A stretch of 58,737 nucleotides of DNA from a virus. Taxonomy: Duplodnaviria; Caudoviricetes. Below the pieces are notes generated by a model, which worked only from the letters and a program-made list of their open reading frames with translations, made no database searches and was not told where the DNA came from. The stretch's first letter is position 1; the number at the start of each line of letters is the position of its first letter. The position numbers and the translations under genes were made by a program. Below are positions 1 to 58,737 of the stretch, piece by piece. The DNA is taken from positions 1 through 58,737 of the IMG/VR virus record IMGVR_UViG_3300037150_000108; one strand, written 5' to 3'.

Positions 1-1
1 C

Positions 2-415
2 CGCCGCGAGCGCCAGTTGCGCCGGATGTGGCGCCGCGAGTTCAAAGAACTGGGCAGGCCCTACCCAACGATGGCGACGATTGCTTTTGTGGAACTGGAC
101 GCAATACGCCTGCCTGAGTGGGCATATGCCAAAAGAATCAAAGGCTTATCTTGGTCTGACTATTCTATCTGGATGCGTCGGATTCTTGCGCGGCAACTCT
201 TCAGCCAGGACGAGCGGGCCGGGGGGCATCCGAAGATCACATTCAGCCTTATGAGGCCGTGCAAGTTGTGCAAAAGAATCCTCCTCGGAGACGATGCCGA
301 GCGGCGATTCAAGTACGATCTCCTGCCTGCCGGGTGGTGCATCCCATGCGACACGGACTGCAAAGAGGTGGAGCAGAGGCGGAAGAAAGTGCTACGTGTA
401 AAATCGGCTCAGTGA
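2..415 (+). CDS. Hypothetical protein with Cys pairs, probably 5'-truncated
   Basis: Frame is open back to the window edge; CKLC and CIPCDTDC motifs. Confidence 0.5.
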   Translation, partial: RRERQLRRMWRREFKELGRPYPTMATIAFVELDAIRLPEWAYAKRIKGLSWSDYSIWMRRILARQLFSQDERAGGHPKITFSLMRPCKLCKRILLGDDAERRFKYDLLPAGWCIPCDTDCKEVEQRRKKVLRVKSAQ

Positions 416-448
416 CTAAACCAGCAGCGCAACGGAAGGGCAAATCAA

Positions 449-697
449 ATGGCACAGCAGGAACTTAGCTCCTCAGAGATGTACGGCATCGCCAAACGGA
501 TCAACAACGAACTGGAAGTCTTGCCCATGCACACCCATTCGGCCATCTGCGAGATGATCCGGGTCGGCATGCAGCATAGAAACCTGGCCATGCAGGCAGC
601 GGCAAACGCAGAAAACAATGCACGGCAGGAACGGGCGCTGGCGATTCAGGAAAAGATGCGGGCGGGTGCGGCAATCAGTCAGTCTCCGCCGAACTAA
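449..697 (+). CDS. Hypothetical protein (82 aa)
   Basis: ORF with upstream AAGGG; co-oriented and tightly packed with neighbours. Confidence 0.6.
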   Translation: MAQQELSSSEMYGIAKRINNELEVLPMHTHSAICEMIRVGMQHRNLAMQAAANAENNARQERALAIQEKMRAGAAISQSPPN

Positions 698-706
698 GAG
701 GGAACG

Positions 707-2230
707 ATGCGAAGATTGCGTTTCGCCGGCCTGATCGCCGGGTTGCTGGCAACTCTCCCCTGCGGAGCGCAATTCACTTCCCCCTACGTTGGAGTGCAGG
801 GTACGCTCTCTACGTCCTCCGGAACCCCAGCAGCAAATGCCACCATCACCTTCGTCCCCTCTCAGGTCTTTTTCGTAGCCGGAACCTCTGTTGTAGTCTC
901 TGAGGGCCAGTGCGGGACCGACCTCAACGGAGCAGTCGTAGGCATCGGCAACCCCCTTACAGGTCCGCGAGTTACCCCACAGTTCACCGGAACTCTGCCG
1001 GTTGGCAACTACTACATCCAATTCACGTGGTACGATCAGTTCGGCAACCAGACATTGCCATCGCCTGAGGTGGCGGTTCAACTCACCAGCATCGGAGAAC
1101 TTCAGGTTCTCCCGCCCGTTGGAACTGGACCGCCTCAGGCAACCGGCATGAATGTCTACATCGGTGCAACCTCAGGATCTGAGCAGTATCAAGGGCATAC
1201 CACCACAACGACTGCCCAGTACACCCAGGCCGTCCCACTGGTTACCGGAGCCGCCGTCCCCACCTTGAATCTGACTCCATGCCGGGTGGTAGCCAACGAT
1301 GCAGGCTTCCCCACCGGGACTGGATACACGGTAAGCCTCCTCGATTCAAGCGGCAACACGCTATTCAGCTACCCGGAACTGTGGCAGTTCTTCGGTCCCG
1401 GATCGACTTATAACCTGTCGCAGGGCATCCCTTACTATCATGGACAGGTAACTTACCCGATTCCGATTCTCACAATTCCTTATAACCACAATCCTCAGTC
1501 CATCTCGGGCGCCTTGAGCCTGTCCGGTTACAACCTCTACAACGTCGGCGCGGTGGGTGTAGGCACTTCGACGCCGGCCTGGGGCGTGGATGTCGAGGGA
1601 ACAGGCCTCGATGCCCTTATCAACTCTGCAGGCGGGTATCTGGTCAATGGGACGGTTGGAGCTTCAGGAACCTGCCTTGCCTCTGACGGGACGGCCTACG
1701 ACACGCCTGTAACCTGCAACACAGCTTTCTATCAGACCATCCAGTTGAACGGCATCCCGGTAGCGCAGCAGCCCATCCTGAACTTCCTCAGCCCGATCAC
1801 GGTCGTCGCTGCGGGCGGGAAGACGAACATCGGCGTGTCGACCACCGGCTCTGAGTCGGAGGTGGTGACGGCAGCCTCGGCCTCAGCTACTGGCTACTAT
1901 GCGGTTTGGGATGCATATGGCGGACTGACTGGGATCGCTCCAGTGAGCACCGTGATCGCCACGCACATCGTTACCGTAGGCCGGGCACTCGATACCGTTT
2001 ATCACAACACCGGCACGAACCCGATAACCGTAGCGGCGAGTGTCGATTGGGCCTCCACCGGCACAGAGACTGCCTATGTGGACACGGCAAGTTCATGTAC
2101 GACTGCAGTTTCGGCAGTTTCTTCGACTCTGGCATCAGGGTCGCTGACGTTCATCGTGCCGGTCGGGTCGTATTACAAAGTTCACACCGACGTTGCTGGG
2201 ACCATTCAGGAATGGACGGAGTGGTACTAA
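707..2230 (+). CDS. Tail-fibre-like protein with Sec signal peptide
   Basis: N-terminus MRRLRFAGLIAGLLATLPCGA|Q; Ig/FN3-like block (YYIQFTWYDQFGNQT...GMNVY); C-terminal GRALDTVYHNTGTNPITV...FIVPVGSYYKV...WTEWY resembles common phage fibre-tip domains. Confidence 0.65.
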   Translation: MRRLRFAGLIAGLLATLPCGAQFTSPYVGVQGTLSTSSGTPAANATITFVPSQVFFVAGTSVVVSEGQCGTDLNGAVVGIGNPLTGPRVTPQFTGTLPVGNYYIQFTWYDQFGNQTLPSPEVAVQLTSIGELQVLPPVGTGPPQATGMNVYIGATSGSEQYQGHTTTTTAQYTQAVPLVTGAAVPTLNLTPCRVVANDAGFPTGTGYTVSLLDSSGNTLFSYPELWQFFGPGSTYNLSQGIPYYHGQVTYPIPILTIPYNHNPQSISGALSLSGYNLYNVGAVGVGTSTPAWGVDVEGTGLDALINSAGGYLVNGTVGASGTCLASDGTAYDTPVTCNTAFYQTIQLNGIPVAQQPILNFLSPITVVAAGGKTNIGVSTTGSESEVVTAASASATGYYAVWDAYGGLTGIAPVSTVIATHIVTVGRALDTVYHNTGTNPITVAASVDWASTGTETAYVDTASSCTTAVSAVSSTLASGSLTFIVPVGSYYKVHTDVAGTIQEWTEWY

Positions 2231-2291
2231 TCGTGGGCGAAGTAGTTTCGCCTAATCCTCAACCTCTAACCGTTCCACGGAGAAAAAGACA

Positions 2292-3281
2292 ATGCGCAGA
2301 ATCGTAGCGTCAATCGCTTTCTTGCTGGCGTCGTTGACGCCGGTTCTTGCCCAGGGATTCACGCCCGCAGCCAATCCTTCATGGGTGCGAGCAAACGACT
2401 ATGGTCGATGGGCACTGCAGGGGCAGTCAGCTAACACCTATACCTTCCAGGTATCCGGGTTTTCTCCCTGCACCATCACCCAACTCAACTTCGGCAACTC
2501 CTCGACCTTCTATGCGTTCTCGGATGCGGTGGCTCTGGCTCCCGTCCTCATCCAGGACAACAACCAGGCCAACTCCGAAGTTGTCACTCCGGGGAGCTAC
2601 CTTGCGCCCACCGAGACCACCTGCGGGCCGACGCTGGCACCCTCCAACGCGCACACCACGTTCTCTCTGCAGTCGGGCACAGGCGGGTTGCAGGAAGCTC
2701 TGAACGTCCGCGACGGCAAGAGCCCGTCGACGATCATTCTGGATGGCGAGTGGTATAGCGCAATCTCGAACATCTCCCAACAGAACGCGACTCTGAAAAA
2801 CAGCACGACCCCGGCAGACGTCATCGGCACTGCAACCTGCGTGGCAGGCGAGACGGTCATCGACGTAACCACTACGCCGTGGACCTCTTACGGATGCAAC
2901 GCTTCCAGCAAGCTGGTGACGATGACGCCTTCGCCTAAGGTATCGATCGCCGCGGGCGCTGGTGCAGGTACTTCACCGACCATCGCCATTGTGGGCGGAT
3001 CGAGCCAGGGCACCGGAACCGTAACCCTGACCACAGGCACAACACCAACGGCCTCGGCTGCGGTCTTCACCGTTACCTTCCCTCCTCCGGACTACGGTGG
3101 CGGGTTTGTTTATGCGGGGTCCTGCACCGTGACTTCAGTGGGTTCGGCCAATACCTACTCCACTGAGGTTGTCACCTCGACTGCAGGTTCTGCCACAACG
3201 GGCGGAACGCTGGTCTTTACCGCAAGCTCAACTGCTCTGACCGCTTCGGTGGCATACAAGTTCACCTATAGCTGCCACTAA
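2292..3281 (+). CDS. Secreted Thr/Ser/Gly-rich fibre or adhesin-like protein
   Basis: Signal peptide MRRIVASIAFLLASLTPVLA|Q; C-terminal module shared with 3338..6994. Confidence 0.6.
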   Translation: MRRIVASIAFLLASLTPVLAQGFTPAANPSWVRANDYGRWALQGQSANTYTFQVSGFSPCTITQLNFGNSSTFYAFSDAVALAPVLIQDNNQANSEVVTPGSYLAPTETTCGPTLAPSNAHTTFSLQSGTGGLQEALNVRDGKSPSTIILDGEWYSAISNISQQNATLKNSTTPADVIGTATCVAGETVIDVTTTPWTSYGCNASSKLVTMTPSPKVSIAAGAGAGTSPTIAIVGGSSQGTGTVTLTTGTTPTASAAVFTVTFPPPDYGGGFVYAGSCTVTSVGSANTYSTEVVTSTAGSATTGGTLVFTASSTALTASVAYKFTYSCH

Positions 3282-3291
3282 AACCAACAGG

Positions 3292-3322
3292 GCCGGTCTC
3301 CTCAATGGAGGCCGGCTGTTTC
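3292..3322 (+). terminator. Hairpin, possible intrinsic terminator
   Basis: GCCGGTCTCC-tcaat-GGAGGCCGGC followed by TGTTT. Confidence 0.45.
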
Positions 3323-3337
3323 CCTTAGAGGGTGAGC

Positions 3338-6300
3338 ATGCGGAAGCTTCTGGCGTTACTGATTATTGGGTGCGCGTGTGCGATTCATGCACAGGTCATT
3401 GGGCTCGATCCCACGCCGATGGCTGTCTACTACTGGAACATAGGAACAAGCCAGTGGACTGCCTGCTCAAACAGTTCTACCGCCGAACCATTTCAGAGCA
3501 CTCCTCAGGCTTTTGCGCTCGAAGGATTCAACTCTGTCCTTGGCCAATGGACGCCGCAGACCTCGTGCCCAGGCAGCGGATCAGGTTCGGGACTTACCAG
3601 TTTTCAAGGGCGCACCACTGCCGCGGCTGTGCTGCTGCTGTCAGACATCAATACCGTCCTCAAGACTGCTACGAGTTGCAACGTTGCAGGCGGATACACA
3701 TACTCGCCATATTCGAACTCATGCATCCTGAGCGGAGGCGGCTTTACCGCGGGCGGAGATCTGAGCGGGACATCGACCGCGCAGACGGTGATCGGCATCC
3801 AGGGCAAGGCGGTAGTGAATACGGCGCCGACCAATGGGCAGGTGTTGACATGGAATACCGGGCTGAATGAGTACGTGCCGATTATCCCGCCCCTCGCAAC
3901 CTCGTCGACCTTCGGCACGGTCAAGCCTGACAATACGACAGTAACGATCTCCGCAGGCATTCTCTCGGCGGTGGGAGGGGGTGGTGGTTCACCATGCGCC
4001 ACGGCAAACGCGGTGCAGATTTCTACAGGCAGTGCGTTTGGTTGCGACCCGAACATCACCATCAACACCACGATACACACGCTGACCAGTCCTCAGTTAT
4101 ACGGAAACTCCGTCAACCCGGCTTATAACTCGTCTCTCGGCGCGTGGGTTCCCTACTACAATCCCTGCACAAACACACAACTGACAGGTGATACCGGGGG
4201 AGATTACACCTATTCTCAATGTCATAAAACCGTATTCAACGATTACAATCCAGGGTTCAGCTATGGCAATAGCAGCATTACCAGCAACCAAGGATGGAAC
4301 CTGCCTTATGGATATTTTTTAGATGTAAATGAGTTCGGCAATGGGATTACGAATGGAAGTGCAATAAACTATAACGCCAACAAAGAAGGTGACTCGGCAT
4401 TGTCGAATTGGAATATGTGGGCGAAACCTGCATGGATTGAAGCATCAGGAGAAGGTACACAAGCACTGCGCATAACTTTTGCCGAGCAGCCTGAGTATCT
4501 TGGCACAGTAAGCAGTGGAACTGCCGGACAGACGGTGGTCAACCTTACCTGCACATCTCATTGCGCAAACGACCCTAATAATGGCGGCGGGTCTGGAATT
4601 GGATTGAACTCTGATCTGATCGACCTAACCAGCGGACAGAGCGGCACTGGAACTTACGTGGGTGGCGGCGGGACGAGCCCCGCCTACATAACGACCAGCC
4701 TAACCGTTACCAGCTCGATCGAAGGAAGTTTCTCAGCCGCAATCGACGTTCCGCGCACTGTTGGCAACACGACAGGCCAACTTTCAAAGGCGACTATTAC
4801 CACGACGCTGAATGTGACTGGAGCTACGGCGATCACGGTCGGGCAAATTTGTTTTGCATTGGGACCGGAGTATTTTGAGCGGTTCACCCCATCGGCAGTA
4901 GGAAGTTTAGGTGGTGGAACACAATCAGTCACAGCAGTATTTCACTACTCGCACACCAGCGGAACGGTATTCTTTTGTGGAGGTTCAGCAGGTGATGCGT
5001 TAGAGCAAACTGTAACGACTGTTGGCTCTAATCGCTATGTTGAGGATGTCTATGGATCAGAAGCACCACACACGCTCATCATTGGGCATCAGATTCCTAG
5101 CGGAGTGACATCAGTATTTACCGGCTCATCCGTTGCGACCGTTCAATACCATGCAGCCTCGGTGGTTGGAGTTATAAACAGCGGCACCGGAGTACCGGAT
5201 GGGGGCCAGCTCACTGTCGATGCTAATGGTACTTTCGCTTCTGGAGATGCAGTTGAGGATACAAACAACATCGCGGCCATCTACAATCTTCTGGACTTCA
5301 GCGCTGGGGCGAGCACGATCAATAATCCCTATGCACAAAGGCTTGAGAATTCACACTCTTGGGAAGGTTTAGGCGGTGGACTGAACCCCACAACCAATGG
5401 ATTCGAATACTACGACAATACAAACGCATCCAGCAACTATTCCGGGGCCGGGGGCGGGTATATCGCCCCATGGCTATTCGACATCCAAGGCGCAGTTTTG
5501 AACGGCCTGGCGTTCCAATACGCTCCTATCTATGGTGGTGCGACCGCGGTAGGAGCGCAGGCGAACTGCGCTGGTTACATGCTGTGCGTCGCGAGTGGTC
5601 CGATTCCAGGAGCGATATCCACAGTCGAAGGAATCTTCAACGAAGGCGATCAGGCAGGGTCAATAACATATGACCACGCACCTGAAACTTTCACCCTCAG
5701 TCCTAACGTTTATATTCGTGAAGCATTGACGTTAGGAACACCGTCTGTAGATTATGGGTCAATCGTGCTTTCAGGCGCGTTTGTCAACAATCAGTACACG
5801 GGAGGAGGTCCATCTTCACAAGGTGCACTGTTCAACAGTGGAAACGGAATAACTGATCCACATGGAGAAGTAAGACTTCAAGCGTGGAACTATATTAACT
5901 ATCTGCCGACACTAGCTTTTGAAAACACCGCTGGAACGTTACTCAGTAGCATTGGCATGGATGCGGCCGGACATGTTTCGATCAACTCTGCGGCAAGAGG
6001 AGATGCACTGGGGACGCTTGATCTAGCCAATGAAACCGTCACCAATGAAATGGTCACCAAGGAAACGGTCAATGGAACGAATCACTGCGCTAACTTCCAA
6101 GTAGGGACGTCAACAGTATGCACCCCAAGCCCTTACGCGCTGTTCGAGACGGACTTCGTAATTGAAGACCCCACTGGAGCGACCGACCAGCGCCTTGCGG
6201 ATTTCATCAAGACAGGGGGCCACCTGTATGGGCGATTCGTCAACGATGCGACCACTGCAGCTAATGACTGGCTGGACGTGGCCTATGGCTCCGGTTACAC

Positions 6301-6994
6301 GGTTGCTAGTGTGACATTTCCTACGCTTACCGACTCCGCCCTAACTCCAGGCAACTGCGTGCAGGCTAGTACGGGAGGCTTGCTGACCACTACAGGCAGT
6401 CCGTGCGGCTCTGGCGGATCGGGCATCTCCGGCTTGACCGCAGGCTATATCCCTCTCGCGGGATCGGCCACGACCCTGACGGGCAACTCGCACATCGATG
6501 AGGTGACTAATGCAGGATACGACACCATATCCCAGCCAGTGATTGTCACGGGCACAGCTTCTCCCGCATCTGGTAAGGGAATCGTAGGCACGGATGGTAG
6601 CGGCAACGTCACGATATCCAACAATGGGACACCGTTTACGCCTGCCCTAACGCTCGGCGGGGCGCTGAGTTGCAGCAATCTGGCCTTTGGCACGGGAGCG
6701 GGAACTAGCCCAACCTGCACCTCGGTAAATGGCTACGACTCAACCTTCATCGTCAACATAACTACAGGGACGACGCCTGCCGCTAACAGTCCCGTGTTCA
6801 CTGTGACGTTTACGGCAAGCAGGGGCCATGTCAGCGCCTGTGCGATATCTCCGGTGTTTGGGGCGTACTCGACGACGTTGCAGATTCCTAGCACGAATAT
6901 GAGTTCTCCGAGTGCTACCAGCGTTGTGGTAGACAGCTCGGCAACCGCACTGACTGCCGCTACAGGCTACTTTTACACCTTGGTGTGCCCATGA
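3338..6994 (+). CDS. Long tail-fibre or adhesin-like protein with signal peptide (~1218 aa)
   Basis: MRKLLALLIIGCACAIHA|Q; fibre-type repeats (AGGDLSGT, APTNGQVLTWN, ATSSTFGTVKPDNTTVTIS); Gly/Ser/Thr/Cys-rich. Confidence 0.7.
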   Translation: MRKLLALLIIGCACAIHAQVIGLDPTPMAVYYWNIGTSQWTACSNSSTAEPFQSTPQAFALEGFNSVLGQWTPQTSCPGSGSGSGLTSFQGRTTAAAVLLLSDINTVLKTATSCNVAGGYTYSPYSNSCILSGGGFTAGGDLSGTSTAQTVIGIQGKAVVNTAPTNGQVLTWNTGLNEYVPIIPPLATSSTFGTVKPDNTTVTISAGILSAVGGGGGSPCATANAVQISTGSAFGCDPNITINTTIHTLTSPQLYGNSVNPAYNSSLGAWVPYYNPCTNTQLTGDTGGDYTYSQCHKTVFNDYNPGFSYGNSSITSNQGWNLPYGYFLDVNEFGNGITNGSAINYNANKEGDSALSNWNMWAKPAWIEASGEGTQALRITFAEQPEYLGTVSSGTAGQTVVNLTCTSHCANDPNNGGGSGIGLNSDLIDLTSGQSGTGTYVGGGGTSPAYITTSLTVTSSIEGSFSAAIDVPRTVGNTTGQLSKATITTTLNVTGATAITVGQICFALGPEYFERFTPSAVGSLGGGTQSVTAVFHYSHTSGTVFFCGGSAGDALEQTVTTVGSNRYVEDVYGSEAPHTLIIGHQIPSGVTSVFTGSSVATVQYHAASVVGVINSGTGVPDGGQLTVDANGTFASGDAVEDTNNIAAIYNLLDFSAGASTINNPYAQRLENSHSWEGLGGGLNPTTNGFEYYDNTNASSNYSGAGGGYIAPWLFDIQGAVLNGLAFQYAPIYGGATAVGAQANCAGYMLCVASGPIPGAISTVEGIFNEGDQAGSITYDHAPETFTLSPNVYIREALTLGTPSVDYGSIVLSGAFVNNQYTGGGPSSQGALFNSGNGITDPHGEVRLQAWNYINYLPTLAFENTAGTLLSSIGMDAAGHVSINSAARGDALGTLDLANETVTNEMVTKETVNGTNHCANFQVGTSTVCTPSPYALFETDFVIEDPTGATDQRLADFIKTGGHLYGRFVNDATTAANDWLDVAYGSGYTVASVTFPTLTDSALTPGNCVQASTGGLLTTTGSPCGSGGSGISGLTAGYIPLAGSATTLTGNSHIDEVTNAGYDTISQPVIVTGTASPASGKGIVGTDGSGNVTISNNGTPFTPALTLGGALSCSNLAFGTGAGTSPTCTSVNGYDSTFIVNITTGTTPAANSPVFTVTFTASRGHVSACAISPVFGAYSTTLQIPSTNMSSPSATSVVVDSSATALTAATGYFYTLVCP

Positions 6995-7443
6995 GAATAG
7001 TCATCCTGACCATCCTTCTTTTCACTGTGTACGCAGCCACAGCCCAGGCACCATTGAACGCAGTGCTGATTGGGCCTGAGGGCATCACCATCACGGCTAC
7101 GACAGGAACAGCGGTTAGCTATCAGTTCGGGACTGCGGGCAAGTTCAACACGGTCACAGCGCCAAAGTATCCGCTACTAGTGTCCTGCTCCAGTGCGGCT
7201 CCTTGCGCGCTACTGGGCGGAGATCCTGACCCCGGAATTGCAAAGTCGATCTACGCCATCCAGCAGACTACGGCCTACACAGTGACACTGGCGCCAGGCA
7301 CGATGATCCAAGTCCCTGCGCTCCCGAAGCCTCCTTTGACCGTGGTTAGCACTTACATAATCAGCGGGCCTGTGACCTTGACCAATTACAGCGATGGTTC
7401 GTTCATCCTGAGCGGTGCTGGCTTAACGGCGGTGAAGAAATGA
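6991..7443 (+). CDS. Secreted protein with SUEL/galactose-lectin-like motif
   Basis: Signal peptide MRIVILTILLFTVYAATAQA; C..C...GGDPDPGIAK motif; ATGA overlaps at both ends. Confidence 0.5.
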   Translation: MRIVILTILLFTVYAATAQAPLNAVLIGPEGITITATTGTAVSYQFGTAGKFNTVTAPKYPLLVSCSSAAPCALLGGDPDPGIAKSIYAIQQTTAYTVTLAPGTMIQVPALPKPPLTVVSTYIISGPVTLTNYSDGSFILSGAGLTAVKK

Positions 7444-9812
7444 AGAAACTCATTAGACTTGTAATCATTCCATTCGCTCTTGCAGTGCTGTGTGGAACAG
7501 CGTTCGGCACCACCTTCTACATCCGCGGTGATGGCGGCAACCGCATCTCCTCCACTCTTCCCTATGGAATGTGCACAGGCACAACCGACGCAGCTTATCC
7601 CGGAACCACAAACCTCAATTGGCTTCCTGGCCAAGTCTTTTCGACTACAGGATCCTCAACTGCCATCGTAGACGCGAACGGAAATTACGAGTGGGTGACG
7701 ACGGCTGGCACAACCAATGCAACTACGCTACCGACATGGCCGGCGCACGCAGCCGGAGGCTCGCCTACCACCACTGATGGCACAGTGACATGGACTTATC
7801 AAGGGCCGGCTCCTATCGATCAGTCTTGTGGTTGGAGTGATCCTCGCTATGTGTGGACAGATGGCAGCACTGCGGGATCAATGGCAATGGGTGGCGGAGA
7901 CACACTGCTGCTTGAAAACAGTTATCCTTCAGGGCAGACATCCTGGCGCTTCGCCGGCCGAGCTACTGGTGGGACCGGACTAGGCTCTTTGTTCAACGGC
8001 TACCAAGGTGGCGGCGGTGATCCATATACCGACTACAACATCAACTTCCCGGCTGGAACTTCCGGCGCTCACACCAGAATCTTGGGCGCGAATTATGCAA
8101 GTTGCGGAACGGGGCAAAAGACCAATATCTTTGGCGGCTTTGCAGCGCTCGCAGTCATCAACCTTCAACAAACCAGCTACGTTGACGTTCAATGTCTGGA
8201 TATCACCGACCACAGCAGTTGTATTTTATTCGGCAACGCGCAGTTGCCATCATATTGTCAGCATGGTGGATCCCCCTATGACGACTTTGCGGACAACGGA
8301 ATTATGACTGATACCAACGCCAGCACTGGAGGATATCAACTTCCGCACAACATCCTACTGCAAGACCTCAACATCCACGGCCTTCCGGCCTCCGGCATCG
8401 CAGGAGCTATTGGTGGAGCTTTCACGCTGACTCGCATCACCTCAAACCGCAACGGTTTTGCCGGGTGGAATTTCGACTGGACGAGCGATGGTCTCGGGCG
8501 GATTCCGAACAATCCTGCGGCCACAATCAATGCGCAGTACGTGACTATGGACTGGAATGGCTGCAACGAAGAATATCCGATGGTTGATCCTGTCCCGATC
8601 ACCTACTGCTACAGCATCATCAATGGCGGATTTGGTGATGCGTGGAGTGGACAGGATTCAAACCTCGCTTCAATGACCTGTAACCACTGCGAGATGGCTT
8701 GGAACGTGAAAGACGCCTTCTTCGGCCCGCACACGGCGCTTGGCAGCGTCACCATCACCAACTCTACCGCATTCAACAATGGCGGGCAGACGTGGAAAGC
8801 AAATCTCGCCTCTACTGGCCAATTCCTGATGCAGAACACGTTGACCAATGCCAACTGTAGAAGGCTCGCCCAACCAGTCACCGGCACTCCCTCTACATTC
8901 AACACATACATTGATATCAATGATAATTTATGTCGTTCTGACGGTGCTGCTATCTCTCTAGTGTGGCCTATAGCTGGATCATTTGAAATTGATGACAGTA
9001 CCTTCGTCAGCGCAAGTTTGAACGTCGCCCTTGACTTCGGTTGTTGGAATACATTTACCTCTGTCTCGGTCGGTGCGGGCGGAACTGGATATACGGTAGG
9101 CGACGTACTCTATGTTGGTGGGACTCAAGCGACAGTCCAAGTCACATCTACTAGTTCTGGCGGGGTTATTACAGGGCTTACGATTATATCGGGCGGCCAA
9201 GTAACGAACGCTCCGCCGTACACCAATCCATTCACTGAATACTATATCTTCGGCGGCACTGGTAGTGGAGCAGCTGTCACCGTCGTCGCAAATACGCCTG
9301 CGACTTGCAATGGCGGTCCACGCATCCTGCGCAATAATAATTTTATTGGCTATACGAACACCAGCGATTACTACTGGAACGGCTCGCAGATTACTTTTAT
9401 CTGCTACTCGTCGTGCCAAGCACAGCCCGGAACGTCCGACGATACGATGTGGACAACGCGCAGCAACAACAACTTCTACGGCTATGCATCAGGAGTTCAC
9501 GGAGCTTGCACCTATGCGGGCGAGATATGCGGCAGTCCGATTATGACGGACCAACCTTCGCAGACCTGGACCAGCGAGACACAACTTGACCCGTTCACAC
9601 CATCGCTCCCAGCCGCCAGCAATAGCTTCTACCCCAGCAGCGGCAGTCCGCTGATTGGAGCAGGGATTACTTACAGCGGCATCCCTGCGACCGACTACTA
9701 CGGCGTGACTACTACCTCGCCCCCAGTGATCGGTGGGGTGAACTATAGTGGCGGATCTCCGACATCTTTGACGATCGGAGGCGGTGTGGTGCTCAGTGGG
9801 GTGATTATCTAA
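7440..9812 (+). CDS. Secreted right-handed parallel beta-helix (pectin-lyase fold) protein, depolymerase or tailspike-like
   Basis: Signal peptide followed by TTFYIR; Asn/Gly beta-helix repeats; C-terminal PSSGSPLIGAG...TDYYG...IG motif; inserted W..G...PTWP...DGTVTW module. Confidence 0.65.
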   Translation: MKKLIRLVIIPFALAVLCGTAFGTTFYIRGDGGNRISSTLPYGMCTGTTDAAYPGTTNLNWLPGQVFSTTGSSTAIVDANGNYEWVTTAGTTNATTLPTWPAHAAGGSPTTTDGTVTWTYQGPAPIDQSCGWSDPRYVWTDGSTAGSMAMGGGDTLLLENSYPSGQTSWRFAGRATGGTGLGSLFNGYQGGGGDPYTDYNINFPAGTSGAHTRILGANYASCGTGQKTNIFGGFAALAVINLQQTSYVDVQCLDITDHSSCILFGNAQLPSYCQHGGSPYDDFADNGIMTDTNASTGGYQLPHNILLQDLNIHGLPASGIAGAIGGAFTLTRITSNRNGFAGWNFDWTSDGLGRIPNNPAATINAQYVTMDWNGCNEEYPMVDPVPITYCYSIINGGFGDAWSGQDSNLASMTCNHCEMAWNVKDAFFGPHTALGSVTITNSTAFNNGGQTWKANLASTGQFLMQNTLTNANCRRLAQPVTGTPSTFNTYIDINDNLCRSDGAAISLVWPIAGSFEIDDSTFVSASLNVALDFGCWNTFTSVSVGAGGTGYTVGDVLYVGGTQATVQVTSTSSGGVITGLTIISGGQVTNAPPYTNPFTEYYIFGGTGSGAAVTVVANTPATCNGGPRILRNNNFIGYTNTSDYYWNGSQITFICYSSCQAQPGTSDDTMWTTRSNNNFYGYASGVHGACTYAGEICGSPIMTDQPSQTWTSETQLDPFTPSLPAASNSFYPSSGSPLIGAGITYSGIPATDYYGVTTTSPPVIGGVNYSGGSPTSLTIGGGVVLSGVII

Positions 9813-10285
9813 TGAGCTTTACTCAGGAACAAAACGAACAGGCATGCGTCACCTACGGCCCCCAGGTCGGGCCTCTGCCACCTGGAGTCGACGGCACGCG
9901 ATTACTCTGGGCTATTACGGGAGTCGAGTCCTCGCACGGAACCAACTGCACGCCGCGGCATGAGCCTGCCTTCGATGTGGGCGGGGCTTACGGCTCCCAT
10001 GCGCCCATGCCGGCGCTGCTGGCCATCTACGGCTCTCCTGCAGCGGCATCGAGCTACGGACCTTTGCAGGTCATGCTGTGCAACGCCCAGGGACTGTCCC
10101 CGGCAGGCTTCAACGACATCAACGAGGCCTTCCATGCCAGCGTCACATTCCTGAATCAGCAACTTCGGCACTTCCAGCCGAACAGCCTTGCAGAGATTGG
10201 CGAAGTTTGGAACGCGGGACACGTCACTCCAGATCCTGCTTACGTGGCAAAACTGACGGCGCAGTACTCAGTACCCATTCCATAA
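9812..10285 (+). CDS. Endolysin, lysozyme-like or lytic transglycosylase fold
   Basis: LLWAITGVESS (catalytic Glu), RHEP, SSYGPLQVM, WNAG motifs. Confidence 0.75.
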   Translation: MSFTQEQNEQACVTYGPQVGPLPPGVDGTRLLWAITGVESSHGTNCTPRHEPAFDVGGAYGSHAPMPALLAIYGSPAAASSYGPLQVMLCNAQGLSPAGFNDINEAFHASVTFLNQQLRHFQPNSLAEIGEVWNAGHVTPDPAYVAKLTAQYSVPIP

Positions 10286-10294
10286 GGGGGGCGC

Positions 10295-10675
10295 GTGATG
10301 GGGGAAGGTGAAGTGGAATCTGTCCGCCGGGCGATCGAGGATCTGTCACGTAAGACCGAAGCCCAGCATCAGGACAACCAGAGGACCTCGAGGAAGGATC
10401 GGGAAGCCTTCCTCGCGGCCATGACACAGCAGCGCGATTTGTTTCAGGAAGCGCTCAACAAGCAATTTCTGGAGCACATGGAGTTGGTCCGCTCCGTCGA
10501 CAAGGGATTTATCCTGGTGGAGTTGTGCGTCGGCACAGGAAAGCCTGGAGAAGGGCGGCTTGGCCAAGTTGAAGAGACGGTGGAGATGCTCAAGAAGTTC
10601 CGCTGGCAGGCATTAGCTTTGCTTGCCGCTGTGCTCTGGCTTGCGGACAAGATACGACCGGCTATCGGTCACTAG
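10295..10675 (+). CDS. Coiled-coil protein with C-terminal TM helix (lysis-associated, holin-like)
   Basis: Follows the endolysin; hydrophobic WQALALLAAVLWLA near the C-terminus. Confidence 0.45.
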   Translation: MMGEGEVESVRRAIEDLSRKTEAQHQDNQRTSRKDREAFLAAMTQQRDLFQEALNKQFLEHMELVRSVDKGFILVELCVGTGKPGEGRLGQVEETVEMLKKFRWQALALLAAVLWLADKIRPAIGH

Positions 10676-10702
10676 GGAAGAAAGATCGGGGAGGTAACTA
10701 AA

Positions 10703-10975
10703 ATGCACATATGGGTGGAAACGCATGGTTTTGAGTGCGTGTTCTTTTTGTTCGTGTTCTCGCTCATCATGTCCAACGCGCCTAAGCCTCCAGTTCATTG
10801 GGGGTTCTGGAAGCTTTGGGCCTTTGGAGCGATGAAGGCTCTGGGCGCAAGTGCTGCGATGGTCGAGCAGGCAAACCCTCTGGCGCAACAATTTCTCCAG
10901 ACTCAGACCGCAACGCCTGATAAAGTGGTCACAGAAACTGCAGCATCGTCTGGTCCGGTGACGGACCCAAAGTAG
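10703..10975 (+). CDS. Small membrane protein, holin candidate
   Basis: SD GGGAGG; hydrophobic N-terminal segment; lysis context. Confidence 0.45.
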   Translation: MHIWVETHGFECVFFLFVFSLIMSNAPKPPVHWGFWKLWAFGAMKALGASAAMVEQANPLAQQFLQTQTATPDKVVTETAASSGPVTDPK

Positions 10976-11004
10976 CGCCCCCGCAAGGGGAGAGGAGCAA
11001 CACA

Positions 11005-11424
11005 ATGAGCTTTCTGACCACAGTAGGCAAGGACATCAAATCGGTATTCTCCTGGCTCGGCTCGACAAAAGGGCAGGCCGTAGTGCAGACAGCGGAAGGC
11101 GCGGCAGAAGTTGTAGCCACGGCTGCCGGCGTCGGCGGTCCAGTCGCGGCTGGTCTAGGTCTGTTGAATAACTGGATGGGCGAGGCGGTCAAACTGCAGG
11201 CTATGGGTGAAGCGGCCGGAGCTACGCCAGCTTCCAACCCCATCAAAGCGGCGGCGGTTATCTCCACAATGGAGCCGGAATTGCTGTCATTCCTCCAGGC
11301 GAACGGCTATGTCACCACGAACGTCGGCGCACAGGCTGCAAGCATCAACACGGCAGCCGTAGCTCTCTTGAACGCCTTGGGAACCCCGGTTACTCCTGCG
11401 ACCGCGTCCCCAGCCAATGCCTAA
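11005..11424 (+). CDS. Ala-rich amphipathic hypothetical protein in the lysis region
   Basis: SD GAGGAG; 139 aa ORF. Confidence 0.55.
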   Translation: MSFLTTVGKDIKSVFSWLGSTKGQAVVQTAEGAAEVVATAAGVGGPVAAGLGLLNNWMGEAVKLQAMGEAAGATPASNPIKAAAVISTMEPELLSFLQANGYVTTNVGAQAASINTAAVALLNALGTPVTPATASPANA

Positions 11425-11890
11425 CAACCTCGTCATACGCTTCGTTAGTGGTGCCGGATTCGTCAGCGCGGCGATCCGGTACGTCACCAATGCGCCTTGG
11501 ATCATCCACGTAGAGGCTCTGTCCCGCGATGGCAATGCATGGACGGGCGCACACGCTGGATCTGGAGTTCAACCGCGTCCGCTGGACTACTGCAATCCCC
11601 GGATGGAACGTCGCTACTTCATGCCAGTCACGCAGTCAGAGTTCGACCGGGCGCACACGTGGCTGGAGTCAAAGATTGGCGAGAAGTACGACTATTTGGA
11701 CATCCTTGGCCTGGCTCTGAAGCATCGAGTATGGAACCCCCACCGGGTTATCTGCTCGGTATTGATGATGCAGTTTATGCAGCAGGCAGGAATGGAGCCG
11801 CTGAACGTCCTGGCTCAGTTCGACGCGCTCATCACCCCAGATGAATTGCACATGTCGAACCTGTTCATCGGGCGATCAAGGGGTTTCTAA
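11417..11890 (+). CDS. Permuted papain-like NlpC/P60 protein (YiiX/YaeF-like)
   Basis: His (IIHVEA) precedes Cys (IGEKYDY...VICSVL), the permuted order. Confidence 0.7.
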   Translation: MPNNLVIRFVSGAGFVSAAIRYVTNAPWIIHVEALSRDGNAWTGAHAGSGVQPRPLDYCNPRMERRYFMPVTQSEFDRAHTWLESKIGEKYDYLDILGLALKHRVWNPHRVICSVLMMQFMQQAGMEPLNVLAQFDALITPDELHMSNLFIGRSRGF

Positions 11891-12779
11891 GATACCGGAC
11901 AGCCGCGCTGTACTTCGCCAGCAGACGCAGGTACGTCTTCTCGGGCAGTTTGAACAGACGCTCGGGGTTCATGTTGTCCGCGAGGTCTGCCAGCTTCACT
12001 TTGATCGCCAGCGGGTTCTCGGAGACACGCCGAATGTAGGCCTCGTAGGACTCTCCATCCAGATGGCACAGTGCGATACAGCACCTCAGTACTTCGGGCT
12101 GGAACTCGGCCTGAATGGTAAGCGCCCATGTGTCGGTAAATTGCGAGTCCTCTAAAACGTCGTGCAGCAGCGCGCAGACCTGTTCCTCATGTGTCTCCAT
12201 CGCCATGGCTACGCGCGCAACGTGGAAGAGATAGCTTTCTCCTTGCATGTCGAGTTGCAGCCCATGCACACTGACGGCGATCTCCCAGGCTTTGCGTACC
12301 ATCTCTGCTGTGACCGGATCCAGCGGCGGCAGCGTCTCTTGTGGGGCTGGAGATGTAGTAATGTCGTCCAACATGTTTGGCCAGTTAGCCGCAATCTTGG
12401 CCATCAATTCCAGCGCTACATCTTTTGGTTGGTAACCGTGCAGGTATAGGTTCAAGATATTCGCAGTCTGGGATAGCCATATTTCCGGTTCTACTACCTC
12501 GTGCTTGGCTGCTGTCTCCTCAACTGCGTACTCATCGCGGTCTGTCATCATTGGTTCTATCGCCTTCGGATCGTCAGTCTCGCGGTACGGCCAAGCCCAT
12601 GCAGGCCAGTTACGCTTACGAACGCCGGGGCACAACTCCTCCAACACGTCGCCCAACGTTCGTTTGGCTGCCGTCTCCTCTATGGGTGATGCGAGGGGCT
12701 TCCAGTTGACACCTTTCGGACTGTCTTCGCAGATGCAGTTATACCTACGGCAATAATGGCACATCGCTCCGTCACCCAT
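11865..12779 (-). CDS. HD-domain protein, Mesh1/SpoT-like small alarmone hydrolase, with N-terminal extension
   Basis: YLFHVARVA...ALLHDVLEDS...YEAYIRRV...AIKVKLADLADN. Confidence 0.8.
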   Translation of the reverse strand: MGDGAMCHYCRRYNCICEDSPKGVNWKPLASPIEETAAKRTLGDVLEELCPGVRKRNWPAWAWPYRETDDPKAIEPMMTDRDEYAVEETAAKHEVVEPEIWLSQTANILNLYLHGYQPKDVALELMAKIAANWPNMLDDITTSPAPQETLPPLDPVTAEMVRKAWEIAVSVHGLQLDMQGESYLFHVARVAMAMETHEEQVCALLHDVLEDSQFTDTWALTIQAEFQPEVLRCCIALCHLDGESYEAYIRRVSENPLAIKVKLADLADNMNPERLFKLPEKTYLRLLAKYSAAVRYLRNPLIAR

Positions 12780-12787
12780 TCGTTACC

Positions 12788-13162
12788 TCATTTCTGTCGC
12801 AAGTCCCTGAGAACCTCATCAGCCTCAAGCACAATGTTGGTGGCTTCCGTGCTACACACTGGACCAAACTCTATAAAGTCGCGCAATTTCTTGACCATCA
12901 GTTCTAGGTCAGAAACACGTTCCTGGGCAGCTTGGGCGGCCGCGTCAGTCCATGCTTCGGCTTCCGAGAAACGCCACTCACCGACATTCTCTACGCGCTT
13001 TTTACCACGTGAAGAGCGGCACCTCAGGGTGGACATTACGCACCACATCCACTGTTTAGTGCCGTCTGGTTGCTTGGCGAACGCACTACTTAGTTTGGCA
13101 TCCGGCCACACCTTGAGCACCTTCTGCTTCGCGCTCATCGTTTCCTTCGTCGGGTTAGTCAT
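12788..13162 (-). CDS. Hypothetical protein
   Basis: Tightly packed minus-strand operon with ATGA overlap. Confidence 0.55.
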   Translation of the reverse strand: MTNPTKETMSAKQKVLKVWPDAKLSSAFAKQPDGTKQWMWCVMSTLRCRSSRGKKRVENVGEWRFSEAEAWTDAAAQAAQERVSDLELMVKKLRDFIEFGPVCSTEATNIVLEADEVLRDLRQK

Positions 13163-13821
13163 GGCGTCTTCCCTCCAGATGGGACAGGCTTAGAAAACTT
13201 TCTCCACAATTCGTCTGTCCACTTGCTGCACTCTGGAGTGGGTTTCCAAAATCCAAACTTGTCGAGCGTTATAAAGTCTGTATTTGCAATAATCATCGGC
13301 GTCACATCGCACTTGGTATTGCTGAAAGCCATGCCTTTCGGGGTCCATCTTCCAGTGTCGTTGAACATGACTCCATGAGCGATGAACAGGTCGCGCTCAA
13401 AATTGTATTCAGCACCCCATCCTGCGTCTTCAACGGCCCTCCAGTAAGCAAGCCTAACTTTTTCATCTGAGGTAAGCGGAATCGTTACCTTCTCTCTTGG
13501 TTTAGGTTGCGGAAGTTGCTCTGAACACATGACCTCGAACTTTCTTCCAGTGTCCGCGTTGATTTTGTCTAACCGCACCTGAAGAGAGTTGCACAAGGTA
13601 GTCACTTCGGCAGCGGTGTCCGGCTTGGCCTTCTCTGTTGCAGGAGGGGCAGGCTGCGTGCCGTTGTCCTCGGCCCAAATACCCCCAACCTTCTCGCAGT
13701 GCGCTTGGGTGTACTCGCTCAAGCCCACGACATGTCCATTCAGCACGCAGACCATCTTAGGCTTCGTCGTCTGCGCGTTCACCGAGAGGGCAATCAGTAG
13801 GAATAGGCTAGTCAATCTCAT
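13159..13821 (-). CDS. Secreted or periplasmic hypothetical protein
   Basis: Signal peptide MRLTSLFLLIALSVNA|Q; paired Cys. Confidence 0.55.
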   Translation of the reverse strand: MRLTSLFLLIALSVNAQTTKPKMVCVLNGHVVGLSEYTQAHCEKVGGIWAEDNGTQPAPPATEKAKPDTAAEVTTLCNSLQVRLDKINADTGRKFEVMCSEQLPQPKPREKVTIPLTSDEKVRLAYWRAVEDAGWGAEYNFERDLFIAHGVMFNDTGRWTPKGMAFSNTKCDVTPMIIANTDFITLDKFGFWKPTPECSKWTDELWRKFSKPVPSGGKTP

Positions 13822-13869
13822 TTCACAGGCTCTTTCAGGCTAGGGGACAGTTGCCCATCCCCTGCCGGG

Positions 13870-14475
13870 TCACATCAGTTTGAGGTTCTTTGCAGCTTGT
13901 GCGGTCGCAGCACGTTCTTCTCGGCGCTTCTTCTGGCGCACCTGCTCGTCGTCCTCTTCCGGCTCCTCGGCCGCGGCATCAGCTTCCGCCTCACCTTCGT
14001 CGTCGGACTCTTCCTCTTCTTCTGGAGCATCGGTCACTTCAAAAGATGCGTCAAACTCCTCGCCGGCCATCTGTCCCGTCCAGCGCAACAAGTCAGTCGA
14101 GAACCCGCAAACCATTTGGAACTTTACGACTGTCTCCGGGTCTTCCTCGCTTGCCATATTCTCCACGATGAAATGTGAGAGTTTGGCCTTCGGTGCCTCG
14201 ATTGGAGAAGGGCCAAAGAGCTGCTGCTCGGTCATGATGACATTGCAGTAGTCGATGGTCTGGGTGCAGCGAACTACTTCGCCAGTCTTCATTACGAAGT
14301 CTCGCGCATCTGCAAGCCAGTCCGGAAAGCCTGTGACCTTCTGCCCGGTCAAGGGCATCGTTAGGAGTAGCTTCAGTCTCTTCTGCTTGGTGGGGGCCTT
14401 GCCTACCAGACCTACATACGACCGGATGCGGATACGTCGGATCGCCTTCGGGGAAAACCAGAGTTTCGGAGCCAT
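13870..14475 (-). CDS. Hypothetical protein with acidic C-terminal tract
   Basis: Start re-called at MAPKLWF (AAAGG upstream); EEEEESDDEGE tract. Confidence 0.6.
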   Translation of the reverse strand: MAPKLWFSPKAIRRIRIRSYVGLVGKAPTKQKRLKLLLTMPLTGQKVTGFPDWLADARDFVMKTGEVVRCTQTIDYCNVIMTEQQLFGPSPIEAPKAKLSHFIVENMASEEDPETVVKFQMVCGFSTDLLRWTGQMAGEEFDASFEVTDAPEEEEESDDEGEAEADAAAEEPEEDDEQVRQKKRREERAATAQAAKNLKLM

Positions 14476-14506
14476 GCGTTTGCCTTTCGTGGTGCAGGAT
14501 GTGAAT

Positions 14507-15028
14507 CTAAAAGTTCTCAACCAGTGGAAGCTCGAGGGTAGTTGCTACCGGGTCGAGCACACGCACTCTGACTTCTACGCGCTCCCGAGTTCCATACTGC
14601 TTGCGTGGCCTGTCAAACTCAACGACTTGCGAGTCGTCTTCGTACAAAACGCCTGTGAGCGCATCGAGAACTGCTCGGATCAACTTGTCTAAGTCCGGCC
14701 GCACCACCATCTGCGTGCGCTTCTGGCTGACCGATGCAGGCCTGACGAACGTAAACACTACGGCTACGGATACCGGGATATGCCTGCCCGCCATCGGCTT
14801 CGGGAACTTCGCGCGCACCAGAGCGTTGTGGGCTTCTGCTGATACGTGGCGCCGGTAGGCTTTCAGGTCGGGATTGTCCGAAGTCAAGATCGACCGCGGC
14901 TTCTGCACCCAGATAGGCTTTCCGTCAGGCGTGCAGGGGTTCTGAGGGTCCACGCGGCCTTCGATGATAAATCCGGCGACCGAACCCTGGGGCTCGCCAA
15001 CTCTGTCGACTGCAAAGCTAATCTCCAT
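14507..15028 (-). CDS. rusA: RusA-family Holliday junction resolvase
   Basis: GEPQGS; RPDLDKLIRAVLDAL; YEDDSQVVE. Confidence 0.9.
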   Translation of the reverse strand: MEISFAVDRVGEPQGSVAGFIIEGRVDPQNPCTPDGKPIWVQKPRSILTSDNPDLKAYRRHVSAEAHNALVRAKFPKPMAGRHIPVSVAVVFTFVRPASVSQKRTQMVVRPDLDKLIRAVLDALTGVLYEDDSQVVEFDRPRKQYGTRERVEVRVRVLDPVATTLELPLVENF

Positions 15029-15227
15029 CCTGCACCTCTACCAGTCGGGGCTCGGCTGGGCGCACCAGCTTGTCCAACGTGGGGTCTTGGCAGTCTCGAT
15101 GCTGCACGCGAGAGCCTACAAACCTCCAGCGATGATGCAGGAGAATGGGCAACTCGCACAGGGAACAGATGCGCCCTCGAGTCTCTGGCCACGGGCGTCC
15201 GCAACTCGGGCAGTTTCCGGTGTTCAT
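15018..15227 (-). CDS. Small Cys/His-rich Zn-finger protein
   Basis: CPSC, CSLC, HRDC. Confidence 0.55.
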   Translation of the reverse strand: MNTGNCPSCGRPWPETRGRICSLCELPILLHHRWRFVGSRVQHRDCQDPTLDKLVRPAEPRLVEVQDGD

Positions 15228-15466
15228 AGTTTGTCCGCATACAAACGAACAGCATTATCCGTGCTCGGTATTATCACGACAGCATGACCTAGCAGCCGCG
15301 CCGTAGCTACCTTGGCAAACGATTCGGGAGTAAGTATCAGCGACTCAATATTTACCCACCCAGCGCCCCAATCGGAAGCCCAACGATTTTTCTGTCGATT
15401 CAGGACGCACTCAAGCTCATAAACACGCTTCTGTAGCCTCCGCGCTTCCCTCTGGCTGATCTTCAT
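15224..15466 (-). CDS. Hypothetical protein
   Basis: Start re-called at MKISQREARR with GAGGT upstream and ATGA overlap. Confidence 0.55.
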   Translation of the reverse strand: MKISQREARRLQKRVYELECVLNRQKNRWASDWGAGWVNIESLILTPESFAKVATARLLGHAVVIIPSTDNAVRLYADKL

Positions 15467-15780
15467 CGAATCACCTCTGGCTTTCGCCCTTTGCCGTGCA
15501 TTTCCTCGATATGGCAGGCATAACATCCCCCGCACACGTTCTCTCTGCCCCAGCCGTGCACACGCTTGGCCTTGAGGTGCACCAGATGCCAGCGTTCGAG
15601 CACTGAGCCACCCTTGGGCAGCACGCGGGGACCGCTGCACTTAGTCGACAGGTGCAACTGGCAGCGCCCGCATGACTCCTCGTAGACCAATTCACGGATC
15701 GCGGACTTCTCTGCCGGCGTGGGCTGGCCGCGGCGTGTTCCTTTGCGGACCTTGTTGATCGGCTTACTTCGTGGGAGCAT
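15463..15780 (-). CDS. HNH-like nuclease (NinG-like architecture)
   Basis: Basic N-terminus; GRCQ....C...HLVH....HG...N...GCYACH. Confidence 0.6.
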   Translation of the reverse strand: MLPRSKPINKVRKGTRRGQPTPAEKSAIRELVYEESCGRCQLHLSTKCSGPRVLPKGGSVLERWHLVHLKAKRVHGWGRENVCGGCYACHIEEMHGKGRKPEVIR

Positions 15781-16570
15781 ACTTCCCCGTTCTCGCCCAT
15801 GGGGGCAGATCAAGACTTGTGATCCCCATCTCTGGGTCGAACTCCTCCACTGACCGCTTCAGTTGCTCCTTGAGCTTCGGGCTCTGCATCTGCTCCCGAA
15901 CCTGCTCTGGGTTGCCGCAGCGGGCGAGTAGCTTCTGCACCTTCTCCTCAACCTCTCCAAGAAACCGCACCACGCCGACCTCGATCTCCATGATGCGCTT
16001 CTCGTCGCGTGGCAGACGCTTCACGAATATCTGCAACTCTGGGTAGTTCTCGATGCGCGGATCATAGCTGGCGAAGTCTACCCAGTCTCGCTCCCAGCAT
16101 GCCATCTGTGTGTAGCACTGGTCCTTGTGTTCCTCAGGTACTTCGCAGTCGCCATCGATCATCCACTCAATATGCGTAACCGACGTTGGGCACTTGAATT
16201 CTGCCAGCCCGTCTTTGCCGATCAGACCATCAGGCGATGCAGCCAGCAACTCAATCCTGGGGTGGGTGGCTATGCCTACCTTGGCATCCCGGCCCGCGCA
16301 GGGCTCCACCTCGTTGCCGGAGACGATCTCGTAAGCTGCGCGTGCGTACTTCTCGTTGTCGGTTCCCCAAACCATCGCGTCTGAGACGAAGTGATCGACT
16401 GCATAACCCGTCAGGCGCTCGGTGACAACCTCGATCAGGTATCGCTTGCGTTTGGCGGTCGGGGCACCCTTTATGGTCAAGTCCATCACATCCTTGACGC
16501 GGGATGCGGTGACCTTGCCGATGCGGAATTGCAGCCAAGCTGGAGTTTGCTGCTGGATCTGGTGGATCAT
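15764..16570 (-). CDS. YqaJ / lambda-exonuclease family recombination nuclease
   Basis: QQTPAWLQFRIGKVTAS; AMVWGTDNE; ASPDGL; EFKCP; QCYTQM. Confidence 0.9.
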   Translation of the reverse strand: MIHQIQQQTPAWLQFRIGKVTASRVKDVMDLTIKGAPTAKRKRYLIEVVTERLTGYAVDHFVSDAMVWGTDNEKYARAAYEIVSGNEVEPCAGRDAKVGIATHPRIELLAASPDGLIGKDGLAEFKCPTSVTHIEWMIDGDCEVPEEHKDQCYTQMACWERDWVDFASYDPRIENYPELQIFVKRLPRDEKRIMEIEVGVVRFLGEVEEKVQKLLARCGNPEQVREQMQSPKLKEQLKRSVEEFDPEMGITSLDLPPWARTGKYAPTK

Positions 16571-16755
16571 GGCTTGCCTGTCCGTTTCTTCCTGGGCGCC
16601 GCTTGGGGATATGCCTTGTCCCCGCAACGATGCTCCATGTCTCTCGGAAGCTCCACGCCGCAATGCGGACAAAGTAGAGACTTTCCGGGGAACCCGGACG
16701 CTTTGGCCACGCATCCGGTGTCGGTCCACTCCATTTCCAACGTGTTGAGGTTCAT
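16567..16755 (-). CDS. Small Zn-ribbon protein
   Basis: CPHCG...HRC; SD GGAGG; ATGA overlap. Confidence 0.55.
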   Translation of the reverse strand: MNLNTLEMEWTDTGCVAKASGFPGKSLLCPHCGVELPRDMEHRCGDKAYPQAAPRKKRTGKP

Positions 16756-16767
16756 GTGACGGGCCTC

Positions 16768-17847
16768 CTAGTAGCTGATTTTCGTGTGAGGGATTTCGCC
16801 TTTGGCAATTGCTTCGACGATCTTCTTTGCGGCAGGCTCGGGAATCATCAGCGCAACGATGGCCGCTAAGACTTCCCGATTGATCTTGGCGCAGTGCCGC
16901 TTGTTGGCCTCGCGCTTCTCGGCGGCCTCTGTTTCCTTGCGGGTAGCCTCTTCGATCGCTGCTGCAGCCCTCTGGCGCTCAAGGACTACAGCCGCCTCTT
17001 CCCGGCGTTTGGCAATCTCGGCATGTTCCTTCTCGCGCAGTGCAGCCAGCCGCTCAGATTCGAGTCTCTGCGCCTCTGCCTGCTTCGCTCGGGCCTCTGC
17101 CTCAGCCTTTTCCAGTTCGACGCGCTCATGAGCCGCCTGCGCAGCCTTGGCAGCCGCTTCCTCGCGCCGCTTGGCCTCCCACTCAGCCCGTTCGGTGGCT
17201 TCCTTCGCAATCTGGGCCTCGCGTGCTTCCTGATCGCGCTTGGCTTGCTCTTTGCGCAGTGTCTCCAGTTCCGCACGCTCAGATTCCAACTTCTCGCGGC
17301 GGGCGATGGCTTCCTTGATCTGGCGGATCGTGACGACCACAACGGCCTGGGCGCGGCTTATGAACTCCTGCCAGTCATACTCCGTTGCCGTGATCGTTGT
17401 CAGCCGCTCCCGCATAACATCAACTGCCGTAGACTCCCAATAGCGCGAAGTCTCATCTCCGACCGTGACGAGGGATTGCAATGCAGCCTCATGCCGTGCA
17501 ACCCGCTCCTTCTCTGCGTTCTCCCAGTCGGTCAGGGGCTTGCGAACCTCAATCTGCAATGCCTCGAAGCGATCCCAGATGCGACCACGCTCCCGGTCGA
17601 TGGCCTTCAGTTCCTCCTTCCGGCCAGCCACAAGGTCTTTGCCGCTCGCCTCGACAAAGGTTTTGGACTTTGCCACCTTGAACGCGAGGGATGCCAGCGC
17701 CTTGCGGTTGGCCTCGGTTGAGATGTCCAGGCATGCGGCTTCCCGTCGCACCTCGGCTTCGATTGCATCCATGATCGGATCGAGCTTGCCGGGTTTGAAG
17801 AGTTCCGCAGGGGTGATGGTTTCGATTCTTGCCAGTTCGGTCGTCAT
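16768..17847 (-). CDS. Coiled-coil phage protein typical of recombination modules
   Basis: LASLAFKVAKSKT...VRKPLTDWE; long Ala/Glu/Arg coil; C-terminal AIAKGEIPHTKISY. Confidence 0.7.
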   Translation of the reverse strand: MTTELARIETITPAELFKPGKLDPIMDAIEAEVRREAACLDISTEANRKALASLAFKVAKSKTFVEASGKDLVAGRKEELKAIDRERGRIWDRFEALQIEVRKPLTDWENAEKERVARHEAALQSLVTVGDETSRYWESTAVDVMRERLTTITATEYDWQEFISRAQAVVVVTIRQIKEAIARREKLESERAELETLRKEQAKRDQEAREAQIAKEATERAEWEAKRREEAAAKAAQAAHERVELEKAEAEARAKQAEAQRLESERLAALREKEHAEIAKRREEAAVVLERQRAAAAIEEATRKETEAAEKREANKRHCAKINREVLAAIVALMIPEPAAKKIVEAIAKGEIPHTKISY

Positions 17848-17917
17848 GTGATTTCTCCAAGTTGATTGCGTTGCGTGTGCGGGTTAGGCTTTGTCTGTTT
17901 GCGCGGGATAGTTGGGA

Positions 17918-18097
17918 TCAGTCGGCATCGTCAAAGTCTCCATTCATCGCATCCAAGCAAAACTGCGAACAGCACCAGCGCCCATCGGGAAGCGCAAAAT
18001 CCTCGCCCCTACCTTCTCTAAATGCGGGGTCGGTGTCGTCGGCGGGGTATTCCTTGCCGCAAGGCTCATCGCAGCATGGGCAATGGATGATCTTCAT
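17918..18097 (-). CDS. Small Cys-rich protein (59 aa, not in ORF track)
   Basis: Translated by hand: MKIIHCPCCDEPCGKE...WCCSQFC; ATGA overlap with erf. Confidence 0.55.
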   Translation of the reverse strand: MKIIHCPCCDEPCGKEYPADDTDPAFREGRGEDFALPDGRWCCSQFCLDAMNGDFDDAD

Positions 18098-18882
18098 GCT
18101 GCCTGCTCCTGTAGTTCAGCCTTGCGTTTCTCGTATGCAGCCAGGATCGCGCTCATCGCCGGCCGATCGTTGAGCTTCTGTGCAGCCTTGTAGTTACCCG
18201 CGTAGATGGTCTTCAGTTCTTCCCGAGTTGCCGCGGCTTCGATGTTGGTGCAGGCATCGATCAGTTCTTCCTCGGCCATCGTGGGCTTCGCTGACGACTG
18301 CTGGCGGTTCCCGTCTGTGTCTGGCATCCCGGCCGCCATGCCCACCGCAGCGAGAAACGTGTACTTCTCGAGGTAGCTGAGGGTTGACGCCTTGGCCTGG
18401 ATGTCGTTCTTGGTGCCAGACGTATCAGGTCCAGACGTCAGCGGCACACCCGGCTCCTCATAGCTGCCGTACTTGAGGATGCAGGTCACAGTAAGGTCAG
18501 TGCCTCTCTCAAGGATGGCGTAGCCGTGCGTGATTCCATACTCGGCCAGCCCCTTCTGCGCCTCTGTGGTGATGTTGTCAAGATCAGCGAAGGAGTAAGT
18601 GAAGGTTCCGCCCGCCTTGGTCTGCACGGTAGCCATGCGCTTCTTGATGATCGCCGGAGGGTTCTTCTTGAACTCAGCCAGCGCGTGACGCATAGCCTTC
18701 TTGTCTTGCCTGATCTCCCACTTATCCTGCATATCGAGCAATTTGTTGAGCTTATCGATGTCAACGTTTGGATTGGAAGCGAGTTTGACGATGCTCGCCA
18801 TGAGCCCGCCGCCAGACTCTTCCGGAACCTGTCTGCCGGCGATTGCCTTCGCTTGCTGTACGACTATTTCTTGTGCTGCCAT
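18094..18882 (-). CDS. erf: Erf-family single-strand annealing protein
   Basis: VDIDKLNKLLDMQ; YSFADLD; QAKASTLSYLEKYTF...DTDGN; start re-called at MAAQEIV with GGAGG. Confidence 0.85.
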   Translation of the reverse strand: MAAQEIVVQQAKAIAGRQVPEESGGGLMASIVKLASNPNVDIDKLNKLLDMQDKWEIRQDKKAMRHALAEFKKNPPAIIKKRMATVQTKAGGTFTYSFADLDNITTEAQKGLAEYGITHGYAILERGTDLTVTCILKYGSYEEPGVPLTSGPDTSGTKNDIQAKASTLSYLEKYTFLAAVGMAAGMPDTDGNRQQSSAKPTMAEEELIDACTNIEAAATREELKTIYAGNYKAAQKLNDRPAMSAILAAYEKRKAELQEQAA

Positions 18883-18895
18883 TGTGCCTCCAGCC

Positions 18896-19126
18896 TTACT
18901 TTGAATGGGTTGGGCAGTAGTCGGTATCGGGTCCGACGTGCTTTGCGCACTGATCACACATCTTGGCATCGCAGGTCCGTTTGTGCCCGACATCTCCGAC
19001 ACTGACACTGAAATCGCAGAGCTTCGTGTGCTCCCTATGCTTGCAGAACTGACACAGAGGACGCCGTGACCGTCGAATGATTGCGTGCCCACCTCCCGGT
19101 AGGTCAATCACTTCGCAGGGCATTGG
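18896..19126 (-). CDS. Cys-rich Zn-finger protein
   Basis: CQFC...LCDF...TCDAKMCDQC...DYCPTH; start approximate. Confidence 0.6.
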   Translation of the reverse strand, partial: PMPCEVIDLPGGGHAIIRRSRRPLCQFCKHREHTKLCDFSVSVGDVGHKRTCDAKMCDQCAKHVGPDTDYCPTHSK

Positions 19127-19260
19127 CTGCCTCCGAACAACTTCCACCGGGCTTGGTCCGGCACGTTGCGGCCCTCGCGCAGAGCCTCGGCTTTGAGTGC
19201 CTTCAGTTGCGCGACTGTCACGCGGAACTTGAGAAACTCGGTCTTAGTCTTTGGTGCCAT
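19108..19260 (-). CDS. Small ribbon-helix-helix-like DNA-binding protein
   Basis: MAPKTKTEFLKFRVTVAQLKALKAEALREGRNV; SD GGAGGT. Confidence 0.55.
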   Translation of the reverse strand: MAPKTKTEFLKFRVTVAQLKALKAEALREGRNVPDQARWKLFGGSQCPAK

Positions 19261-19285
19261 AGAGTTACCTCCGGGACATGAGTCC

Positions 19286-19564
19286 CTATGCTTGCTTTCG
19301 CATTTCTTCCGCATCTTCTCGGCTAATGTGTTCCTGCGGCCCACAAACGGCTAAGGCCCCTTTGAGTGTGAGATGGAACATGCTAGCGCCGCCCCAGAGA
19401 GGGCCGGTGCGCTCAATGGCGTCACCTTCAGCCACCATCGCCTGCAACTCTGGATAATCGCCGCTCCCTGGGCCAGTACAAAAACGGTTGCGATAGGATG
19501 TGTTCTGCTTATTGGGCAACCCCAGCGCGAAGCGTGCGAGTTTCGTTTGTGCTTCAGTCATCAT
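19286..19564 (-). CDS. Hypothetical phage protein
   Basis: ARFALGL...SYRNRF...FHLT motif pattern; SD AAGGA. Confidence 0.6.
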   Translation of the reverse strand: MMTEAQTKLARFALGLPNKQNTSYRNRFCTGPGSGDYPELQAMVAEGDAIERTGPLWGGASMFHLTLKGALAVCGPQEHISREDAEEMRKQA

Positions 19565-19567
19565 TCC

Positions 19568-19729
19568 TTACCTCCCTGCAAGTGAAAGTGCGATAAACAT
19601 GAGTACGACGCCTGCGCACAAGACGGCGAAGCAGACCAGTCCCAGCCCAATGGAGCGCCACATCTCGCGGCGTTGACGCTCCAAATGGTAGGCGTGCAGC
19701 GAGCCGTTAGGGTCGAATTGACCGGTCAT
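19568..19729 (-). CDS. Small single-TM protein (not in ORF track)
   Basis: Translated by hand: MTGQFDPNG...IGLGLVCFAVLCAGVVLMFIALSL. Confidence 0.5.
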   Translation of the reverse strand: MTGQFDPNGSLHAYHLERQRREMWRSIGLGLVCFAVLCAGVVLMFIALSLAGR

Positions 19730-20331
19730 ACGATCGGCCTCAAAGCTTCCAGCGCCTTCAGCGCAGCTTCGGCATCGGCCAGCAACAGGTTAGCCTCAGC
19801 CAGACCTTTCGCCCAATACTCGTCGTTGGGGTAGGATTCTACGTTTTGCTGTGCGTGGACTACGTTGCCGATGGCAAGCCTACGCCCCATATAGAGTCCA
19901 TTCCAGAGCACCTTACTGGCTTCCTTGGACACTAGCAGGGCTTCGCAGTCATCCTCGACGCCTTCTTTGCCCCGGATACCGCCATCGGGGGATAGCGCTT
20001 GCAGGATCGATTCTGTATCATCGCTGTTGTAATCCATATCCCATGCATCCATGATGGCCATCGCGTGCGCCCGATTGTCGTTGAGGAGGGTTGCGCCGAG
20101 ATAGATCTTCCGCAATGTCTCACGGAATTTGGGTGTCTGCGCCTCGTACATCGCCTGAGCGCGGCACTCTTCCCCGCAGAAGTTTCCTTCGTCGCACTCC
20201 ACTGGGATATCCACGAAGGTCGAGGGTTGATCGTTCCAGTCAAGATCCTCGTCTTGCGCGAAGGGTTCTTGGCAATAGTTGCACTGCACCATGCTTATGT
20301 CTTGCCGGTCAATCAGCTTAGCTTGACTCAT
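19726..20331 (-). CDS. Hypothetical protein with N-terminal Zn finger
   Basis: CNYC...FCGEEC; SD AGGAGGAG. Confidence 0.6.
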   Translation of the reverse strand: MSQAKLIDRQDISMVQCNYCQEPFAQDEDLDWNDQPSTFVDIPVECDEGNFCGEECRAQAMYEAQTPKFRETLRKIYLGATLLNDNRAHAMAIMDAWDMDYNSDDTESILQALSPDGGIRGKEGVEDDCEALLVSKEASKVLWNGLYMGRRLAIGNVVHAQQNVESYPNDEYWAKGLAEANLLLADAEAALKALEALRPIV

Positions 20332-20477
20332 CGCTCCTCCTTTTGCATCACTTGCAATCCGGTGCGGGGCTCATCTGTCCGCACGTGAGTTCCCCAATAG
20401 GCGCCCATGACGAAGCCGACGCACCATGCTCCCCAGTAGCGGCTGATCGTTTCAACCAAGTGCAGAAAGTTAGGCAT
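20328..20477 (-). CDS. Small membrane protein (not in ORF track)
   Basis: [29 protein letters not shown]; SD GGAGG. Confidence 0.45.
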   Translation of the reverse strand: MPNFLHLVETISRYWGAWCVGFVMGAYWGTHVRTDEPRTGLQVMQKEER

Positions 20478-20640
20478 CGAACCCTCCTGCAAGCGTCTTG
20501 CCGTCCAGCGATATAGGTGCCTGATGGAAGCACTCCGGCCTGCACTCAGGGCACGGAACCGCGACCAGAGCCCACTTCACCAAGTCGTTGACTTCAATCG
20601 CGCAGATGAATCGCGCTCCATTGCAGCGTTTGCATGTCAT
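20470..20640 (-). CDS. Small Zn-finger protein (not in ORF track)
   Basis: MTCKRCNG...PCPEC; ATGA overlap. Confidence 0.5.
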
Positions 20641-21278
20641 TTGGGCACCTGCATCGCAAGAGCCGCAGTCTTGGCAAACTCAAACGCACGAACGCGCTCC
20701 TCGCACTTCTCTGAGCCGTCGTCGGGAAACTCTTTTACGTTGCTGTTTCGGATGCCGATCTTCTCCCACTTTTCGAGTGAATACCAGATACATCCCATTC
20801 GCACCCATCGCTCTCCATTCTCAAATAGAACGGCGTGGACTTCGTAGTAATAAAGCCCGGAGAAGACGCGCATCGCATGGACTTTCTTCGTCGCACCGTA
20901 GGCACCGCGCAGGTAGGCACCGCGCAGGTTGGCACCGCTCAGGTCGGCACCGCTCAGGTCGGCACCGCTCAGGTCGGCACCGCTCAGGTCGGCACCGCTC
21001 AGGTTGGCACCGCTCAGGTTGGCACCGCTCAGGTCGGCACCGCTCAGGTCGGCACCGCTCAGGTCGGCACCGCTCAGGTCGGCACCGCTCAGGTTGGCAC
21101 CGCGCAGGTCGGCACCGCTCGGGTCGGCACCGCGCAGGTTGGCACCGCGCAGGTAGGCACCGCTCAGGTCGGCACCGCTCAGGTTGATGCGCTTCGATAC
21201 TGCTTCAACGAGCGCATCTTTTAGGATTGTTGCGGCAGAAGTGAAGATCACAGTGCCGACAGTGTTGACTATGTCCAT
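20637..21278 (-). CDS. Pentapeptide-repeat protein, first gene of the early operon
   Basis: Tandem A(D/N)L(S/R)G repeats; start re-called at MDIVNTVG. Confidence 0.9.
20898..21184. repeat. 15-bp tandem repeat (GGCACCGCTCAGGTC variants) encoding the pentapeptide repeats
   Basis: Directly visible near-perfect tandem array. Confidence 0.95.
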
Positions 21279-21304
21279 TTCGTTCCGCCTCCAACGGTGG
21301 AACC

Positions 21305-21375
21305 ACCATACACCCACCTTAGTCCACAAGTCAACCACAATTTTCCACAAGCACATCAAACTTTTGTGGTACGCT
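21305..21375. promoter_or_regulatory. Divergent promoter region with phased CCACAA boxes
   Basis: Minus strand TTGACT-18-TATGGT; plus strand extended -10 TGgTACGCT; CCACAA at 21324, 21335, 21345 and inverted TTGTGG at 21364. Confidence 0.55.
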
Positions 21376-21491
21376 CAAATCTGGGTGCTCCAACACCCGT
21401 GCCGTGGGTCCGGCCCGACTCTCGGGGCGTGCTTTAGCTGTCCCGATGGAGACGATGGCCGGACCTGCAGGCGCCACTATGGAGGCGGCAA

Positions 21492-21782
21492 ATGTACGAA
21501 GACCTGAATCCCCAAGACCTATTCATCCCGCCCGCAGGGGCTATGCAGTTCGAACTTATCCCAAATGAAAGCCGGAAAACAGATGCGCTGTGCGAGTGGG
21601 AGGAAGCCTTCGAATTGGACGTGATATGGGTTGCTTCTTCCGTCCCATCTTTGTGCTGCAAGGTTCATGCGGTCGCCTATCCCGTTCTAGCCCAATGCCT
21701 GCCAGAGAGCCTAGCTAATAAGGTTCTATCTGACCCCCGCGAAATCGTAGTATGCGCTTGCCATGGGAGGATCATCGAATGA
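21492..21782 (+). CDS. Hypothetical Cys/His-containing protein
   Basis: SD GGAGG; CCKVH, CACHG. Confidence 0.55.
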   Translation: MYEDLNPQDLFIPPAGAMQFELIPNESRKTDALCEWEEAFELDVIWVASSVPSLCCKVHAVAYPVLAQCLPESLANKVLSDPREIVVCACHGRIIE

Positions 21783-21864
21783 ACGCCGAAGAAACCTACA
21801 TCAACCCCTATCCTGCGGTGAAACGCATGAAGCTGGCTGCGTTCCGGGCGAATGGTGGGCTGGT

Positions 21865-22557
21865 TTGAAACCCTACTACGAGCACGGCGGCATCACGATC
21901 TACCACGGCGATTGCCGCGAGATATTGCCACAGTTGGGGCGGTTTGACTTGTTGCTCAGTGACCCGCCGTGGGGATCAGATACGCGATGTAACTCCCAGA
22001 GATTTACGCGGCCTGCATCTTCGTGGTGGAAGGAGCAGAGTACAGCGCATGTTACGCCCCACATTGACATAGAAGGCGACAAAGAAGAGTTCGACCCACG
22101 CGATCTAATCTTGCAGCCTGCGATTCTATGGGGCGCGAACCATTTCACGCGCCACTTACCCCATTCTGGCGGTTGGCTTATTTGGGACAAGCGCAAGGGA
22201 ATCGAACAGATCGCTGAAAAAGGATGGCCACTCGGAGAGGCTGAACTGGCTTGGACAAATGTGAGGGGATCAACCCGCGTGTTCCGAAACCGATGGGCAG
22301 GACTTCTCCGAGATTCGGAAGAGGGACACTTTTTCCATCCTACTCAGAAGCCTATCGCGCTAATGGAGTGGTGTATCCGCCAAGTGCCCACTAAGCCAAA
22401 GAACCTGATTGATCCTTACATGGGCGCAGGCTCATCTCTCGTAGCAGCCAAGGCCGCTGGACTTGAAGCAGCAGGCATAGAGCGCGAAGAGAAGTATTGC
22501 GAAATCGCAGCAGAACGGCTAAGCCAAGAGGTATTCGACTTTGGCTGTCAAGAGTAG
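21865..22557 (+). CDS. Orphan N4/N6 DNA methyltransferase (beta class)
   Basis: TTG start giving MKPYY...IYHGDCREIL; DPPW; HPTQKP; DPYMGAGSS. Confidence 0.9.
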   Translation: MKPYYEHGGITIYHGDCREILPQLGRFDLLLSDPPWGSDTRCNSQRFTRPASSWWKEQSTAHVTPHIDIEGDKEEFDPRDLILQPAILWGANHFTRHLPHSGGWLIWDKRKGIEQIAEKGWPLGEAELAWTNVRGSTRVFRNRWAGLLRDSEEGHFFHPTQKPIALMEWCIRQVPTKPKNLIDPYMGAGSSLVAAKAAGLEAAGIEREEKYCEIAAERLSQEVFDFGCQE

Positions 22558-22700
22558 CAAGTTAGATTCAGTTTTAGTGTGAAGGTAGCCTGTCAAGAGT
22601 TACTGATTAGGTTCACAGAAGGTTGCCTAAGAATGTCCTCTTTTGCCTGTTTTCCACAATTTCAGTTTTGTGAAATCGCACATGTCTGGTAGGGTGGCAC

Positions 22701-22729
22701 TTGTCACGCCGACCCGCGAGACATACGAT
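22701..22729 (+). promoter_or_regulatory. Sigma70-like promoter of the replication operon
   Basis: TTGTCA-17 nt-TACGAT. Confidence 0.5.
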
Positions 22730-22736
22730 GGCAACA

Positions 22737-22811
22737 CGCAGGCCTGATCACCTGCGCAGTGGTCGGGATGCTCTGATAGGCGTCCCGGCCTGCCTTCACT
22801 ATCAGGAAGGA
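22737..22811 (+). ncRNA. Structured 5' leader: two hairpins plus a potential pseudoknot over the SD
   Basis: CGCAGG/CCTGCG and GGTCGGGATGC/GCGTCCCGGCC stems; both loops complementary to CTATCAGG. Confidence 0.5.
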
Positions 22812-22815
22812 ATGG

Positions 22816-24069
22816 ATGTACAACAAGCTGTTCACGAAGATTCTCGACTCCACGATATGGCTGGAAAGCGACCGGACGCGGCTCGTCTGGATCACGCTGC
22901 TGGCGGTCATGGACGAGGATGGCTACTGCCAGCTTGCCTCGCCGGCCAATGTAGCCAACCGCGCCGCCGTGCCGCTCGAAGACACCAAGGTTGCACTGGC
23001 CATACTTGAGGCACCCGACCCTGACTCTTCCGACCCAGACAACGAGGGCCGACGTATCGAGAAGGTGCCAGGCGGATGGATCGTTCTCAATGCCCAAAAA
23101 TACAGGGAGACGGTCACTCGGATTGAGGTCAAGAACGGCAACCGGATGAGAGTAAAGCGGTATCGACAGAGGAATGAAGGCTTGCCGGATGATGAAGGCG
23201 TCGATGGATACGTCTACTACGCGCGCAACTACGATCTCATCAAGATTGGCTTCAGCCGGAATCCCTGGTCGCGGGTGAAGGAGTTGGGGAAGTTCAACCC
23301 AAACGTGGAACTTCTAGCTACTGAGCGCGGCACTTATATGCTGGAAAAGCAACGCCATGAACAGTTTGCCGCATACCATAAAGAGGGTGAGTGGTTCACA
23401 TGCGTAGACGAAATACTCAACTACGCAAAGTCAATAGTAGTTACTACGCTGAATAGTAGTAACGTCGTAGTCACACAATCAGAAGCAGAAGCAGACACAG
23501 TAGCAAAAACATTATCCCTTGCAGTTGCAAAAGAACTGGCGAAACAACAAAAGCTTTCTCGCGCTAAAAAGCAGCGCGAGGCACAAGCGAAGGCTCCGAC
23601 CAAGACTGATATCGCGAAGATACGGCACAAAGAGTTCAAGGCAGCCATCGGCCTCTACTGGAAATCGAAGAATCCCGGTGTCGAGATGCCGTGGGGCGCA
23701 CCTGAGGGGCAAGCCTTGGAAATCTGGCTCCGTGAGTGCCCTACGACGACGATTGAGCAATTTACCGGATATCTGCGCAACCGTTTCAAGTCGGAGGTAA
23801 ACCACACTGAGCGGCCGAGCATCTGGATCCGCAACATTGTGGGGTATGCGCAAGAGCCCCTGAATAAATTCAAACAACCTCAGAGCACCAACGGCAGCAT
23901 CAACGGAGGCAGCAATGGGAACGGACATTACAAAGGAAAAACAGAGCAAAGCCTTGACGCAGCACGAGAAGCCATCGAAGCAATCGAGAATCGTCGCAAT
24001 GCTGGCGATCTTGGGTATCCGGCGACAGGCGAAGTTGAGCAGCCAAGACTACCAGGTGCTAGCAGCTGA
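22816..24069 (+). CDS. Phage replication initiator with internal GIY-YIG (T5orf172/MUG113-like) domain
   Basis: N-terminal KLFTKILDSTIW...GRRIEKVPGGWIVLN; GYVYY...IKIGFS...LE...H..F...GEWF; lies upstream of DnaB. Confidence 0.75.
   Translation: MYNKLFTKILDSTIWLESDRTRLVWITLLAVMDEDGYCQLASPANVANRAAVPLEDTKVALAILEAPDPDSSDPDNEGRRIEKVPGGWIVLNAQKYRETVTRIEVKNGNRMRVKRYRQRNEGLPDDEGVDGYVYYARNYDLIKIGFSRNPWSRVKELGKFNPNVELLATERGTYMLEKQRHEQFAAYHKEGEWFTCVDEILNYAKSIVVTTLNSSNVVVTQSEAEADTVAKTLSLAVAKELAKQQKLSRAKKQREAQAKAPTKTDIAKIRHKEFKAAIGLYWKSKNPGVEMPWGAPEGQALEIWLRECPTTTIEQFTGYLRNRFKSEVNHTERPSIWIRNIVGYAQEPLNKFKQPQSTNGSINGGSNGNGHYKGKTEQSLDAAREAIEAIENRRNAGDLGYPATGEVEQPRLPGASS
23435..23510. other. Putative replication origin inside the initiator gene
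   Basis: Clustered GTAGT repeats including palindromic GTAGTTACTAC, followed by purine-rich CAGAAGCAGAAGCAGAC tract; lambdoid-type ori position. Confidence 0.45.
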
Positions 24070-24283
24070 TTTGGAAGAGTTTGATTTGCCGTACATTGCG
24101 CTCGCACTAGAGCGCATCGGGAAAACTCCGCGACCAGAGGGAGAGCCATCATTTCCAGCCGTAGGCACGCTGATACTAGCCATCCGCGATGCACACCCCC
24201 GTAGGGACGTGTTAGCAGAAATTCGCGCGCGCAATGCCAAAGCAATGGCCGAAGTGGAAGCGGAGTCTAAACTTGGGAATTGA
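23915..24283 (+). CDS. Putative helicase loader or replication accessory protein
   Basis: SD GGAGG then ATG embedded in the 3' end of the initiator; sits between initiator and DnaB. Confidence 0.5.
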   Translation: MGTDITKEKQSKALTQHEKPSKQSRIVAMLAILGIRRQAKLSSQDYQVLAADLEEFDLPYIALALERIGKTPRPEGEPSFPAVGTLILAIRDAHPRRDVLAEIRARNAKAMAEVEAESKLGN

Positions 24284-25541
24284 CGCCATCCGCGAAGGCG
24301 TTCCAGCCTCGATCCACACCGAAGTCGCCATATTAGGGGCCATAATGCTGGACCCGCTGGCGCTGGCAGACGCTCGTGCGAGGCTGGTGGCGGGGGATTT
24401 CATCCTCGACTCGCACCAGAGGGTCTACAGGGCGATTCTGGCGGTTGGCGAGGGTGCAGACTTCACGACTGTGCGCGCAGAACTCGAGCGGCGCCGCGAG
24501 ATGGATGCGATTGGCGGGATCAACTACCTCCTGAGCCTGACTGAAGGCATCCCGCGCAACTTCAACATCCAGGCCTACGTCGAGATTGTCTTGCAGAAGG
24601 CCATGCTGCGGCGAGTCATGCAAATCTGCCACGATGGGCAAGTCCGGGCTCAGGACGAGTCTGAAGACGCCTACGAGGTTGCCGACTGGATCACGAAGCA
24701 GTTGACCGAGGAGCGGCCGGAGCAGTCTGTATCTGTCTTTGACGCCATGCCCAAGGCGTTGAAATCGCTGGATGAGTCGGCAGGGAACGTCATCTCTACC
24801 GGGATACGCGAGCTCGACGACTTCACTTCGGGCGGGATGCGGACCAAGGAACTATGGATCATCGGGGCTCTGCCTTCCCGCGGCAAGTCATCCCTTGCCC
24901 GTCAACTTGAGCGGGGCGCTCTTTGGGCAGGCGTTCCGGTCCATACGCACACCATCGAGATGGGCAACAACGAGTGGCTAAACTACCACGCAGCGGTGGT
25001 GGGTGGGGTGCCGGCGTGGAAGCTCAGAACCCCCTACGCCATGCCTGTAATGGATCGGCACAACATGAACGTTGGGGGCGCTACAGTGCAGAACTGGCCC
25101 TTCCTGCTCGATGACTGCGGCCAGGTCCACATCAACACGCTCTTAGCCAAGAGCAGGCTGTCAGTGATGCGGCACGGCACCAAGGTAGTGGTGGTCGATT
25201 ACCTGCAGATGCTCGACGGGGATGAGAAGGAGAAGCGGAACCAGATGGGCACGGCGGCGAAGAAACTCAAGCAGTTCGCCAAGGTCCATGATTGCTGCGT
25301 GGTGGCGCTCTCGCAGCTTGCCCGCAGAGGCGACATCAACGCGCGCCCAACCATGCAGGATCTGAAAGAATCAGGCGACCTCGAAGCAGCCGGCGACGTG
25401 ATCTTACTCAATTACATGCCAGTGGACGATGGGCACTTCACAGGCGACGACGAGATCATCATTGCGAAGCAAAGGCATGGAGCAATTGGTTCAATTCCAA
25501 TGCGTTACGACAAAGAGACGTTGACATTCAGAGCGAGGTGA
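24234..25541 (+). CDS. dnaB: DnaB-family replicative helicase (start possibly TTG 24273)
   Basis: GALPSRGKS; VVVDYLQM; LSQLAR; DLKESGDLE; IAKQRHG. Confidence 0.92.
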   Translation: MPKQWPKWKRSLNLGIDAIREGVPASIHTEVAILGAIMLDPLALADARARLVAGDFILDSHQRVYRAILAVGEGADFTTVRAELERRREMDAIGGINYLLSLTEGIPRNFNIQAYVEIVLQKAMLRRVMQICHDGQVRAQDESEDAYEVADWITKQLTEERPEQSVSVFDAMPKALKSLDESAGNVISTGIRELDDFTSGGMRTKELWIIGALPSRGKSSLARQLERGALWAGVPVHTHTIEMGNNEWLNYHAAVVGGVPAWKLRTPYAMPVMDRHNMNVGGATVQNWPFLLDDCGQVHINTLLAKSRLSVMRHGTKVVVVDYLQMLDGDEKEKRNQMGTAAKKLKQFAKVHDCCVVALSQLARRGDINARPTMQDLKESGDLEAAGDVILLNYMPVDDGHFTGDDEIIIAKQRHGAIGSIPMRYDKETLTFRAR

Positions 25542-25543
25542 TT

Positions 25544-25798
25544 ATGCACAGCATAGCTGAAATTGTGGAGCAAATCGTGGTTGAGCCTGAGGCACAAAAG
25601 CGGTTCTTCGGACCTGAGAAGCGCAAGCGCGGCCCTTACATGCCCACCAGCCAACTCAGGTATGAGCGCAGGTATGCAGCGAAGATGGGCGTAAGGTTGG
25701 ACACTGTGCGTTTGATGGGCGGCGCCGAGAAGCTGGAGAAGCTTGAGCCGCACATCCAGAGGCTGTTGCTCGGCATCTCGAAGCGGGTTAGCGCATGA
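25544..25798 (+). CDS. Hypothetical basic protein
   Basis: SD GAGGTG; start MHSIAEIV. Confidence 0.55.
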   Translation: MHSIAEIVEQIVVEPEAQKRFFGPEKRKRGPYMPTSQLRYERRYAAKMGVRLDTVRLMGGAEKLEKLEPHIQRLLLGISKRVSA

Positions 25799-25968
25799 AA
25801 CTTGCAGACCAAATCCGTCAGATTCAGCTCAAATTGCGCGAGCGAACCATAGGCACACCACTGCCTGCAACTCACGTAAACACCCCAGTCTGGACTGAAC
25901 CTCCGAAACGTGACATGGGTAGTTTTGCAATAGTCGAAGTTCTCCAAAACGACGGATCGAGAAAGTAA
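25795..25968 (+). CDS. Small hypothetical protein (57 aa, not in ORF track)
   Basis: ATGA overlap; MKLADQIRQIQLKLRER... Confidence 0.4.
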   Translation: MKLADQIRQIQLKLRERTIGTPLPATHVNTPVWTEPPKRDMGSFAIVEVLQNDGSRK

Positions 25969-26077
25969 GCGACACCACCGAATACATCTCTGACCGCTAA
26001 CGAATCGTATAATGCGTGGGAGGGTTTGGGAGGGCAAGAACCAAACCGCAGTAACGATCTTCGAGGAGACTGAAACC

Positions 26078-26494
26078 ATGCCGCAAGTCATAAACGTCTA
26101 CAACTTAGCCGCTGCAGGGGGCGCACCGCTCATCATTCGCTGCACGCGTGTGACGTCTCGCATGGAGATCATCGAGGATGGCTCTGCGAACGGTGGGTTC
26201 CAGCAAGGTCTTATCGGGCAGCAACTTACACCTGTTGGGTTTGGCGTGAACACGGTCGGCTCGACGTTCAACGTTGCCCCAAATGTGGACGATGAGCCGC
26301 TGGTGTTTGCAGGGTATTCCGGGGACACAGAGCCGCATACTGTGCCTATTGGCAATGGTGGCAGTGGGACGGATCGGTTGGGGAATCCTCAGCCTGTCAG
26401 CCCTGGGGGGCCTGCGACGTTGGGCACAGCCATTGTGCAGTTGACGTCAGCGAGCGCGAACACGACCAAGGTGCGAGTTACTGAGTGGTTCTAG
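26078..26494 (+). CDS. Beta-rich hypothetical protein, possible virion decoration
   Basis: SD GAGGAG; TATAAT at 26008; ends VRVTEWF. Confidence 0.55.
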   Translation: MPQVINVYNLAAAGGAPLIIRCTRVTSRMEIIEDGSANGGFQQGLIGQQLTPVGFGVNTVGSTFNVAPNVDDEPLVFAGYSGDTEPHTVPIGNGGSGTDRLGNPQPVSPGGPATLGTAIVQLTSASANTTKVRVTEWF

Positions 26495-26497
26495 GTG

Positions 26498-26536
26498 TTG
26501 CAATCGTACACGGCCATGTGTATATTACGCACATGG
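26498..26536 (+). promoter_or_regulatory. Sigma70 promoter with overlapping inverted repeats
   Basis: TTGCAA-17-TATATT; CCATGTG/CACATGG and TACAC/GTGTA inverted repeats. Confidence 0.6.
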
Positions 26537-26546
26537 AGGCAACAAA

Positions 26547-26708
26547 ATGGACTCTGCAACCGCTTATCTCATGGGAATCGAATACTTTGAGTGGGGATTC
26601 GACTTGTTCAAGGCGCTGGACTCATTCGACCGAAACTATCCCGCAGCGTCAGCGCACCGCTTCTCTGTGATTGACGGATGGGAAAGCGCAAAGGAAGGCA
26701 GCGTATGA
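26547..26708 (+). CDS. Small hypothetical protein (53 aa, not in ORF track)
   Basis: SD GGAGG; MDSATAYLMGIEYFEWG...; ATGA overlap with next gene. Confidence 0.55.
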   Translation: MDSATAYLMGIEYFEWGFDLFKALDSFDRNYPAASAHRFSVIDGWESAKEGSV

Positions 26709-27055
26709 GCCAAGTCCAGCGCACCGCCAATCACTGCGACATCTGCGGGCACGAGTGGCTACCTCAATCCGGGGTAGCCTACTCGCATTGCACCAGTGGA
26801 AAGTGCCGGTCGCGCAAGTGGGATAGGGGAGAGGCCGAAAAGGTGAAGGCACCGGTCTCCAAAACCGGGCACGCGGGTTCGACTCCTGCCTCCCCTGCCA
26901 AACTCGCCGAGCGTATCGCCACCGGAGCAGAAGGCAAGGCGCTGGCGAGCCGAGCTGTAAAAGTTCTACTGGAGAAGCGACCCCACCTCAAGCCAGTCTG
27001 CCCGTCCTGCGGGGCGCTCAATGGGATGCACCAGAAAGGGTGTAAAGCTAAATGA
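26705..27055 (+). CDS. Double Zn-ribbon protein whose linker is encoded by a tRNA gene
   Basis: CDICGHEW...HCTSGKCRSRKW and CPSCG...HQKGC; ATGA coupling at both ends. Confidence 0.65.
   Translation: MSQVQRTANHCDICGHEWLPQSGVAYSHCTSGKCRSRKWDRGEAEKVKAPVSKTGHAGSTPASPAKLAERIATGAEGKALASRAVKVLLEKRPHLKPVCPSCGALNGMHQKGCKAK
26825..26900 (+). tRNA. trnW: tRNA-Trp (anticodon CCA), 76 nt, CCA end encoded
   Basis: Acceptor AGGGGAG/CTCCCCT, discriminator G, CCA; anticodon arm CCGGT-CTCCAAA-ACCGG; T arm GCGGG-TTCGACT-CCTGC; D stem GCC/GGC; atypical A at position 8. Confidence 0.8.
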
Positions 27056-27363
27056 GGGAACGCCAAATGCAGACTGATACCGAAGAAACCCCAGCCGGGA
27101 TGGAGGCTATTCTTCCTCCGCGAGACTCCCATCAGGCTGTATACGCACAAAAAGTAACTTCTGCGGAATGGCGAGGATTTCTTGACCGCATCCCTCTAAA
27201 TGCACGAGGTGACGGCGCCACCCTGCTTGCTGCCGCATACTTCTTTCTACTTCGAATAGAGCGCGATCTGGCAGATCGGCAGACTCTACCAGAGCCAATT
27301 TTCCGCAGTGTGGGCAGACGATCCCGAAACCTCTTGATGTGGGCATATCGGGAGGTCATCTGA
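27052..27363 (+). CDS. Hypothetical protein
   Basis: Coupled to neighbours by ATGA and TGATG overlaps. Confidence 0.5.
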   Translation: MRERQMQTDTEETPAGMEAILPPRDSHQAVYAQKVTSAEWRGFLDRIPLNARGDGATLLAAAYFFLLRIERDLADRQTLPEPIFRSVGRRSRNLLMWAYREVI

Positions 27364-27506
27364 TGACTCTGGACGACTACCCACGCATCATGGTGCTCAC
27401 CCTCGTAGCCTTTCTGGCCCTCTGCAACGCTGGCAACTTCATCTGGCTGGTGTGCGACTGGTGGAACAAGAGTGGCAAAGGATATTGGGCGCGATGGACC
27501 CAGTAG
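27363..27506 (+). CDS. Small TM protein (not in ORF track)
   Basis: SD GGAGGT; MTLDDYPRIMVLTLVAFLALCNAGNFIWLV. Confidence 0.5.
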   Translation: MTLDDYPRIMVLTLVAFLALCNAGNFIWLVCDWWNKSGKGYWARWTQ

Positions 27507-27550
27507 GCGAGCTTCTACGCATCCACCAACCGTTAGACGGAGGAGATTCC

Positions 27551-27736
27551 ATGCGATATCGGGGTGCAGCAGGTGGGGCGAAGATGTTGGAACTGCTGGC
27601 CGATGCGCAGGCATCAGCCGACCAGGGGGCAGATGTGGTGCTGATCACGCGCTACCAGAATGGCGTAGTGACGTACAAGCCAGTTGAGCCTAGACTGGAA
27701 GTTGTGGACGCGGTATTGAAGGCGCTGGAGGCATGA
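27551..27736 (+). CDS. Small hypothetical protein
   Basis: SD GGAGGAG; start re-called at MRYRGAAG. Confidence 0.5.
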   Translation: MRYRGAAGGAKMLELLADAQASADQGADVVLITRYQNGVVTYKPVEPRLEVVDAVLKALEA

Positions 27737-28113
27737 TGAACCGCAGGGCATTTCTCAAACTCTTTGCAGCAGCCGGGCCGGTGGCAGCGGTGGCGCCGAC
27801 GTACTTCTTTGCGCCAGTGGGTGGGTGGAAGACTCGCACCCCAGCGGGCGATGCGTTTGCTCAATTCCTTGCGCGCATGAACAACACTGATTCCGTCGAG
27901 ACGGCGGCCGGCCGGCAATTCTGGTACATGCACCCGGCGCACAAGCCTCTGATCGACGAACTATTCGAGCCGGTTCCCAAAGAACTGTGGGCACCAGAGT
28001 TGTCGGCAGACTGCATCCAGAAGTGCAACCACCTGATCGGCAAGTATCGAGCCGAATGGATTGCCGAGATGGTACGCGCCGGCAAGAAAGTGCAGCCAAT
28101 CCAATGGATATGA
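27733..28113 (+). CDS. Protein with twin-arginine (Tat)-like N-terminus
   Basis: MMNRRAFLKLFAAAGPVAAVA. Confidence 0.55.
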   Translation: MMNRRAFLKLFAAAGPVAAVAPTYFFAPVGGWKTRTPAGDAFAQFLARMNNTDSVETAAGRQFWYMHPAHKPLIDELFEPVPKELWAPELSADCIQKCNHLIGKYRAEWIAEMVRAGKKVQPIQWI

Positions 28114-28301
28114 TCCCGGTCGACTCCGCAGCAGTCTCAGCCATCGGCTACCAGGGTGGCGTGCTCGGGCTGAAGTGGAACTCAGGCAAGACCAGCTATC
28201 ACCCGGGCGTGCCTGAATCGGTCTACCTCGGCCTGATGCAGGCTGAATCCAAAGGGCGCTTTATCGCCCAGCACATCCGCAAACAGTTCCCCGCAAAATG
28301 A
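28104..28301 (+). CDS. KTSC-domain protein
   Basis: MIPVDSAAVSAIGY...VPESVYLGLMQAESKGRF. Confidence 0.85.
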   Translation: MDMIPVDSAAVSAIGYQGGVLGLKWNSGKTSYHPGVPESVYLGLMQAESKGRFIAQHIRKQFPAK

Positions 28302-28459
28302 TGAAGTTCGACGACTGGGTGGCCAAGGTCAAGACACTGGTGGGCGACGATCTCCCAGATTGCTCGCAGGAGTTGCTGCTTGAGCTTTATCGTTCCGGCA
28401 TGTACCCGGTAAGTGGCTTTGCTTACATCCGGAACTGCCGCCAATGGCCAGTACGGTAA
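28298..28459 (+). CDS. Small hypothetical protein (not in ORF track)
   Basis: ATGA overlap; MMKFDDWVAKVKTLVG... Confidence 0.45.
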   Translation: MMKFDDWVAKVKTLVGDDLPDCSQELLLELYRSGMYPVSGFAYIRNCRQWPVR

Positions 28460-28518
28460 TCTAGACGTGGCCGCTCGGTGTGGGGCCTTCAAGCTGCTCA
28501 GACCAGCAGGAGGCTCCA

Positions 28519-29865
28519 TTGCGAGCACGCGACATCTTTGGATTGTTTGCCGTAGGGATCTTGCTGGCGGCAATGACCGCACAATGCCAAACCACCTACT
28601 CATCCCCGCCTCCGCCCTTCCTGGGCACCGGCTACAGCACATCCACATCTGACTACGTGACTTTCACTCTGACCGCGGCGGGCGGCGCCAGTTTCGCATC
28701 AGCCCCCCCACCCGCAACCCTCTACGGCTACAACACTTTGGCAAGCCTTTACTACCCGATCTGCGTCAACTCGGATGGAAGTCTTTGCGGAGGTGGTTCA
28801 GGCACGGTCACGGCGGTTTCAGTTGCGACAGCTAATGGCATCTCCGGCACGTCTTCGGGGGGCGCAACTCCAGCACTTACGCTTACGCTGGGCGCGATCA
28901 GGCCGACCTCACTCACCACTCCCACGGTCATCCCGACTGGCACAACGGTTGCAGCCCTGCCCTCGAGCGGCAACACGACCTATCAGCAGTACTGGGTGAC
29001 GGATGCGACCAGCCTGACTGATTGCACGGTTGGCAGCAGTAGCGGATACGCCCATGCTTGCCAGTGGAGCGGATCGGCGTGGGTGACAGCTATTCCTGTG
29101 CAGCCTGTGACATTGGGAGGGACCGGACTTGCCACACTGACGGCTCACTCTCTTCAGATCGGCAAAGGAACGAGCAGTCCGAATCAGATGGCTGTCTGTG
29201 GGACAGGGGTTCCCGTTGTTGGTGTGACCGGTGCTGACCCGATTTGTTCGGCAAGCGGAGCATTAGGCACGAACGCTTTCAATAGCACGACAATTCCCGC
29301 CGCCCAAGTAGCGGCGAACTTAGCGTCGTCCGGCGCAACGGGTGTGACAGGGCAGTTGCCGATTGGACAAGTAGGAAGTGCAGGACTATCGGCCTCGGGT
29401 GGTGTTGCGATTGCGTCAACAGGAGCTATTAGCCTTAGCGGGATTCCTGGATCTGCTATGACTAACAACACCGTCACAGCCACTCAGCTTGCCGCACAGT
29501 ATTCCAAAGGCTCCTGCACTGAAGCATGGGGTGGCAGCGGCACGTCTCATGCGCTGACTTCCGGCGATGATGCCGTATCGAACAATACTTGCTATAACGA
29601 TTCAGGCGTGACGCGCACCATCACGGCCGTCAAGTGCCGTAACGACAACGCCTCGAACACCACGACAGTAAACCCCACCTTTGGCAGTGCGGGGACGGGC
29701 ACGACTATCCTGAGCGGCGCTCTGACCTGCGGTAACAGTTACGCCTACTCGTCTACGGGCACGGTGAGCAACGCGAGTTGGACAACCGGCACAGGAATCA
29801 CCCCGGCGATGGCTGGGACGCTCACTGGAACCAGCGTGGCGATGATCGTGGAGTATACGTTCTGA
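28519..29865 (+). CDS. Fibre-like protein with signal peptide
   Basis: SD GGAGG and TTG start; MRARDIFGLFAVGILLAAMTAQC|Q; fibre repeats GSGTVTAVSV, PVTLGGTGLATLT, GVTGQLPI. Confidence 0.65.
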   Translation: MRARDIFGLFAVGILLAAMTAQCQTTYSSPPPPFLGTGYSTSTSDYVTFTLTAAGGASFASAPPPATLYGYNTLASLYYPICVNSDGSLCGGGSGTVTAVSVATANGISGTSSGGATPALTLTLGAIRPTSLTTPTVIPTGTTVAALPSSGNTTYQQYWVTDATSLTDCTVGSSSGYAHACQWSGSAWVTAIPVQPVTLGGTGLATLTAHSLQIGKGTSSPNQMAVCGTGVPVVGVTGADPICSASGALGTNAFNSTTIPAAQVAANLASSGATGVTGQLPIGQVGSAGLSASGGVAIASTGAISLSGIPGSAMTNNTVTATQLAAQYSKGSCTEAWGGSGTSHALTSGDDAVSNNTCYNDSGVTRTITAVKCRNDNASNTTTVNPTFGSAGTGTTILSGALTCGNSYAYSSTGTVSNASWTTGTGITPAMAGTLTGTSVAMIVEYTF

Positions 29866-30611
29866 TGAAGACTCCTATCTCTATCCTCGCGCTCTTGTCG
29901 CTTTGCCTCTGTCTCGGGGCCAAGCAGCAGACCATCAGTGCTTCATTTCCGATTGCGAGCGGTGGCGGCACACCAATCAGCCTCGTGCAACTGAATAGCG
30001 GCTCCTACAATCCACAAACCTGCGCCGCCACTTTCACAAACAACACGGCAGGGCATATCGGCGCTATCGCCGTTGAGTGGAATATTACCAGCGGCACTAA
30101 TGGCATCGCGTCGGTGACTGATACCTCCGGCAATAGCTACACGATAAGTGCTGCATCGGCCTCAAGCTCGGTCAATTCAAATTCGCAGTTCGCTTACACG
30201 ACCGCGCTGCTTGCTCACACAGGCACCAACACCGTCACAATAACAATGAACTCTACAGCTTCAACCTGCGGAGCAACTGCATACGAATTGACGGCGGGCA
30301 GTTTCGATCAGGCAACACACGCAGAGACGACAAATACAGCAACCCCTAATTTCGGTTCCATCACAACGACGCACAACGGTAGCTTCTATATCGCAGCAGG
30401 TACGATTCAAAATGGATTTGGGTTTGCCTCGGGATGGTTCACCGCAAATTCTCCCTTCACGTCGGGTGGTCAGTCGGGAGCAGGTAATTATAGTTCCGCC
30501 GATATGTATTACGCGCAAACAACGGCGGGTGCTGTAACTCCTTCTATGACTAGTAATTATCCCGGTTACACAGGGCCTAACGCTGGTTCTACGATTACCT
30601 TCCATCCATGA
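29865..30611 (+). CDS. Secreted Thr/Ser-rich beta-sandwich protein
   Basis: TGATG overlap; MKTPISILALLSLCLCLGA; SVTDTSGNSYT motif. Confidence 0.6.
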   Translation: MKTPISILALLSLCLCLGAKQQTISASFPIASGGGTPISLVQLNSGSYNPQTCAATFTNNTAGHIGAIAVEWNITSGTNGIASVTDTSGNSYTISAASASSSVNSNSQFAYTTALLAHTGTNTVTITMNSTASTCGATAYELTAGSFDQATHAETTNTATPNFGSITTTHNGSFYIAAGTIQNGFGFASGWFTANSPFTSGGQSGAGNYSSADMYYAQTTAGAVTPSMTSNYPGYTGPNAGSTITFHP

Positions 30612-32173
30612 TAAGAGCCTTGTTCATTTGCGTCCTGCTGACAACTCCCGCGTGGGCGACGACCTATTACGTCAGTTTTACCAATGGGTTGGACTCGCAC
30701 ACAGCGACTCAGGCGCAGTCGAAAACTACGCCGTGGAAGAACGCGCCGGGGATGCAGACCTGTGCGAGTGCTTGCGCCTCGACCACGATCAATGCTGGAG
30801 ATTCGATAATCCTTGAGGGCGGCGATACTTGGCCAAATGCGTCATTTGAATGGGCGCTTCCGTCGAATGGAACGAGTGGAAGCCCGATCTATGTTGGCGT
30901 AGACAAGACATGGTATATCGGCGGATCGTGGACACGACCCATCCTGACTGCTGGTAGTTCCCTAATCACGAACAACAATAACGTGATGATAGCGATGGTC
31001 AATTACACGACGTTCGACAACTTCGAGATCACCGGGTTTTACTGGACGCTGGCATCGTGTTCCGGGCCAGTGAACTGCACGATTATCAATATGGGCCAGG
31101 ATACTGGCCAGACAGTTGAAAATCTGTACGTCCACGGGTGGACTCATGCAGGCACCAATAGCTCATCGAACAACGGAGTTGCAACGGGCATTCTAACCGG
31201 CGCAAGTGGCGGCACAAGCGTTGCCCACGACATCGTGATTGTGGGAACAGACGTGAGCGGAGATCATAGCCTTACTGCCTTCTATGGTGGCCCTCCAACG
31301 GTCTACAACACTTATTGCAAACAGGTGGCGAGTTGCTTCATCACCGGCTCGCAGGCGTTGGTTCATGACAACTACATCGCAGACATTGGCCCTGCCTACT
31401 GCAATACTCCAACCATCACCGGATGCACCCATGAGAACGGATTTGAGGACAACGGCGATCAAGGGCTGCTGTTCTACAACAACGTCATCACCAATGTAAA
31501 CGCAGGTTTGGCCATCTGGATTGCCCCAAATCCTACCTATACAGCTAGTGTCTTCAATAATGTTATCTACGGGGTGCATGATAACCAGGTGCTTGACTTT
31601 GCTCCGCCAGTCTATATTTCCGCGCTGTGCCCGCAAGGAGCGACAGGCAACAACTACTGCCTGGCGGCAGGAAACTACATCGTTGAGAACAACACTGTCC
31701 AGTGTGGCGACGACTCGACGCAGTATGACGGATGCCAATCTGGGGTAGGAATCATCGGCTCAGGCTCGATTGCCAACTCCTTCGTCTACCAGAATAACCA
31801 CTTCATCACCGCGACTACCGCAAGCGGATGCTACTCCGGAACAGGTCACGCAACAAGTTGCACCTTCGCAGCCTCCAATGTGGTCCAGACGCAGACCACA
31901 GCGAACGGGCAAGGTTACACATCATCCCAGACTTTTGCGTTCTATCCGACCAGCGGCGGAAGCACGATTGGCGCGGGTACGAACCTGACGGGCAGTTGGC
32001 CGATTGGAAGCACCAACGATACGACGTACGCTTGCACAGATGCGAGCAACATCGCTACCTGTCCAGCAAGAACGCAGAACCCACGCCCAGCGAGCGGCGT
32101 GTGGGATTCTGGATCCTACAACTATCTGACCAACGTCAACGCAGGCGGATCGTTCTTTGGATTTGGGCAGTGA
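30608..32173 (+). CDS. Secreted parallel beta-helix (pectin-lyase fold) protein
   Basis: MIRALFICVLLTTPAWA|TTYYVS...PWK...AGDSIILEGG; YNNVI/FNNVI repeats; C-terminal WDSGSY. Confidence 0.7.
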   Translation: MIRALFICVLLTTPAWATTYYVSFTNGLDSHTATQAQSKTTPWKNAPGMQTCASACASTTINAGDSIILEGGDTWPNASFEWALPSNGTSGSPIYVGVDKTWYIGGSWTRPILTAGSSLITNNNNVMIAMVNYTTFDNFEITGFYWTLASCSGPVNCTIINMGQDTGQTVENLYVHGWTHAGTNSSSNNGVATGILTGASGGTSVAHDIVIVGTDVSGDHSLTAFYGGPPTVYNTYCKQVASCFITGSQALVHDNYIADIGPAYCNTPTITGCTHENGFEDNGDQGLLFYNNVITNVNAGLAIWIAPNPTYTASVFNNVIYGVHDNQVLDFAPPVYISALCPQGATGNNYCLAAGNYIVENNTVQCGDDSTQYDGCQSGVGIIGSGSIANSFVYQNNHFITATTASGCYSGTGHATSCTFAASNVVQTQTTANGQGYTSSQTFAFYPTSGGSTIGAGTNLTGSWPIGSTNDTTYACTDASNIATCPARTQNPRPASGVWDSGSYNYLTNVNAGGSFFGFGQ

Positions 32174-32189
32174 GTACACTGGGGATGCG

Positions 32190-32543
32190 ATGAATCTACC
32201 GTGGGTAAGCCGCAAGACACTCGAAGCTCATACCCTCCAGGCCGAGTCAGCCCTTGAGGTGCATAAAGTTCTGAGCGCGGCAGCCCTAGAGCGTGCCAAT
32301 CTCGCCGTCGACCTCGCGCAGAACGAACTTGCCGAGGCCAAGGCCGATAATAAGCTCCTGATCGATCGCGTTCTCCAGACGGTTGGGCAGCCTCCACTCT
32401 TCCACCCGCAAGCTATCGCGCCCCAGCTTCAACCTGTCAGCGATCTCCCCGGTCCTGCAACGCGAACGAGTTTCGATGATGTACATAAGGCGTATCACGA
32501 GGCACGACGGTCCGGCACACTCAATCTCATGGCGGATAAATAA
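32190..32543 (+). CDS. Small coiled-coil protein preceding portal
   Basis: TAATG coupling to the portal gene. Confidence 0.55.
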   Translation: MNLPWVSRKTLEAHTLQAESALEVHKVLSAAALERANLAVDLAQNELAEAKADNKLLIDRVLQTVGQPPLFHPQAIAPQLQPVSDLPGPATRTSFDDVHKAYHEARRSGTLNLMADK

Positions 32544-35104
32544 TGGCTGATAGCGTACTCCCGATGCCTCTGCCTCCTTCGGCAGCCTCGCAAGTTGCAG
32601 CAATCTCGCCCGATAATCCGTCGCTTACGCCTCCCAACCACCAGTGGATGCAGCTTGGCCTGTCCGAAGACGACATCAAGGCCACGGTCAAGATCGTCAC
32701 GATGTATCGCAACCAGTGGGGGACTGACCGACTGAAGCGGTCCAAGGCCTGGATGCGCAACGTCCTGTTCTACCGGGGGATCCAGATCATCGACTGGAAC
32801 GAGGACTCGGGCTCGTGGATCGATTCGCTCTCGTGGTACGAGTCTTCCGGCTCGAATAAAGTGAAAGACGGCGAATCGACTGATTTGCAGCGGTTTATCC
32901 ACCCACTGACGCTGCTTCTCGGGCAGACGTTCATTGGCAATATGAGCCGCGAAGTCCCAAAGACAGTCGTCAAACCTGAAGATGCGCGCGTGCTGGCCGA
33001 CAAGACGACGGCGACGGCCGCACAGACGGCAGTGGGGATTATTGAGCGCAGAAACCACATCCGGCAGATGGTGCGTGGTGAGTTCGAGTTCCTGTATCTC
33101 TACGGCACGTACTTCAAGTGGACGCGCGGCGTGCTCGATGGCAACGACTCGGGCTGGGATACGCAGCCGGTTCTGGGCGAGATGAACGTCAATCTGCCTG
33201 ATCGCATGAGGTGCATGGGCTGCGGGACCGAGACGCCGGCAGACCAGCTCTCCCCCGATGAGGACGATGCCTCATCGGTCCCCTGCCCAAATTGCTCCAA
33301 GCCGATGGGTCAGGACTCGTGGCAGGAAGCGCAACAGGGCCCCACACGCCTCGGTGTAGTCGGCATGCAGAAGATTCCGCGGGCGATGGTGAAGCAGACC
33401 ATCCACTCACCGCTTGAGATCGATGCAGACCCGGAAGCCAAGAGCTTGGCTGCCACACCGACGCTCTCCTACGAGTACGAACTCGACATAGGCGAAGCGC
33501 GCATGATGTTCCCCGATGCCTGGGATAAGATCCACGAAGGCGCAGAGTCAACGACTTCCGACAATTCCTCCTACGATCGCCTCAGGCGGAACGAAAGCTA
33601 CGCCATGGGGTCCGGGTACACGACGGACGTCAGCCAGCAGAAGCCCACCTACGGGCAACACTGGGTGCAGCCGGTAGCTTATAACCGCACTGGCGATCCG
33701 GAGTACGCGAAGCGCATGATGGCAGCAGCGCCGGATGGGCTGAAGTTGACCATGATCGGCGGCGAGGTAGTCGGCGTCAAGAAGGCTATCCTCACGAAAG
33801 AATGGACTTTAGGCAGACTGCACGAGAACTTCGGCCTGTACTCGCAGTCGATTGCCGAGAACGTAACCAGCTTCAACGAGCGTTTCAACAACGCCATGTA
33901 CCTGTATGACGACTGGATGATGCGCGCGTCCTGCGGGCTGAACCTGATCGACGCAGCCATGATCGACGCAGATAAGTGGAAAGGCAACACGCTGGCGCCG
34001 GCGACGGTGGTGCCGGTTCCAACCAAGTTCGGCACGCAGAGGAGCCTGGCCGAGGCTTTCCTGCACTACGACATCCCGGTAAACCCAGCTTTGGGCATGT
34101 ATCCAAGCATGTTGCTGAACTTTGCGCAGATGCTGAATGGGCTTCCGGCACAACTGATGGGCAACGGCACGCAACCAGGCGTCGAGACCTTGGGCGGACA
34201 GCAGATTCAGCAGGAAGCCGGCAACACTGGCATCGCTCCATTCTGGGAGAATGTCAAGGACGAGCATGCCGATGCTGCGCAACTGGCGATCGAGTGCCTG
34301 CAGGAGCTTCTGAAGTGTGGGGCCGCACAGGAAATCTTCGAAGTCATCGAGGATGAAGGTTCGCAGTTCCGGTCGAACTACGTGAATCTGCAGAAGATGC
34401 AAGGCAGGGTGAAGGTTGATCCAGACGAGGATCAGGACTTGCCGCAGAGTCCGAGCGAGATTCGCGCAGCCTACCAGTCCCTGATGGAGGAGTTGACCAA
34501 GGGCAATCCGGCCGCACAGGCCATCTTCGATATGCCTGTCAACCAAGAGGTTATTGGGCAAACGCTGTACGGCAAGACGATTGTGACTCCGACCTCGGCA
34601 CAGCGCGCGAAGACGTTGCAGGACATTGCAACCCTCTTGCAGCAGACGGCAGAGCCGGTAATGAATCCGGACGGATCGATTGGTTCGAAGCTTCCTGTAG
34701 AGCCTTCGGTGATGGAGCAATTTCAATATGCCATCCCGACGATCGAGGACTGGTACATCGAGAACGCGGACCAGAGGATCAAGAACCCGCTGGGTTATGG
34801 GCAGGTTGAGGCCTATTGGGAGCAGTGTCTCGAAATGCAGACACAGCGGCAGGCCAAAGATGCCGCTAATAAGCAGAAGGTCACACAGGCCGGTGCGCCC
34901 CCACCCGACGCTCCAAACCCGCAGCAGCAGGCAATGGTGGCCGAGTTGCAGAAGCTCGCTTCGAATATGGTCGATCAGTTGGCGAAGTGGTCAACAATCG
35001 ACCCAATGTTGACGAAGGGGACCATTACAGGGCAGGTGGCTGCGGCAAATGATATTCTCGAAGCGACCTTGGACGCGAATAAACTTCTAGCCGGTGCGAA
35101 ATAG
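32543..35104 (+). CDS. Portal protein (podovirus/P22-like) with Zn-ribbon insertion
   Basis: 853 aa, helical, first large head gene; GVETLGGQQIQQEAG-type motif; Gln/Pro-rich C-terminal tail; inserted CMGC...CPNC. Confidence 0.7.
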   Translation: MADSVLPMPLPPSAASQVAAISPDNPSLTPPNHQWMQLGLSEDDIKATVKIVTMYRNQWGTDRLKRSKAWMRNVLFYRGIQIIDWNEDSGSWIDSLSWYESSGSNKVKDGESTDLQRFIHPLTLLLGQTFIGNMSREVPKTVVKPEDARVLADKTTATAAQTAVGIIERRNHIRQMVRGEFEFLYLYGTYFKWTRGVLDGNDSGWDTQPVLGEMNVNLPDRMRCMGCGTETPADQLSPDEDDASSVPCPNCSKPMGQDSWQEAQQGPTRLGVVGMQKIPRAMVKQTIHSPLEIDADPEAKSLAATPTLSYEYELDIGEARMMFPDAWDKIHEGAESTTSDNSSYDRLRRNESYAMGSGYTTDVSQQKPTYGQHWVQPVAYNRTGDPEYAKRMMAAAPDGLKLTMIGGEVVGVKKAILTKEWTLGRLHENFGLYSQSIAENVTSFNERFNNAMYLYDDWMMRASCGLNLIDAAMIDADKWKGNTLAPATVVPVPTKFGTQRSLAEAFLHYDIPVNPALGMYPSMLLNFAQMLNGLPAQLMGNGTQPGVETLGGQQIQQEAGNTGIAPFWENVKDEHADAAQLAIECLQELLKCGAAQEIFEVIEDEGSQFRSNYVNLQKMQGRVKVDPDEDQDLPQSPSEIRAAYQSLMEELTKGNPAAQAIFDMPVNQEVIGQTLYGKTIVTPTSAQRAKTLQDIATLLQQTAEPVMNPDGSIGSKLPVEPSVMEQFQYAIPTIEDWYIENADQRIKNPLGYGQVEAYWEQCLEMQTQRQAKDAANKQKVTQAGAPPPDAPNPQQQAMVAELQKLASNMVDQLAKWSTIDPMLTKGTITGQVAAANDILEATLDANKLLAGAK

Positions 35105-35113
35105 GAGAACTTC

Positions 35114-36139
35114 ATGCAGATGGACGATATCAAGCAAGGCGACCGCGTAACCTACGCGATTGGCGATGTGGAGTACGACGCAGTTGCGCTTGGCTCAGTG
35201 ACGACAGGCTACAACCGTGCGATTCGTGCTGGCGGCGCCTTCCTGACCCTGCGCTACCTGAATGAGCAAGGCACCCCGGTAACCGTCAACGGAGCTGCGC
35301 TGTTGGGCACCGAGAACACCGACACCAGCGCGCCGCGGACAACGGGCTGGCATGCACGGCTTGCGGATCCAGAGAAGCGGCCTGAGCCTCAGCCGGTGCA
35401 GGACGCACCGACGCATGAGTTTGCGCAGCCGGCGCGTGAAGCTCCTCCAGCTACCCTGGGCGTCGGTCCAACGATTGAGGCGCCAGCCGATGACACGTCG
35501 CACGTTATGGACCCGGACTCGCTTGCGTTCAACGATGGCTCGCCCATTGTTCCTGATGAGACGCCGGTTGACGACGGACAGGGAAAGCCAGATCCGACCT
35601 ACGAGACAAAGACTTACGCGGACGGCACAACTGCCACCGGCATAGCACCTTTGCCCGACCTATCGCCCGCCGAGCAAGATGCAGCGCAGGCCGCTCCCGG
35701 TGATCCAGCGGCACAAAACTCGGCTCTGCCTTCCGCCGAGGACTTGGATGCAGTCGCGGCCGAGCAGCAAGTAGTGACCCGCGTTTCTAACGATGCCGTG
35801 AAAGAGCCTGTCTTCAGTCCTGATGCAGTGCCTTACGTATGGCATCCTGAAATGTCGCAATCGGGACGTGATCCCGGCAAGGACGATTCCCCAGCCGCAG
35901 CGGACCTCGCAGAAGCTCAAGCCAAGTCGCAGGCGGAGATTGAGGCGGCGGATGCTGGCAAAGCGCCTGCGATCAGCATTGCCGTTGACGAGATTCCCGG
36001 CACAGTCGAGACGGAATCCGGCCCTGAAGTAGTCAGCCAGCATGACCCCGCCGAGCTTTCAGAGCTTGAGCGTCTCAGCGCAGGTGGGACGCCGGACCCA
36101 GAGAACGCCATCGATCAATTGGTCGAAGGCGTTGAGTAG
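35114..36139 (+). CDS. Acidic Ala/Pro-rich protein with small N-terminal globular domain; may extend to 36205
   Basis: SD AGGAG; low-complexity D/E/A/P; in-frame continuation after TAG. Confidence 0.6.
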   Translation: MQMDDIKQGDRVTYAIGDVEYDAVALGSVTTGYNRAIRAGGAFLTLRYLNEQGTPVTVNGAALLGTENTDTSAPRTTGWHARLADPEKRPEPQPVQDAPTHEFAQPAREAPPATLGVGPTIEAPADDTSHVMDPDSLAFNDGSPIVPDETPVDDGQGKPDPTYETKTYADGTTATGIAPLPDLSPAEQDAAQAAPGDPAAQNSALPSAEDLDAVAAEQQVVTRVSNDAVKEPVFSPDAVPYVWHPEMSQSGRDPGKDDSPAAADLAEAQAKSQAEIEAADAGKAPAISIAVDEIPGTVETESGPEVVSQHDPAELSELERLSAGGTPDPENAIDQLVEGVE

Positions 36140-36211
36140 AACTCCGCAGAGCCAGCCGCAGAAACCCCCGCACCAGAGGAAGCCGCCGCCGAACCGACCG
36201 CCTAACCCGAC

Positions 36212-36240
36212 GCAGCCCATTCGATATGGGTGGGCTGCGC
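36212..36240 (+). terminator. GC-rich hairpin without clear U tract
   Basis: GCAGCCCA...TGGGCTGC. Confidence 0.35.
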
Positions 36241-36291
36241 TACACTGATTCATCCGCAAGACCCGGAGAAATGCAATGAATCGATGGGTAT

Positions 36292-36462
36292 ATGCGATGT
36301 GCTCACTGTGGTAAGGATGTGGACCCGATGGAAGCAACCCGGATGGCAAATGTGTGGAGACAGTTGCTGAGTACCGTGGCTGAGAAGGTGCTGTGTACAT
36401 TGTGCCTTCAGTACGCTCTGGATAGATTCGCGCAACATGAAGATGGTGGGGTGAGCCACTGA
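36292..36462 (+). CDS. Small Zn-finger protein (56 aa, not in ORF track)
   Basis: MRCAHCGKDVD...VLCTLCLQY. Confidence 0.45.
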   Translation: MRCAHCGKDVDPMEATRMANVWRQLLSTVAEKVLCTLCLQYALDRFAQHEDGGVSH

Positions 36463-36521
36463 TGGTCATTCCCATTCAGACCTGGCAAGCAGCAAAGTCC
36501 CCGTAGGCAAGGAGTAAGACA

Positions 36522-38222
36522 ATGGCAGGTACCGCAACGCCCGTAGCAGCAGCAGCGCCCGCACCTTCCGCCCCAGCGCCTAGCGCACCAGTTAGCGCCC
36601 CCTCAAGTACACCGGTCTCGACTCCAGCGCCAGTTTCCACGCCGGAAGCGCCTGCGGCACCGGTCTCTACCCCTGCCGAGGCGCCAGCGAGCGCACCTGC
36701 GGCACCCTACGACCCCAAAACCGCCCCCGCACCTCCGAAAAACACCGACTACCCCAACACTACCGAGGGGCAGGGCAAGTTTGCGACGGAGATGAACCGC
36801 TGGTACGCAGAGCACCCGGAAGGCGTTGCGAAGCCCGATGCAACCGTCCCACCCGCCGAGCAGACGCCGGAGCAGAAAGCATTAGCCGAGGCCGCGCCGC
36901 CAGAAGCCGCCAAGCCTGCCGCGCCCGAGGTTGCCGCTACCCCGCAGCAGCTTGCCGAGATGATGGGCAAGAACCCAGCTTTCAAAGACTTCATGGAGGC
37001 CAACCCGGACGTCAAGGGTCCAGTCTTCCAGATGGCGCGCGAGCTCGCCGCGGCCAAGCCGATTGCAGCGATGTTCCCCTCGGTCGAGGATGCAACGTTC
37101 GCGCAGGAGTATTCGAGTGCGATGGTGGGGCTCAAGACTGCCTCGATGCGCCTGATTGACAACCCTGACGGAGCCAGCGGATTCCTTGAGACGTTTGACT
37201 CGCAGTTTCAACAGGTTGGTGCGGACGGTAAGCCGGTCCTCGATGCTCAGGGCACGCCGGTGTACGACGCAGACCGTGACGCGGTGCGCGGCGCCATCTT
37301 CAACTCGGAAGTCCAGCAGTTTACGCAGCGTTTTACGAGCGAGATCGATGGGCTCAAGACCAAGTTGGCCGGCGCGTACCCCTCAGACTTTGCGCGCGCA
37401 CAGGACCAGGAGCGTTTAGGCAACCTCGAATACGCTCAGACCGCCCTCGAAGTGCTGGAATCCGTCCGCGATGGTAGTTTCTTCGAGTCAGCGCCGCCCG
37501 CGCCGGCAGCCGATGCGACTCCCGAGCAGAAGCAGTGGTTCGAGCAGGAAACTGCCAAACTAAAGGCTCAGCGCGATGAACTGGACGCGAGCAAGAAAGG
37601 CGCTTCGAAGGAGGCTCGCGCTGCGGCATCGCAGAAGTTCCAGACCTCCGTGCGCAATGAGATGGGTGCTTCGGTTGGCGTAATACTGGGGAATACGCTG
37701 CAGCAGATACTTGACTCTGGTGTTTACATTCCACAGGCAAACCTCGATGAGAAGTGGATTGATCTAGAAACACGGCAATCGACGAATACGGCATACATTG
37801 CGGGTAAGATATTCACCCAATTCGAGGAAAAGCTCAAGGCGCCTGGTTCGCGCACTCTGATGGAGATAGCGCAGCATGAACTTCTGCCGCAGAATGAACA
37901 AACTAGGGAGATTAGAAAGAACTGGTATGCGCGCAAAGCGGCTGAGATGATCCCCGATTTGCTCAACGCAGAGGTAGATCTAATTACGAGTAGGGTAAAG
38001 TTAGACCAGAAGACATTGGCGGAACGGGATGCCAAGCGTCGAGAGGTAGCCCAGCCAGAGCCGAGCACCGGAGGCAGCAGTCTACCGGGCAACGCGAGTC
38101 GGGAGCAGATTTTGCAGGCAGCAGAAGAGGCAGCGAAGAAGGATCCGGGCTTTGCAGCAGCAAACCCGACCGAGAAGCAGGCAAGGATTCTGACGCAGGT
38201 TCATCGGATGCAGAAGAAGTAG
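36522..38222 (+). CDS. Capsid scaffolding protein
   Basis: Pro/Ala-rich N-terminus, coiled-coil body, directly upstream of major capsid; SD AAGGAG. Confidence 0.65.
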   Translation: MAGTATPVAAAAPAPSAPAPSAPVSAPSSTPVSTPAPVSTPEAPAAPVSTPAEAPASAPAAPYDPKTAPAPPKNTDYPNTTEGQGKFATEMNRWYAEHPEGVAKPDATVPPAEQTPEQKALAEAAPPEAAKPAAPEVAATPQQLAEMMGKNPAFKDFMEANPDVKGPVFQMARELAAAKPIAAMFPSVEDATFAQEYSSAMVGLKTASMRLIDNPDGASGFLETFDSQFQQVGADGKPVLDAQGTPVYDADRDAVRGAIFNSEVQQFTQRFTSEIDGLKTKLAGAYPSDFARAQDQERLGNLEYAQTALEVLESVRDGSFFESAPPAPAADATPEQKQWFEQETAKLKAQRDELDASKKGASKEARAAASQKFQTSVRNEMGASVGVILGNTLQQILDSGVYIPQANLDEKWIDLETRQSTNTAYIAGKIFTQFEEKLKAPGSRTLMEIAQHELLPQNEQTREIRKNWYARKAAEMIPDLLNAEVDLITSRVKLDQKTLAERDAKRREVAQPEPSTGGSSLPGNASREQILQAAEEAAKKDPGFAAANPTEKQARILTQVHRMQKK

Positions 38223-38423
38223 GGAACTGGAATCGCTCAATTTGCGCAGCACGCGTGACAGTAGCCCCCCGGTCGCAGGGGAATAGCGCAATAGATTGAG
38301 GATGTTCTCGTTGGCAGGGCAATGGTAAGGCTCGCAAGATGCCGTTTGTGCAAAGTGCATAAGCGCACCCAGAACTAAAGCCAAACCCCCCAGCGCTTCG
38401 GCGCTCGCCAAGGAGCATCTCTC

Positions 38424-39728
38424 ATGGCCATTCAGGATTACGGCACTGCCGCTGCGCAGGTGCCTCTCGATTTGCAGGTGGTTCAGCGTGATATTGAGCT
38501 GACCCAAAACATGGACTCCCTTCTGGAACAACAGTTTGGAGTCGAACAAGGCTCTGACGCCTCTCTGCAGGAATACCGGCATGGAATTCAGTTCTCCATC
38601 GGCGGTCACTCTGGAGGCTGGCAGCCGGACGGTGGTTCGCTCCCCAAGGGCATCGGGCCCGGCTACTCGCAGTTCATCATTGCGCCGATTCCGGTCATCT
38701 CTGCCTGGACTGCGACGCAACTGATGAAGTGGATTGCCGAAGGCGGCAAGGACATCTCCGCTGTCGATCCGGTTGCCCGCATGGTCTCAGACGCCAAGAC
38801 CAAGCACGCCCACTCCCGCGACACCTACCTCCAGGGCTACAACAACGGCATCGTCGGCACCGTGGACGCCAGCTACGCGGGCGGCAACATCGTCCAGATG
38901 GCGAATATCTCCTTCGGCGCCCGCCTGCTCGACGCAAACGAGAAGTACGCTGTCACCGACGCGAACCTGAACATTATCGACACGGTATACGTGACCGACA
39001 AGTTCTCGACCTCGATCGGAGCCGGCGACACGGCAACCCTCGATCACACCCCGGTCGGCCTCGCGTCCGGCTACAACTTCATCCCCACCGGCGTTACTTC
39101 GGGTACTCCGCTCTGGGTGCAGGGCCTCGAATACATCGTTGATCCCTCGAACACTGGCGACTACGACGGCGTTGACCGTTCACTGTCGTGGGTGCAGGCC
39201 CCGGCGCTGAACGCCACCAACGGCACCTTGACCCTCGGAACCATTTCGATCTTCAAGGCACGCCAGCAGCAGGCGCTGGGCACGGCAAGCTGGATGGACG
39301 GTGGCGACGACTGCTTCTGGTACACCCACCTCGCGCAGGCAACCTCTGCCGAGACCCTTGGGTTTGCCAAGAGCACGTACTTCCTGATGAACGGCAAGAA
39401 CGCCAACTACGACATCGGGCCGAAGGGCACCGATGAGTGGATGATTTCCGGCCGGAAGGTCATCACCGAATCGACTGCGGCGATTGACAAGCTGTACTCG
39501 ATGCGGAAGTCGGGCCTGCGTGCAGTGCGTTACCCCGGCAGCCAGAAGTTCCTCCCGTTTGCGGGTGGGAGCACACTCTGGTGGCCGCGGACGGACGGCA
39601 CCGGCAACTGGTTGAGCGAGTTCGACATGTACTACCAGGACTCGTCCAACTACTACGGCAAACTGCCTTGGTGGAACGGTGTCATCACCACGCTTGGCAT
39701 CAACGCTGCGTTTGCTGACGCGGTCTAG
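38424..39728 (+). CDS. Major capsid protein (HK97 fold inferred)
   Basis: 434 aa after scaffold; strong C-ending codon bias; SD AAGGAG; GLEYIVD..NTG.YDGVDRS motif; hairpin after stop. Confidence 0.75.
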   Translation: MAIQDYGTAAAQVPLDLQVVQRDIELTQNMDSLLEQQFGVEQGSDASLQEYRHGIQFSIGGHSGGWQPDGGSLPKGIGPGYSQFIIAPIPVISAWTATQLMKWIAEGGKDISAVDPVARMVSDAKTKHAHSRDTYLQGYNNGIVGTVDASYAGGNIVQMANISFGARLLDANEKYAVTDANLNIIDTVYVTDKFSTSIGAGDTATLDHTPVGLASGYNFIPTGVTSGTPLWVQGLEYIVDPSNTGDYDGVDRSLSWVQAPALNATNGTLTLGTISIFKARQQQALGTASWMDGGDDCFWYTHLAQATSAETLGFAKSTYFLMNGKNANYDIGPKGTDEWMISGRKVITESTAAIDKLYSMRKSGLRAVRYPGSQKFLPFAGGSTLWWPRTDGTGNWLSEFDMYYQDSSNYYGKLPWWNGVITTLGINAAFADAV

Positions 39729-39734
39729 TTCGAC

Positions 39735-39767
39735 GGCATGGGGCTGGCCTTCGGGCTGGCCCCTGCC
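39735..39767 (+). terminator. UUCG-tetraloop hairpin after capsid gene
   Basis: GGGGCTGGCC-TTCG-GGCTGGCCCC. Confidence 0.55.
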
Positions 39768-39794
39768 TAATTTGCAGGGCAAAGGAGCAGGACA

Positions 39795-40016
39795 ATGCCA
39801 GTCACCCGAGAGAATGTAACTGACGTATTCAGCTATCACGCACCGGACGCCGATCAACTCGTTGCATACGAGAAGCTCCGCACCGAAGCGCGGCAGTTCG
39901 CCAAGGCCATCATTGAGTTGGTTCCGGTTTGTGCCGACCAACAGGCTGCACTCCGGCATGTGCGCGAAGCCGTAATGACAGCAAACGCCGCAATTGCCCT
40001 CAAGGGCTCAATCTAG
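39795..40016 (+). CDS. Acb2/Tad1-like helical hairpin protein (putative nucleotide-signal sponge)
   Basis: FSYHAP...YEKLR...FA..I...P...AALRHVREAVMTANAAIA family pattern; SD AAGGAG. Confidence 0.65.
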   Translation: MPVTRENVTDVFSYHAPDADQLVAYEKLRTEARQFAKAIIELVPVCADQQAALRHVREAVMTANAAIALKGSI

Positions 40017-40022
40017 CGACCT

Positions 40023-40700
40023 ATGAATTTACATAGCCTCCCAACCCGCGACACTCCCCGGCAACTTACGGCGGAACTGACTCGGTACGGGGGGCTGAAT
40101 CCTTTTGGAGGGCCTCACTTCCGCGTGGTGCTGGCGCAGAACGTCAAGGAGCAGACCTTCGGCACCATGCGCAATATGCCAGTCTTGCAGGCAGATGCGG
40201 TAGACGACTGCCCCGAGGTTGAGCCTGAGTCTTTCGCATCTGGCGAGCTCTGGGTGCCGCGCTACAACGAGGAGGGATGGATACTCGAACGCTGGTTCCC
40301 GGCGCATGCATGGGGCACGCAGGCGGAGTGGGAGCAGGAAACCTCGCAGGATGGCGTGACTAGGCTCAAGGGCCAGTACCCGCGGCATGGCGACTACTTC
40401 ATGGTGAACGAGTTCTTCCACAAGTCACAGCAGCCTACCGACTTCTGGAAGGCATGCATCCAGGAATGCCTGCGGTCGCAGGAAGCGATGCCGGGTGATC
40501 CGGCAACCATCCTGAGCAGGAACCTTTACATGCACAGAATCAAGCAGGAGCAGCGTGAGGACGACTACCGCGAAGAGGTCAACCGGCTGCATAGGTCGGT
40601 TGTGGATCCGATGCTGGCAACCATCGGGCGCACGGCACAGTGTTTGCGGGACCAGATCAGAAGTGAGCAGGGTTTTGATTTCCACGTAGCAGCAGGATAA
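40023..40700 (+). CDS. Conserved-looking phage morphogenesis-region protein
   Basis: YGGLNPFGGPHFRVV...PRY...WILERW...YPRHGDY. Confidence 0.6.
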   Translation: MNLHSLPTRDTPRQLTAELTRYGGLNPFGGPHFRVVLAQNVKEQTFGTMRNMPVLQADAVDDCPEVEPESFASGELWVPRYNEEGWILERWFPAHAWGTQAEWEQETSQDGVTRLKGQYPRHGDYFMVNEFFHKSQQPTDFWKACIQECLRSQEAMPGDPATILSRNLYMHRIKQEQREDDYREEVNRLHRSVVDPMLATIGRTAQCLRDQIRSEQGFDFHVAAG

Positions 40701-40724
40701 ATCGCAGCACAAGGGAGAATTGGC

Positions 40725-41906
40725 ATGGCCACAGCAGTGCAAGTACCTTCAGGCATCGGCAACGCGGAGATTGGTGAGGCGCAACGTCTGTTCGCAGAGC
40801 AGGCAGAGGCGAAGTGTCTCGAAGCAATAGAGAATAGGCAGAGCACGCCCTTCACCATCATCAACTTCAATCCAGTGCCTTTGGGGCTGCAAGGCGTGCT
40901 GAAGCAGTACAAAGTCTGGACCCCGGACGACGGCAAGCTGCCTGAGAACGTCTTTCGCGTCGAGCTTGAGTACGACGGCAAGACGCGCCGCGGCCATGTT
41001 CTGACCATCCGTGAGCCGAAGAAAGACGGCAAGATGATCGGCGCGACCGGCACCGGAAACGCCGGCGAAGTCATCCCGCAGCGTGAACCCAAGCTCTACA
41101 TGCCGCGAGAGATTGCCTATTCATTTATGGAGCACTTCTCTCCCGTCTTTACGGCCAATCCTGGGACCATCCTTCCCCCAGCTCCGAAGGATGCACGCAA
41201 GATATTTGGCGTGCTGGTATTTGAGGGCGACATTCACACCTTTGAGAACCTGATGGCCGAGCAAGACCCGGACAAGCAAATCATCAACGTGCCTGTCTGC
41301 CACATCTCAACAGTCGGCAAGACCAGCATCAAGAGCTTCAGGACAGTAGATTTCCGGCTGGATGAGTACCTGCGGCAGATGTTCGCCGGCCAGCGCAAGT
41401 TTGCTGATGCGACGGTCGCGCGCGCCCAGCAGAAGTGGTCGGAGACGCAGACGATTGCCGACATTTCCGACTCCGATCGCGTCTGGTATCGCTGGATGAT
41501 CGACTTAGGCTATGCGCAGAAGCCGAAGCCTGGGGAGAAGACCTGGCTGAACGAGTATCTCGTTCTGAACGAGGAAGAGAAGCCAAACGCCAACCTGCGT
41601 AAGTGCCAAGCCTGCAAGGCGGTTGAGCCGGAGGAGAACACGCCATTCTGCCCACGCTGTAACGCTCCGGTGGACATCTTCCACACGTTCATGATCTTGG
41701 GCAAGCCTGTGGCGGAGATGTGGCTGCAATCACTCAAAGGTGACGAGCGCGAGACCGTCATCACCGAGATGCGCCTGCGCAAGCAGGGCTTTGGCGAGGA
41801 ACCGGAGGCACCGAAGGCGCGCGGCAGCTACAAAGGCCGTGGCAAGCTCGACCCCACGCAGGAGATACCGGCAGCAGACTCGGTTACGCTTCCAGGCGAG
41901 GAGTAA
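40725..41906 (+). CDS. Hypothetical protein with C-terminal Zn ribbon; paralog of 42684..43460
   Basis: CQAC...CPRC; N-terminal similarity to 42684 ORF. Confidence 0.6.
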   Translation: MATAVQVPSGIGNAEIGEAQRLFAEQAEAKCLEAIENRQSTPFTIINFNPVPLGLQGVLKQYKVWTPDDGKLPENVFRVELEYDGKTRRGHVLTIREPKKDGKMIGATGTGNAGEVIPQREPKLYMPREIAYSFMEHFSPVFTANPGTILPPAPKDARKIFGVLVFEGDIHTFENLMAEQDPDKQIINVPVCHISTVGKTSIKSFRTVDFRLDEYLRQMFAGQRKFADATVARAQQKWSETQTIADISDSDRVWYRWMIDLGYAQKPKPGEKTWLNEYLVLNEEEKPNANLRKCQACKAVEPEENTPFCPRCNAPVDIFHTFMILGKPVAEMWLQSLKGDERETVITEMRLRKQGFGEEPEAPKARGSYKGRGKLDPTQEIPAADSVTLPGEE

Positions 41907-41909
41907 GCC

Positions 41910-42647
41910 ATCAATACTTATTTTGACGTGAAGCAGACCGTGCGTTCGCTCATTGGAGACGATGATCCGAACGGCTGGCTCAAGGAAAGCTACCTTGGGC
42001 CTAAGGTCAACTTCGCGTATCGAAGGCAGACGCTTTACATCAAGCGTGCAACCGGCTCGAACCTTGAGAAGATGGTCGAGATCCCCGCGGCGGTCGATCA
42101 GAACTCTCTGCCAACTACGCAGGGGCTGACATCTCTGGCAGTCTTTCAGCAGCCTGGGAACCTGCTTGACGGGCTGTACGAGCCGCTGTACCTGTGGTGG
42201 AAGCCTTCAGGCGCACCAGAGACGTGGTATCGGCTCATCACCGAGAGGAAGACCATCCTTCCCGGCCAGCCGTTGCTGGGGCAGCCAGTTACCTCAACCT
42301 GGTGGGGTTCGGGCATGGGCTGGTGCTGGCGCGGCAACCAGCTATTCGTGACGCCGATCAGCTTCCCGGTGGATTTCCTCGTCGACGGTCGCTTCAACCC
42401 TCCGGCGCTGACGAAAGACGCGGACGTGCTGGTTGTCGACCCCGACATGGAGATATGCGTCACGATGGGCACGATCCCTCTGATCGGGCTTGAATCCGGC
42501 AATGCCGGATATGCCGCAGCTATTTCAGAGTGCGAGGCCTGCGCCGATGACATTGTGGCAAAGATCGTGCGCGGCAAGCAGGGGCAGACGGCGCGCGCCG
42601 GAAGTAATGGTCGCAGGGCTGCAGGATGTGGCTGGTTCTGGACGTAG
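41910..42647 (+). CDS. Head-to-tail adaptor (tail tubular protein A-like); start probably ATC 41910
   Basis: Position and size; NTYFDVKQTVRSLIGD N-terminus; W.WRGNQLFVTP motif. Confidence 0.55.
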   Translation: MNTYFDVKQTVRSLIGDDDPNGWLKESYLGPKVNFAYRRQTLYIKRATGSNLEKMVEIPAAVDQNSLPTTQGLTSLAVFQQPGNLLDGLYEPLYLWWKPSGAPETWYRLITERKTILPGQPLLGQPVTSTWWGSGMGWCWRGNQLFVTPISFPVDFLVDGRFNPPALTKDADVLVVDPDMEICVTMGTIPLIGLESGNAGYAAAISECEACADDIVAKIVRGKQGQTARAGSNGRRAAGCGWFWT

Positions 42648-42683
42648 CCATATACTGGATCGGCAGGGCAAAGGAGCCTCACA

Positions 42684-43460
42684 ATGGCAGTGCAACGGAT
42701 AGGGCAAGTGCGTCGTCTTGCGAGACGACTGGCGGCATGGCTGGACCCTTACACGCAGGAACTACTCGCAGAAGAGAATCGCAGGCGCCGGTTCGCAGAA
42801 GATCAGTTGAGTCTGCGAGGACGTAACAAATTAGAGCACGAGAATTTCCGCTTCAATTTGGAAGTTGAGTCTGAGAAGGGTGGCCCGAGATGCCCAGAGT
42901 TTACCGTGCTCAACTTCACTACCTTCGATTTGCGCATGGATGGACTTCTCAAGCGGTACTCTCTGCCACATGGAAGCGAAAAGTCATTTACTTTCAACGA
43001 CCATGTTTATTTAGCTTCTGTCTTGCGACTGAGAGAACCTCTCATCTACGGGAAGAACGTCGGGGCATTTCAGTGGGGATCGAGCCAGGGCGAGGCTGGC
43101 GCTTATCGGATGGCCGTGACTGTCACCCAAGCGCAGATCGCGGCGGCAATACTGGAGAAATTCAACCAGCGCCCAGTGTGCGGTGCCTTCTGTCTCCCGA
43201 AGGATGCGCGCGAACTTCCCGGCGTCATCGCGTTCATGGGCTCCCCCGACAAACTGCAATACGCTTTGGACTCTGGAGCATTACTTCAGATTCCAGTCAA
43301 GAGCAAGTATCTGCGCGGCAGCGTCGAGATCATGGAAGTGCTTGCGACAGAATACTTCGCGTATCAGATGGCCAATCGCGGCAAGTTGGACGAGGTTGCG
43401 ACGCAGATTCAGACGGAAGATAAGAGGATTGCCGAAGGACGTAAAAACCGGTTGGGCTAA
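42684..43460 (+). CDS. Hypothetical protein, paralog of 40725..41906
   Basis: SD AAGGAG; FTVLNF...GLLKRY...VLRLREP..GKNVGA. Confidence 0.6.
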   Translation: MAVQRIGQVRRLARRLAAWLDPYTQELLAEENRRRRFAEDQLSLRGRNKLEHENFRFNLEVESEKGGPRCPEFTVLNFTTFDLRMDGLLKRYSLPHGSEKSFTFNDHVYLASVLRLREPLIYGKNVGAFQWGSSQGEAGAYRMAVTVTQAQIAAAILEKFNQRPVCGAFCLPKDARELPGVIAFMGSPDKLQYALDSGALLQIPVKSKYLRGSVEIMEVLATEYFAYQMANRGKLDEVATQIQTEDKRIAEGRKNRLG

Positions 43461-43481
43461 ACTTTCAACAAGGAGATTTCA

Positions 43482-43850
43482 ATGCCAAACGCACTAACTC
43501 TGGTCCAAACCTCGCCGGCCTCGAACCCGGACAAGAACACCGTATCCTGCGCGGTCACTGGGGCTTATACCTCGGGAACCCCTGACCCCTTGCCGCTGGC
43601 GGCGATTGCCGATCCTCAGGAGTTGGTGCAGGTTCCGATGAATACGACTCCGCCCGTCACGCCGCGCTGGTTCGGGTTTTGTGCCGGGTACTATGCCCAG
43701 GTGCAGCGCAGCGTAAGCGCTGGTGTAACCTCCTTCGGCCTCAGATGGTTTGCCGCAGAGGGCAGCGAGCTCGCGTCGGCCAATTTCCCCGCTGCGATCC
43801 TCAATGGGGAAAGCTTCATCGAAATCCTCTGCCAAACCACTCAGCAGTGA
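43482..43850 (+). CDS. Small virion structural protein
   Basis: SD AAGGAG; beta-rich; GAYTSG.PDPL and ELASANFPA motifs. Confidence 0.55.
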   Translation: MPNALTLVQTSPASNPDKNTVSCAVTGAYTSGTPDPLPLAAIADPQELVQVPMNTTPPVTPRWFGFCAGYYAQVQRSVSAGVTSFGLRWFAAEGSELASANFPAAILNGESFIEILCQTTQQ

Positions 43851-43969
43851 TTCGCCGGAATAAATATCGGCTGGAATGGGTGTTTGCTCGGCGTGCTTAC
43901 CAAGCATTCATTTTCCGATCCCACTACGAAGCTCTTCAAAAGTATGGGACCAGCTTCTAAGAGGCTTAG

Positions 43970-46900
43970 ATGCCAACATGGGCCGGGACACCCGTACCTA
44001 TTGGAAGGATGCTCGGGCAGGTGGATCAGGACGACCCCACCAACCTGCCCGTAGGCTGCGCGGCGGTGTGCCGGAACGTGGACTTCACCAGAGACGCTAC
44101 CGGCGCGGGACTAAGCGCAACCACGCGGGCGGGCAACTCGCTTATTATTCAGGGAGTAAAGTCGCCCGGAACAGGGCTGATTGACTTCCAGTATGAGCCT
44201 GAGTCGGCAGATGATCCATTCTTTCAGCAGATACTCAGGTTCTCCATCACAGGAACCCTCGAACGTGAGTATCCAGTGGGAACAGGCCGGATGCAACCGG
44301 TTCCGGCAGGCATGTTCGTCCCTCCCACACAGAGTCACAAGATCGATGCACAGACGGCCAATCTGGTCTTTTCGTCCTATTCAGACCTGAAACGATCCAC
44401 CGCAGGGTGCTCAGGATACAACCCCAAGACTTTGAACCTCGATCCCTTGGGCATGAAGCCCTATGGGTGGAACTGGGCTCCGGCAACGTATGTCTATGCG
44501 GGCGAGGTGGCAACTCCTTCCATCTCAAACTCTGGACAGCAAGGCAACGGACACACCTACCAGGCGCAGAACTCAGGCTGGACAGCGACAACAGCCCCAG
44601 GTGAACCCGTTTGGCCTCTGACCGAGGGTGGAACGATCCTCGAGGCACCGGTGAAGGCAGGGCAGACCCCGGTTGAGTGGAAAGAGTTGACGATGGTGAT
44701 TGCAAATCGTCTTCCACAACCCGATGCCCCCGCACTTGCACTGGTCTCCGGAGGCTCTTTCCCGGCAAACCGGACAGTCTCAATCCTCCTGACCTTCACT
44801 AATGGCATGGGCGAGACCATCGCCGGGGCTACAGCGACAGTTACAACGACCGGCGCAGGGCAGGCGGTAGACGTCACTATCCCGACTTTGGCGTCTCTGG
44901 CTGGGTGGCTCTCGCAACTCGTTCCCCCGTACTCAATTCTGGGCATGAACGTTTATGAGGCTGACGTGCCTTTCGGCAATCCAGCGCCGGCGCAGTCGTC
45001 GTTCGAGCTGGTTGGGAGCTTCGCACTTGGATCCACCGCAACCGTGACGGCTACAGCAACCGGAGTGGCACCGCCAACCCTCAACAGCGCGCGCATTACT
45101 CCCGGGCAACTGCCTGCGCCGATCGTCGAGCCTGTGCTGACGCGCATCTCGGCAGGGAGCACAGTCGCCCCTCCAGGTGCTCCAGGGCTTTCCCTGCTTG
45201 GCTCTGGCGGTGCATGGCTCTACGCCCCAACCTTCCCGATCAACGTCTTTGTTTTGCTGACGCTAACCAACTCCTACGGAGAAACGACTCCAGGGGCTAT
45301 TTCCTCGATCGCAGTACCCGGGTCAGTCAATTCGGTTGAGGTTTCTCTGGCGGCGAGCTACGGGCCCACAGTAACAGGCGTGAACGTCTATGCTGCAGCA
45401 GTCGAGCCGACTGTAGGCATCCCGCTGACCAGCCAGTTCTACCTGGTAGGCAGCTTTGCGCTTGGGTCAACACCGGTTATCACCTTCGTCGACAACACGC
45501 ATGCAGTCCCTCCGCTGGTCAACACCGCAACCCTCCCGGTTGGAGCTTTTCCCGGTGGGCGAGACATTTGGGTGCGTCTGAGCTATTCGAACAACTTGGG
45601 CGAAACTCCGGTTGGGCCTTCAAACTCTATCCTCAACACGATCGCCAACGATGCGGTTCTGGTCACGCTCTCAGGAGTGGATACGCTTCCCCAGCTTGCG
45701 ACCATCAACGTGTACGAGGCTGACGTTGCCACCGGAGCTGTCGAACCCCCGATAAATGCCTATGCGCTGTTGGGGTCTTTTCCTGTAACTGCCTTGGTTT
45801 TCATCCTGCAAACGGCAGACGGCAAAGGCCCGGTCACGGTGAACGGTACTGGGCCTGGGGGGAATATCGCCGCCGACACCGCCGATGGAGGAATCAATGC
45901 GACTCAGGGCTATCGCTACGCTGTCCCAGCATGGATGAACCGCAACGAGACGGTTTCAGGCTTCACGCCCGCAGCCGCTTCGAAGTACATCGTGGACGAG
46001 GATGGTTGGGAGATTGCCGTCTTCAACGTGCCTATAGGGCCGCAAAACGTCATTGGCAGGCTGATCAACTGGACAGTAGCCGATGGAACCATCGATGGGC
46101 CATTCGCGTGGGTCGGGCAGGTCAACCTGCAGATTCCTTCAGTCGATCAGGTCTATCCCAACTCGTTTCTGTCAGATGGCATCACCATCATCCCAACCGT
46201 CTTCCTCGACAACATCACCACGCATGGCACATTCAACTTTACTGACGAGTTTCTGACGGGGAGCCTTTCGGTTGCGGCCGGAGGCAATAACACGACTGAC
46301 AGACTGACTTTGGGACCTCCTCCGCAGTCGGTGCGCATCGACTACTCAGTTACGGCAGATGCTTTGATCCATGCAGGAGTGGCTGGCTGGACCTCAGGGC
46401 TGGTAATTTCTCTGCGGGGCGACTATGAGAGCTACGACGCTTCAGGCAGCTACCTCCCCATCAGGACAAATTCAGGAGAGGTTTGCTGGGGCATCGTCGA
46501 GTATCGCAACCAAATTTACGCAATGCGCGAGCGGTCGGGGATGGTTGTTGTTCCAGGCACAGGCATGCCAAGCACGTGGGATGTGGTCGCGCGCTGGTCC
46601 GCAGCCAAGGGCAATGGCGTAGGTCCGTGCGGGCCTCGAGCTTTCGACTGCAATGGGCAGTTCATCATCTTTGTGCATCGGTCAGGACTCTACAAATACG
46701 ATGGCGAGAACGCTCCAGACCTGATGAGCAAAGAGATACCGCGGCAGTGGGGTTCAATAAACTGGGCAGCCGCAACCACCATCTGCGTATCGATCGACGA
46801 TGACACGCACACGGTAAGGCTTCAGGTCCCCACCGGCCAGAGCACCGTCCCGAATCAGGAGTTTTGCCTGTCGTATCTCGAGGGCTGGCTGAATCCAATT

Positions 46901-47500
46901 CACTTTTCCACCTTCTCACAGCGGGAAATCTCTCAGGAGGCGGCAAGACGGTGGAGTTTCAACGACGTCTCCGCCTACATCTGCAAGCGGATTTACCGCA
47001 CCGTGCCGAATCCCCCACCATTGCCTTTGGGGCCGGACGGAACTTCGCAGACAGGTTCTGACTTCTATGTCTCGCAACTTGCCTACGCGGCCAATGATCA
47101 GAGCGGCCTGATCAACGCCCGCACGCCCGGGCGATACAACGACAACGGCGCCGGAATCGATTGTAAGTACATGACCCAGAGCGCGGCCGACATGCAGAAA
47201 CAGTGCAAGCCCGAGGGTGTGACCATATCGATTGTTGGCCAGGGCGCGGTCAACGTGAGTTTTCTTGCTGGCAGACAGACCCTCACGGCAAACAAAGCAG
47301 ATACGAAGATTCTGCGGTGCACGCCGATGCAGTTGACTCCAAACGATGAGGACGACTTCACCCGCAGGCCGGACCGCAGGATCTCAACTTACTGGAAAGT
47401 GCTGCTGGACAACGGCGCACAGCCCGACGTGTGGTTCTCGGTCAAGAAGGCGATTGTTTACGTCATTCCCGTTCGGCAGGCGAGGAGCAGCAGCTCATGA
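43970..47500 (+). CDS. Tail nozzle (tubular protein B / P22 gp10-like) with inserted Ig-like repeats
   Basis: QDDPTNLP...CRNVDF N-terminus; beta-propeller-like C-half (GPCGPRAF, FVHRSGLYKYDG, MSKEI); three T.TN..GET...NVY repeats. Confidence 0.7.
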   Translation: MPTWAGTPVPIGRMLGQVDQDDPTNLPVGCAAVCRNVDFTRDATGAGLSATTRAGNSLIIQGVKSPGTGLIDFQYEPESADDPFFQQILRFSITGTLEREYPVGTGRMQPVPAGMFVPPTQSHKIDAQTANLVFSSYSDLKRSTAGCSGYNPKTLNLDPLGMKPYGWNWAPATYVYAGEVATPSISNSGQQGNGHTYQAQNSGWTATTAPGEPVWPLTEGGTILEAPVKAGQTPVEWKELTMVIANRLPQPDAPALALVSGGSFPANRTVSILLTFTNGMGETIAGATATVTTTGAGQAVDVTIPTLASLAGWLSQLVPPYSILGMNVYEADVPFGNPAPAQSSFELVGSFALGSTATVTATATGVAPPTLNSARITPGQLPAPIVEPVLTRISAGSTVAPPGAPGLSLLGSGGAWLYAPTFPINVFVLLTLTNSYGETTPGAISSIAVPGSVNSVEVSLAASYGPTVTGVNVYAAAVEPTVGIPLTSQFYLVGSFALGSTPVITFVDNTHAVPPLVNTATLPVGAFPGGRDIWVRLSYSNNLGETPVGPSNSILNTIANDAVLVTLSGVDTLPQLATINVYEADVATGAVEPPINAYALLGSFPVTALVFILQTADGKGPVTVNGTGPGGNIAADTADGGINATQGYRYAVPAWMNRNETVSGFTPAAASKYIVDEDGWEIAVFNVPIGPQNVIGRLINWTVADGTIDGPFAWVGQVNLQIPSVDQVYPNSFLSDGITIIPTVFLDNITTHGTFNFTDEFLTGSLSVAAGGNNTTDRLTLGPPPQSVRIDYSVTADALIHAGVAGWTSGLVISLRGDYESYDASGSYLPIRTNSGEVCWGIVEYRNQIYAMRERSGMVVVPGTGMPSTWDVVARWSAAKGNGVGPCGPRAFDCNGQFIIFVHRSGLYKYDGENAPDLMSKEIPRQWGSINWAAATTICVSIDDDTHTVRLQVPTGQSTVPNQEFCLSYLEGWLNPIHFSTFSQREISQEAARRWSFNDVSAYICKRIYRTVPNPPPLPLGPDGTSQTGSDFYVSQLAYAANDQSGLINARTPGRYNDNGAGIDCKYMTQSAADMQKQCKPEGVTISIVGQGAVNVSFLAGRQTLTANKADTKILRCTPMQLTPNDEDDFTRRPDRRISTYWKVLLDNGAQPDVWFSVKKAIVYVIPVRQARSSSS

Positions 47501-48297
47501 CCTACACTCCACCGGTTGACTATGACCTCATCGAATCTGCCATCAAGGGCAATCACGACTCCCTGCGCGTGCTCTTGCAGAGCTATAGCAAACAGATTCA
47601 GACGCTCAACGGTGCGACTGGGACCAGCGCAACCAACTCAAAGAACGTGGCAGCACCTCCGCAGGGCGCAATCAGCGTGCAGGGCGCGAACGGAGCTTTC
47701 AACTACTCGATCACGCCTCCGGTGCAGAATAATCCGACCGTGCTCTACCACCAGGTCAGTTACTCGCCCACCAAGACCTTTGCGAATGGCGTCGTGACTT
47801 TGCCGTGGTCGACGTCGACCTCAGGGGCAGTCAATGCGCCGGGGCAGCAGATGTTCTTTCGCCTGAAGTCCTCCTACAACACGGTGGTAGCCAATCAGCC
47901 TGTCCTGCACGGTCAAAGCGCAGTGTCTTCAGGACTTGTGTCGAGTGCGGCGATTGCCAACGGAGCAACGCTGGCGCAGACGAATATGGGCATCGTGACC
48001 AGCTCGCAGCAGTCCGGAACCGCGGCGATCAGCATCCACGGCGCTGGGGGGGGTCTGACCAGCCTGACGGCGCTCAAGAGTGGGGTGCAGTCGATCCTGC
48101 CGGCTGCGACCATCGTGGGTGCGGCGCTGGGTTCAAACAACTTCGTAGGCTACGATGGGAAGTCGTACCAGGTGAAGCCGACGCTCGGCGCAGTATTGCT
48201 CGATTCGCTCACGCCGATTGGCAAAGTCACCGTTGGTGGATCTGGCGGCGGCGGCGGGGCGGAGGCTGGTAACTCTGGAAGGATGACTAACGTATGA
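47497..48297 (+). CDS. Tail-associated structural protein
   Basis: ATGA overlap with nozzle gene; Ser/Gly/Ala-rich; FN3-like middle. Confidence 0.55.
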   Translation: MTYTPPVDYDLIESAIKGNHDSLRVLLQSYSKQIQTLNGATGTSATNSKNVAAPPQGAISVQGANGAFNYSITPPVQNNPTVLYHQVSYSPTKTFANGVVTLPWSTSTSGAVNAPGQQMFFRLKSSYNTVVANQPVLHGQSAVSSGLVSSAAIANGATLAQTNMGIVTSSQQSGTAAISIHGAGGGLTSLTALKSGVQSILPAATIVGAALGSNNFVGYDGKSYQVKPTLGAVLLDSLTPIGKVTVGGSGGGGGAEAGNSGRMTNV

Positions 48298-48638
48298 GTT
48301 GGGAAATTCAGAGTGAGTCGGTGGATTTGGCTGAGGGAACCCACAGGTTTCTGCTCATCAATCGGAGCGTGATCGACCGCTCAGGAAACGCTGCAACGCA
48401 TGAATTTACCATCATCCTGGGAAGCGGAGCGGACGGTAGTTCCTGCCCCCACTGCCAGCAGCCAGTAAGCCGAGGATTGAGTTTGGGCGAGGATGGCAGT
48501 TTGGCGCACCCAGAATTGGGGGAGTTGAAGCCTTTTGACATGGTGAAGGCCCACCTTGCGAAATTGGATGCTTTCCACGCCCGAATGGCAGCCTATGCGA
48601 AACGGCACGGCGCCACCGTCTACAAAGGGCCAAAATGA
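48294..48638 (+). CDS. Hypothetical protein
   Basis: ATGA overlaps; CPHC. Confidence 0.55.
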   Translation: MSWEIQSESVDLAEGTHRFLLINRSVIDRSGNAATHEFTIILGSGADGSSCPHCQQPVSRGLSLGEDGSLAHPELGELKPFDMVKAHLAKLDAFHARMAAYAKRHGATVYKGPK

Positions 48639-49069
48639 TGAAGGTTCGAAATTTAGAGCCGCGTGACCTTCCGCGCGTGTGGAGGATGGCAGCCGCGCAG
48701 AACAGACGCGATGGAACAAGCTACCCTGTCCCGGAGATCTTTGAACTGGACGAATCCAAGCCCGGATTCGGCAACCTAGTCCAGAACGTGCCTCTGGCGC
48801 TAGTCACAGAAAACAATGGAAGAGTCGTCAACTGCCATATTTTTACGCGAACCATAGAAGTAATGGGCTGGGGTGGAGGGCGTGACAATCACGAAATCTC
48901 TGCCGCCCACATTCCAATGGCCGCAGACTTTCTCAAACGCCGTGGCTATGACAGTTTGCTCGCTTTGGTGCCGAAACTGAGGGCAACAGATGCGCAAAGT
49001 ACACTGTTAGAGACATATGGGTTGCACCGGGTCGACAATCGCTTGGCAATGTATTTCAAAGAACTCTAG
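48635..49069 (+). CDS. GNAT-fold-like protein preceding ejection proteins
   Basis: MKVRNLEPRDLPRV N-terminus; position equivalent to podophage acetyltransferase-like genes. Confidence 0.5.
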   Translation: MMKVRNLEPRDLPRVWRMAAAQNRRDGTSYPVPEIFELDESKPGFGNLVQNVPLALVTENNGRVVNCHIFTRTIEVMGWGGGRDNHEISAAHIPMAADFLKRRGYDSLLALVPKLRATDAQSTLLETYGLHRVDNRLAMYFKEL

Positions 49070-49083
49070 GGGAGACGCCAGCG

Positions 49084-50148
49084 ATGAGTCGAGCGCAAGA
49101 GCAGCAGGTCGCAGATACAGCCCAAGGGCAGAACAAGACGTTCAATACGAACGCTCAGGACGCCTTTACCGGTGCGAATAACTCGATCACGGCGCAGCAG
49201 GGCGACGTCAATCAATATTCGAATCAGCTATCTCAGTTCGCCGCTGCGAATCCCTATGGTGCAGGTGGTGCTTTCCAGACGGCAACCAACACAGCAACGG
49301 CCGGAGCAGCCGATGCAGGGAGTCAAGCGGCAGCGCAGGCAGCGCAGGCAGCAGCAGTTAGGACCGGGCAGAACGCTTCTGGTGGAGTTGCAGCAGGAGT
49401 TGCAGCCGATCAGTCGAACACTCGCAACCTAATGACAGAGCAGGCTAAAGCCAATGCCGATCGCATCACGCAGGGAGCAGGGTACGGTGCCAAGGTCTTG
49501 CAGGCGTCCGAGGTTCCAGCGACGTTGCAGGGTGCAATCACCGGCGAGCAGGGCAAGCTGGCTACAGCCGAGGCAGATGCGGGCAATCAGTCATTGGGTA
49601 TTGACCAGAGAGCCTCAGATACTCCGAGCGAACTGGAATTGCTCCAGCAAGGAGTAATGAAGGCTGGTGAGGCGTTCGCCGGTGGCGCTGGAGCCGCTAT
49701 GTGTCCAGCTAGGGGGTCGCTGTATCTGATGGCCGATGGAACCGAGAAGGCGGTCGAGTCACTCGAAGTGGGCGAGTACATCGCCGGTATCGACGGAGAT
49801 TCGGTACTTATCGAAGAAATTCAGAGTGCCGAATCTCCAGTGTTGAGAATCGAAACTGACGATGGCCATGTACTGACCTGCTCACGAGTCCATGCCTTTG
49901 CACAGCCGGTAGGTGGATTTGTAGTGGCGATGCACTCGATGGGCAAGATGGTGCTTACCTCAAGCCGAAGCAAGATTGTTAGTGTAGACCCAGCCGGATC
50001 CGCCAAAGTATTCAACATCATCACGGACGGTTCGCACACCTACAGGGCAAATGGGATGTGGTCGCTGGGGGTCGGAGAAGCAGAGCGGCAGGTAAGCATG
50101 GATCGATGGAACTCCATCGGCGAGAAGATGGAGGCCGCTCATGGGTAA
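49084..50148 (+). CDS. DNA pilot / ejection protein with C-terminal Hint domain
   Basis: Ala/Gln/Gly-rich N-half; Hint from Cys at 49702: CPARGSLYLMADGTEKAVESLEVGE...LTCSRVH...KVFNI...HTYRANG. Confidence 0.75.
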   Translation: MSRAQEQQVADTAQGQNKTFNTNAQDAFTGANNSITAQQGDVNQYSNQLSQFAAANPYGAGGAFQTATNTATAGAADAGSQAAAQAAQAAAVRTGQNASGGVAAGVAADQSNTRNLMTEQAKANADRITQGAGYGAKVLQASEVPATLQGAITGEQGKLATAEADAGNQSLGIDQRASDTPSELELLQQGVMKAGEAFAGGAGAAMCPARGSLYLMADGTEKAVESLEVGEYIAGIDGDSVLIEEIQSAESPVLRIETDDGHVLTCSRVHAFAQPVGGFVVAMHSMGKMVLTSSRSKIVSVDPAGSAKVFNIITDGSHTYRANGMWSLGVGEAERQVSMDRWNSIGEKMEAAHG

Positions 50149-51688
50149 CGATTGGGCTGATGGTAGTGATCTTGCGCGCATGAGTCGGGGCGGCAACGTG
50201 TTGCCGGATATGGGCTACGACCCCGATGATGTAAAGATTAATCCGTCGATGCGGGCCGAGCTGATGCAGAAACTGGGCAGTCCCATGCAGCAGGTTCCCG
50301 TGCAGATGGCGCAGAACATGCCGCCGCCGCGTCCAGGCACTGACCCTGCCAGTCCAGCCAACAAGATTGACCAGAGTTATCTTCAGCACCCCCCGCCTCA
50401 GCCTGCAGCAGTTCCTGCGCAGCCCCTGCCGTCAACGCTACCCACACCGCAGAGCATGGCCGGCGGACCTCCGACAAGTTCATCTGTAAGCCCATCCGGA
50501 ACATCCACTCCGGCTGCTGCACCGATGTCATGGCAGGAACAGGCTGCACAGAAGACAGTGAATGAACGGCTTGGAGAGACGCTAACCCCTCCGGATACGA
50601 CGAAACTGGATGCAGATATCGCCTCGCGGAGCGTTCCGACAAACCCGCTCGGACAGACATACGCGCCTACTGCGATGCAGCGAATTGGCCGCGGAGTCAA
50701 GTCTGCGGTAGTTGGAGCAGCCGTAGGTGGAATACCGGGAGCGATCGTAGGAGCAGTCGAACCGGGAAAGATCATCGGCGGCAAGGACTACGGTGCTCCG
50801 AACAGTAAATATGGAGTGGCCGAATCGACTCGGAAGGCGACACTTGCAGCCGATCAGAAGCAAAGACAAGACCTTATCGACAAATTCAAGACAATGGCCG
50901 ATCTGCAAAAGGAGAGAAATACAACTCTCGCAGGAGTTGGCAAGACTACGCATGAGAGCTCCGGCGACGTAAACGTGGCGAACAAACTCCCGAATGAAAC
51001 GACGACGGCCAATGCGGACGCAACCCGAGCAGGAGCAGACCAGACGCGCGCAACGAACGAGGGCAACCCAAAGAACGAGCAGGAGGCACTTTCAAAGGCG
51101 TACACGACCGATGACCCGAAGGAAGCGGCGAAATACTTCAACATGGCGAAGGCTATGCACGCCGCGACGATCGAAGAGAAGCCGCCTCGTGCGCCTGGTG
51201 AGCAGCCAAGCGCCGGGTTGGTGGAGTTCAATGCCTTCTCAAGAGCTCGCCAGGGTGAAACTGGAAAGCCGTTGTCGTCCGATGACGTCCTGGGCTTTAT
51301 TCACAGGACTGACCCCGACGCACCTGAAGAGGTTGGGTCAATCGTGGCGCAGGCGATGGACGCCAAGCAAAAGTTTGCGGACAGTCTGACTCGCCAGCCT
51401 GACGGGACTTATCAGGATAAGGATGCCAAAGAGTACACAGCGCAGCAGTTCCAAGATCAGATCGACAAGATCGGGCGCTCGGACCCAAACACCAAGCTTG
51501 CGAAGAAGGGTTACACAATCGATGCGACTGGAAATCTGACGCCGACGCACACTTCGGCAGCGACACCGGCCGCCACCCCAGCTCCGGGCGCACCCAAGCC
51601 GCCGCGCCTCAATGAGGTGCGCAAGGGCTATCGCTACACTGGAGGAGATCCGGCCAGTCCTACAAGCTGGGCAAAAGTGAGGAAGTAG
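50141..51688 (+). CDS. Internal virion / ejection protein
   Basis: Pro-rich N-terminus; Gly/Ala hydrophobic stretch; C-terminal GYRYTGGDP..P.SW motif. Confidence 0.65.
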   Translation: MGNDWADGSDLARMSRGGNVLPDMGYDPDDVKINPSMRAELMQKLGSPMQQVPVQMAQNMPPPRPGTDPASPANKIDQSYLQHPPPQPAAVPAQPLPSTLPTPQSMAGGPPTSSSVSPSGTSTPAAAPMSWQEQAAQKTVNERLGETLTPPDTTKLDADIASRSVPTNPLGQTYAPTAMQRIGRGVKSAVVGAAVGGIPGAIVGAVEPGKIIGGKDYGAPNSKYGVAESTRKATLAADQKQRQDLIDKFKTMADLQKERNTTLAGVGKTTHESSGDVNVANKLPNETTTANADATRAGADQTRATNEGNPKNEQEALSKAYTTDDPKEAAKYFNMAKAMHAATIEEKPPRAPGEQPSAGLVEFNAFSRARQGETGKPLSSDDVLGFIHRTDPDAPEEVGSIVAQAMDAKQKFADSLTRQPDGTYQDKDAKEYTAQQFQDQIDKIGRSDPNTKLAKKGYTIDATGNLTPTHTSAATPAATPAPGAPKPPRLNEVRKGYRYTGGDPASPTSWAKVRK

Positions 51689-54600
51689 ATGGCCGACGCG
51701 GTGATGGATGGACCCTGGACCGACTACGCCGCGCCTGCCAAACCACAGGCGACTGATGACGGGCCGTGGGCTGATTACGCTCCGCCTGCACCTCCCAAGT
51801 CAGTTGCTGCAACGACACCCATCCCGGAGAACTGGCCTTCGCAGACTGACGTAGACCGCCCAACCTACTACCACGGCGATCAAGGCGCTCCGGTGGGCAT
51901 GGCGCAGTCTGGACCTCCTGGTTACACGCCGCCAGCACCACCCACGCCGAAGCCGCCCATGCCTGTCTCGGAGGGCTCGATGGGCATCACAGGGATGCGG
52001 CAGAGCGGGCCTCCGGCGTTTGCTCCCCCCTCAGTAACCTTCAATGCGCCATCGCAGGGCGGCGACAATGGCGGCAGAATTTCAACCATGCCGCAGGACC
52101 GAGTAGCCGGAACGCTGCAGATGGCTCCTCCCTCAGTCGATATGCGGTACGACACCAGCCAAGACCCTAGTGGGCAGAGCGATCCCGCCGCCCGCGCCGG
52201 GATGGTTGCGCAGATGGCACAGGACCGCGCAACCGGAACTACACGCAACGCCGCACAGTCCATGCAGAATAGGCAGGACTATGAGAATTGGTCATCCAAG
52301 CTCCCGCGCCTGGTGCCTGAAGATCATCCTCTGACTCCGGAGGAACATCAGCAGATTGCGGACTTGACTGCAAAAGCGCAGGCACATAAAGGCCCGTTCA
52401 CCCCTACGTCGCAAGAAATGGATTTACTTCGCCGCGATGCTCTGCAACGACCAGGCATTGCAGGGGCAGTTGAGATGGAGTTGAGGCAGAAGCTCTCAGA
52501 CTTTAGCCGTGTAGATCAGTTGGCTATGATAATGGCGCTCCCTGAATCCAAACTGGTAAGCCTCTACTTTGGTGGGCAGATGGCCGTAGGTGCCATGCAT
52601 GAGACGCCTGCGGCATGGGCCGCTTACCAACGTGGGCACAAGGAACTCGCGGCTAGATTGGCAACCGGGGCCATAGTGGATGCGGCAATGGCTGCACTGT
52701 CCGCAAAGCACGTTGTGGGCGATACTCCCGGCAAGATAATCAACTCGTTCGGTGCCGAGAACTGGCAGGGTGATCTCCAAGTTCCTGATGAAGATGGCAC
52801 ATCTGCCAAACCACCGATGCCGGGATCGCCATACGGCCCAACTAGGGCTGCATCCCCGCCAGTTGAGCATGGACCGTGGGAGGACTTCCGGCCAGCCGCT
52901 CCGGTTGCACCCGCCCCAGTACAGGACACAACGCGCACCTTCACCGCACCGGCTAATGCAGCGCGCCGACCAATCTCCGCAGATGTTGCCCCTGCCGCGC
53001 CGCAATCTGGCGTGAAGTTCGATACCGGGCCGTTCGACTTCGATAAGTTCGAGGGCCGTCCGGTAGTGCAGGGTTCAACCGATCCCGCAGCCATTCGAGA
53101 ATCTGCCAAAGCGCAAGAGAAGCCAACCGTAGTTGCAGTAGAGAAGGCTGTCGCAGAGGTGCCGGGTGCCGAGGTAGACGGTTCTCGCCTGAAGAATGAG
53201 GCCTCGCAGCAGAACAAAGCCGACCGCGACAAGCCTGTCGAGACGCAGAAAGACCATCTAGGTGTGCGAGTTCCAGCGGACACGCCTGAAGCTCAGACGG
53301 CGGCAGTGGGCAAGATTGCCGAGCAGATGCCTGTCGTCGGGACTGAGCCGCTGGACAACAATGGGCTGAAGGGCACGCAGGTCTTTGTAAAGACTGGCGA
53401 GGCTGGAGAGGCGAACCAGACCTCAGAGGTTCAGGTTGTGCCCACATCGCAGGTTGAGGCGATGAAAGAGACTGACCCCATGTATGACGAGCAAAAGAAG
53501 GCGCTTGCGGCAGGGGACACAGCCAAGGCAGAGGAGATCGGCAAGCAGATTCACGAGATTCACGACGCTGCGCTAAAGTCTGGTGGTGGTGTCAAGAGTG
53601 ATCATTCTGGTACACTTTCGCCGGAGTCAAATTCGGAGGGTGGAGGGGATCGCGGAGAATCGCCAGAGCCGAAGGAGGGCGGAGCAGACAACGCTCTTCC
53701 CTCCCTCGATAACGCAAACGCGAAAACTAATCAAGCAGAGCCTGTTCCCCAGGCGTCCACAGAGAGTAAGGCAGTACCAACATCAGAGAGCGCGACTGGT
53801 AAAAAGGTTGCCTCAAAGTACGATTCAGCGTCCACGCAAGCCAACTTGCCCGAGAACAGCCCTGCGGCGAAGGCTGTGCGTGCGATCCAATCGCAGATCC
53901 CGAAGCCTTACCTAGCTGGCGATGGCATTGTCCAGGACCTGCATGTAACTGTGCGGTATGGACTCAAAGCAGAAGAGATAACCCCCGAGCTTCGGCAGTG
54001 GATCGAATCCCAGACTCCATTTCAGGCTAAGTTGGGCGTCACAACCAGCTTCCCGCCAAGCAAATACTCGGATGGCGCATCTCCTTTGATCGTGCCCGTC
54101 GAATCTCCTGAACTGCATAAACTCAACGCCGAGATAGAGAAGCAGGGAGACTTTGAGCCTTCCAGCTTTCCCGACTACAAGCCGCACGTCACAGTTGCGT
54201 ACCTCGACCCGAACCAGGTCAAGAACTATGAGGGTACGTGGCTGGCGAATGGCAAGTCGTTCCCTATTGACTCGATCACCGTCAGCAAGCGCGATGGGAC
54301 CACTGAAGACATTGCGTTCAAAGGGAAGTCGGCAGAGGTTGCCCCAGTCAAGGCAGGTTCCACCGTAAAGCTCCCCGATGGCCGCATCGGGCCTGTGATT
54401 GCGCTCAAGCCGAACCGCAGCGGAGATGGCTGGATCAAGGTCGGGAGTGCAAGAATTCCCTTCAAAGCAGGCGAGGCGCAGGTAGTCGACAAGAACGCGC
54501 CAGTCGAGGGCGTGACATCGGGAACCCCTGGGCACGAAACTCCCAAGCAGGGTGCAATCGCCGTAGACCTTGACAAGACCCTCGCAGAGTACAAAACAGG

Positions 54601-57600
54601 TGAGTTCCACCCCGAAGTCATCGGCAAGCCTATTCCCGAGCAGGTCGCAGCGGTCAAGCAGATGCTGGCGGATGGGAAAGACGTGTGGATCTTCACCGCG
54701 CGCGCCTCGCATCCGGACGGACTGCCTGCGGTCAAAGCGTGGACGAAGCAGCAGTTTGGCCGCGAGTTGCCGATCACAAACGTCAAGTATCCTAATTTTG
54801 AGCGATTTATCGATGACCGGGCAGAGTTGCCGGTGCAGATGCAGGAAGGCACAACTAAGCGCAACCGTGCTTTGGGAATAGATGAACCCGAGCGGATTCC
54901 TTTGAAGATGAAAGACGGCACGCCCTTTGTTCTTCAGCGGAAGTTCGCCGGACACTACGATGCTCTGGATGCAGAAGGAAACAAGATTGGGACGTTCGGA
55001 TACTTGCGCTATCCCAGCGGCGAATGGAAGATGGCAGGCGCTGAAGTAGAACCGCAATTCAGGCGCAAAGGTATCGCTACAGCCGCCTATGATGCACTCG
55101 AAAAGGTAGTCGGCGGGAAGTTTCAAGACACAGGAAGTCAGACTGACTACGGTAGATCATTCTGGGATTCCAGACGTGAGCAAGGAGGCAAGGATGCCAG
55201 TCAGCAATCTTCAGAGACGGTGGGCAAACAGCCCGAGCGGGGTAGCGGCACTCGGAGCGAAGAAAGTCAACGAGTGGAACCAGGAGTCAAAGGGAGTGAA
55301 GTTGCCGGAGAAGTCCAGCGGCCCAGCGCAGAGCCAGCAGGTGGAAGCAAGACTGCACAAGCCGGACCCGCACGCAGCGAAGGCGAAGTTCAAGGCAATG
55401 GCGGACAAGCGCAAGGGCCGGTAGAGAAGTTCAAAGCGCAGACCGAACAGCGCAAGCCGAAACCTTTGGCGCCGGGTGAATCAGCAAAGGAGCGAAATGG
55501 AAAACAAAAAGATAGTTCTAGCCCACGTACTGCGGACGCCGGAGGACGACCCGTTTCGGAAGGCGATGAGAGCGGTGGCGAAGGAACTCAACAGACGACC
55601 GAGTACAGTCCGGAAGTCACCCGCACCGAGGGCGTAGAAGACAAGCCGATCCCTGCCGCTGCACTGCAACTCAAGCCCCTGAAGGCGATGCCGCGCAATG
55701 GGACGATGCTCAAAAACTATGAGGGCGAATACCTGAAGGCTGCTCTAGAACCGGCACGCGCGGCGTGGGAGAAGCATTTGGAAGGCGTCCCTGAAGTTGG
55801 CTTTACCGAGCCGAAGACGCAGAACGGCCGCAAGCAGTTTACCGCGCAACTGATGACGGGAACCTATCCTCAGCCGTCGCTTGAAATCAAGGCGGGACGC
55901 GACAATATGTACGCGGTGATCTTCAGCGAATACCACACCCCAAAGGGCACCCAGCAGCCCATCAAAGTCGAACAGACGCTCGCCAGCGGCCTGAGCATGA
56001 AAGCGGCGAAGGATATGGCGGAAGCGCGGTTGCGCGGCGGCGAGATGACGAATCCCGGCGAACCGTTCTACTACAACAGCCGTGAAGTGCCCGACGTCAA
56101 GATCAAGAACACCGGGACAAAGCCGGATGGATTAGCGGCCAGCAAGCTCATCGTGCAGGTTCCAGGCGACGGTCGATTCACTATTCCTAACAACTTGACT
56201 GCCATCGAAGGGGCCATAGAGAAGGCTGACAAGTTCATTCCGCCGAAGGCAGACCGCTATGCGCTGCCCCGAGTTCCGAAAGCCCCGGACGAGTTCGACA
56301 ACGCGAAGCACATCGCCAACCTGAAGCGAGAGATAACGGACCTCGAAGCTGACGTGAAGCGTGCGGGCAACACTGGCGCTGCGTCGTCGTGGCAGGCCCA
56401 ACTGGATGCCACGCGGGAGCAGTTACGGGATGCGGAGGCAGGTAAGAATCAGTCCGAAGACCCGGAAGCAGGCTTCCTCGACATCTCCCCCCTCGTCAAC
56501 ATGGCTGCACCTCTGCGTGAAAACCTAGAGCATCGCAGCGAGATAGCCGACGTAGCCAACAACGTCCACGACGTTCTGCAAAGACTCGACCGCACCAACA
56601 AAGCCTCTACCCTCGAAGCCAAGGGCATTGCACGCGCTTTCCAAGATTCTGGATTCTCGAAAGAGGATGGCGATAAGGTCTTTGCCAGCATCGAAGACCC
56701 CAAAGTCCAACTGACCCCGGACCAGATCGGCCTCAAGTACAAGTGGATAGTGCCGCTCGACAAACGCGCAGCTAGCCAGCGCGCAATCACTTTGCTCATC
56801 AAGTCGCTGTCAGACAAAGATGCACAGAAGCGACGGGCGAAAGACGGAACAGAGTTCACACTCGAAGACATTCTGGCCGGCAGGGTTCCGCCCGAAGAGG
56901 TTGAGCGCGTTGCACCGGAGCAGCCGAACTACCAGCACCGCATCGCAGTAGACAAAAACACGTTGGTCGATCGCATCCTGGGCGACTCGATGAAGCGGTT
57001 CCGCGCTGGCGGATCTGCACTCTCCCGCACCTTCCCATCGAGCAATCGAAGCGTCTTCCACGAGATTCACGGTCCTGATGGCGAGAGAGAAACTGTTGCG
57101 GTCAAGCATGGCAGAGTCACTCGCTTCCGCATGGGCGCAGACGGTAAGCCGGTCCTCGAAGACTTGGGCGCCTTCCGCTCCGGCCTGACTGATGCAGGCA
57201 AGGAAACCGACGAGCGCATGGCTCCGTTCGTCCAGCGCATCACCGAATTGCGGAAAGAGATTGCGGAGATGCCCGAGGCTGACAGGCAGGAACAACTTGC
57301 CAGCGTGCAAGCGAAGATTGCCGACCTGCGCAAGCAGATGGACTTGCTCGATAAGGTCAAAGCTCCGGTAGGACGCACTTCGATGTTCGGCGGGAAGGTT
57401 GTCTATTCGACCGAGCCCACCTTTGGGCAGCGTGCGGAGATCTCGCGCAAGCTCGACGTACTCCTGAAGCGCGAGGAGCGGCTGAAGAACAGCACCGAGC
57501 CGATGCTCAAGAAGAATGTAACCAAGATGGAAGCCCGCAAGGAAGAGTTGAAGGGCAATGAAGACTTCCGCGATGCTGCACTCGACGAAGGCGAGAAGAT

Positions 57601-58737
57601 GCAGGGCAGGGTGTGGAAGGACAAGAACGGCGACCAGTGGAAGTTTGACCGCGGCACCACGAAATTCATCTCCCAGCAGACCGGCCAGGAGTACCACGCC
57701 AACGCCATGCTTTCCTCGCTGGTCAATTGGATGGAGACGAACAAGGCCATGAACGCCGCCGTCGTCATGGAGCGGCTGAAGGGCATCCTTGCGGATGAGG
57801 GTATGGCAGTCAAGTCGGATAATCCTCTGACCGTGCCCGACGGATGGAAGGGCACGACGTTGCAGCAGATGCGCGGCTACTACTTCCCGACGCACATCGC
57901 AGAAGCTCTGGACCAGTTTGACTACCTCCAAAGTCGGGGGCAGCCGAATATCGCAGAGAAGGCCAACCGCTTCATAATACAGACGGTGCTGATGAATCCG
58001 CTCATGCACGGCAAGAACATCGCAGCCAACTTCTTCACTGGCAAGGCAGCGGAGGCAATCACCGGGCGCGCTCTGGTTCCACGATGGTACGGAGACAACG
58101 CCAAGGCAGGCGTGAAGGCCGTCAACACCCTCAAGGACATGGGAGGGCCGGAGTACCGCCGTCTGTTGCGCCTGGGGCTTGATTTGCAGGGAGCAAGCAC
58201 CTCCTTCGACCAGACGACCAAGGACATTCTGCGAGGGTTCACCGACCAACTTGCGGCCGAGCCAGCGCAGAACAAAGCTCTGAGCGCGCTGATGGGCATA
58301 GCGGACGCCGGGAAGTGGTTGCAAGACAAGAACCATCTTGCAACCTTCGGCATCAACGACTTATTCCTGTTGCAATCGTTCTACGCACGCGAGTCCGAAC
58401 TCGAACGCCAAGGCATGCCTCAGGAGCAGGCGGAGACGGCAGCACGCGATTGGGCGCATCTCCAGGTAGCTGAGTACACGACGCCTATCCGGGTGGGTGG
58501 AAGTGCAGCGTTGGGCCGGCTGATGGAGAATCCGAACCTCTCAGCCTTCTGGCGCTACCACTTTGGCGGCATCTTGCGGCCGGTAATGAACGCCGTATCG
58601 GACGCAGTCGGATCGTTCAAGCCTGAGGAGGAAAGTGATCGCAACTCCCGAGGCCAGACCGAAGCGCAGGCCCGCATCAATGCGATTGCGCGGCTGGTGG
58701 TGTTGACAGCCTTCGCAACTGTCGTCTTTCCGAAGGT
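51689..58737 (+). CDS. Giant polyvalent ejection protein (>2300 aa, 3'-truncated): RelA/SpoT-like, 2H phosphoesterase, HAD phosphatase, GNAT, helical C-terminal region
   Basis: ATG right after the upstream TAG; no stop seen where translated by hand, and its absence from the ORF track is consistent with running off the window; motifs RLK/DHLGVRV/EVQ, LHVTVRYG/PHVTVAY, DLDKT/FTAR/IDDR, FRRKGIA. Confidence 0.85.
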   Translation, partial: MADAVMDGPWTDYAAPAKPQATDDGPWADYAPPAPPKSVAATTPIPENWPSQTDVDRPTYYHGDQGAPVGMAQSGPPGYTPPAPPTPKPPMPVSEGSMGITGMRQSGPPAFAPPSVTFNAPSQGGDNGGRISTMPQDRVAGTLQMAPPSVDMRYDTSQDPSGQSDPAARAGMVAQMAQDRATGTTRNAAQSMQNRQDYENWSSKLPRLVPEDHPLTPEEHQQIADLTAKAQAHKGPFTPTSQEMDLLRRDALQRPGIAGAVEMELRQKLSDFSRVDQLAMIMALPESKLVSLYFGGQMAVGAMHETPAAWAAYQRGHKELAARLATGAIVDAAMAALSAKHVVGDTPGKIINSFGAENWQGDLQVPDEDGTSAKPPMPGSPYGPTRAASPPVEHGPWEDFRPAAPVAPAPVQDTTRTFTAPANAARRPISADVAPAAPQSGVKFDTGPFDFDKFEGRPVVQGSTDPAAIRESAKAQEKPTVVAVEKAVAEVPGAEVDGSRLKNEASQQNKADRDKPVETQKDHLGVRVPADTPEAQTAAVGKIAEQMPVVGTEPLDNNGLKGTQVFVKTGEAGEANQTSEVQVVPTSQVEAMKETDPMYDEQKKALAAGDTAKAEEIGKQIHEIHDAALKSGGGVKSDHSGTLSPESNSEGGGDRGESPEPKEGGADNALPSLDNANAKTNQAEPVPQASTESKAVPTSESATGKKVASKYDSASTQANLPENSPAAKAVRAIQSQIPKPYLAGDGIVQDLHVTVRYGLKAEEITPELRQWIESQTPFQAKLGVTTSFPPSKYSDGASPLIVPVESPELHKLNAEIEKQGDFEPSSFPDYKPHVTVAYLDPNQVKNYEGTWLANGKSFPIDSITVSKRDGTTEDIAFKGKSAEVAPVKAGSTVKLPDGRIGPVIALKPNRSGDGWIKVGSARIPFKAGEAQVVDKNAPVEGVTSGTPGHETPKQGAIAVDLDKTLAEYKTGEFHPEVIGKPIPEQVAAVKQMLADGKDVWIFTARASHPDGLPAVKAWTKQQFGRELPITNVKYPNFERFIDDRAELPVQMQEGTTKRNRALGIDEPERIPLKMKDGTPFVLQRKFAGHYDALDAEGNKIGTFGYLRYPSGEWKMAGAEVEPQFRRKGIATAAYDALEKVVGGKFQDTGSQTDYGRSFWDSRREQGGKDASQQSSETVGKQPERGSGTRSEESQRVEPGVKGSEVAGEVQRPSAEPAGGSKTAQAGPARSEGEVQGNGGQAQGPVEKFKAQTEQRKPKPLAPGESAKERNGKQKDSSSPRTADAGGRPVSEGDESGGEGTQQTTEYSPEVTRTEGVEDKPIPAAALQLKPLKAMPRNGTMLKNYEGEYLKAALEPARAAWEKHLEGVPEVGFTEPKTQNGRKQFTAQLMTGTYPQPSLEIKAGRDNMYAVIFSEYHTPKGTQQPIKVEQTLASGLSMKAAKDMAEARLRGGEMTNPGEPFYYNSREVPDVKIKNTGTKPDGLAASKLIVQVPGDGRFTIPNNLTAIEGAIEKADKFIPPKADRYALPRVPKAPDEFDNAKHIANLKREITDLEADVKRAGNTGAASSWQAQLDATREQLRDAEAGKNQSEDPEAGFLDISPLVNMAAPLRENLEHRSEIADVANNVHDVLQRLDRTNKASTLEAKGIARAFQDSGFSKEDGDKVFASIEDPKVQLTPDQIGLKYKWIVPLDKRAASQRAITLLIKSLSDKDAQKRRAKDGTEFTLEDILAGRVPPEEVERVAPEQPNYQHRIAVDKNTLVDRILGDSMKRFRAGGSALSRTFPSSNRSVFHEIHGPDGERETVAVKHGRVTRFRMGADGKPVLEDLGAFRSGLTDAGKETDERMAPFVQRITELRKEIAEMPEADRQEQLASVQAKIADLRKQMDLLDKVKAPVGRTSMFGGKVVYSTEPTFGQRAEISRKLDVLLKREERLKNSTEPMLKKNVTKMEARKEELKGNEDFRDAALDEGEKMQGRVWKDKNGDQWKFDRGTTKFISQQTGQEYHANAMLSSLVNWMETNKAMNAAVVMERLKGILADEGMAVKSDNPLTVPDGWKGTTLQQMRGYYFPTHIAEALDQFDYLQSRGQPNIAEKANRFIIQTVLMNPLMHGKNIAANFFTGKAAEAITGRALVPRWYGDNAKAGVKAVNTLKDMGGPEYRRLLRLGLDLQGASTSFDQTTKDILRGFTDQLAAEPAQNKALSALMGIADAGKWLQDKNHLATFGINDLFLLQSFYARESELERQGMPQEQAETAARDWAHLQVAEYTTPIRVGGSAALGRLMENPNLSAFWRYHFGGILRPVMNAVSDAVGSFKPEEESDRNSRGQTEAQARINAIARLVVLTAFATVVFPK
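55194..55424 (+). CDS. Small basic protein overprinted in the +1 frame of the giant gene (76 aa)
   Basis: SD AAGGAGG; MPVSNLQRRWANSPSGVAALGAKKVNEWNQESKGVKLPEK. Confidence 0.6.
   Translation: MPVSNLQRRWANSPSGVAALGAKKVNEWNQESKGVKLPEKSSGPAQSQQVEARLHKPDPHAAKAKFKAMADKRKGR
55497..55637 (+). CDS. Second small overprinted ORF in the +1 frame (46 aa)
   Basis: SD AAGGAG; MENKKIVLAHVLRTPEDDPFRKAMRAVAKELNRR... Confidence 0.45.
   Translation: MENKKIVLAHVLRTPEDDPFRKAMRAVAKELNRRPSTVRKSPAPRA

Follow-up and report, generated by a model that had tools for sequence, protein, structure and literature searches.

The window, that is, the whole 58,737-nucleotide stretch of viral DNA analysed here, ends in a giant open frame, P0001, which carries four genuine enzyme domains on low-complexity linkers, N-terminal to a conserved anchor region (Table 1). 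These are a RelA/SpoT-type pyrophosphokinase, a 2H phosphoesterase, a small HAD phosphatase and a GNAT acetyltransferase, and one reading of the cassette, to which we assign a probability of about 0.55, is that it constitutes the effector part of a polyvalent protein of the phage type, acting by the mechanism outlined below. While the concept of polyvalent proteins with RelA/SpoT, 2H, and GNAT domains is not new and was published in 2017 (PMC5512222), the synthetase-like family of 75 clusters, recurrently joined to the same 2H and/or HAD domains, is new.

Table 1. Features of the giant open frame and its possible partner gene in the window.
Feature	Residues	Position	Strand	Basis
Giant open frame P0001	2,349 residues	51689..58735	+	last gene of late block, ended by contig end
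N-terminal region, rich in Pro/Ala/Gly	1-454	51689..53050	+	composition
RelA/SpoT-type (small-alarmone-synthetase-like) pyrophosphokinase	455-630	53051..53578	+	AlphaFold, Foldseek, VIA-align, family profile
Linker rich in Ser/Gly/Ala/Glu	631-708	53579..53812	+	composition; low model confidence
2H phosphoesterase	709-880	53813..54328	+	PF13563, phrog_755
Strand-rich short segment ahead of HAD	881-953	54329..54547	+	low-confidence model
Cap-less small HAD-type phosphatase	954-1051	54548..54841	+	phrog_1238, motifs
Minimal GNAT acetyltransferase	1060-1154	54866..55150	+	model, VIA-align
Low-complexity linker, then further segment	~1155-1400, then ~1400-1600	55151..56488	+	composition, homolog comparison
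C-terminal 'anchor' region, conserved, cut off	1601-2349	56489..58735	+	homologs
Aph1-like protein, possible partner	304 aa	11865..12779	-	PDB 7smg match of C-terminal 150 residues

The open frame, described in an earlier note and missing from the ORF track, is real. Its ATG (51689) lies immediately past the stop codon that closes the preceding ORF (50141-51688), and translation yields 2,349 codons without a single in-frame stop up to the last full codon (58735), with every motif that the note had listed in its place. Relative to its homologs, P0001 lacks the C-terminal ~260 residues (BLASTP comparison), and the full-length protein is longer than 2,349 aa, probably about 2,600 aa; the two ends of the contig do not overlap, and no continuation of the frame was found in the first 2.5 kb of the window. 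The anchor region is common to all 19 homologs (lengths of 1,931-3,422 aa), has no Pfam or PHROG match of its own, and in the Atlas gave a lead to LPD38 and nothing more; it contains one hydrophobic segment (residues 2328-2348), the position of which is kept in five homologs. The segment at residues ~1400-1600 is shared with three homologs. Within the N-terminal region, a motif scan revealed three GPW-D-Y/F motifs (residues 8, 25, and 395), and only residues ~265-345 were found again, in a few homologs. BLASTP matches of the close relatives P0003 and P0006 start at residues 881-882, and in such relatives the strand-rich segment accompanies the HAD domain.

In the first domain, a RelA/SpoT-type pyrophosphokinase, the catalytic core is intact, but the acceptor loop is non-canonical. 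Its AlphaFold model (44-row alignment) reached a pLDDT of 92.4, and Foldseek retrieved RelP, RelQ, SaSAS, CapRel, Rel, and Tas1 as best PDB matches. VIA-align returned RSH synthetases in all of the top 29 rows (best Z 14.7, 170 residues aligned), and the family profile matched 19 RSH structures of the PDB. Pfam RelA_SpoT was found in 26 of 44 family members, though not in the window's own sequence. The catalytic residues R500 and K502 (RLK, nt 53186), K510, D522 (DHLGVRV, nt 53252), E580 and Q582 (EVQ, nt 53426), and Y599 are each kept in 79-83 of 83 members. As the earlier note had remarked, the domain diverges at the usual GY..H: the acceptor loop reads GLKGTQ (residues 559-564) and varies across the family. 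Since the guanine-stacking loop of the classical enzymes is not conserved among the 83 members, the acceptor nucleotide cannot be read from it; according to Paulet et al., specificity is not predicted by motif swaps either (PMC12226406). The structural matches are a near tie (RelQ, Z 14.7; Tas1, Z 13.1), and Tas1 is not the closest.

The 2H domain carries both HxT motifs, H752-x-T754 (HVTV, nt 53942) and H833-x-T835 (HVTV, nt 54185), the first being kept in 96 % and the second in 80-95 % of 27 family members. It matches PF13563 with 40.9 bits (E 2.8e-10; cutoff 27), the '2'-5' RNA ligase' superfamily model being its best-scoring Pfam model, as well as phrog_755 (E 1.6e-10). An identity as an Acb1-type anti-CBASS enzyme, as previously suggested, was not borne out at the level of the Acb1 model PF23474 (24.9 bits, below its cutoff of 27). 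Its closest cultured relative is part of a 1,362-aa protein flanked by a head-tail connector on one side and a minor tail protein on the other, a setting in line with a virion link.

The HAD phosphatase is the domain with the weakest database support of the four. Its motifs D960-x-D962-x-T964 (DLDKT, nt 54566), T1003 (FTAR), K1033, and D1042-D1043 (IDDR) are all invariant or nearly so (kept in 14-15 of 15 aligned members), and it matches phrog_1238 (E 1.2e-9) and, weakly, phrog_415 'polynucleotide kinase' (E 0.0066). The window's own sequence has no Pfam match; HAD_PNKP is the best Pfam family among the members (4/15, best E 0.017). Moreover, tblastn recovered small stand-alone phage genes, which in a Vibrio phage lie among nucleotide-metabolism and replication genes, indicating a nucleotide phosphatase and not necessarily an enzyme of an immune-signal pathway. 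The GNAT segment (pLDDT 70-87 in a single-sequence model), with its FRRKGIA motif at about residues 1123-1129, remained under the cutoff for Pfam Acetyltransf_1 (18.7 versus 20.7 bits), and all 50 matches listed by VIA-align were GNAT enzymes (Z 9.8-6.4). It was found in none of the 19 homologs of the giant protein (0/19) and is a recently added domain. Taken together, Pfam, PHROG, family profiles, and structure models and matches bear out the four identities initially proposed by eye, and the PF13563 and phrog_1238 matches, the recurrence of the first three domains in independent metagenomic proteins, and the models place the domains beyond chance.

Among 1.84 billion representative clusters, the synthetase-like domain occurs in 75, all of uncultured sequences, and in cultured phages a free-standing version was found in 0 of 50,697 records. 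Fusions to 2H and/or HAD account for 37 of the 75 clusters (HAD in 15, 2H in 9, both in 13), with the synthetase-like domain always first and 2H and HAD following in either order. A 35-row tree shows a partner domain in 20 of the 21 rows of the clade to which the window belongs, and the presence of 2H requires 11 changes on it. The synthetase-like domain with 2H and/or HAD is a real, mobile module. A Zeta-toxin domain occurs in 2 of 44 family members as well.

In nine viral records, homologs of one and the same set of 8-10 late genes stand immediately upstream of the giant gene, which is the last gene in a record rated 100 % complete (G017); in the window it comes after the putative capsid and tail genes of the late block. 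As none of the late-block proteins has a Pfam or PHROG match, the label 'structural block' rests on this synteny and on one Atlas lead, which connects a 434-aa late ORF to a podovirus capsid family; two of the proteins compared with PDB sequences gave no useful match. Among 20 proteins with the shared C-terminal region, two contain SLT/lytic tail domains, one matches 'internal virion protein with endolysin domain', and one contains a portal domain (E 1.4e-61). In the fold comparison, the top viral matches were to large proteins whose annotation includes DdrB-like and ART-PolyVal-like domains; P0001 itself showed no SLT, MuF, portal, or peptidase domain when scanned with Pfam. From the conserved late-block position and the virion-type domains in relatives, we infer that P0001 is packaged into the virion and injected, and we likewise infer an anti-defence function.

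A possible partner is encoded 39 kb from the giant gene on the opposite strand. The HD hydrolase mentioned in the earlier note is indeed present, and its C-terminal 150 residues match Aph1 (PDB 7smg, E 5.3e-24), followed by Rel/RelA hydrolase domains (Pfam HD_4 at 22 bits, under the cutoff of 27.2). Aph1 is described as a (p)ppApp-specific hydrolase and as the immunity enzyme paired with MuF-Apk2, a (p)ppApp synthetase toxin of prophages (PMC10083569, PMC12226406). The gene occurs in 332 of 50,697 cultured phage records and in 2 of 16 other viral records carrying the synthetase-like domain; its absence from 14 of the 16, including three of five that are 89-100 % complete, implies that it is not an obligate partner and could counter host toxins instead.

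Under our preferred reading, the giant protein would be packed in the particle and either enter the cell with the DNA or act at the envelope during entry, such that its enzymes would work ahead of phage gene expression. The pyrophosphokinase would transfer the beta-gamma pyrophosphate of ATP to the 3'-OH of a nucleotide, the favoured acceptor being an adenine nucleotide to give (p)ppApp, as with Tas1 and Apk2, and GTP/GDP or the CCA end of tRNA being other possible acceptors. The outcome would be an abrupt stop of host metabolism or translation, with the Aph1-like hydrolase later removing the product and also shielding the cell that produces the giant protein. The substrates of 2H and HAD may be nucleotides or RNA ends with 2',3'-cyclic and 2'/3'-monophosphate groups; the two domains would most likely degrade cyclic-oligonucleotide immune signals and dephosphorylate the products, and GNAT might acetylate a host target. 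The anti-defence toolkit envisaged earlier holds in part: the domain identities and the polyvalent type, which fits the text of Iyer et al. (PMC5512222), speak for it, and the methyltransferase and tRNA-Trp gene are both present in the window, whereas the Acb1 type of the 2H domain is not borne out by its Pfam model and an Acb2-like sponge had no match among 40 window ORFs in a Pfam scan that covered ORFs of at least 100 residues.

An unlikely alternative is that the three phosphate-handling domains all target the 3' end of RNA, tRNA included: 2H would open the 2',3'-cyclic phosphates that host anticodon nucleases or HEPN RNases leave behind, the PNKP-like HAD would take off the remaining phosphate, and the pyrophosphokinase would cap or block tRNA CCA ends as CapRel and FaRel2 do. 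The PNKP and phrog_415 matches of the HAD, the RNA ligase superfamily model favoured by 2H, the near-tied structural match to the tRNA pyrophosphokinase CapRel (Z 12.7), and the steady three-domain fusion, which suggests a single shared substrate, are in line with it. Yet the evidence for the HAD is weak, the presence of an Aph1-like hydrolase indicates a nucleotide product rather than tRNA, and neither a 5'-kinase nor an RNA ligase was detected in P0001 or the 40 other ORFs scanned, which also weakens the RNA-end healing by 2H and HAD put forward in the earlier note; furthermore, the text of Iyer et al. has polyvalent-protein 2H domains never linked to ligases (PMC5512222). Less probable still is a toxin for competition, in which the synthetase-like domain kills rival bacteria or superinfecting phages, the Aph1-like protein provides immunity, and the other domains are further toxins. 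The co-occurrence of synthetase-like domain and hydrolase in one phage genome and the Zeta-toxin fusions would agree with this; Apk2 toxins of prophages, with Aph1 as immunity, are an established case (PMC10083569, PMC12226406), and a role of this kind has been proposed for MuF-Apk2/Aph1 of temperate phages. Against it, P0001 has no MuF or other toxin-delivery domain (Pfam), the scan of 40 ORFs showed no integrase, the hydrolase gene lies apart from the putative toxin gene, unlike in Apk2/Aph1, and most related records lack it.

It also appears improbable, at a slightly lower level again, that P0001 is not delivered at all, being instead a late protein of the cytoplasm or a structural protein that is external or tail-associated, the enzymes acting in the producing cell or the periplasm. 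The unannotated late block and the hydrophobic segment as the sole membrane-like feature leave room for this, and the 'lytic tail protein' domains of relatives could equally mark a tail-tip protein; enzymes that depend on ATP and acetyl-CoA, however, require cytoplasm, and the last-late-gene position in nine records, the portal and internal-virion-protein domains in relatives, and the polyvalent-protein logic set out by Iyer et al. (PMC5512222) favour delivery. That the enzyme-like segments are decayed relics serving as spacers, or purely structural, is scarcely credible: the window's sequence does fall under the Pfam thresholds for the RelA_SpoT, Acb1, HAD, and GNAT models, but the synthetase-like catalytic residues and the HAD motifs are retained as given above, at least 80 % of 27 members still have the HxT pair, and the structure models are confident.

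The small alarmone synthetases RelQ/RelP and their toxic relatives Tas1, CapRel, and FaRel2 share the fold of the pyrophosphokinase over 158-172 of 191 residues (Z 12.7-14.7) and its R-x-K...K, D-x-x-G-x-R, and E-x-Q motifs, at 11-22 % identity, and have a guanine-stacking Tyr/His loop in place of the variable GLKGTQ. Acb1 likewise combines a 2H fold with two HxT motifs, the P0001 2H domain matched no PDB sequences other than Acb1 chains (E 0.2-0.45), and the Acb1 model matches 9 of 44 synthetase-like family members at E<=0.01 (best E 4.7e-8); however, the P0001 domain scores higher on the general 2H model (40.9 versus 24.9 bits), and Acb1 is a free ~150-aa protein, whereas this 2H sits inside a giant one. 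The T4 Pnkp-type HAD 3'-phosphatase (HAD_PNKP) has the same DxDxT, T/S, K, and DD motifs, although the match is marginal and no kinase domain is attached in P0001.

As whole systems, three comparisons suggest themselves. The T7 gp16-type internal virion (ejection) protein is also the largest and lies at the end of the late block in the T7 gene order, and among distant P0001 relatives there are carriers of an SLT domain and one protein matched by the PHROG entry 'internal virion protein with endolysin domain'; P0001, however, showed no sequence or domain match to gp16, is roughly twice its size, and carries cytoplasmic enzymes. In MuF-Apk2/Aph1 (Ahmad et al. 2023, PMC10083569; Paulet et al. 2025, PMC12226406), a RelA/SpoT-fold domain is likewise borne on a head-associated carrier, and the same phage also encodes an Aph1-type hydrolase. 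Here, a giant protein with another anchor, no MuF domain, and additional 2H, HAD, and GNAT domains serves as carrier, the two genes lie far apart on opposite strands instead of adjacent, and the synthetase-like domain forms a separate family with other motif variants (GVR and VVP, as opposed to RYT and YH in Apk2). The phage-type polyvalent proteins are, as described in the text of Iyer et al. (2017, PMC5512222), very large single polypeptides with unrelated enzyme domains, encoded beside particle genes like P0001. [quoted passage not shown] Although P0001 is devoid of the processing metallopeptidase, the methylase-helicase pair, and the ParB domain of these proteins, matches of polyvalent type do occur among its relatives, with LPD1 in one and ddrB-ParB in one.

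The giant protein of the window, P0001, is encoded at 51689-58735 (+) by a frame of 2,349 codons that translation showed to be open throughout, with zero stops, and the earlier note's view of this region as a single reading frame, not split by an in-frame stop, thus holds. All of the motifs that had been picked out by hand were found again in the translation, namely RLK at 53186 (R500-L-K502), DHLGVRV at 53252 (D522-HLGVRV), EVQ at 53426 (E580-V-Q582), the two HVT motifs at 53942 (H752-V-T754) and 54185 (H833-V-T835), and DLDKT at 54566 (D960-L-D-K-T), together with FTAR (T1003), IDDR (D1042-D1043) and FRRKGIA (about residues 1123-1129). The ATG start codon lies directly 3' of the stop that ends the upstream ORF (50141-51688), and at its other end the frame reaches the end of the 58,737-base contig without a stop. 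Since homologs of P0001 are about 260 residues longer past its cut point, and since no continuation of the frame was found in the first 2.5 kb of the window, the gene was evidently cut by the assembly and not by a stop codon; CheckV puts the completeness of the record at 73%. Circular closure of the contig was considered and rejected, as a 5'-open frame (2-415) is in the right phase, yet shows no similarity to the C-termini of the homologs, and the two contig ends do not overlap. Long antisense ORFs within the giant gene, for example 53912-55126 (-), are probably by-products of the high G+C content.

Polyvalent proteins join at least two unrelated catalytic domains in one large phage polypeptide; P0001 carries four in more than 2,349 aa, namely a RelA/SpoT-like synthetase, a 2H phosphoesterase, a HAD phosphatase and a GNAT acetyltransferase, and we take this region to be the effector segment of such a protein, of the phage type. 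The first of these domains (domain 1, residues 455-630) had been proposed to be a divergent RelA/SpoT-like nucleotidyltransferase, which proved right in that the model adopts the synthetase fold, the catalytic residues are near-invariant and the acceptor loop is non-classical. Neither Pfam nor PHROGs matched the window's own domain 1 sequence; for window positions 53036-53608, Pfam returned no family at E <= 0.01, RelA_SpoT was absent from P0001 even at E <= 1, and single-sequence PDB searches of three domain segments gave nothing significant. A HMMER search with residues 440-690 against 1.84 billion representatives recovered 75 clusters at E <= 1e-3 (18 of them at <= 1e-30), whose proteins span 203 aa to 5,041 aa, and a local profile found the synthetase-like domain in 83 of 93 collected proteins. 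When 44 sequences (the window's domain and 43 smaller members) were tested singly against Pfam, RelA_SpoT (PF04607) matched 26 of them at E <= 0.01, the best at 5e-12, and the family profile retrieved 19 RelA/SpoT-family chains from the PDB (E 6e-5 to 0.056) with motif aligned to motif. Two of the 44 proteins in the family alignment also match a Zeta-toxin kinase family (best E 6e-5). Among 50,697 cultured phage records, no protein matched the synthetase-like domain.

AlphaFold modelling of domain 1 from the 44-row alignment reached a mean pLDDT of 92.4 and gave a pol-beta-like synthetase fold, flanked by helices as in small alarmone synthetases. Foldseek found 45 PDB matches to this model at E <= 0.001 (best 3.9e-6), led by RelP, RelQ, an exported Streptomyces alarmone synthetase, CapRel, Rel, Tas1 and FaRel2. 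Among the VIA-align matches listed, the best 29 were all RelA/SpoT homolog (RSH) synthetases with Z scores of 14.7-8.0, followed by generic nucleotidyltransferases at Z <= 7.4; RelQ scored 14.7 with 170 of 191 residues aligned, Tas1 13.1 and CapRel 12.7. The best viral fold matches were large proteins of uncultured phages whose annotations include DdrB-like and ART-PolyVal-like domains. All RSH motifs are present and align to those of Rel enzymes, that is, R-x-K...K for the ATP phosphates, D-x-x-G/A-x-R for the metal and E-x-Q, and the residues concerned are kept almost throughout the 83 proteins (R500 in 80, K502 in 79, K510 in 81, D522 and E580 in all 83, Q582 in 82 and Y599 in 80). The enzyme core of domain 1 hence appears, judged by these residues, to be active. 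The acceptor side differs: classical RSH enzymes stack the guanine with a Tyr/His loop, whereas the window's domain has GLKGTQ in its place, of which G559 alone is common in the family (69/83) and the next positions vary. The acceptor of domain 1 is not readable from the sequence; according to Paulet et al. (PMC12226406), swapping acceptor-loop motifs leaves the specificity unswitched.

Domain 2 (residues 709-880) is, by its sequence motifs and profile scores, a 2H enzyme: it has the two H-x-T/S motifs of the superfamily, scores 40.9 bits on PF13563 (cutoff 27, E 2.8e-10) and matches phrog_755 (E 1.6e-10), and of 27 family members 96% retain the first HxT and 80-95% the second. By its score, domain 2 does not qualify for the Acb1 family (PF23474), with 24.9 bits against a cutoff of 27; Acb1 chains were nevertheless the sole PDB sequences touched by domain 2, weakly, at E 0.2-0.45. 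The nearest cultured relative lies inside a 1,362-aa protein of the jumbo Tunturiibacter phage Tunturi_5 (36.6% identity over 191 residues), which is likely a polyvalent virion protein of a cultured jumbo phage and as such a possible object for proteomics.

HAD phosphatases are recognized by four motifs, DxDxT (motif I), T/S (motif II), K (motif III) and DD (motif IV), and domain 3 (residues 954-1051) has all four in this order. Across 15 aligned members, no change occurs at D962, K1033, D1042 or D1043, at least 90% retain D960 and T964, and each has T or S at position 1003. Pfam gave 0 matches to the window's own HAD sequence; PHROGs matched it to phrog_1238 (E 1.2e-9) and, less strongly, to phrog_415 'polynucleotide kinase' (E 0.0066). 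HAD_PNKP matched 4 of the 15 HAD members (best E 0.017), with NT5C and Acid_PPase at about E 0.1, and the HAD profile retrieved 9iqw alone from the PDB (E 0.49). Small stand-alone relatives were found by tblastn in Vibrio, Rhizobium, Ralstonia and Cronobacter phages (41-49% identity), and as the one in Vibrio phage PVA7 lies between the thyX and DNA polymerase genes, it hints at a nucleotide phosphatase.

The fourth domain (residues 1060-1154) has a GNAT core fold in a single-sequence model of the whole cassette, whose mean pLDDT is 41.6 and in which the GNAT stretch (70-87) is the sole usable part. Searched against 48,161 PDB representatives, with low-confidence parts of the model trimmed, all 50 of the matches listed for this part were GNAT acetyltransferases (Z 9.8-6.4, 63-93 residues aligned). 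Acetyltransf_1 scored 18.7 bits against a cutoff of 20.7; the acetyl-CoA loop of GNAT enzymes carries the motif R/Q-x-x-G-x-G/A, and the window's sequence reads R-R-K-G-I-A. The segment is absent from all 19 homologs of P0001, so that the GNAT domain is a recent addition. Fold comparison bears out the synthetase-like and GNAT domains, and the 2H and HAD domains are assigned from sequence motifs and profiles.

The fusion of these domains recurs. Of the 75 clusters, 38 have the synthetase-like domain alone, 15 have it with HAD, 9 with 2H and 13 with both; many of the 'alone' cases stop less than 200 residues after the domain and may be fragments, and a partner domain is present in 37 of the 61 proteins of at least 400 aa. 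The synthetase-like domain always comes first, followed by 2H and HAD in either order. A tree built from the 35 rows in which 450 or more residues follow the domain (48 of the 83 were excluded for shortness or a partial domain) comprises two well-supported clades, and 20 of the 21 rows in the window's clade have a partner domain. On this tree, 3 changes are needed to explain the presence of any partner, 11 for 2H and 15 for the architecture labels. As relatives share labels, this represents a steady association with reshuffling and is not proof of coupling.

A search based on residues 1500-2349 yielded, from 7,997 scored candidates, 19 proteins (1,931-3,422 aa), the homologs P0002-P0020, all of which share residues 1601-2349 with P0001, while their middle parts vary: the synthetase-like domain is present in 9/19, 2H in 5/19 and HAD in 9/19. 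For this C-terminal region, or anchor, of P0001 itself, no Pfam or PHROG family match was found, the only lead being an Atlas cluster of which 28% carries LPD38; the anchor had no protein match in the 50,697 cultured phage records either, and the window no DNA match to them. Across the 20 proteins (P0001 and the 19 homologs), Pfam detected SLT in 2 and histidine phosphatase, ddrB-ParB and LPD1 in 1 each, PHROGs added 'lytic tail protein' in 2 and 'internal virion protein with endolysin domain' in 1, and one protein sharing the C-terminal region contains a full portal-protein domain (phrog_21, E 1.4e-61). At the other end of P0001, the G-P-W-x-D-Y/F repeats may act as a docking motif.

A single-protein query revealed no close relatives of the cassette in IMG/VR, and the window's proteins other than the giant one had no match among the collected homologs; for the IMG/VR locus scan, a narrower alignment was used, the 44-row one being too diverse. 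Most of the late genes at 32543-51688 (+) have homologs in the same order in nine IMG/VR records, in all of which a giant gene lies 3' of the homolog of the window's 515-aa ORF, and in G017, a record rated 100% complete, it is the last gene. Giant proteins with the synthetase-like domain and HAD and/or 2H occupy the same genome position in four related records (see the table); as the window's C-terminal profile has no match on them, the cassette rides on at least two different anchors. Ten ORFs at 36522-51688 had no PHROG match and no Pfam match above the model cutoff, the unannotated ones of the late block including ORFs of 853, 566, 434 and 1,176 aa, and two late-block proteins gave no useful match against PDB sequences. 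An Atlas lead from the 434-aa ORF to a capsid protein family of phage SU10 is the sole one for this block, which looks like that of an unannotated lineage of tailed phages. Phage-like genes on the contig comprise those for an Erf-like annealing protein, RusA, YqaJ, a DNA methylase, DnaB and tRNA-Trp, as well as a 507-aa protein with a tail-fibre-like C-terminus. Pentapeptide-repeat proteins can mimic DNA, and the one encoded here may be an anti-restriction or gyrase-protecting factor. By analogy, P0001 fits a particle-associated polyvalent protein, given its place as the last late gene in synteny, the virion-type domains in its relatives, the neighbours of the Tunturi_5 protein and the best viral fold matches of domain 1.

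Coordinates of features in the window and in related phage records
Feature	Sequence	Coordinates	Strand	Remarks
G-P-W-x-D-Y/F motif, three copies	Window	51710, 51761, 52871	+	Residues 8, 25 and 395, in the Pro/Ala-rich N-terminal region of P0001
Hydrophobic segment	Window	58670-58732	+	Residues 2328-2348; only strong one in P0001; same relative position in five homologs, with about 260 residues left to the C-terminus
Aph1-like protein P0094, 304 aa	Window	11865-12779	-	Residues 157-298 match PDB 7smg '(p)ppApp hydrolase', E 5.3e-24
Pentapeptide-repeat protein	Window	20637-21359	-	PF00805, E 2.9e-39; leftward early block
tRNA-Trp	Window	26825-26900		Overlapped by a 125-codon ORF, 26678-27055 (+), probably not a gene
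354-aa late protein	Window	49084-50148	+	Weak Hint match to PF05203 (19.8 bits; cutoff 32.1); kept in 8/9 related records
Giant protein with synthetase-like + HAD and/or 2H	G006	4534-13572	-	Same genome position
Giant protein with synthetase-like + HAD and/or 2H	G017	54788-63274	+	Same genome position
Giant protein with synthetase-like + HAD and/or 2H	G009	Contig start to 5058	-	Same genome position
Giant protein with synthetase-like + HAD and/or 2H	G014	49273-53697	+	Same genome position
1,362-aa protein, annotated 'MutT/NUDIX hydrolase'	Tunturi_5 (L066)	261501-265589		Between head-tail connector and minor tail protein

A further gene of the window, that of P0094, encodes a putative hydrolase whose best PDB match, 7SMG, is Aph1; Rel/RelA hydrolase domains follow far behind (E 1e-5 and weaker), and the Pfam model HD_4, with 22 bits, stays below its cutoff of 27.2. 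No match was found for the N-terminal 150 residues of P0094 with their Cys-rich start, a part that is not kept in the Aph1-like genes of the related records G006 (173 aa) and G009 (258 aa). These two (E 2.6e-20 and 4.8e-15, respectively) are the only ones with such a gene among 16 other viral records with the synthetase-like domain; it is absent from three relatives without this domain and matched in 332 of the 50,697 cultured phage records. The gene is thus enriched among domain-bearing records, in a sample that is small, inter-related and rich in fragments. An obligate partnership was rejected, as 14 of the 16 lack the gene; because it is missing from three of the five records that are 89-100% complete (and present in the other two), the hydrolase is best regarded as a plausible partner that is not obligate.

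The domains, the conservation of their catalytic residues and their repeated fusion are established, and the course of infection outlined next is inferred. If the region is indeed the effector segment of a polyvalent protein, P0001 would be packaged in the particle and enter the cell with the DNA, where its kinase domain would transfer pyrophosphate from ATP to a 3'-OH. An adenine nucleotide is favoured as the acceptor, only because of the Aph1-like gene, whose hydrolase would later remove the product of the kinase and shield the producing cell. The 2H and HAD domains could break cyclic-nucleotide signals or process 2',3'-cyclic or 3'-phosphate ends. The latter activity is central to the main rival explanation, according to which the cassette is a toolkit for RNA or tRNA ends; the PNKP-like character of domain 3 and the near tie of the synthetase-like model with CapRel speak for it, and the lack of any kinase or ligase domain in P0001 and the 40 other window ORFs scanned speaks against it.

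What intrigues most about the effector segment is that three enzymes, all acting at the ribose 2'/3' position, are so steadily fused, and no tested reading accounts for it. One may imagine, albeit as a rather improbable scenario, that the RelA/SpoT-like, 2H and HAD domains are not three separate tools but the steps of a single coupled pathway brought in with the phage DNA, the kinase tagging a free 3'-OH of a host immune messenger or tRNA and the esterases processing the tagged or cyclic product, with the whole module carried on interchangeable giant anchors across a large group of uncultured phages. If true, this would amount to enzymatic 3'-pyrophosphorylation as counter-defence, a chemistry so far undescribed for phages.

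A prediction from 2017 casts polyvalent proteins as the first strike of a phage, and almost none of them has been tested. The present locus offers a compact test case, with a synthetase-like domain that is catalytically intact by its residues and spans 75 clusters of uncultured sequences only, recurring 2H and HAD partners, and a phage-encoded protein that resembles the only (p)ppApp-specific hydrolase known. Should the synthetase make (p)ppApp and the hydrolase clear it, the phage would seize the energy metabolism of its host by a timed poison and antidote; should the three domains share one substrate, this would point to a novel means of defeating nucleotide-based immunity. Either outcome would widen our knowledge of alarmone enzymes beyond the stringent response.

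Among known systems, the pairing of a synthetase with an Aph1-type hydrolase in the same element recalls MuF-Apk2/Aph1. According to Ahmad et al. (PMC10083569), Aph1 is specific for (p)ppApp and confers immunity to a (p)ppApp synthetase toxin that a prophage encodes in fusion with MuF, and such toxin/hydrolase pairs have been confirmed in other prophages by Paulet et al. (PMC12226406). That system carries MuF and has its immunity gene directly downstream, whereas P0001 has no MuF match and the hydrolase is encoded 39 kb off, on the minus strand. A literature search joining 2H phosphoesterase with alarmone led to the group of Iyer et al. only, and one for the phrase RelA SpoT found none, possibly missing the spelling with a slash. 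In the text of Iyer et al. 2017 (PMC5512222), RelA/SpoT, 2H and GNAT are already listed among polyvalent-protein domains, and the proteins are proposed to be injected with DNA, so that the general idea is not new; 2H domains are suggested there to degrade immune nucleotides or to serve as RNases, and RelA/SpoT domains to trigger an alarmone-like shutdown. Measured against that text, what is new here is a divergent synthetase family that none of the 50,697 cultured phage records contains, the repeated joining of this family to a single 2H and a single HAD family, its exchange between different giant anchors, and the Aph1-like gene in the same genome.

Follow-up and report, generated by a model that had tools for sequence, protein, structure and literature searches.

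Probable Nested Genes in a Giant Phage Gene

The sequence evidence is best explained, in our view with considerable confidence, if ORF1 and very probably ORF2 are real coding genes that lie on the same strand and in the +1 frame inside a giant gene for a polyvalent-type protein, which was found in a window of viral DNA (the whole stretch analysed, 58,737 nt). One stretch of DNA would thereby very probably make two proteins: the giant protein would read straight across the nested genes, and the shared DNA would form an unconstrained, flexible interdomain linker rich in Gly, Ser, Glu, and Gln. As such a linker tolerates nearly any residue, there should be little conflict between the two frames. 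An earlier sequence-only reading had proposed the two small ORFs, their frame, and a Shine-Dalgarno (SD) motif ahead of each, and all of these, including the positions, were confirmed (Table 1).

Table 1. Features of the giant gene and its nested ORFs (positions in the window)
Feature	Position	Strand	Remarks
Giant host ORF	51689..58735	+	2349 aa, 3' end beyond the window; multi-domain polyvalent-type protein (P0001)
GNAT-like segment, residues 1088-1140	54950..55108	+	Directly upstream of the nested genes
Main-frame low-complexity linker, residues 1151-1299	55139..55585	+	Overlies both nested genes
SD motif AAGGAGG	55182..55188	+	5 nt ahead of the ORF1 ATG
ORF1	55194..55424	+	76 aa; +1 frame of giant ORF; ATG 55194, stop TAG 55422-55424
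ORF1 conserved core, residues 1-40	55194..55313	+	Predicted three short helices
Imperfect direct repeat	55385..55456	+	31 nt, 23/31 identical, spacing 41 nt
SD motif AAGGAG	55487..55492	+	4 nt ahead of the ORF2 ATG
ORF2	55497..55637	+	46 aa; +1 frame of giant ORF; ATG 55497, stop TAG 55635-55637

The Giant Host Gene and Its Linker

Pfam and PHROG scans of the giant protein detected a 2H phosphoesterase/Acb1-like match (residues 750-870) and a HAD-like match (residues 949-1020), and Pfam added the GNAT-like segment, which is weak (PF00583, E = 0.0021, 18.7 bits against a cut-off of 20.7). The protein thus strings unrelated effector or enzymatic domains (2H/Acb1-like, HAD-like, and GNAT-like) into one giant polypeptide, which is the mark of a polyvalent protein. 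No LPD (large polyvalent protein-associated) domain was found in it by the Pfam scan; elsewhere, such domains do occur in proteins that host nested copies (L022 and L045), and the hosts at L022, L045, and L054 contain between them LPD1/LPD5, InPase, and AAA_34/ResIII domains. Full-length relatives of the giant protein (P0002-P0007) have 2076-2972 aa, and relatives carry swapped-in GGDEF (PF00990) or RelA/SpoT (PF04607) domains. The host gene, which the sequence-only reading had taken for an ejection-protein gene, would be better described as encoding a large multi-domain (polyvalent-type) protein. A PHROG scan of 10 neighbouring proteins of the window gave no match, DNA and protein searches of GenBank phages returned no match to this region, and a scan of viral contigs with a segment of the giant protein revealed no relative.

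The main frame stays open across both nested ORFs and is, as had also been noticed from the letters alone, rich in G/S/E/Q there, with a content of 50% in the linker vs 26% in the rest of the giant protein. The G/S/E/Q maximum of the whole protein is a 149-residue stretch starting inside the linker, at residue 1161. Hydrophobic residues make up 9% of the linker compared with 25% elsewhere, placing it among the least hydrophobic parts of the protein. The linker has no conservation among the relatives of the giant protein, and the low-complexity reading of the main frame is present in nested copies only.

The ORF1 Family

Judging from its homologues, the ORF1 family is old and widespread. An exhaustive phmmer search with ORF1 gave 74 matches at E ≤ 1e-3, 58 of which are at most 100 aa long, and the best one (E = 1.9e-13) shows 58% identity and aligns residues 1-60 with residues 1-60 of a 63-aa protein. 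The family profile matches positions 55194-55382 of the window with E = 1.4e-25. ORF1 aligns N-terminus to N-terminus with the family, from Met-Pro onward, and contains all of its nearly invariant residues (M1, S4, Q7, W10, G16, G21, V25, L37, and P38); the consensus of this unnamed family is MPxxSxxQRRWxNSPxGxKALGxxKVxEWNxASKGxxLPE. The family median is 54 aa with a net charge of +10, and ORF1 has the same net charge (+10) in 76 aa, its greater length being due to a tail outside the family. In an AlphaFold2 model built with family alignment A2, residues 1-40 form a block with pLDDT of 83-94 and helices at residues 5-11, 14-20, and 22-32.

A profile scan of the window and the fetched loci (80 of 151 viral relatives were retrieved) identified 74 distinct family copies, including 46 standalone copies, 15 nested copies (defined by a surrounding open frame on the same strand with 500 aa or more), 9 in-frame internal and 3 in-frame C-terminal copies, and 1 odd case. 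The sequence-only reading had noted a likeness of ORF1 to small basic proteins encoded by standalone phage genes and had suggested a search for homologues; both the phmmer matches and the predominance of standalone copies (46/74) bear this likeness out. In each of the 15 distinct nested loci (the window and 14 others), the small gene occupies the +1 frame of the giant gene, and two further divergent nested copies were found beside these. Several of the giant ORFs hosting nested copies carry Pfam "large polyvalent protein" domains. Within the giant-gene family of the window, 6 of 11 DNA loci have a nested copy (the window, L084, L085, L086, L090, and L092).

Most members of the family appear to be free-standing genes in a head/portal neighbourhood, as suggested by the ORFs upstream of standalone copies, of which 2 of the 10 tested could be named, both as portal proteins. 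So far, the family has been seen only in uncultured contigs and four MAG contigs, and tblastn searches of GenBank phages with ORF1 and with the L013 copy gave no match. Since the ORF1 family is old, widespread, and mostly free-standing, the small-gene frame is probably ancestral and the linker reading a derived "overprint".

Selection and Translation Signals in Nested Copies

Substitution patterns show selection that, as far as they can be read, preserves the small genes and not the linker. Frame-specific dN/dS, a check proposed in the sequence-only reading, was 0.36 in the small frame (pN 0.321, pS 0.592) and 1.42 in the giant frame (pN 0.42, pS 0.329) across 13 nested ORF1 copies, ratios that are biased in overlapping frames because each frame constrains the synonymous sites of its partner. 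The pN of standalone copies (0.328) equals that of the nested small frame. A similar contrast in pN/pS was observed between small and giant frames in clades that share homologous giant-gene flanks and in which the nested state is inherited: 0.18-0.21 vs 2.2-4.0 in the clade of L064, L075, and L081, 0.47 vs 1.24 in L013-L032, 0.45 vs 1.15 in L054-L082, 0.42 vs 1.93 in L084-L085, and 0.65 vs 1.51 in L086-L092. Among the nested pairs that have diverged most, the two frames hardly differ (0.6-1.1 in the small frame vs 0.7-1.2 in the giant frame). Moreover, the frame corresponding to the giant reading contains stops in 33 of 35 standalone copies and in none of 11 nested copies.

All 17 nested copies are intact, and homology begins at their ATG (GTG in L085 and L086). 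An SD 5-mer lies at -17 to -4 of 14 of the 17 nested starts (the exceptions being L064, L075, and L081), compared with a background of 6% across positions of these giant ORFs; the binomial P of this excess treats related loci as independent. Loss of the +1 frame in relatives had been named beforehand as an outcome that would speak against nested genes; both ORFs were found to be kept in related as well as unrelated giant genes. Given that each small gene retains its own SD motif and start codon, internal initiation on the mRNA of the giant gene is most likely, and selection together with the conserved signals points most readily to independent initiation by ribosomes at the nested starts.

Base composition is informative for ORF1. 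Only the +1 reading of its stretch fits the codon-position G+C pattern of the genome: the values are 0.60/0.47/0.78 in the +1 frame, as in the ordinary genes of the window, and 0.78/0.60/0.47 when the same stretch is read in the main frame. The plus strand of the window contains 7 AAGGAG-N3-10-ATG sites, and 3 of the 5 sites other than those of the nested ORFs are at the starts of long ORFs (36522, 38424, and 42684).

ORF2

A first search for ORF2 homologues, based on shared words, returned no match. Five further nested copies were identified on four other contigs (L086, L092 with two copies, L097, and L098), and each keeps the frame offset of ORF2 relative to the giant ORF. The small predicted proteins P0082-84 are also homologues. 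AAGGAG followed by ATG heads the copies in L086, L092 (both copies), and L097, i.e., every start that was read. The conserved core is P-E/K-DDPFRKAM-x-A-x-A-x-x-LN; pN/pS is 0.45-0.52 in the frame of ORF2 vs 1.28-1.85 in the giant frame, and all changes between the window and L086 in the PEDDPFRKAM core are synonymous in the ORF2 frame. The independent lineages are few (the window, the L086/L097/L098 group, and the L092 group). A candidate HTH_38 match in ORF2 was rejected, as it covers 16 residues only, with a score of 16.6 bits (E = 0.0065) below the cut-off of 27, and the motif is not retained in ORF2 homologues.

The origin proposed in the sequence-only reading, namely capture of whole genes into a linker, fared differently for the two ORFs. 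Capture from a standalone gene is supported by the family distribution for ORF1 only, whose relatives are mostly standalone (46/74); for ORF2, word- or pattern-based searches found no standalone relative, and either capture or de novo overprinting may have given rise to it. That ORF2, on its own, arose de novo by overprinting in the linker of this giant-gene lineage is given slightly less than an even chance. All six copies with readable context, on five contigs, are nested, and outside the relatives of this giant gene the family does not occur, as this origin would predict; on the other hand, the standalone negative comes from word- or pattern-based searches.

Alternative Explanations

It could be argued that both +1 ORFs are spurious products of a G+C-rich gene, with SD-like motifs generated by Gln-Gly-Gly and Lys-Glu codons. 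ORF length by itself is ordinary for this gene: its +1 ATG ORFs measure 76, 75, 69, 64, 59, 48, 46, and 46 aa, a +1 ORF of 76 aa or more arose in 97% of 1000 synonymous-codon shuffles, and the 2 AAGGAG-N3-10-ATG sites are in keeping with the null mean of 1.37. The pairing of the ORFs with SD and ATG does stand out: in a test chosen post hoc, 0.3% of the 1000 shuffles contained two alternative-frame ORFs of 46 aa or more that follow an SD motif. Chance is rendered extremely improbable by the match of ORF1 to its family (E = 1.9e-13, or 1.4e-25 with the profile), by purifying selection on its nested homologues, and by ORF2 homologues with a conserved start, and the giant-frame pN/pS of 1.3-1.9 argues against main-frame constraint as the source of the similarity of ORF2. 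A more plausible but still quite improbable alternative is an untranslated relic, i.e., a small gene or domain that entered the giant gene recently, by trapping or frameshift, and is now silent, its conservation predating capture. Nested and standalone copies are indeed interspersed on the tree, with 9 label changes of which at least 2 are forced by supported branches, and part of the divergence among nested copies may therefore predate capture. However, clades with homologous flanks keep pN/pS of 0.18-0.65 in the small frame vs 1.15-4.0 in the giant frame, none of the 17 nested copies is disrupted, 14 of them have an SD motif, and nested and standalone copies have the same pN.

Two further alternatives would place the small domain in the giant protein itself. 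Programmed +1 ribosomal frameshifting could truncate the giant protein and place the domain at its C-terminus, an arrangement in line with the in-frame copies of the domain known from larger proteins (9 internal and 3 C-terminal copies, and L060) and with a small frame that is open for 55-117 codons upstream of the ATG in some nested loci. This is very improbable, since a stop lies in the small frame 1-4 codons upstream of the ATG in L082, L022, L075, and L081, and homology starts at the initiation codon (ATG, or GTG in L085 and L086), with an SD motif ahead in 14 of 17 copies. Alternatively, indels from sequencing or assembly might have displaced a domain that is truly in frame with the giant protein, and in-frame versions are known in other phages. 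Nevertheless, contigs X2, X3, and X4, which come from other runs in different studies, show 0 differences and 0 gaps relative to the window, and no variant between them and the window was present over the parts covered (X2 and X4 jointly span 55174-55579, within which X3 covers up to 55195 and 55382-55532). The identity of independent metagenome contigs with the window excludes an assembly error; the same frame relation in 15 distinct loci and the retained ATG and SD motif also argue against indels, the probability of which is negligible.

Comparison with Known Systems

The Rz/Rz1 spanins of lambda-like phages are a case of a complete small gene embedded in a larger one on the same strand and in the +1 frame; the embedded gene is equipped with a start and a ribosome-binding site of its own, neither product is dispensable, and many phages share this layout. 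ORF1 and ORF2 likewise lie wholly within a larger same-strand ORF, in another frame and with their own ribosome-binding site and start, and, as in embedded genes of the Rz/Rz1 type, both frames are kept in relatives and the embedded frame appears to be under purifying selection. The present case differs in that a giant multi-domain protein takes the place of the small membrane protein as host, the overlap falls in a host linker free of selection, and the ORF1 family is also common as free-standing genes and as an in-frame domain. An o-spanin (Rz1) proper was rejected as an identity, as there is no lipobox cysteine; the ORF1 and ORF2 translations contain no cysteine at all, which makes a lipoprotein identity impossible.

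In classical viral overprinting, such as phiX174 E within D and K/B, two proteins are encoded in different frames of one DNA stretch, and the embedded frame is usually young and of de novo origin. The nested ORF1 copies resemble this situation in that one frame is ordered and conserved and the other is compositionally biased and probably disordered. Here, by contrast, the embedded ORF1 frame is old and widely distributed and the host linker is the young reading. The usual polarity of overprinting would thus be reversed, an old gene being overprinted by a young linker, and the case is unusually clean because all selection is in one frame and none in the other.

Large polyvalent proteins of phages and conjugative elements have been described (Iyer, Burroughs and Aravind 2017, PMC5512222). 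As in those proteins, the giant proteins of the window and of several other nested copies string together unrelated enzymatic domains, one difference being that the Pfam scan found no LPD domain in that of the window. The text of that paper contains neither "overlapping" nor "frameshift", so that out-of-frame genes in polyvalent genes appear not to be described in it. In mycobacteriophage Ms6, a second endolysin is encoded in frame inside lysA (PMC3111421). Nested copies probably share with Ms6 the production of a second product by internal initiation inside a larger phage gene; unlike the Ms6 products, which have frame and sequence in common with the host protein, those of the nested genes differ in frame and are unrelated.

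Possible Roles and Implications

Function searches with ORF1 gave no Pfam match at E ≤ 0.1 and no PHROG family match, Pfam and PHROG scans of 48 family members returned nothing meaningful, and the family profile had 0 matches among PDB sequences. Foldseek hits of the ORF1 model were not informative (best E of 2 and 6 against BFVD and PDB), and Atlas contributed only viral "hypothetical protein" clusters and a weak lead to DUF3008 (0.82, 37% of one cluster). DUF3008 (PF11450), a possible lead for the family, was rejected: PF11450 had no match in the window at E ≤ 10 and was absent from the 9 Pfam families matched at E ≤ 1 by any of the 48 members. Complex prediction for the GNAT-like segment and ORF1 residues 1-50 scored 0.02, a "no answer" that has no bearing on whether the two bind. 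When the +1 products were compared by BLASTP with relatives of the giant protein, the matches were weak only, and they are not relied on.

The in-frame fusions suggest, with low confidence, that the small protein may work together with its large host protein, and this as yet uncharacterised basic protein may well have a functional link to giant anti-host proteins. These observations could be joined in a single scheme of read-through growth, obligate partnership, and spread by recombination, which we consider possible though on balance somewhat doubtful. Giant genes would grow by reading through pre-existing small genes between modules, the DNA of the captured gene becoming a flexible linker in the giant frame while still functioning out of frame. 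The small basic protein might be an obligate partner (such as a chaperone, an adaptor, or a co-packaged factor), always co-expressed since both proteins would come from the same mRNA, and the module might pass among unrelated polyvalent genes by recombination. This would offer a concrete route by which polyvalent proteins gain linkers and fuse modules. As standard gene callers forbid genes inside genes, a family present in at least 15 distinct giant phage genes has been invisible to annotation. With the nested genes, internal initiation on very long phage mRNAs may also become open to direct testing.

A minor observation concerns the direct repeat listed in Table 1, which shifts the frame owing to its 41-nt spacing: the ORF1 tail KFKAMADKRK in the +1 frame is mirrored by KFKAQTEQRK in the main frame. 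Its 23 matches exceed those of all 200 dinucleotide shuffles (maximum 22).

Two probable nested genes in a modular giant gene

The sequence-only reading had described two small genes (ORF1 and ORF2) overprinted on a giant gene in its +1 frame, each behind a Shine-Dalgarno (SD) motif. The finding is real and its interpretation is supported: the ORFs, SD motifs and frame were all confirmed as given when the sequence was re-read, and the main frame indeed stays open there as a low-complexity linker, with residues 1151-1299 being the richest in G/S/E/Q and among the least hydrophobic of the protein. ORF length is ordinary (the +1 ATG ORFs of the giant gene include 76, 75, 69, 64, and 59 aa), and in 97% of 1000 synonymous-codon shuffles the +1 frame held an ORF of 76 aa or more. 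Two other features are more distinctive. In a test chosen post hoc, 0.3% of shuffles contained two alternative-frame ORFs of 46 aa or more, each with an SD in front. The codon-position G+C pattern typical of the genome is present in the +1 frame and absent from the main frame. An assembly artefact was ruled out by contigs from three other sequencing runs of different studies (X2-X4), which showed 0 differences and 0 gaps relative to the window (identical coverage by X2 and X4 jointly of 55174-55579, and by X3 to 55195 and of 55382-55532).

Based on the domain set of its product (P0001) and on the GGDEF or RelA/SpoT domains that replace these domains in some of the six full-length relatives (2076-2972 aa), the host gene encodes a modular, polyvalent-type giant protein, a description that suits it better than the 'ejection protein' of the sequence-only reading. 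The 2H domain matched Pfam Acb1 (anti-CBASS) just under the cut-off (E=1.8e-5, 24.9 bits; cut-off 27), and cyclic-nucleotide immune signals may be a target of degradation by this protein. The window, a linear viral contig of 58,737 bp with an estimated completeness of 73%, comes from peat and represents a phage lineage with very poor sampling, given that a PHROG scan of ten large neighbouring ORFs matched 0 families and that the region of interest had no DNA or protein match among 50,697 GenBank phage records.

Features of the giant gene and the nested ORFs
Feature	Window position	Strand	P0001 residues	Remark
Giant ORF	51689 to window end (runs off)	+		P0001, 2349 aa
2H-phosphoesterase / Acb1-like domain	53936-54298	+	750-870	Pfam/PHROG
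HAD-like phosphatase segment		+	949-1020	Pfam/PHROG
GNAT-like segment		+	1088-1140	sub-threshold match
ORF1	55194-55424	+		76 aa, +1 frame
ORF1-family profile match	55194-55382			only copy in window, E=1.4e-25
ORF2	55497-55637	+		46 aa, +1 frame
Other +1 ATG ORF	52788-53015			75 aa
Other +1 ATG ORF	54672-54881			69 aa
Other +1 ATG ORF	57192-57371			59 aa
Other +1 ATG ORF	57558-57752			64 aa
Imperfect direct repeat	55385-55415 and 55426-55456			31 nt
Deletion in X3 variant	55659-56465			in frame, 807 nt / 269 codons

The four other +1 ATG ORFs listed are all without a strict AAGGAG-N3-10-ATG upstream. The copies of the direct repeat match at 23 of 31 positions, above all 200 shuffles, and their spacing of 41 nt shifts the frame, such that the non-family tail of ORF1 (KFKAMADKRK) copies the neighbouring main-frame KFKAQTEQRK; a main-frame EKFKA motif is found at the repeat position in two full-length relatives (P0002 and P0006).

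ORF1 family and its genomic contexts

The predicted ORF1 product belongs to a genuine protein family. An exhaustive HMMER search of 1.84 billion representatives (E<=1e-3) matched it to 74 proteins, 58 of which have at most 100 aa and nine more than 200 aa; the best match (E=1.9e-13, 58% identity) was a 63-aa protein, residues 1-60 aligning on 1-60. Alignment of ORF1 with 47 of the small matches gave the consensus MPxxSxxQRRWxNSPxGxKALGxxKVxEWNxASKGxxLPE. All invariant or near-invariant family residues are present in ORF1, whose start coincides with the family Met-Pro. Median values for the members are 54 aa in length and +10 in net charge. No relative of the family was found in Pfam, PHROG, or PDB, and a DUF3008 identity, suggested by the Atlas, failed a direct test and was rejected. 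AlphaFold2 predicted three short helices in residues 1-40 (block pLDDT 83-94), and fold searches gave no informative match.

Relatives were collected from viral contigs (151 found, 80 loci taken forward), from metagenomes scanned with the giant-protein alignment (nine relatives of the host gene), and from genomes (four MAG contigs with the ORF1 family). A profile scan of the window and loci L003-L096 (domain E<=1e-5) yielded 88 matches, corresponding to 74 distinct DNA copies. The standalone homologues anticipated for the 76-aa product exist and account for 46 of these copies; 15 are nested in the giant's +1 frame, inside an open frame of 500 aa or more on the same strand, nine are in-frame internal domains of proteins of 500-1343 aa, three are in-frame C-terminal, and one (L060) is an odd case. 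Two extra divergent nested copies (L084, L085) were weaker than this threshold. In L060, a 656-aa ORF (5228-7195) has the family domain as its in-frame C-terminal end, and a 777-aa open frame (7002-9332) in another frame begins exactly at the Met codon of the domain, which may be a frameshift or a stage midway between fusion and nesting.

Ten viral-contig host ORFs had no BLASTP match to P0001. Polyvalent-type Pfam domains were detected in the host ORFs of L022 (LPD1, LPD5), L045 (InPase, LPD1, AAA_34/ResIII), and L054 (InPase). The 3017-aa L022 host (736-9786) also has, at residues 2434-2498, a LAGLIDADG domain that may represent an intein or a homing endonuclease within the giant gene. Of the 11 DNA loci in the giant-gene family to which the window belongs, six (window, L084, L085, L086, L090, L092) carry a nested copy, positioned downstream of the HAD-like domain.

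Selection and start signals

Pairwise nucleotide differences at small-frame positions 1/2/3 were 0.357/0.300/0.464 among 11 nested copies and 0.360/0.318/0.631 among 35 standalone copies, hence nested copies are constrained at positions 1 and 2 to the same degree as free genes; they varied least at the giant frame's own third position. The nested copies were 56% identical in amino acids when read in the small frame and 35% when read in the giant frame. The +1-frame conservation that frame-specific dN/dS was expected to reveal was borne out by Nei-Gojobori estimates for 13 nested copies (small frame: pN 0.321, pS 0.592, dN/dS 0.36; giant frame: pN 0.42, pS 0.329, dN/dS 1.42; pN of standalone copies 0.328), the evidence being the direction of the contrast and not its exact size, because simple pN/pS estimators are biased in overlaps. 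Stops in the giant-offset frame were present in 33/35 standalone and 0/11 nested copies; thus, nested copies have been cleared of stops, and read-through of the giant frame matters too.

Since the divergence of nested copies could be older than their capture, as the interleaving of nested and standalone copies on a tree of 45 columns with poor resolution would allow (nine label changes, at least two forced by supported branches), the test was repeated on pairs with homologous giant-frame flanks. The small frame again had the lower pN/pS in L064/L075/L081 (0.18-0.21 vs 2.2-4.0), L013-L032 (0.47 vs 1.24), L054-L082 (0.45 vs 1.15), L084-L085 (0.42 vs 1.93), and L086-L092 (0.65 vs 1.51). Pairs with the greatest divergence (identity of the small proteins <=0.5) showed little contrast (0.6-1.1 vs 0.7-1.2). 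Another explanation, that the small domain is made by frameshift fusion to the giant protein, has almost no room, because a small-frame stop lies 1-4 codons 5' of the ATG in L082, L022, L075, and L081, which favours independent internal initiation. An SD 5-mer at -17 to -4 was found at 14 of 17 nested starts, from loci that are partly related and not all independent, against a background of 6% across the positions of these giant ORFs; the three starts without it form one clade.

ORF2

A word-based search gave no match for ORF2, and HTH_38, a sub-threshold match absent from its homologues, was rejected. By tblastn of the fetched loci, a 47-aa +1-frame ORF with AAGGAG and ATG in front was identified in L086; both ORFs contain PEDDPFRKAM, and every change between the window and L086 in the 10-residue core is synonymous in the ORF2 frame. 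A profile built from this pair recovered three small predicted proteins (P0082-84), two nested copies in L092, and nested copies in L097 and L098. All six ORF2-like copies whose context is known sit inside a giant ORF in its +1 frame, and all three pairwise comparisons gave pN/pS of 0.45-0.52 in their own frame and 1.28-1.85 in the giant frame. An ORF1-family gene is located upstream of the ORF2-like gene in L086 and L092, so both nested genes co-occur in three relatives. In the L092 giant gene (2828 aa), ORF2-like genes at 3427-3636 and 6001-6156 and the ORF1-family gene at 2701 are all in the +1 frame, with AAGGAG(G) before each. The case for ORF2 is thinner than that for ORF1, with about three lineages represented.

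Proposed mechanism, origin and known systems

The comparisons show two open frames maintained together, selection confined to the small frames, and conserved start signals. Ribosomes would initiate internally on the mRNA of the giant gene and produce two small proteins, and ribosomes elongating in the main frame would turn this DNA into a flexible linker. In the case of ORF1, the small gene would be the ancestral reading, because its family is widely distributed and mostly free-standing, and the linker the derived one. Among ORFs upstream of standalone copies, two of ten tested could be named, both portal genes lying just before the small gene. Whole-gene capture into a linker, as first proposed for both ORFs, suits ORF1 with its old, mostly free-standing family; ORF2, of which no standalone relative is known, may have been produced either by capture or by de novo overprinting.

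The window case belongs to the same-strand embedded overlapping genes, itself a known kind of architecture. Among known architectures, the embedded Rz/Rz1 spanin pair comes closest. The polarity is unusual, in that an old gene would have been overprinted by a young linker, and the arrangement is seen repeatedly in giant genes that are not related. In the open-access literature searched, no paper was found to describe a gene lying out of frame within a giant or polyvalent phage gene, and the text of the founding polyvalent-protein paper (PMC5512222) contains 0 occurrences of 'overlapping' or 'frameshift'.

The ORF1-family domain also occurs in frame inside large proteins. In L042 (3569-7597) and L016 (6341-9340), it (residues ~217-265) has a GNAT acetyltransferase domain (274-368) immediately after it, and the order is reversed in the window, where the GNAT-like segment lies directly 5' of the nested gene. 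Given the in-frame copies and this adjacency, a joint action of the small protein with its host protein is tentatively suggested.

The X3 contig agrees with the window through 55658 and then jumps to the sequence of 56466 onwards. This deletion starts 21 nt past the ORF2 stop and is consistent with a shuffling of modules that has one of its boundaries immediately after ORF2. In parallel, the ORF2-like gene of L086 lies directly 5' of the conserved C-terminal region of the giant gene.
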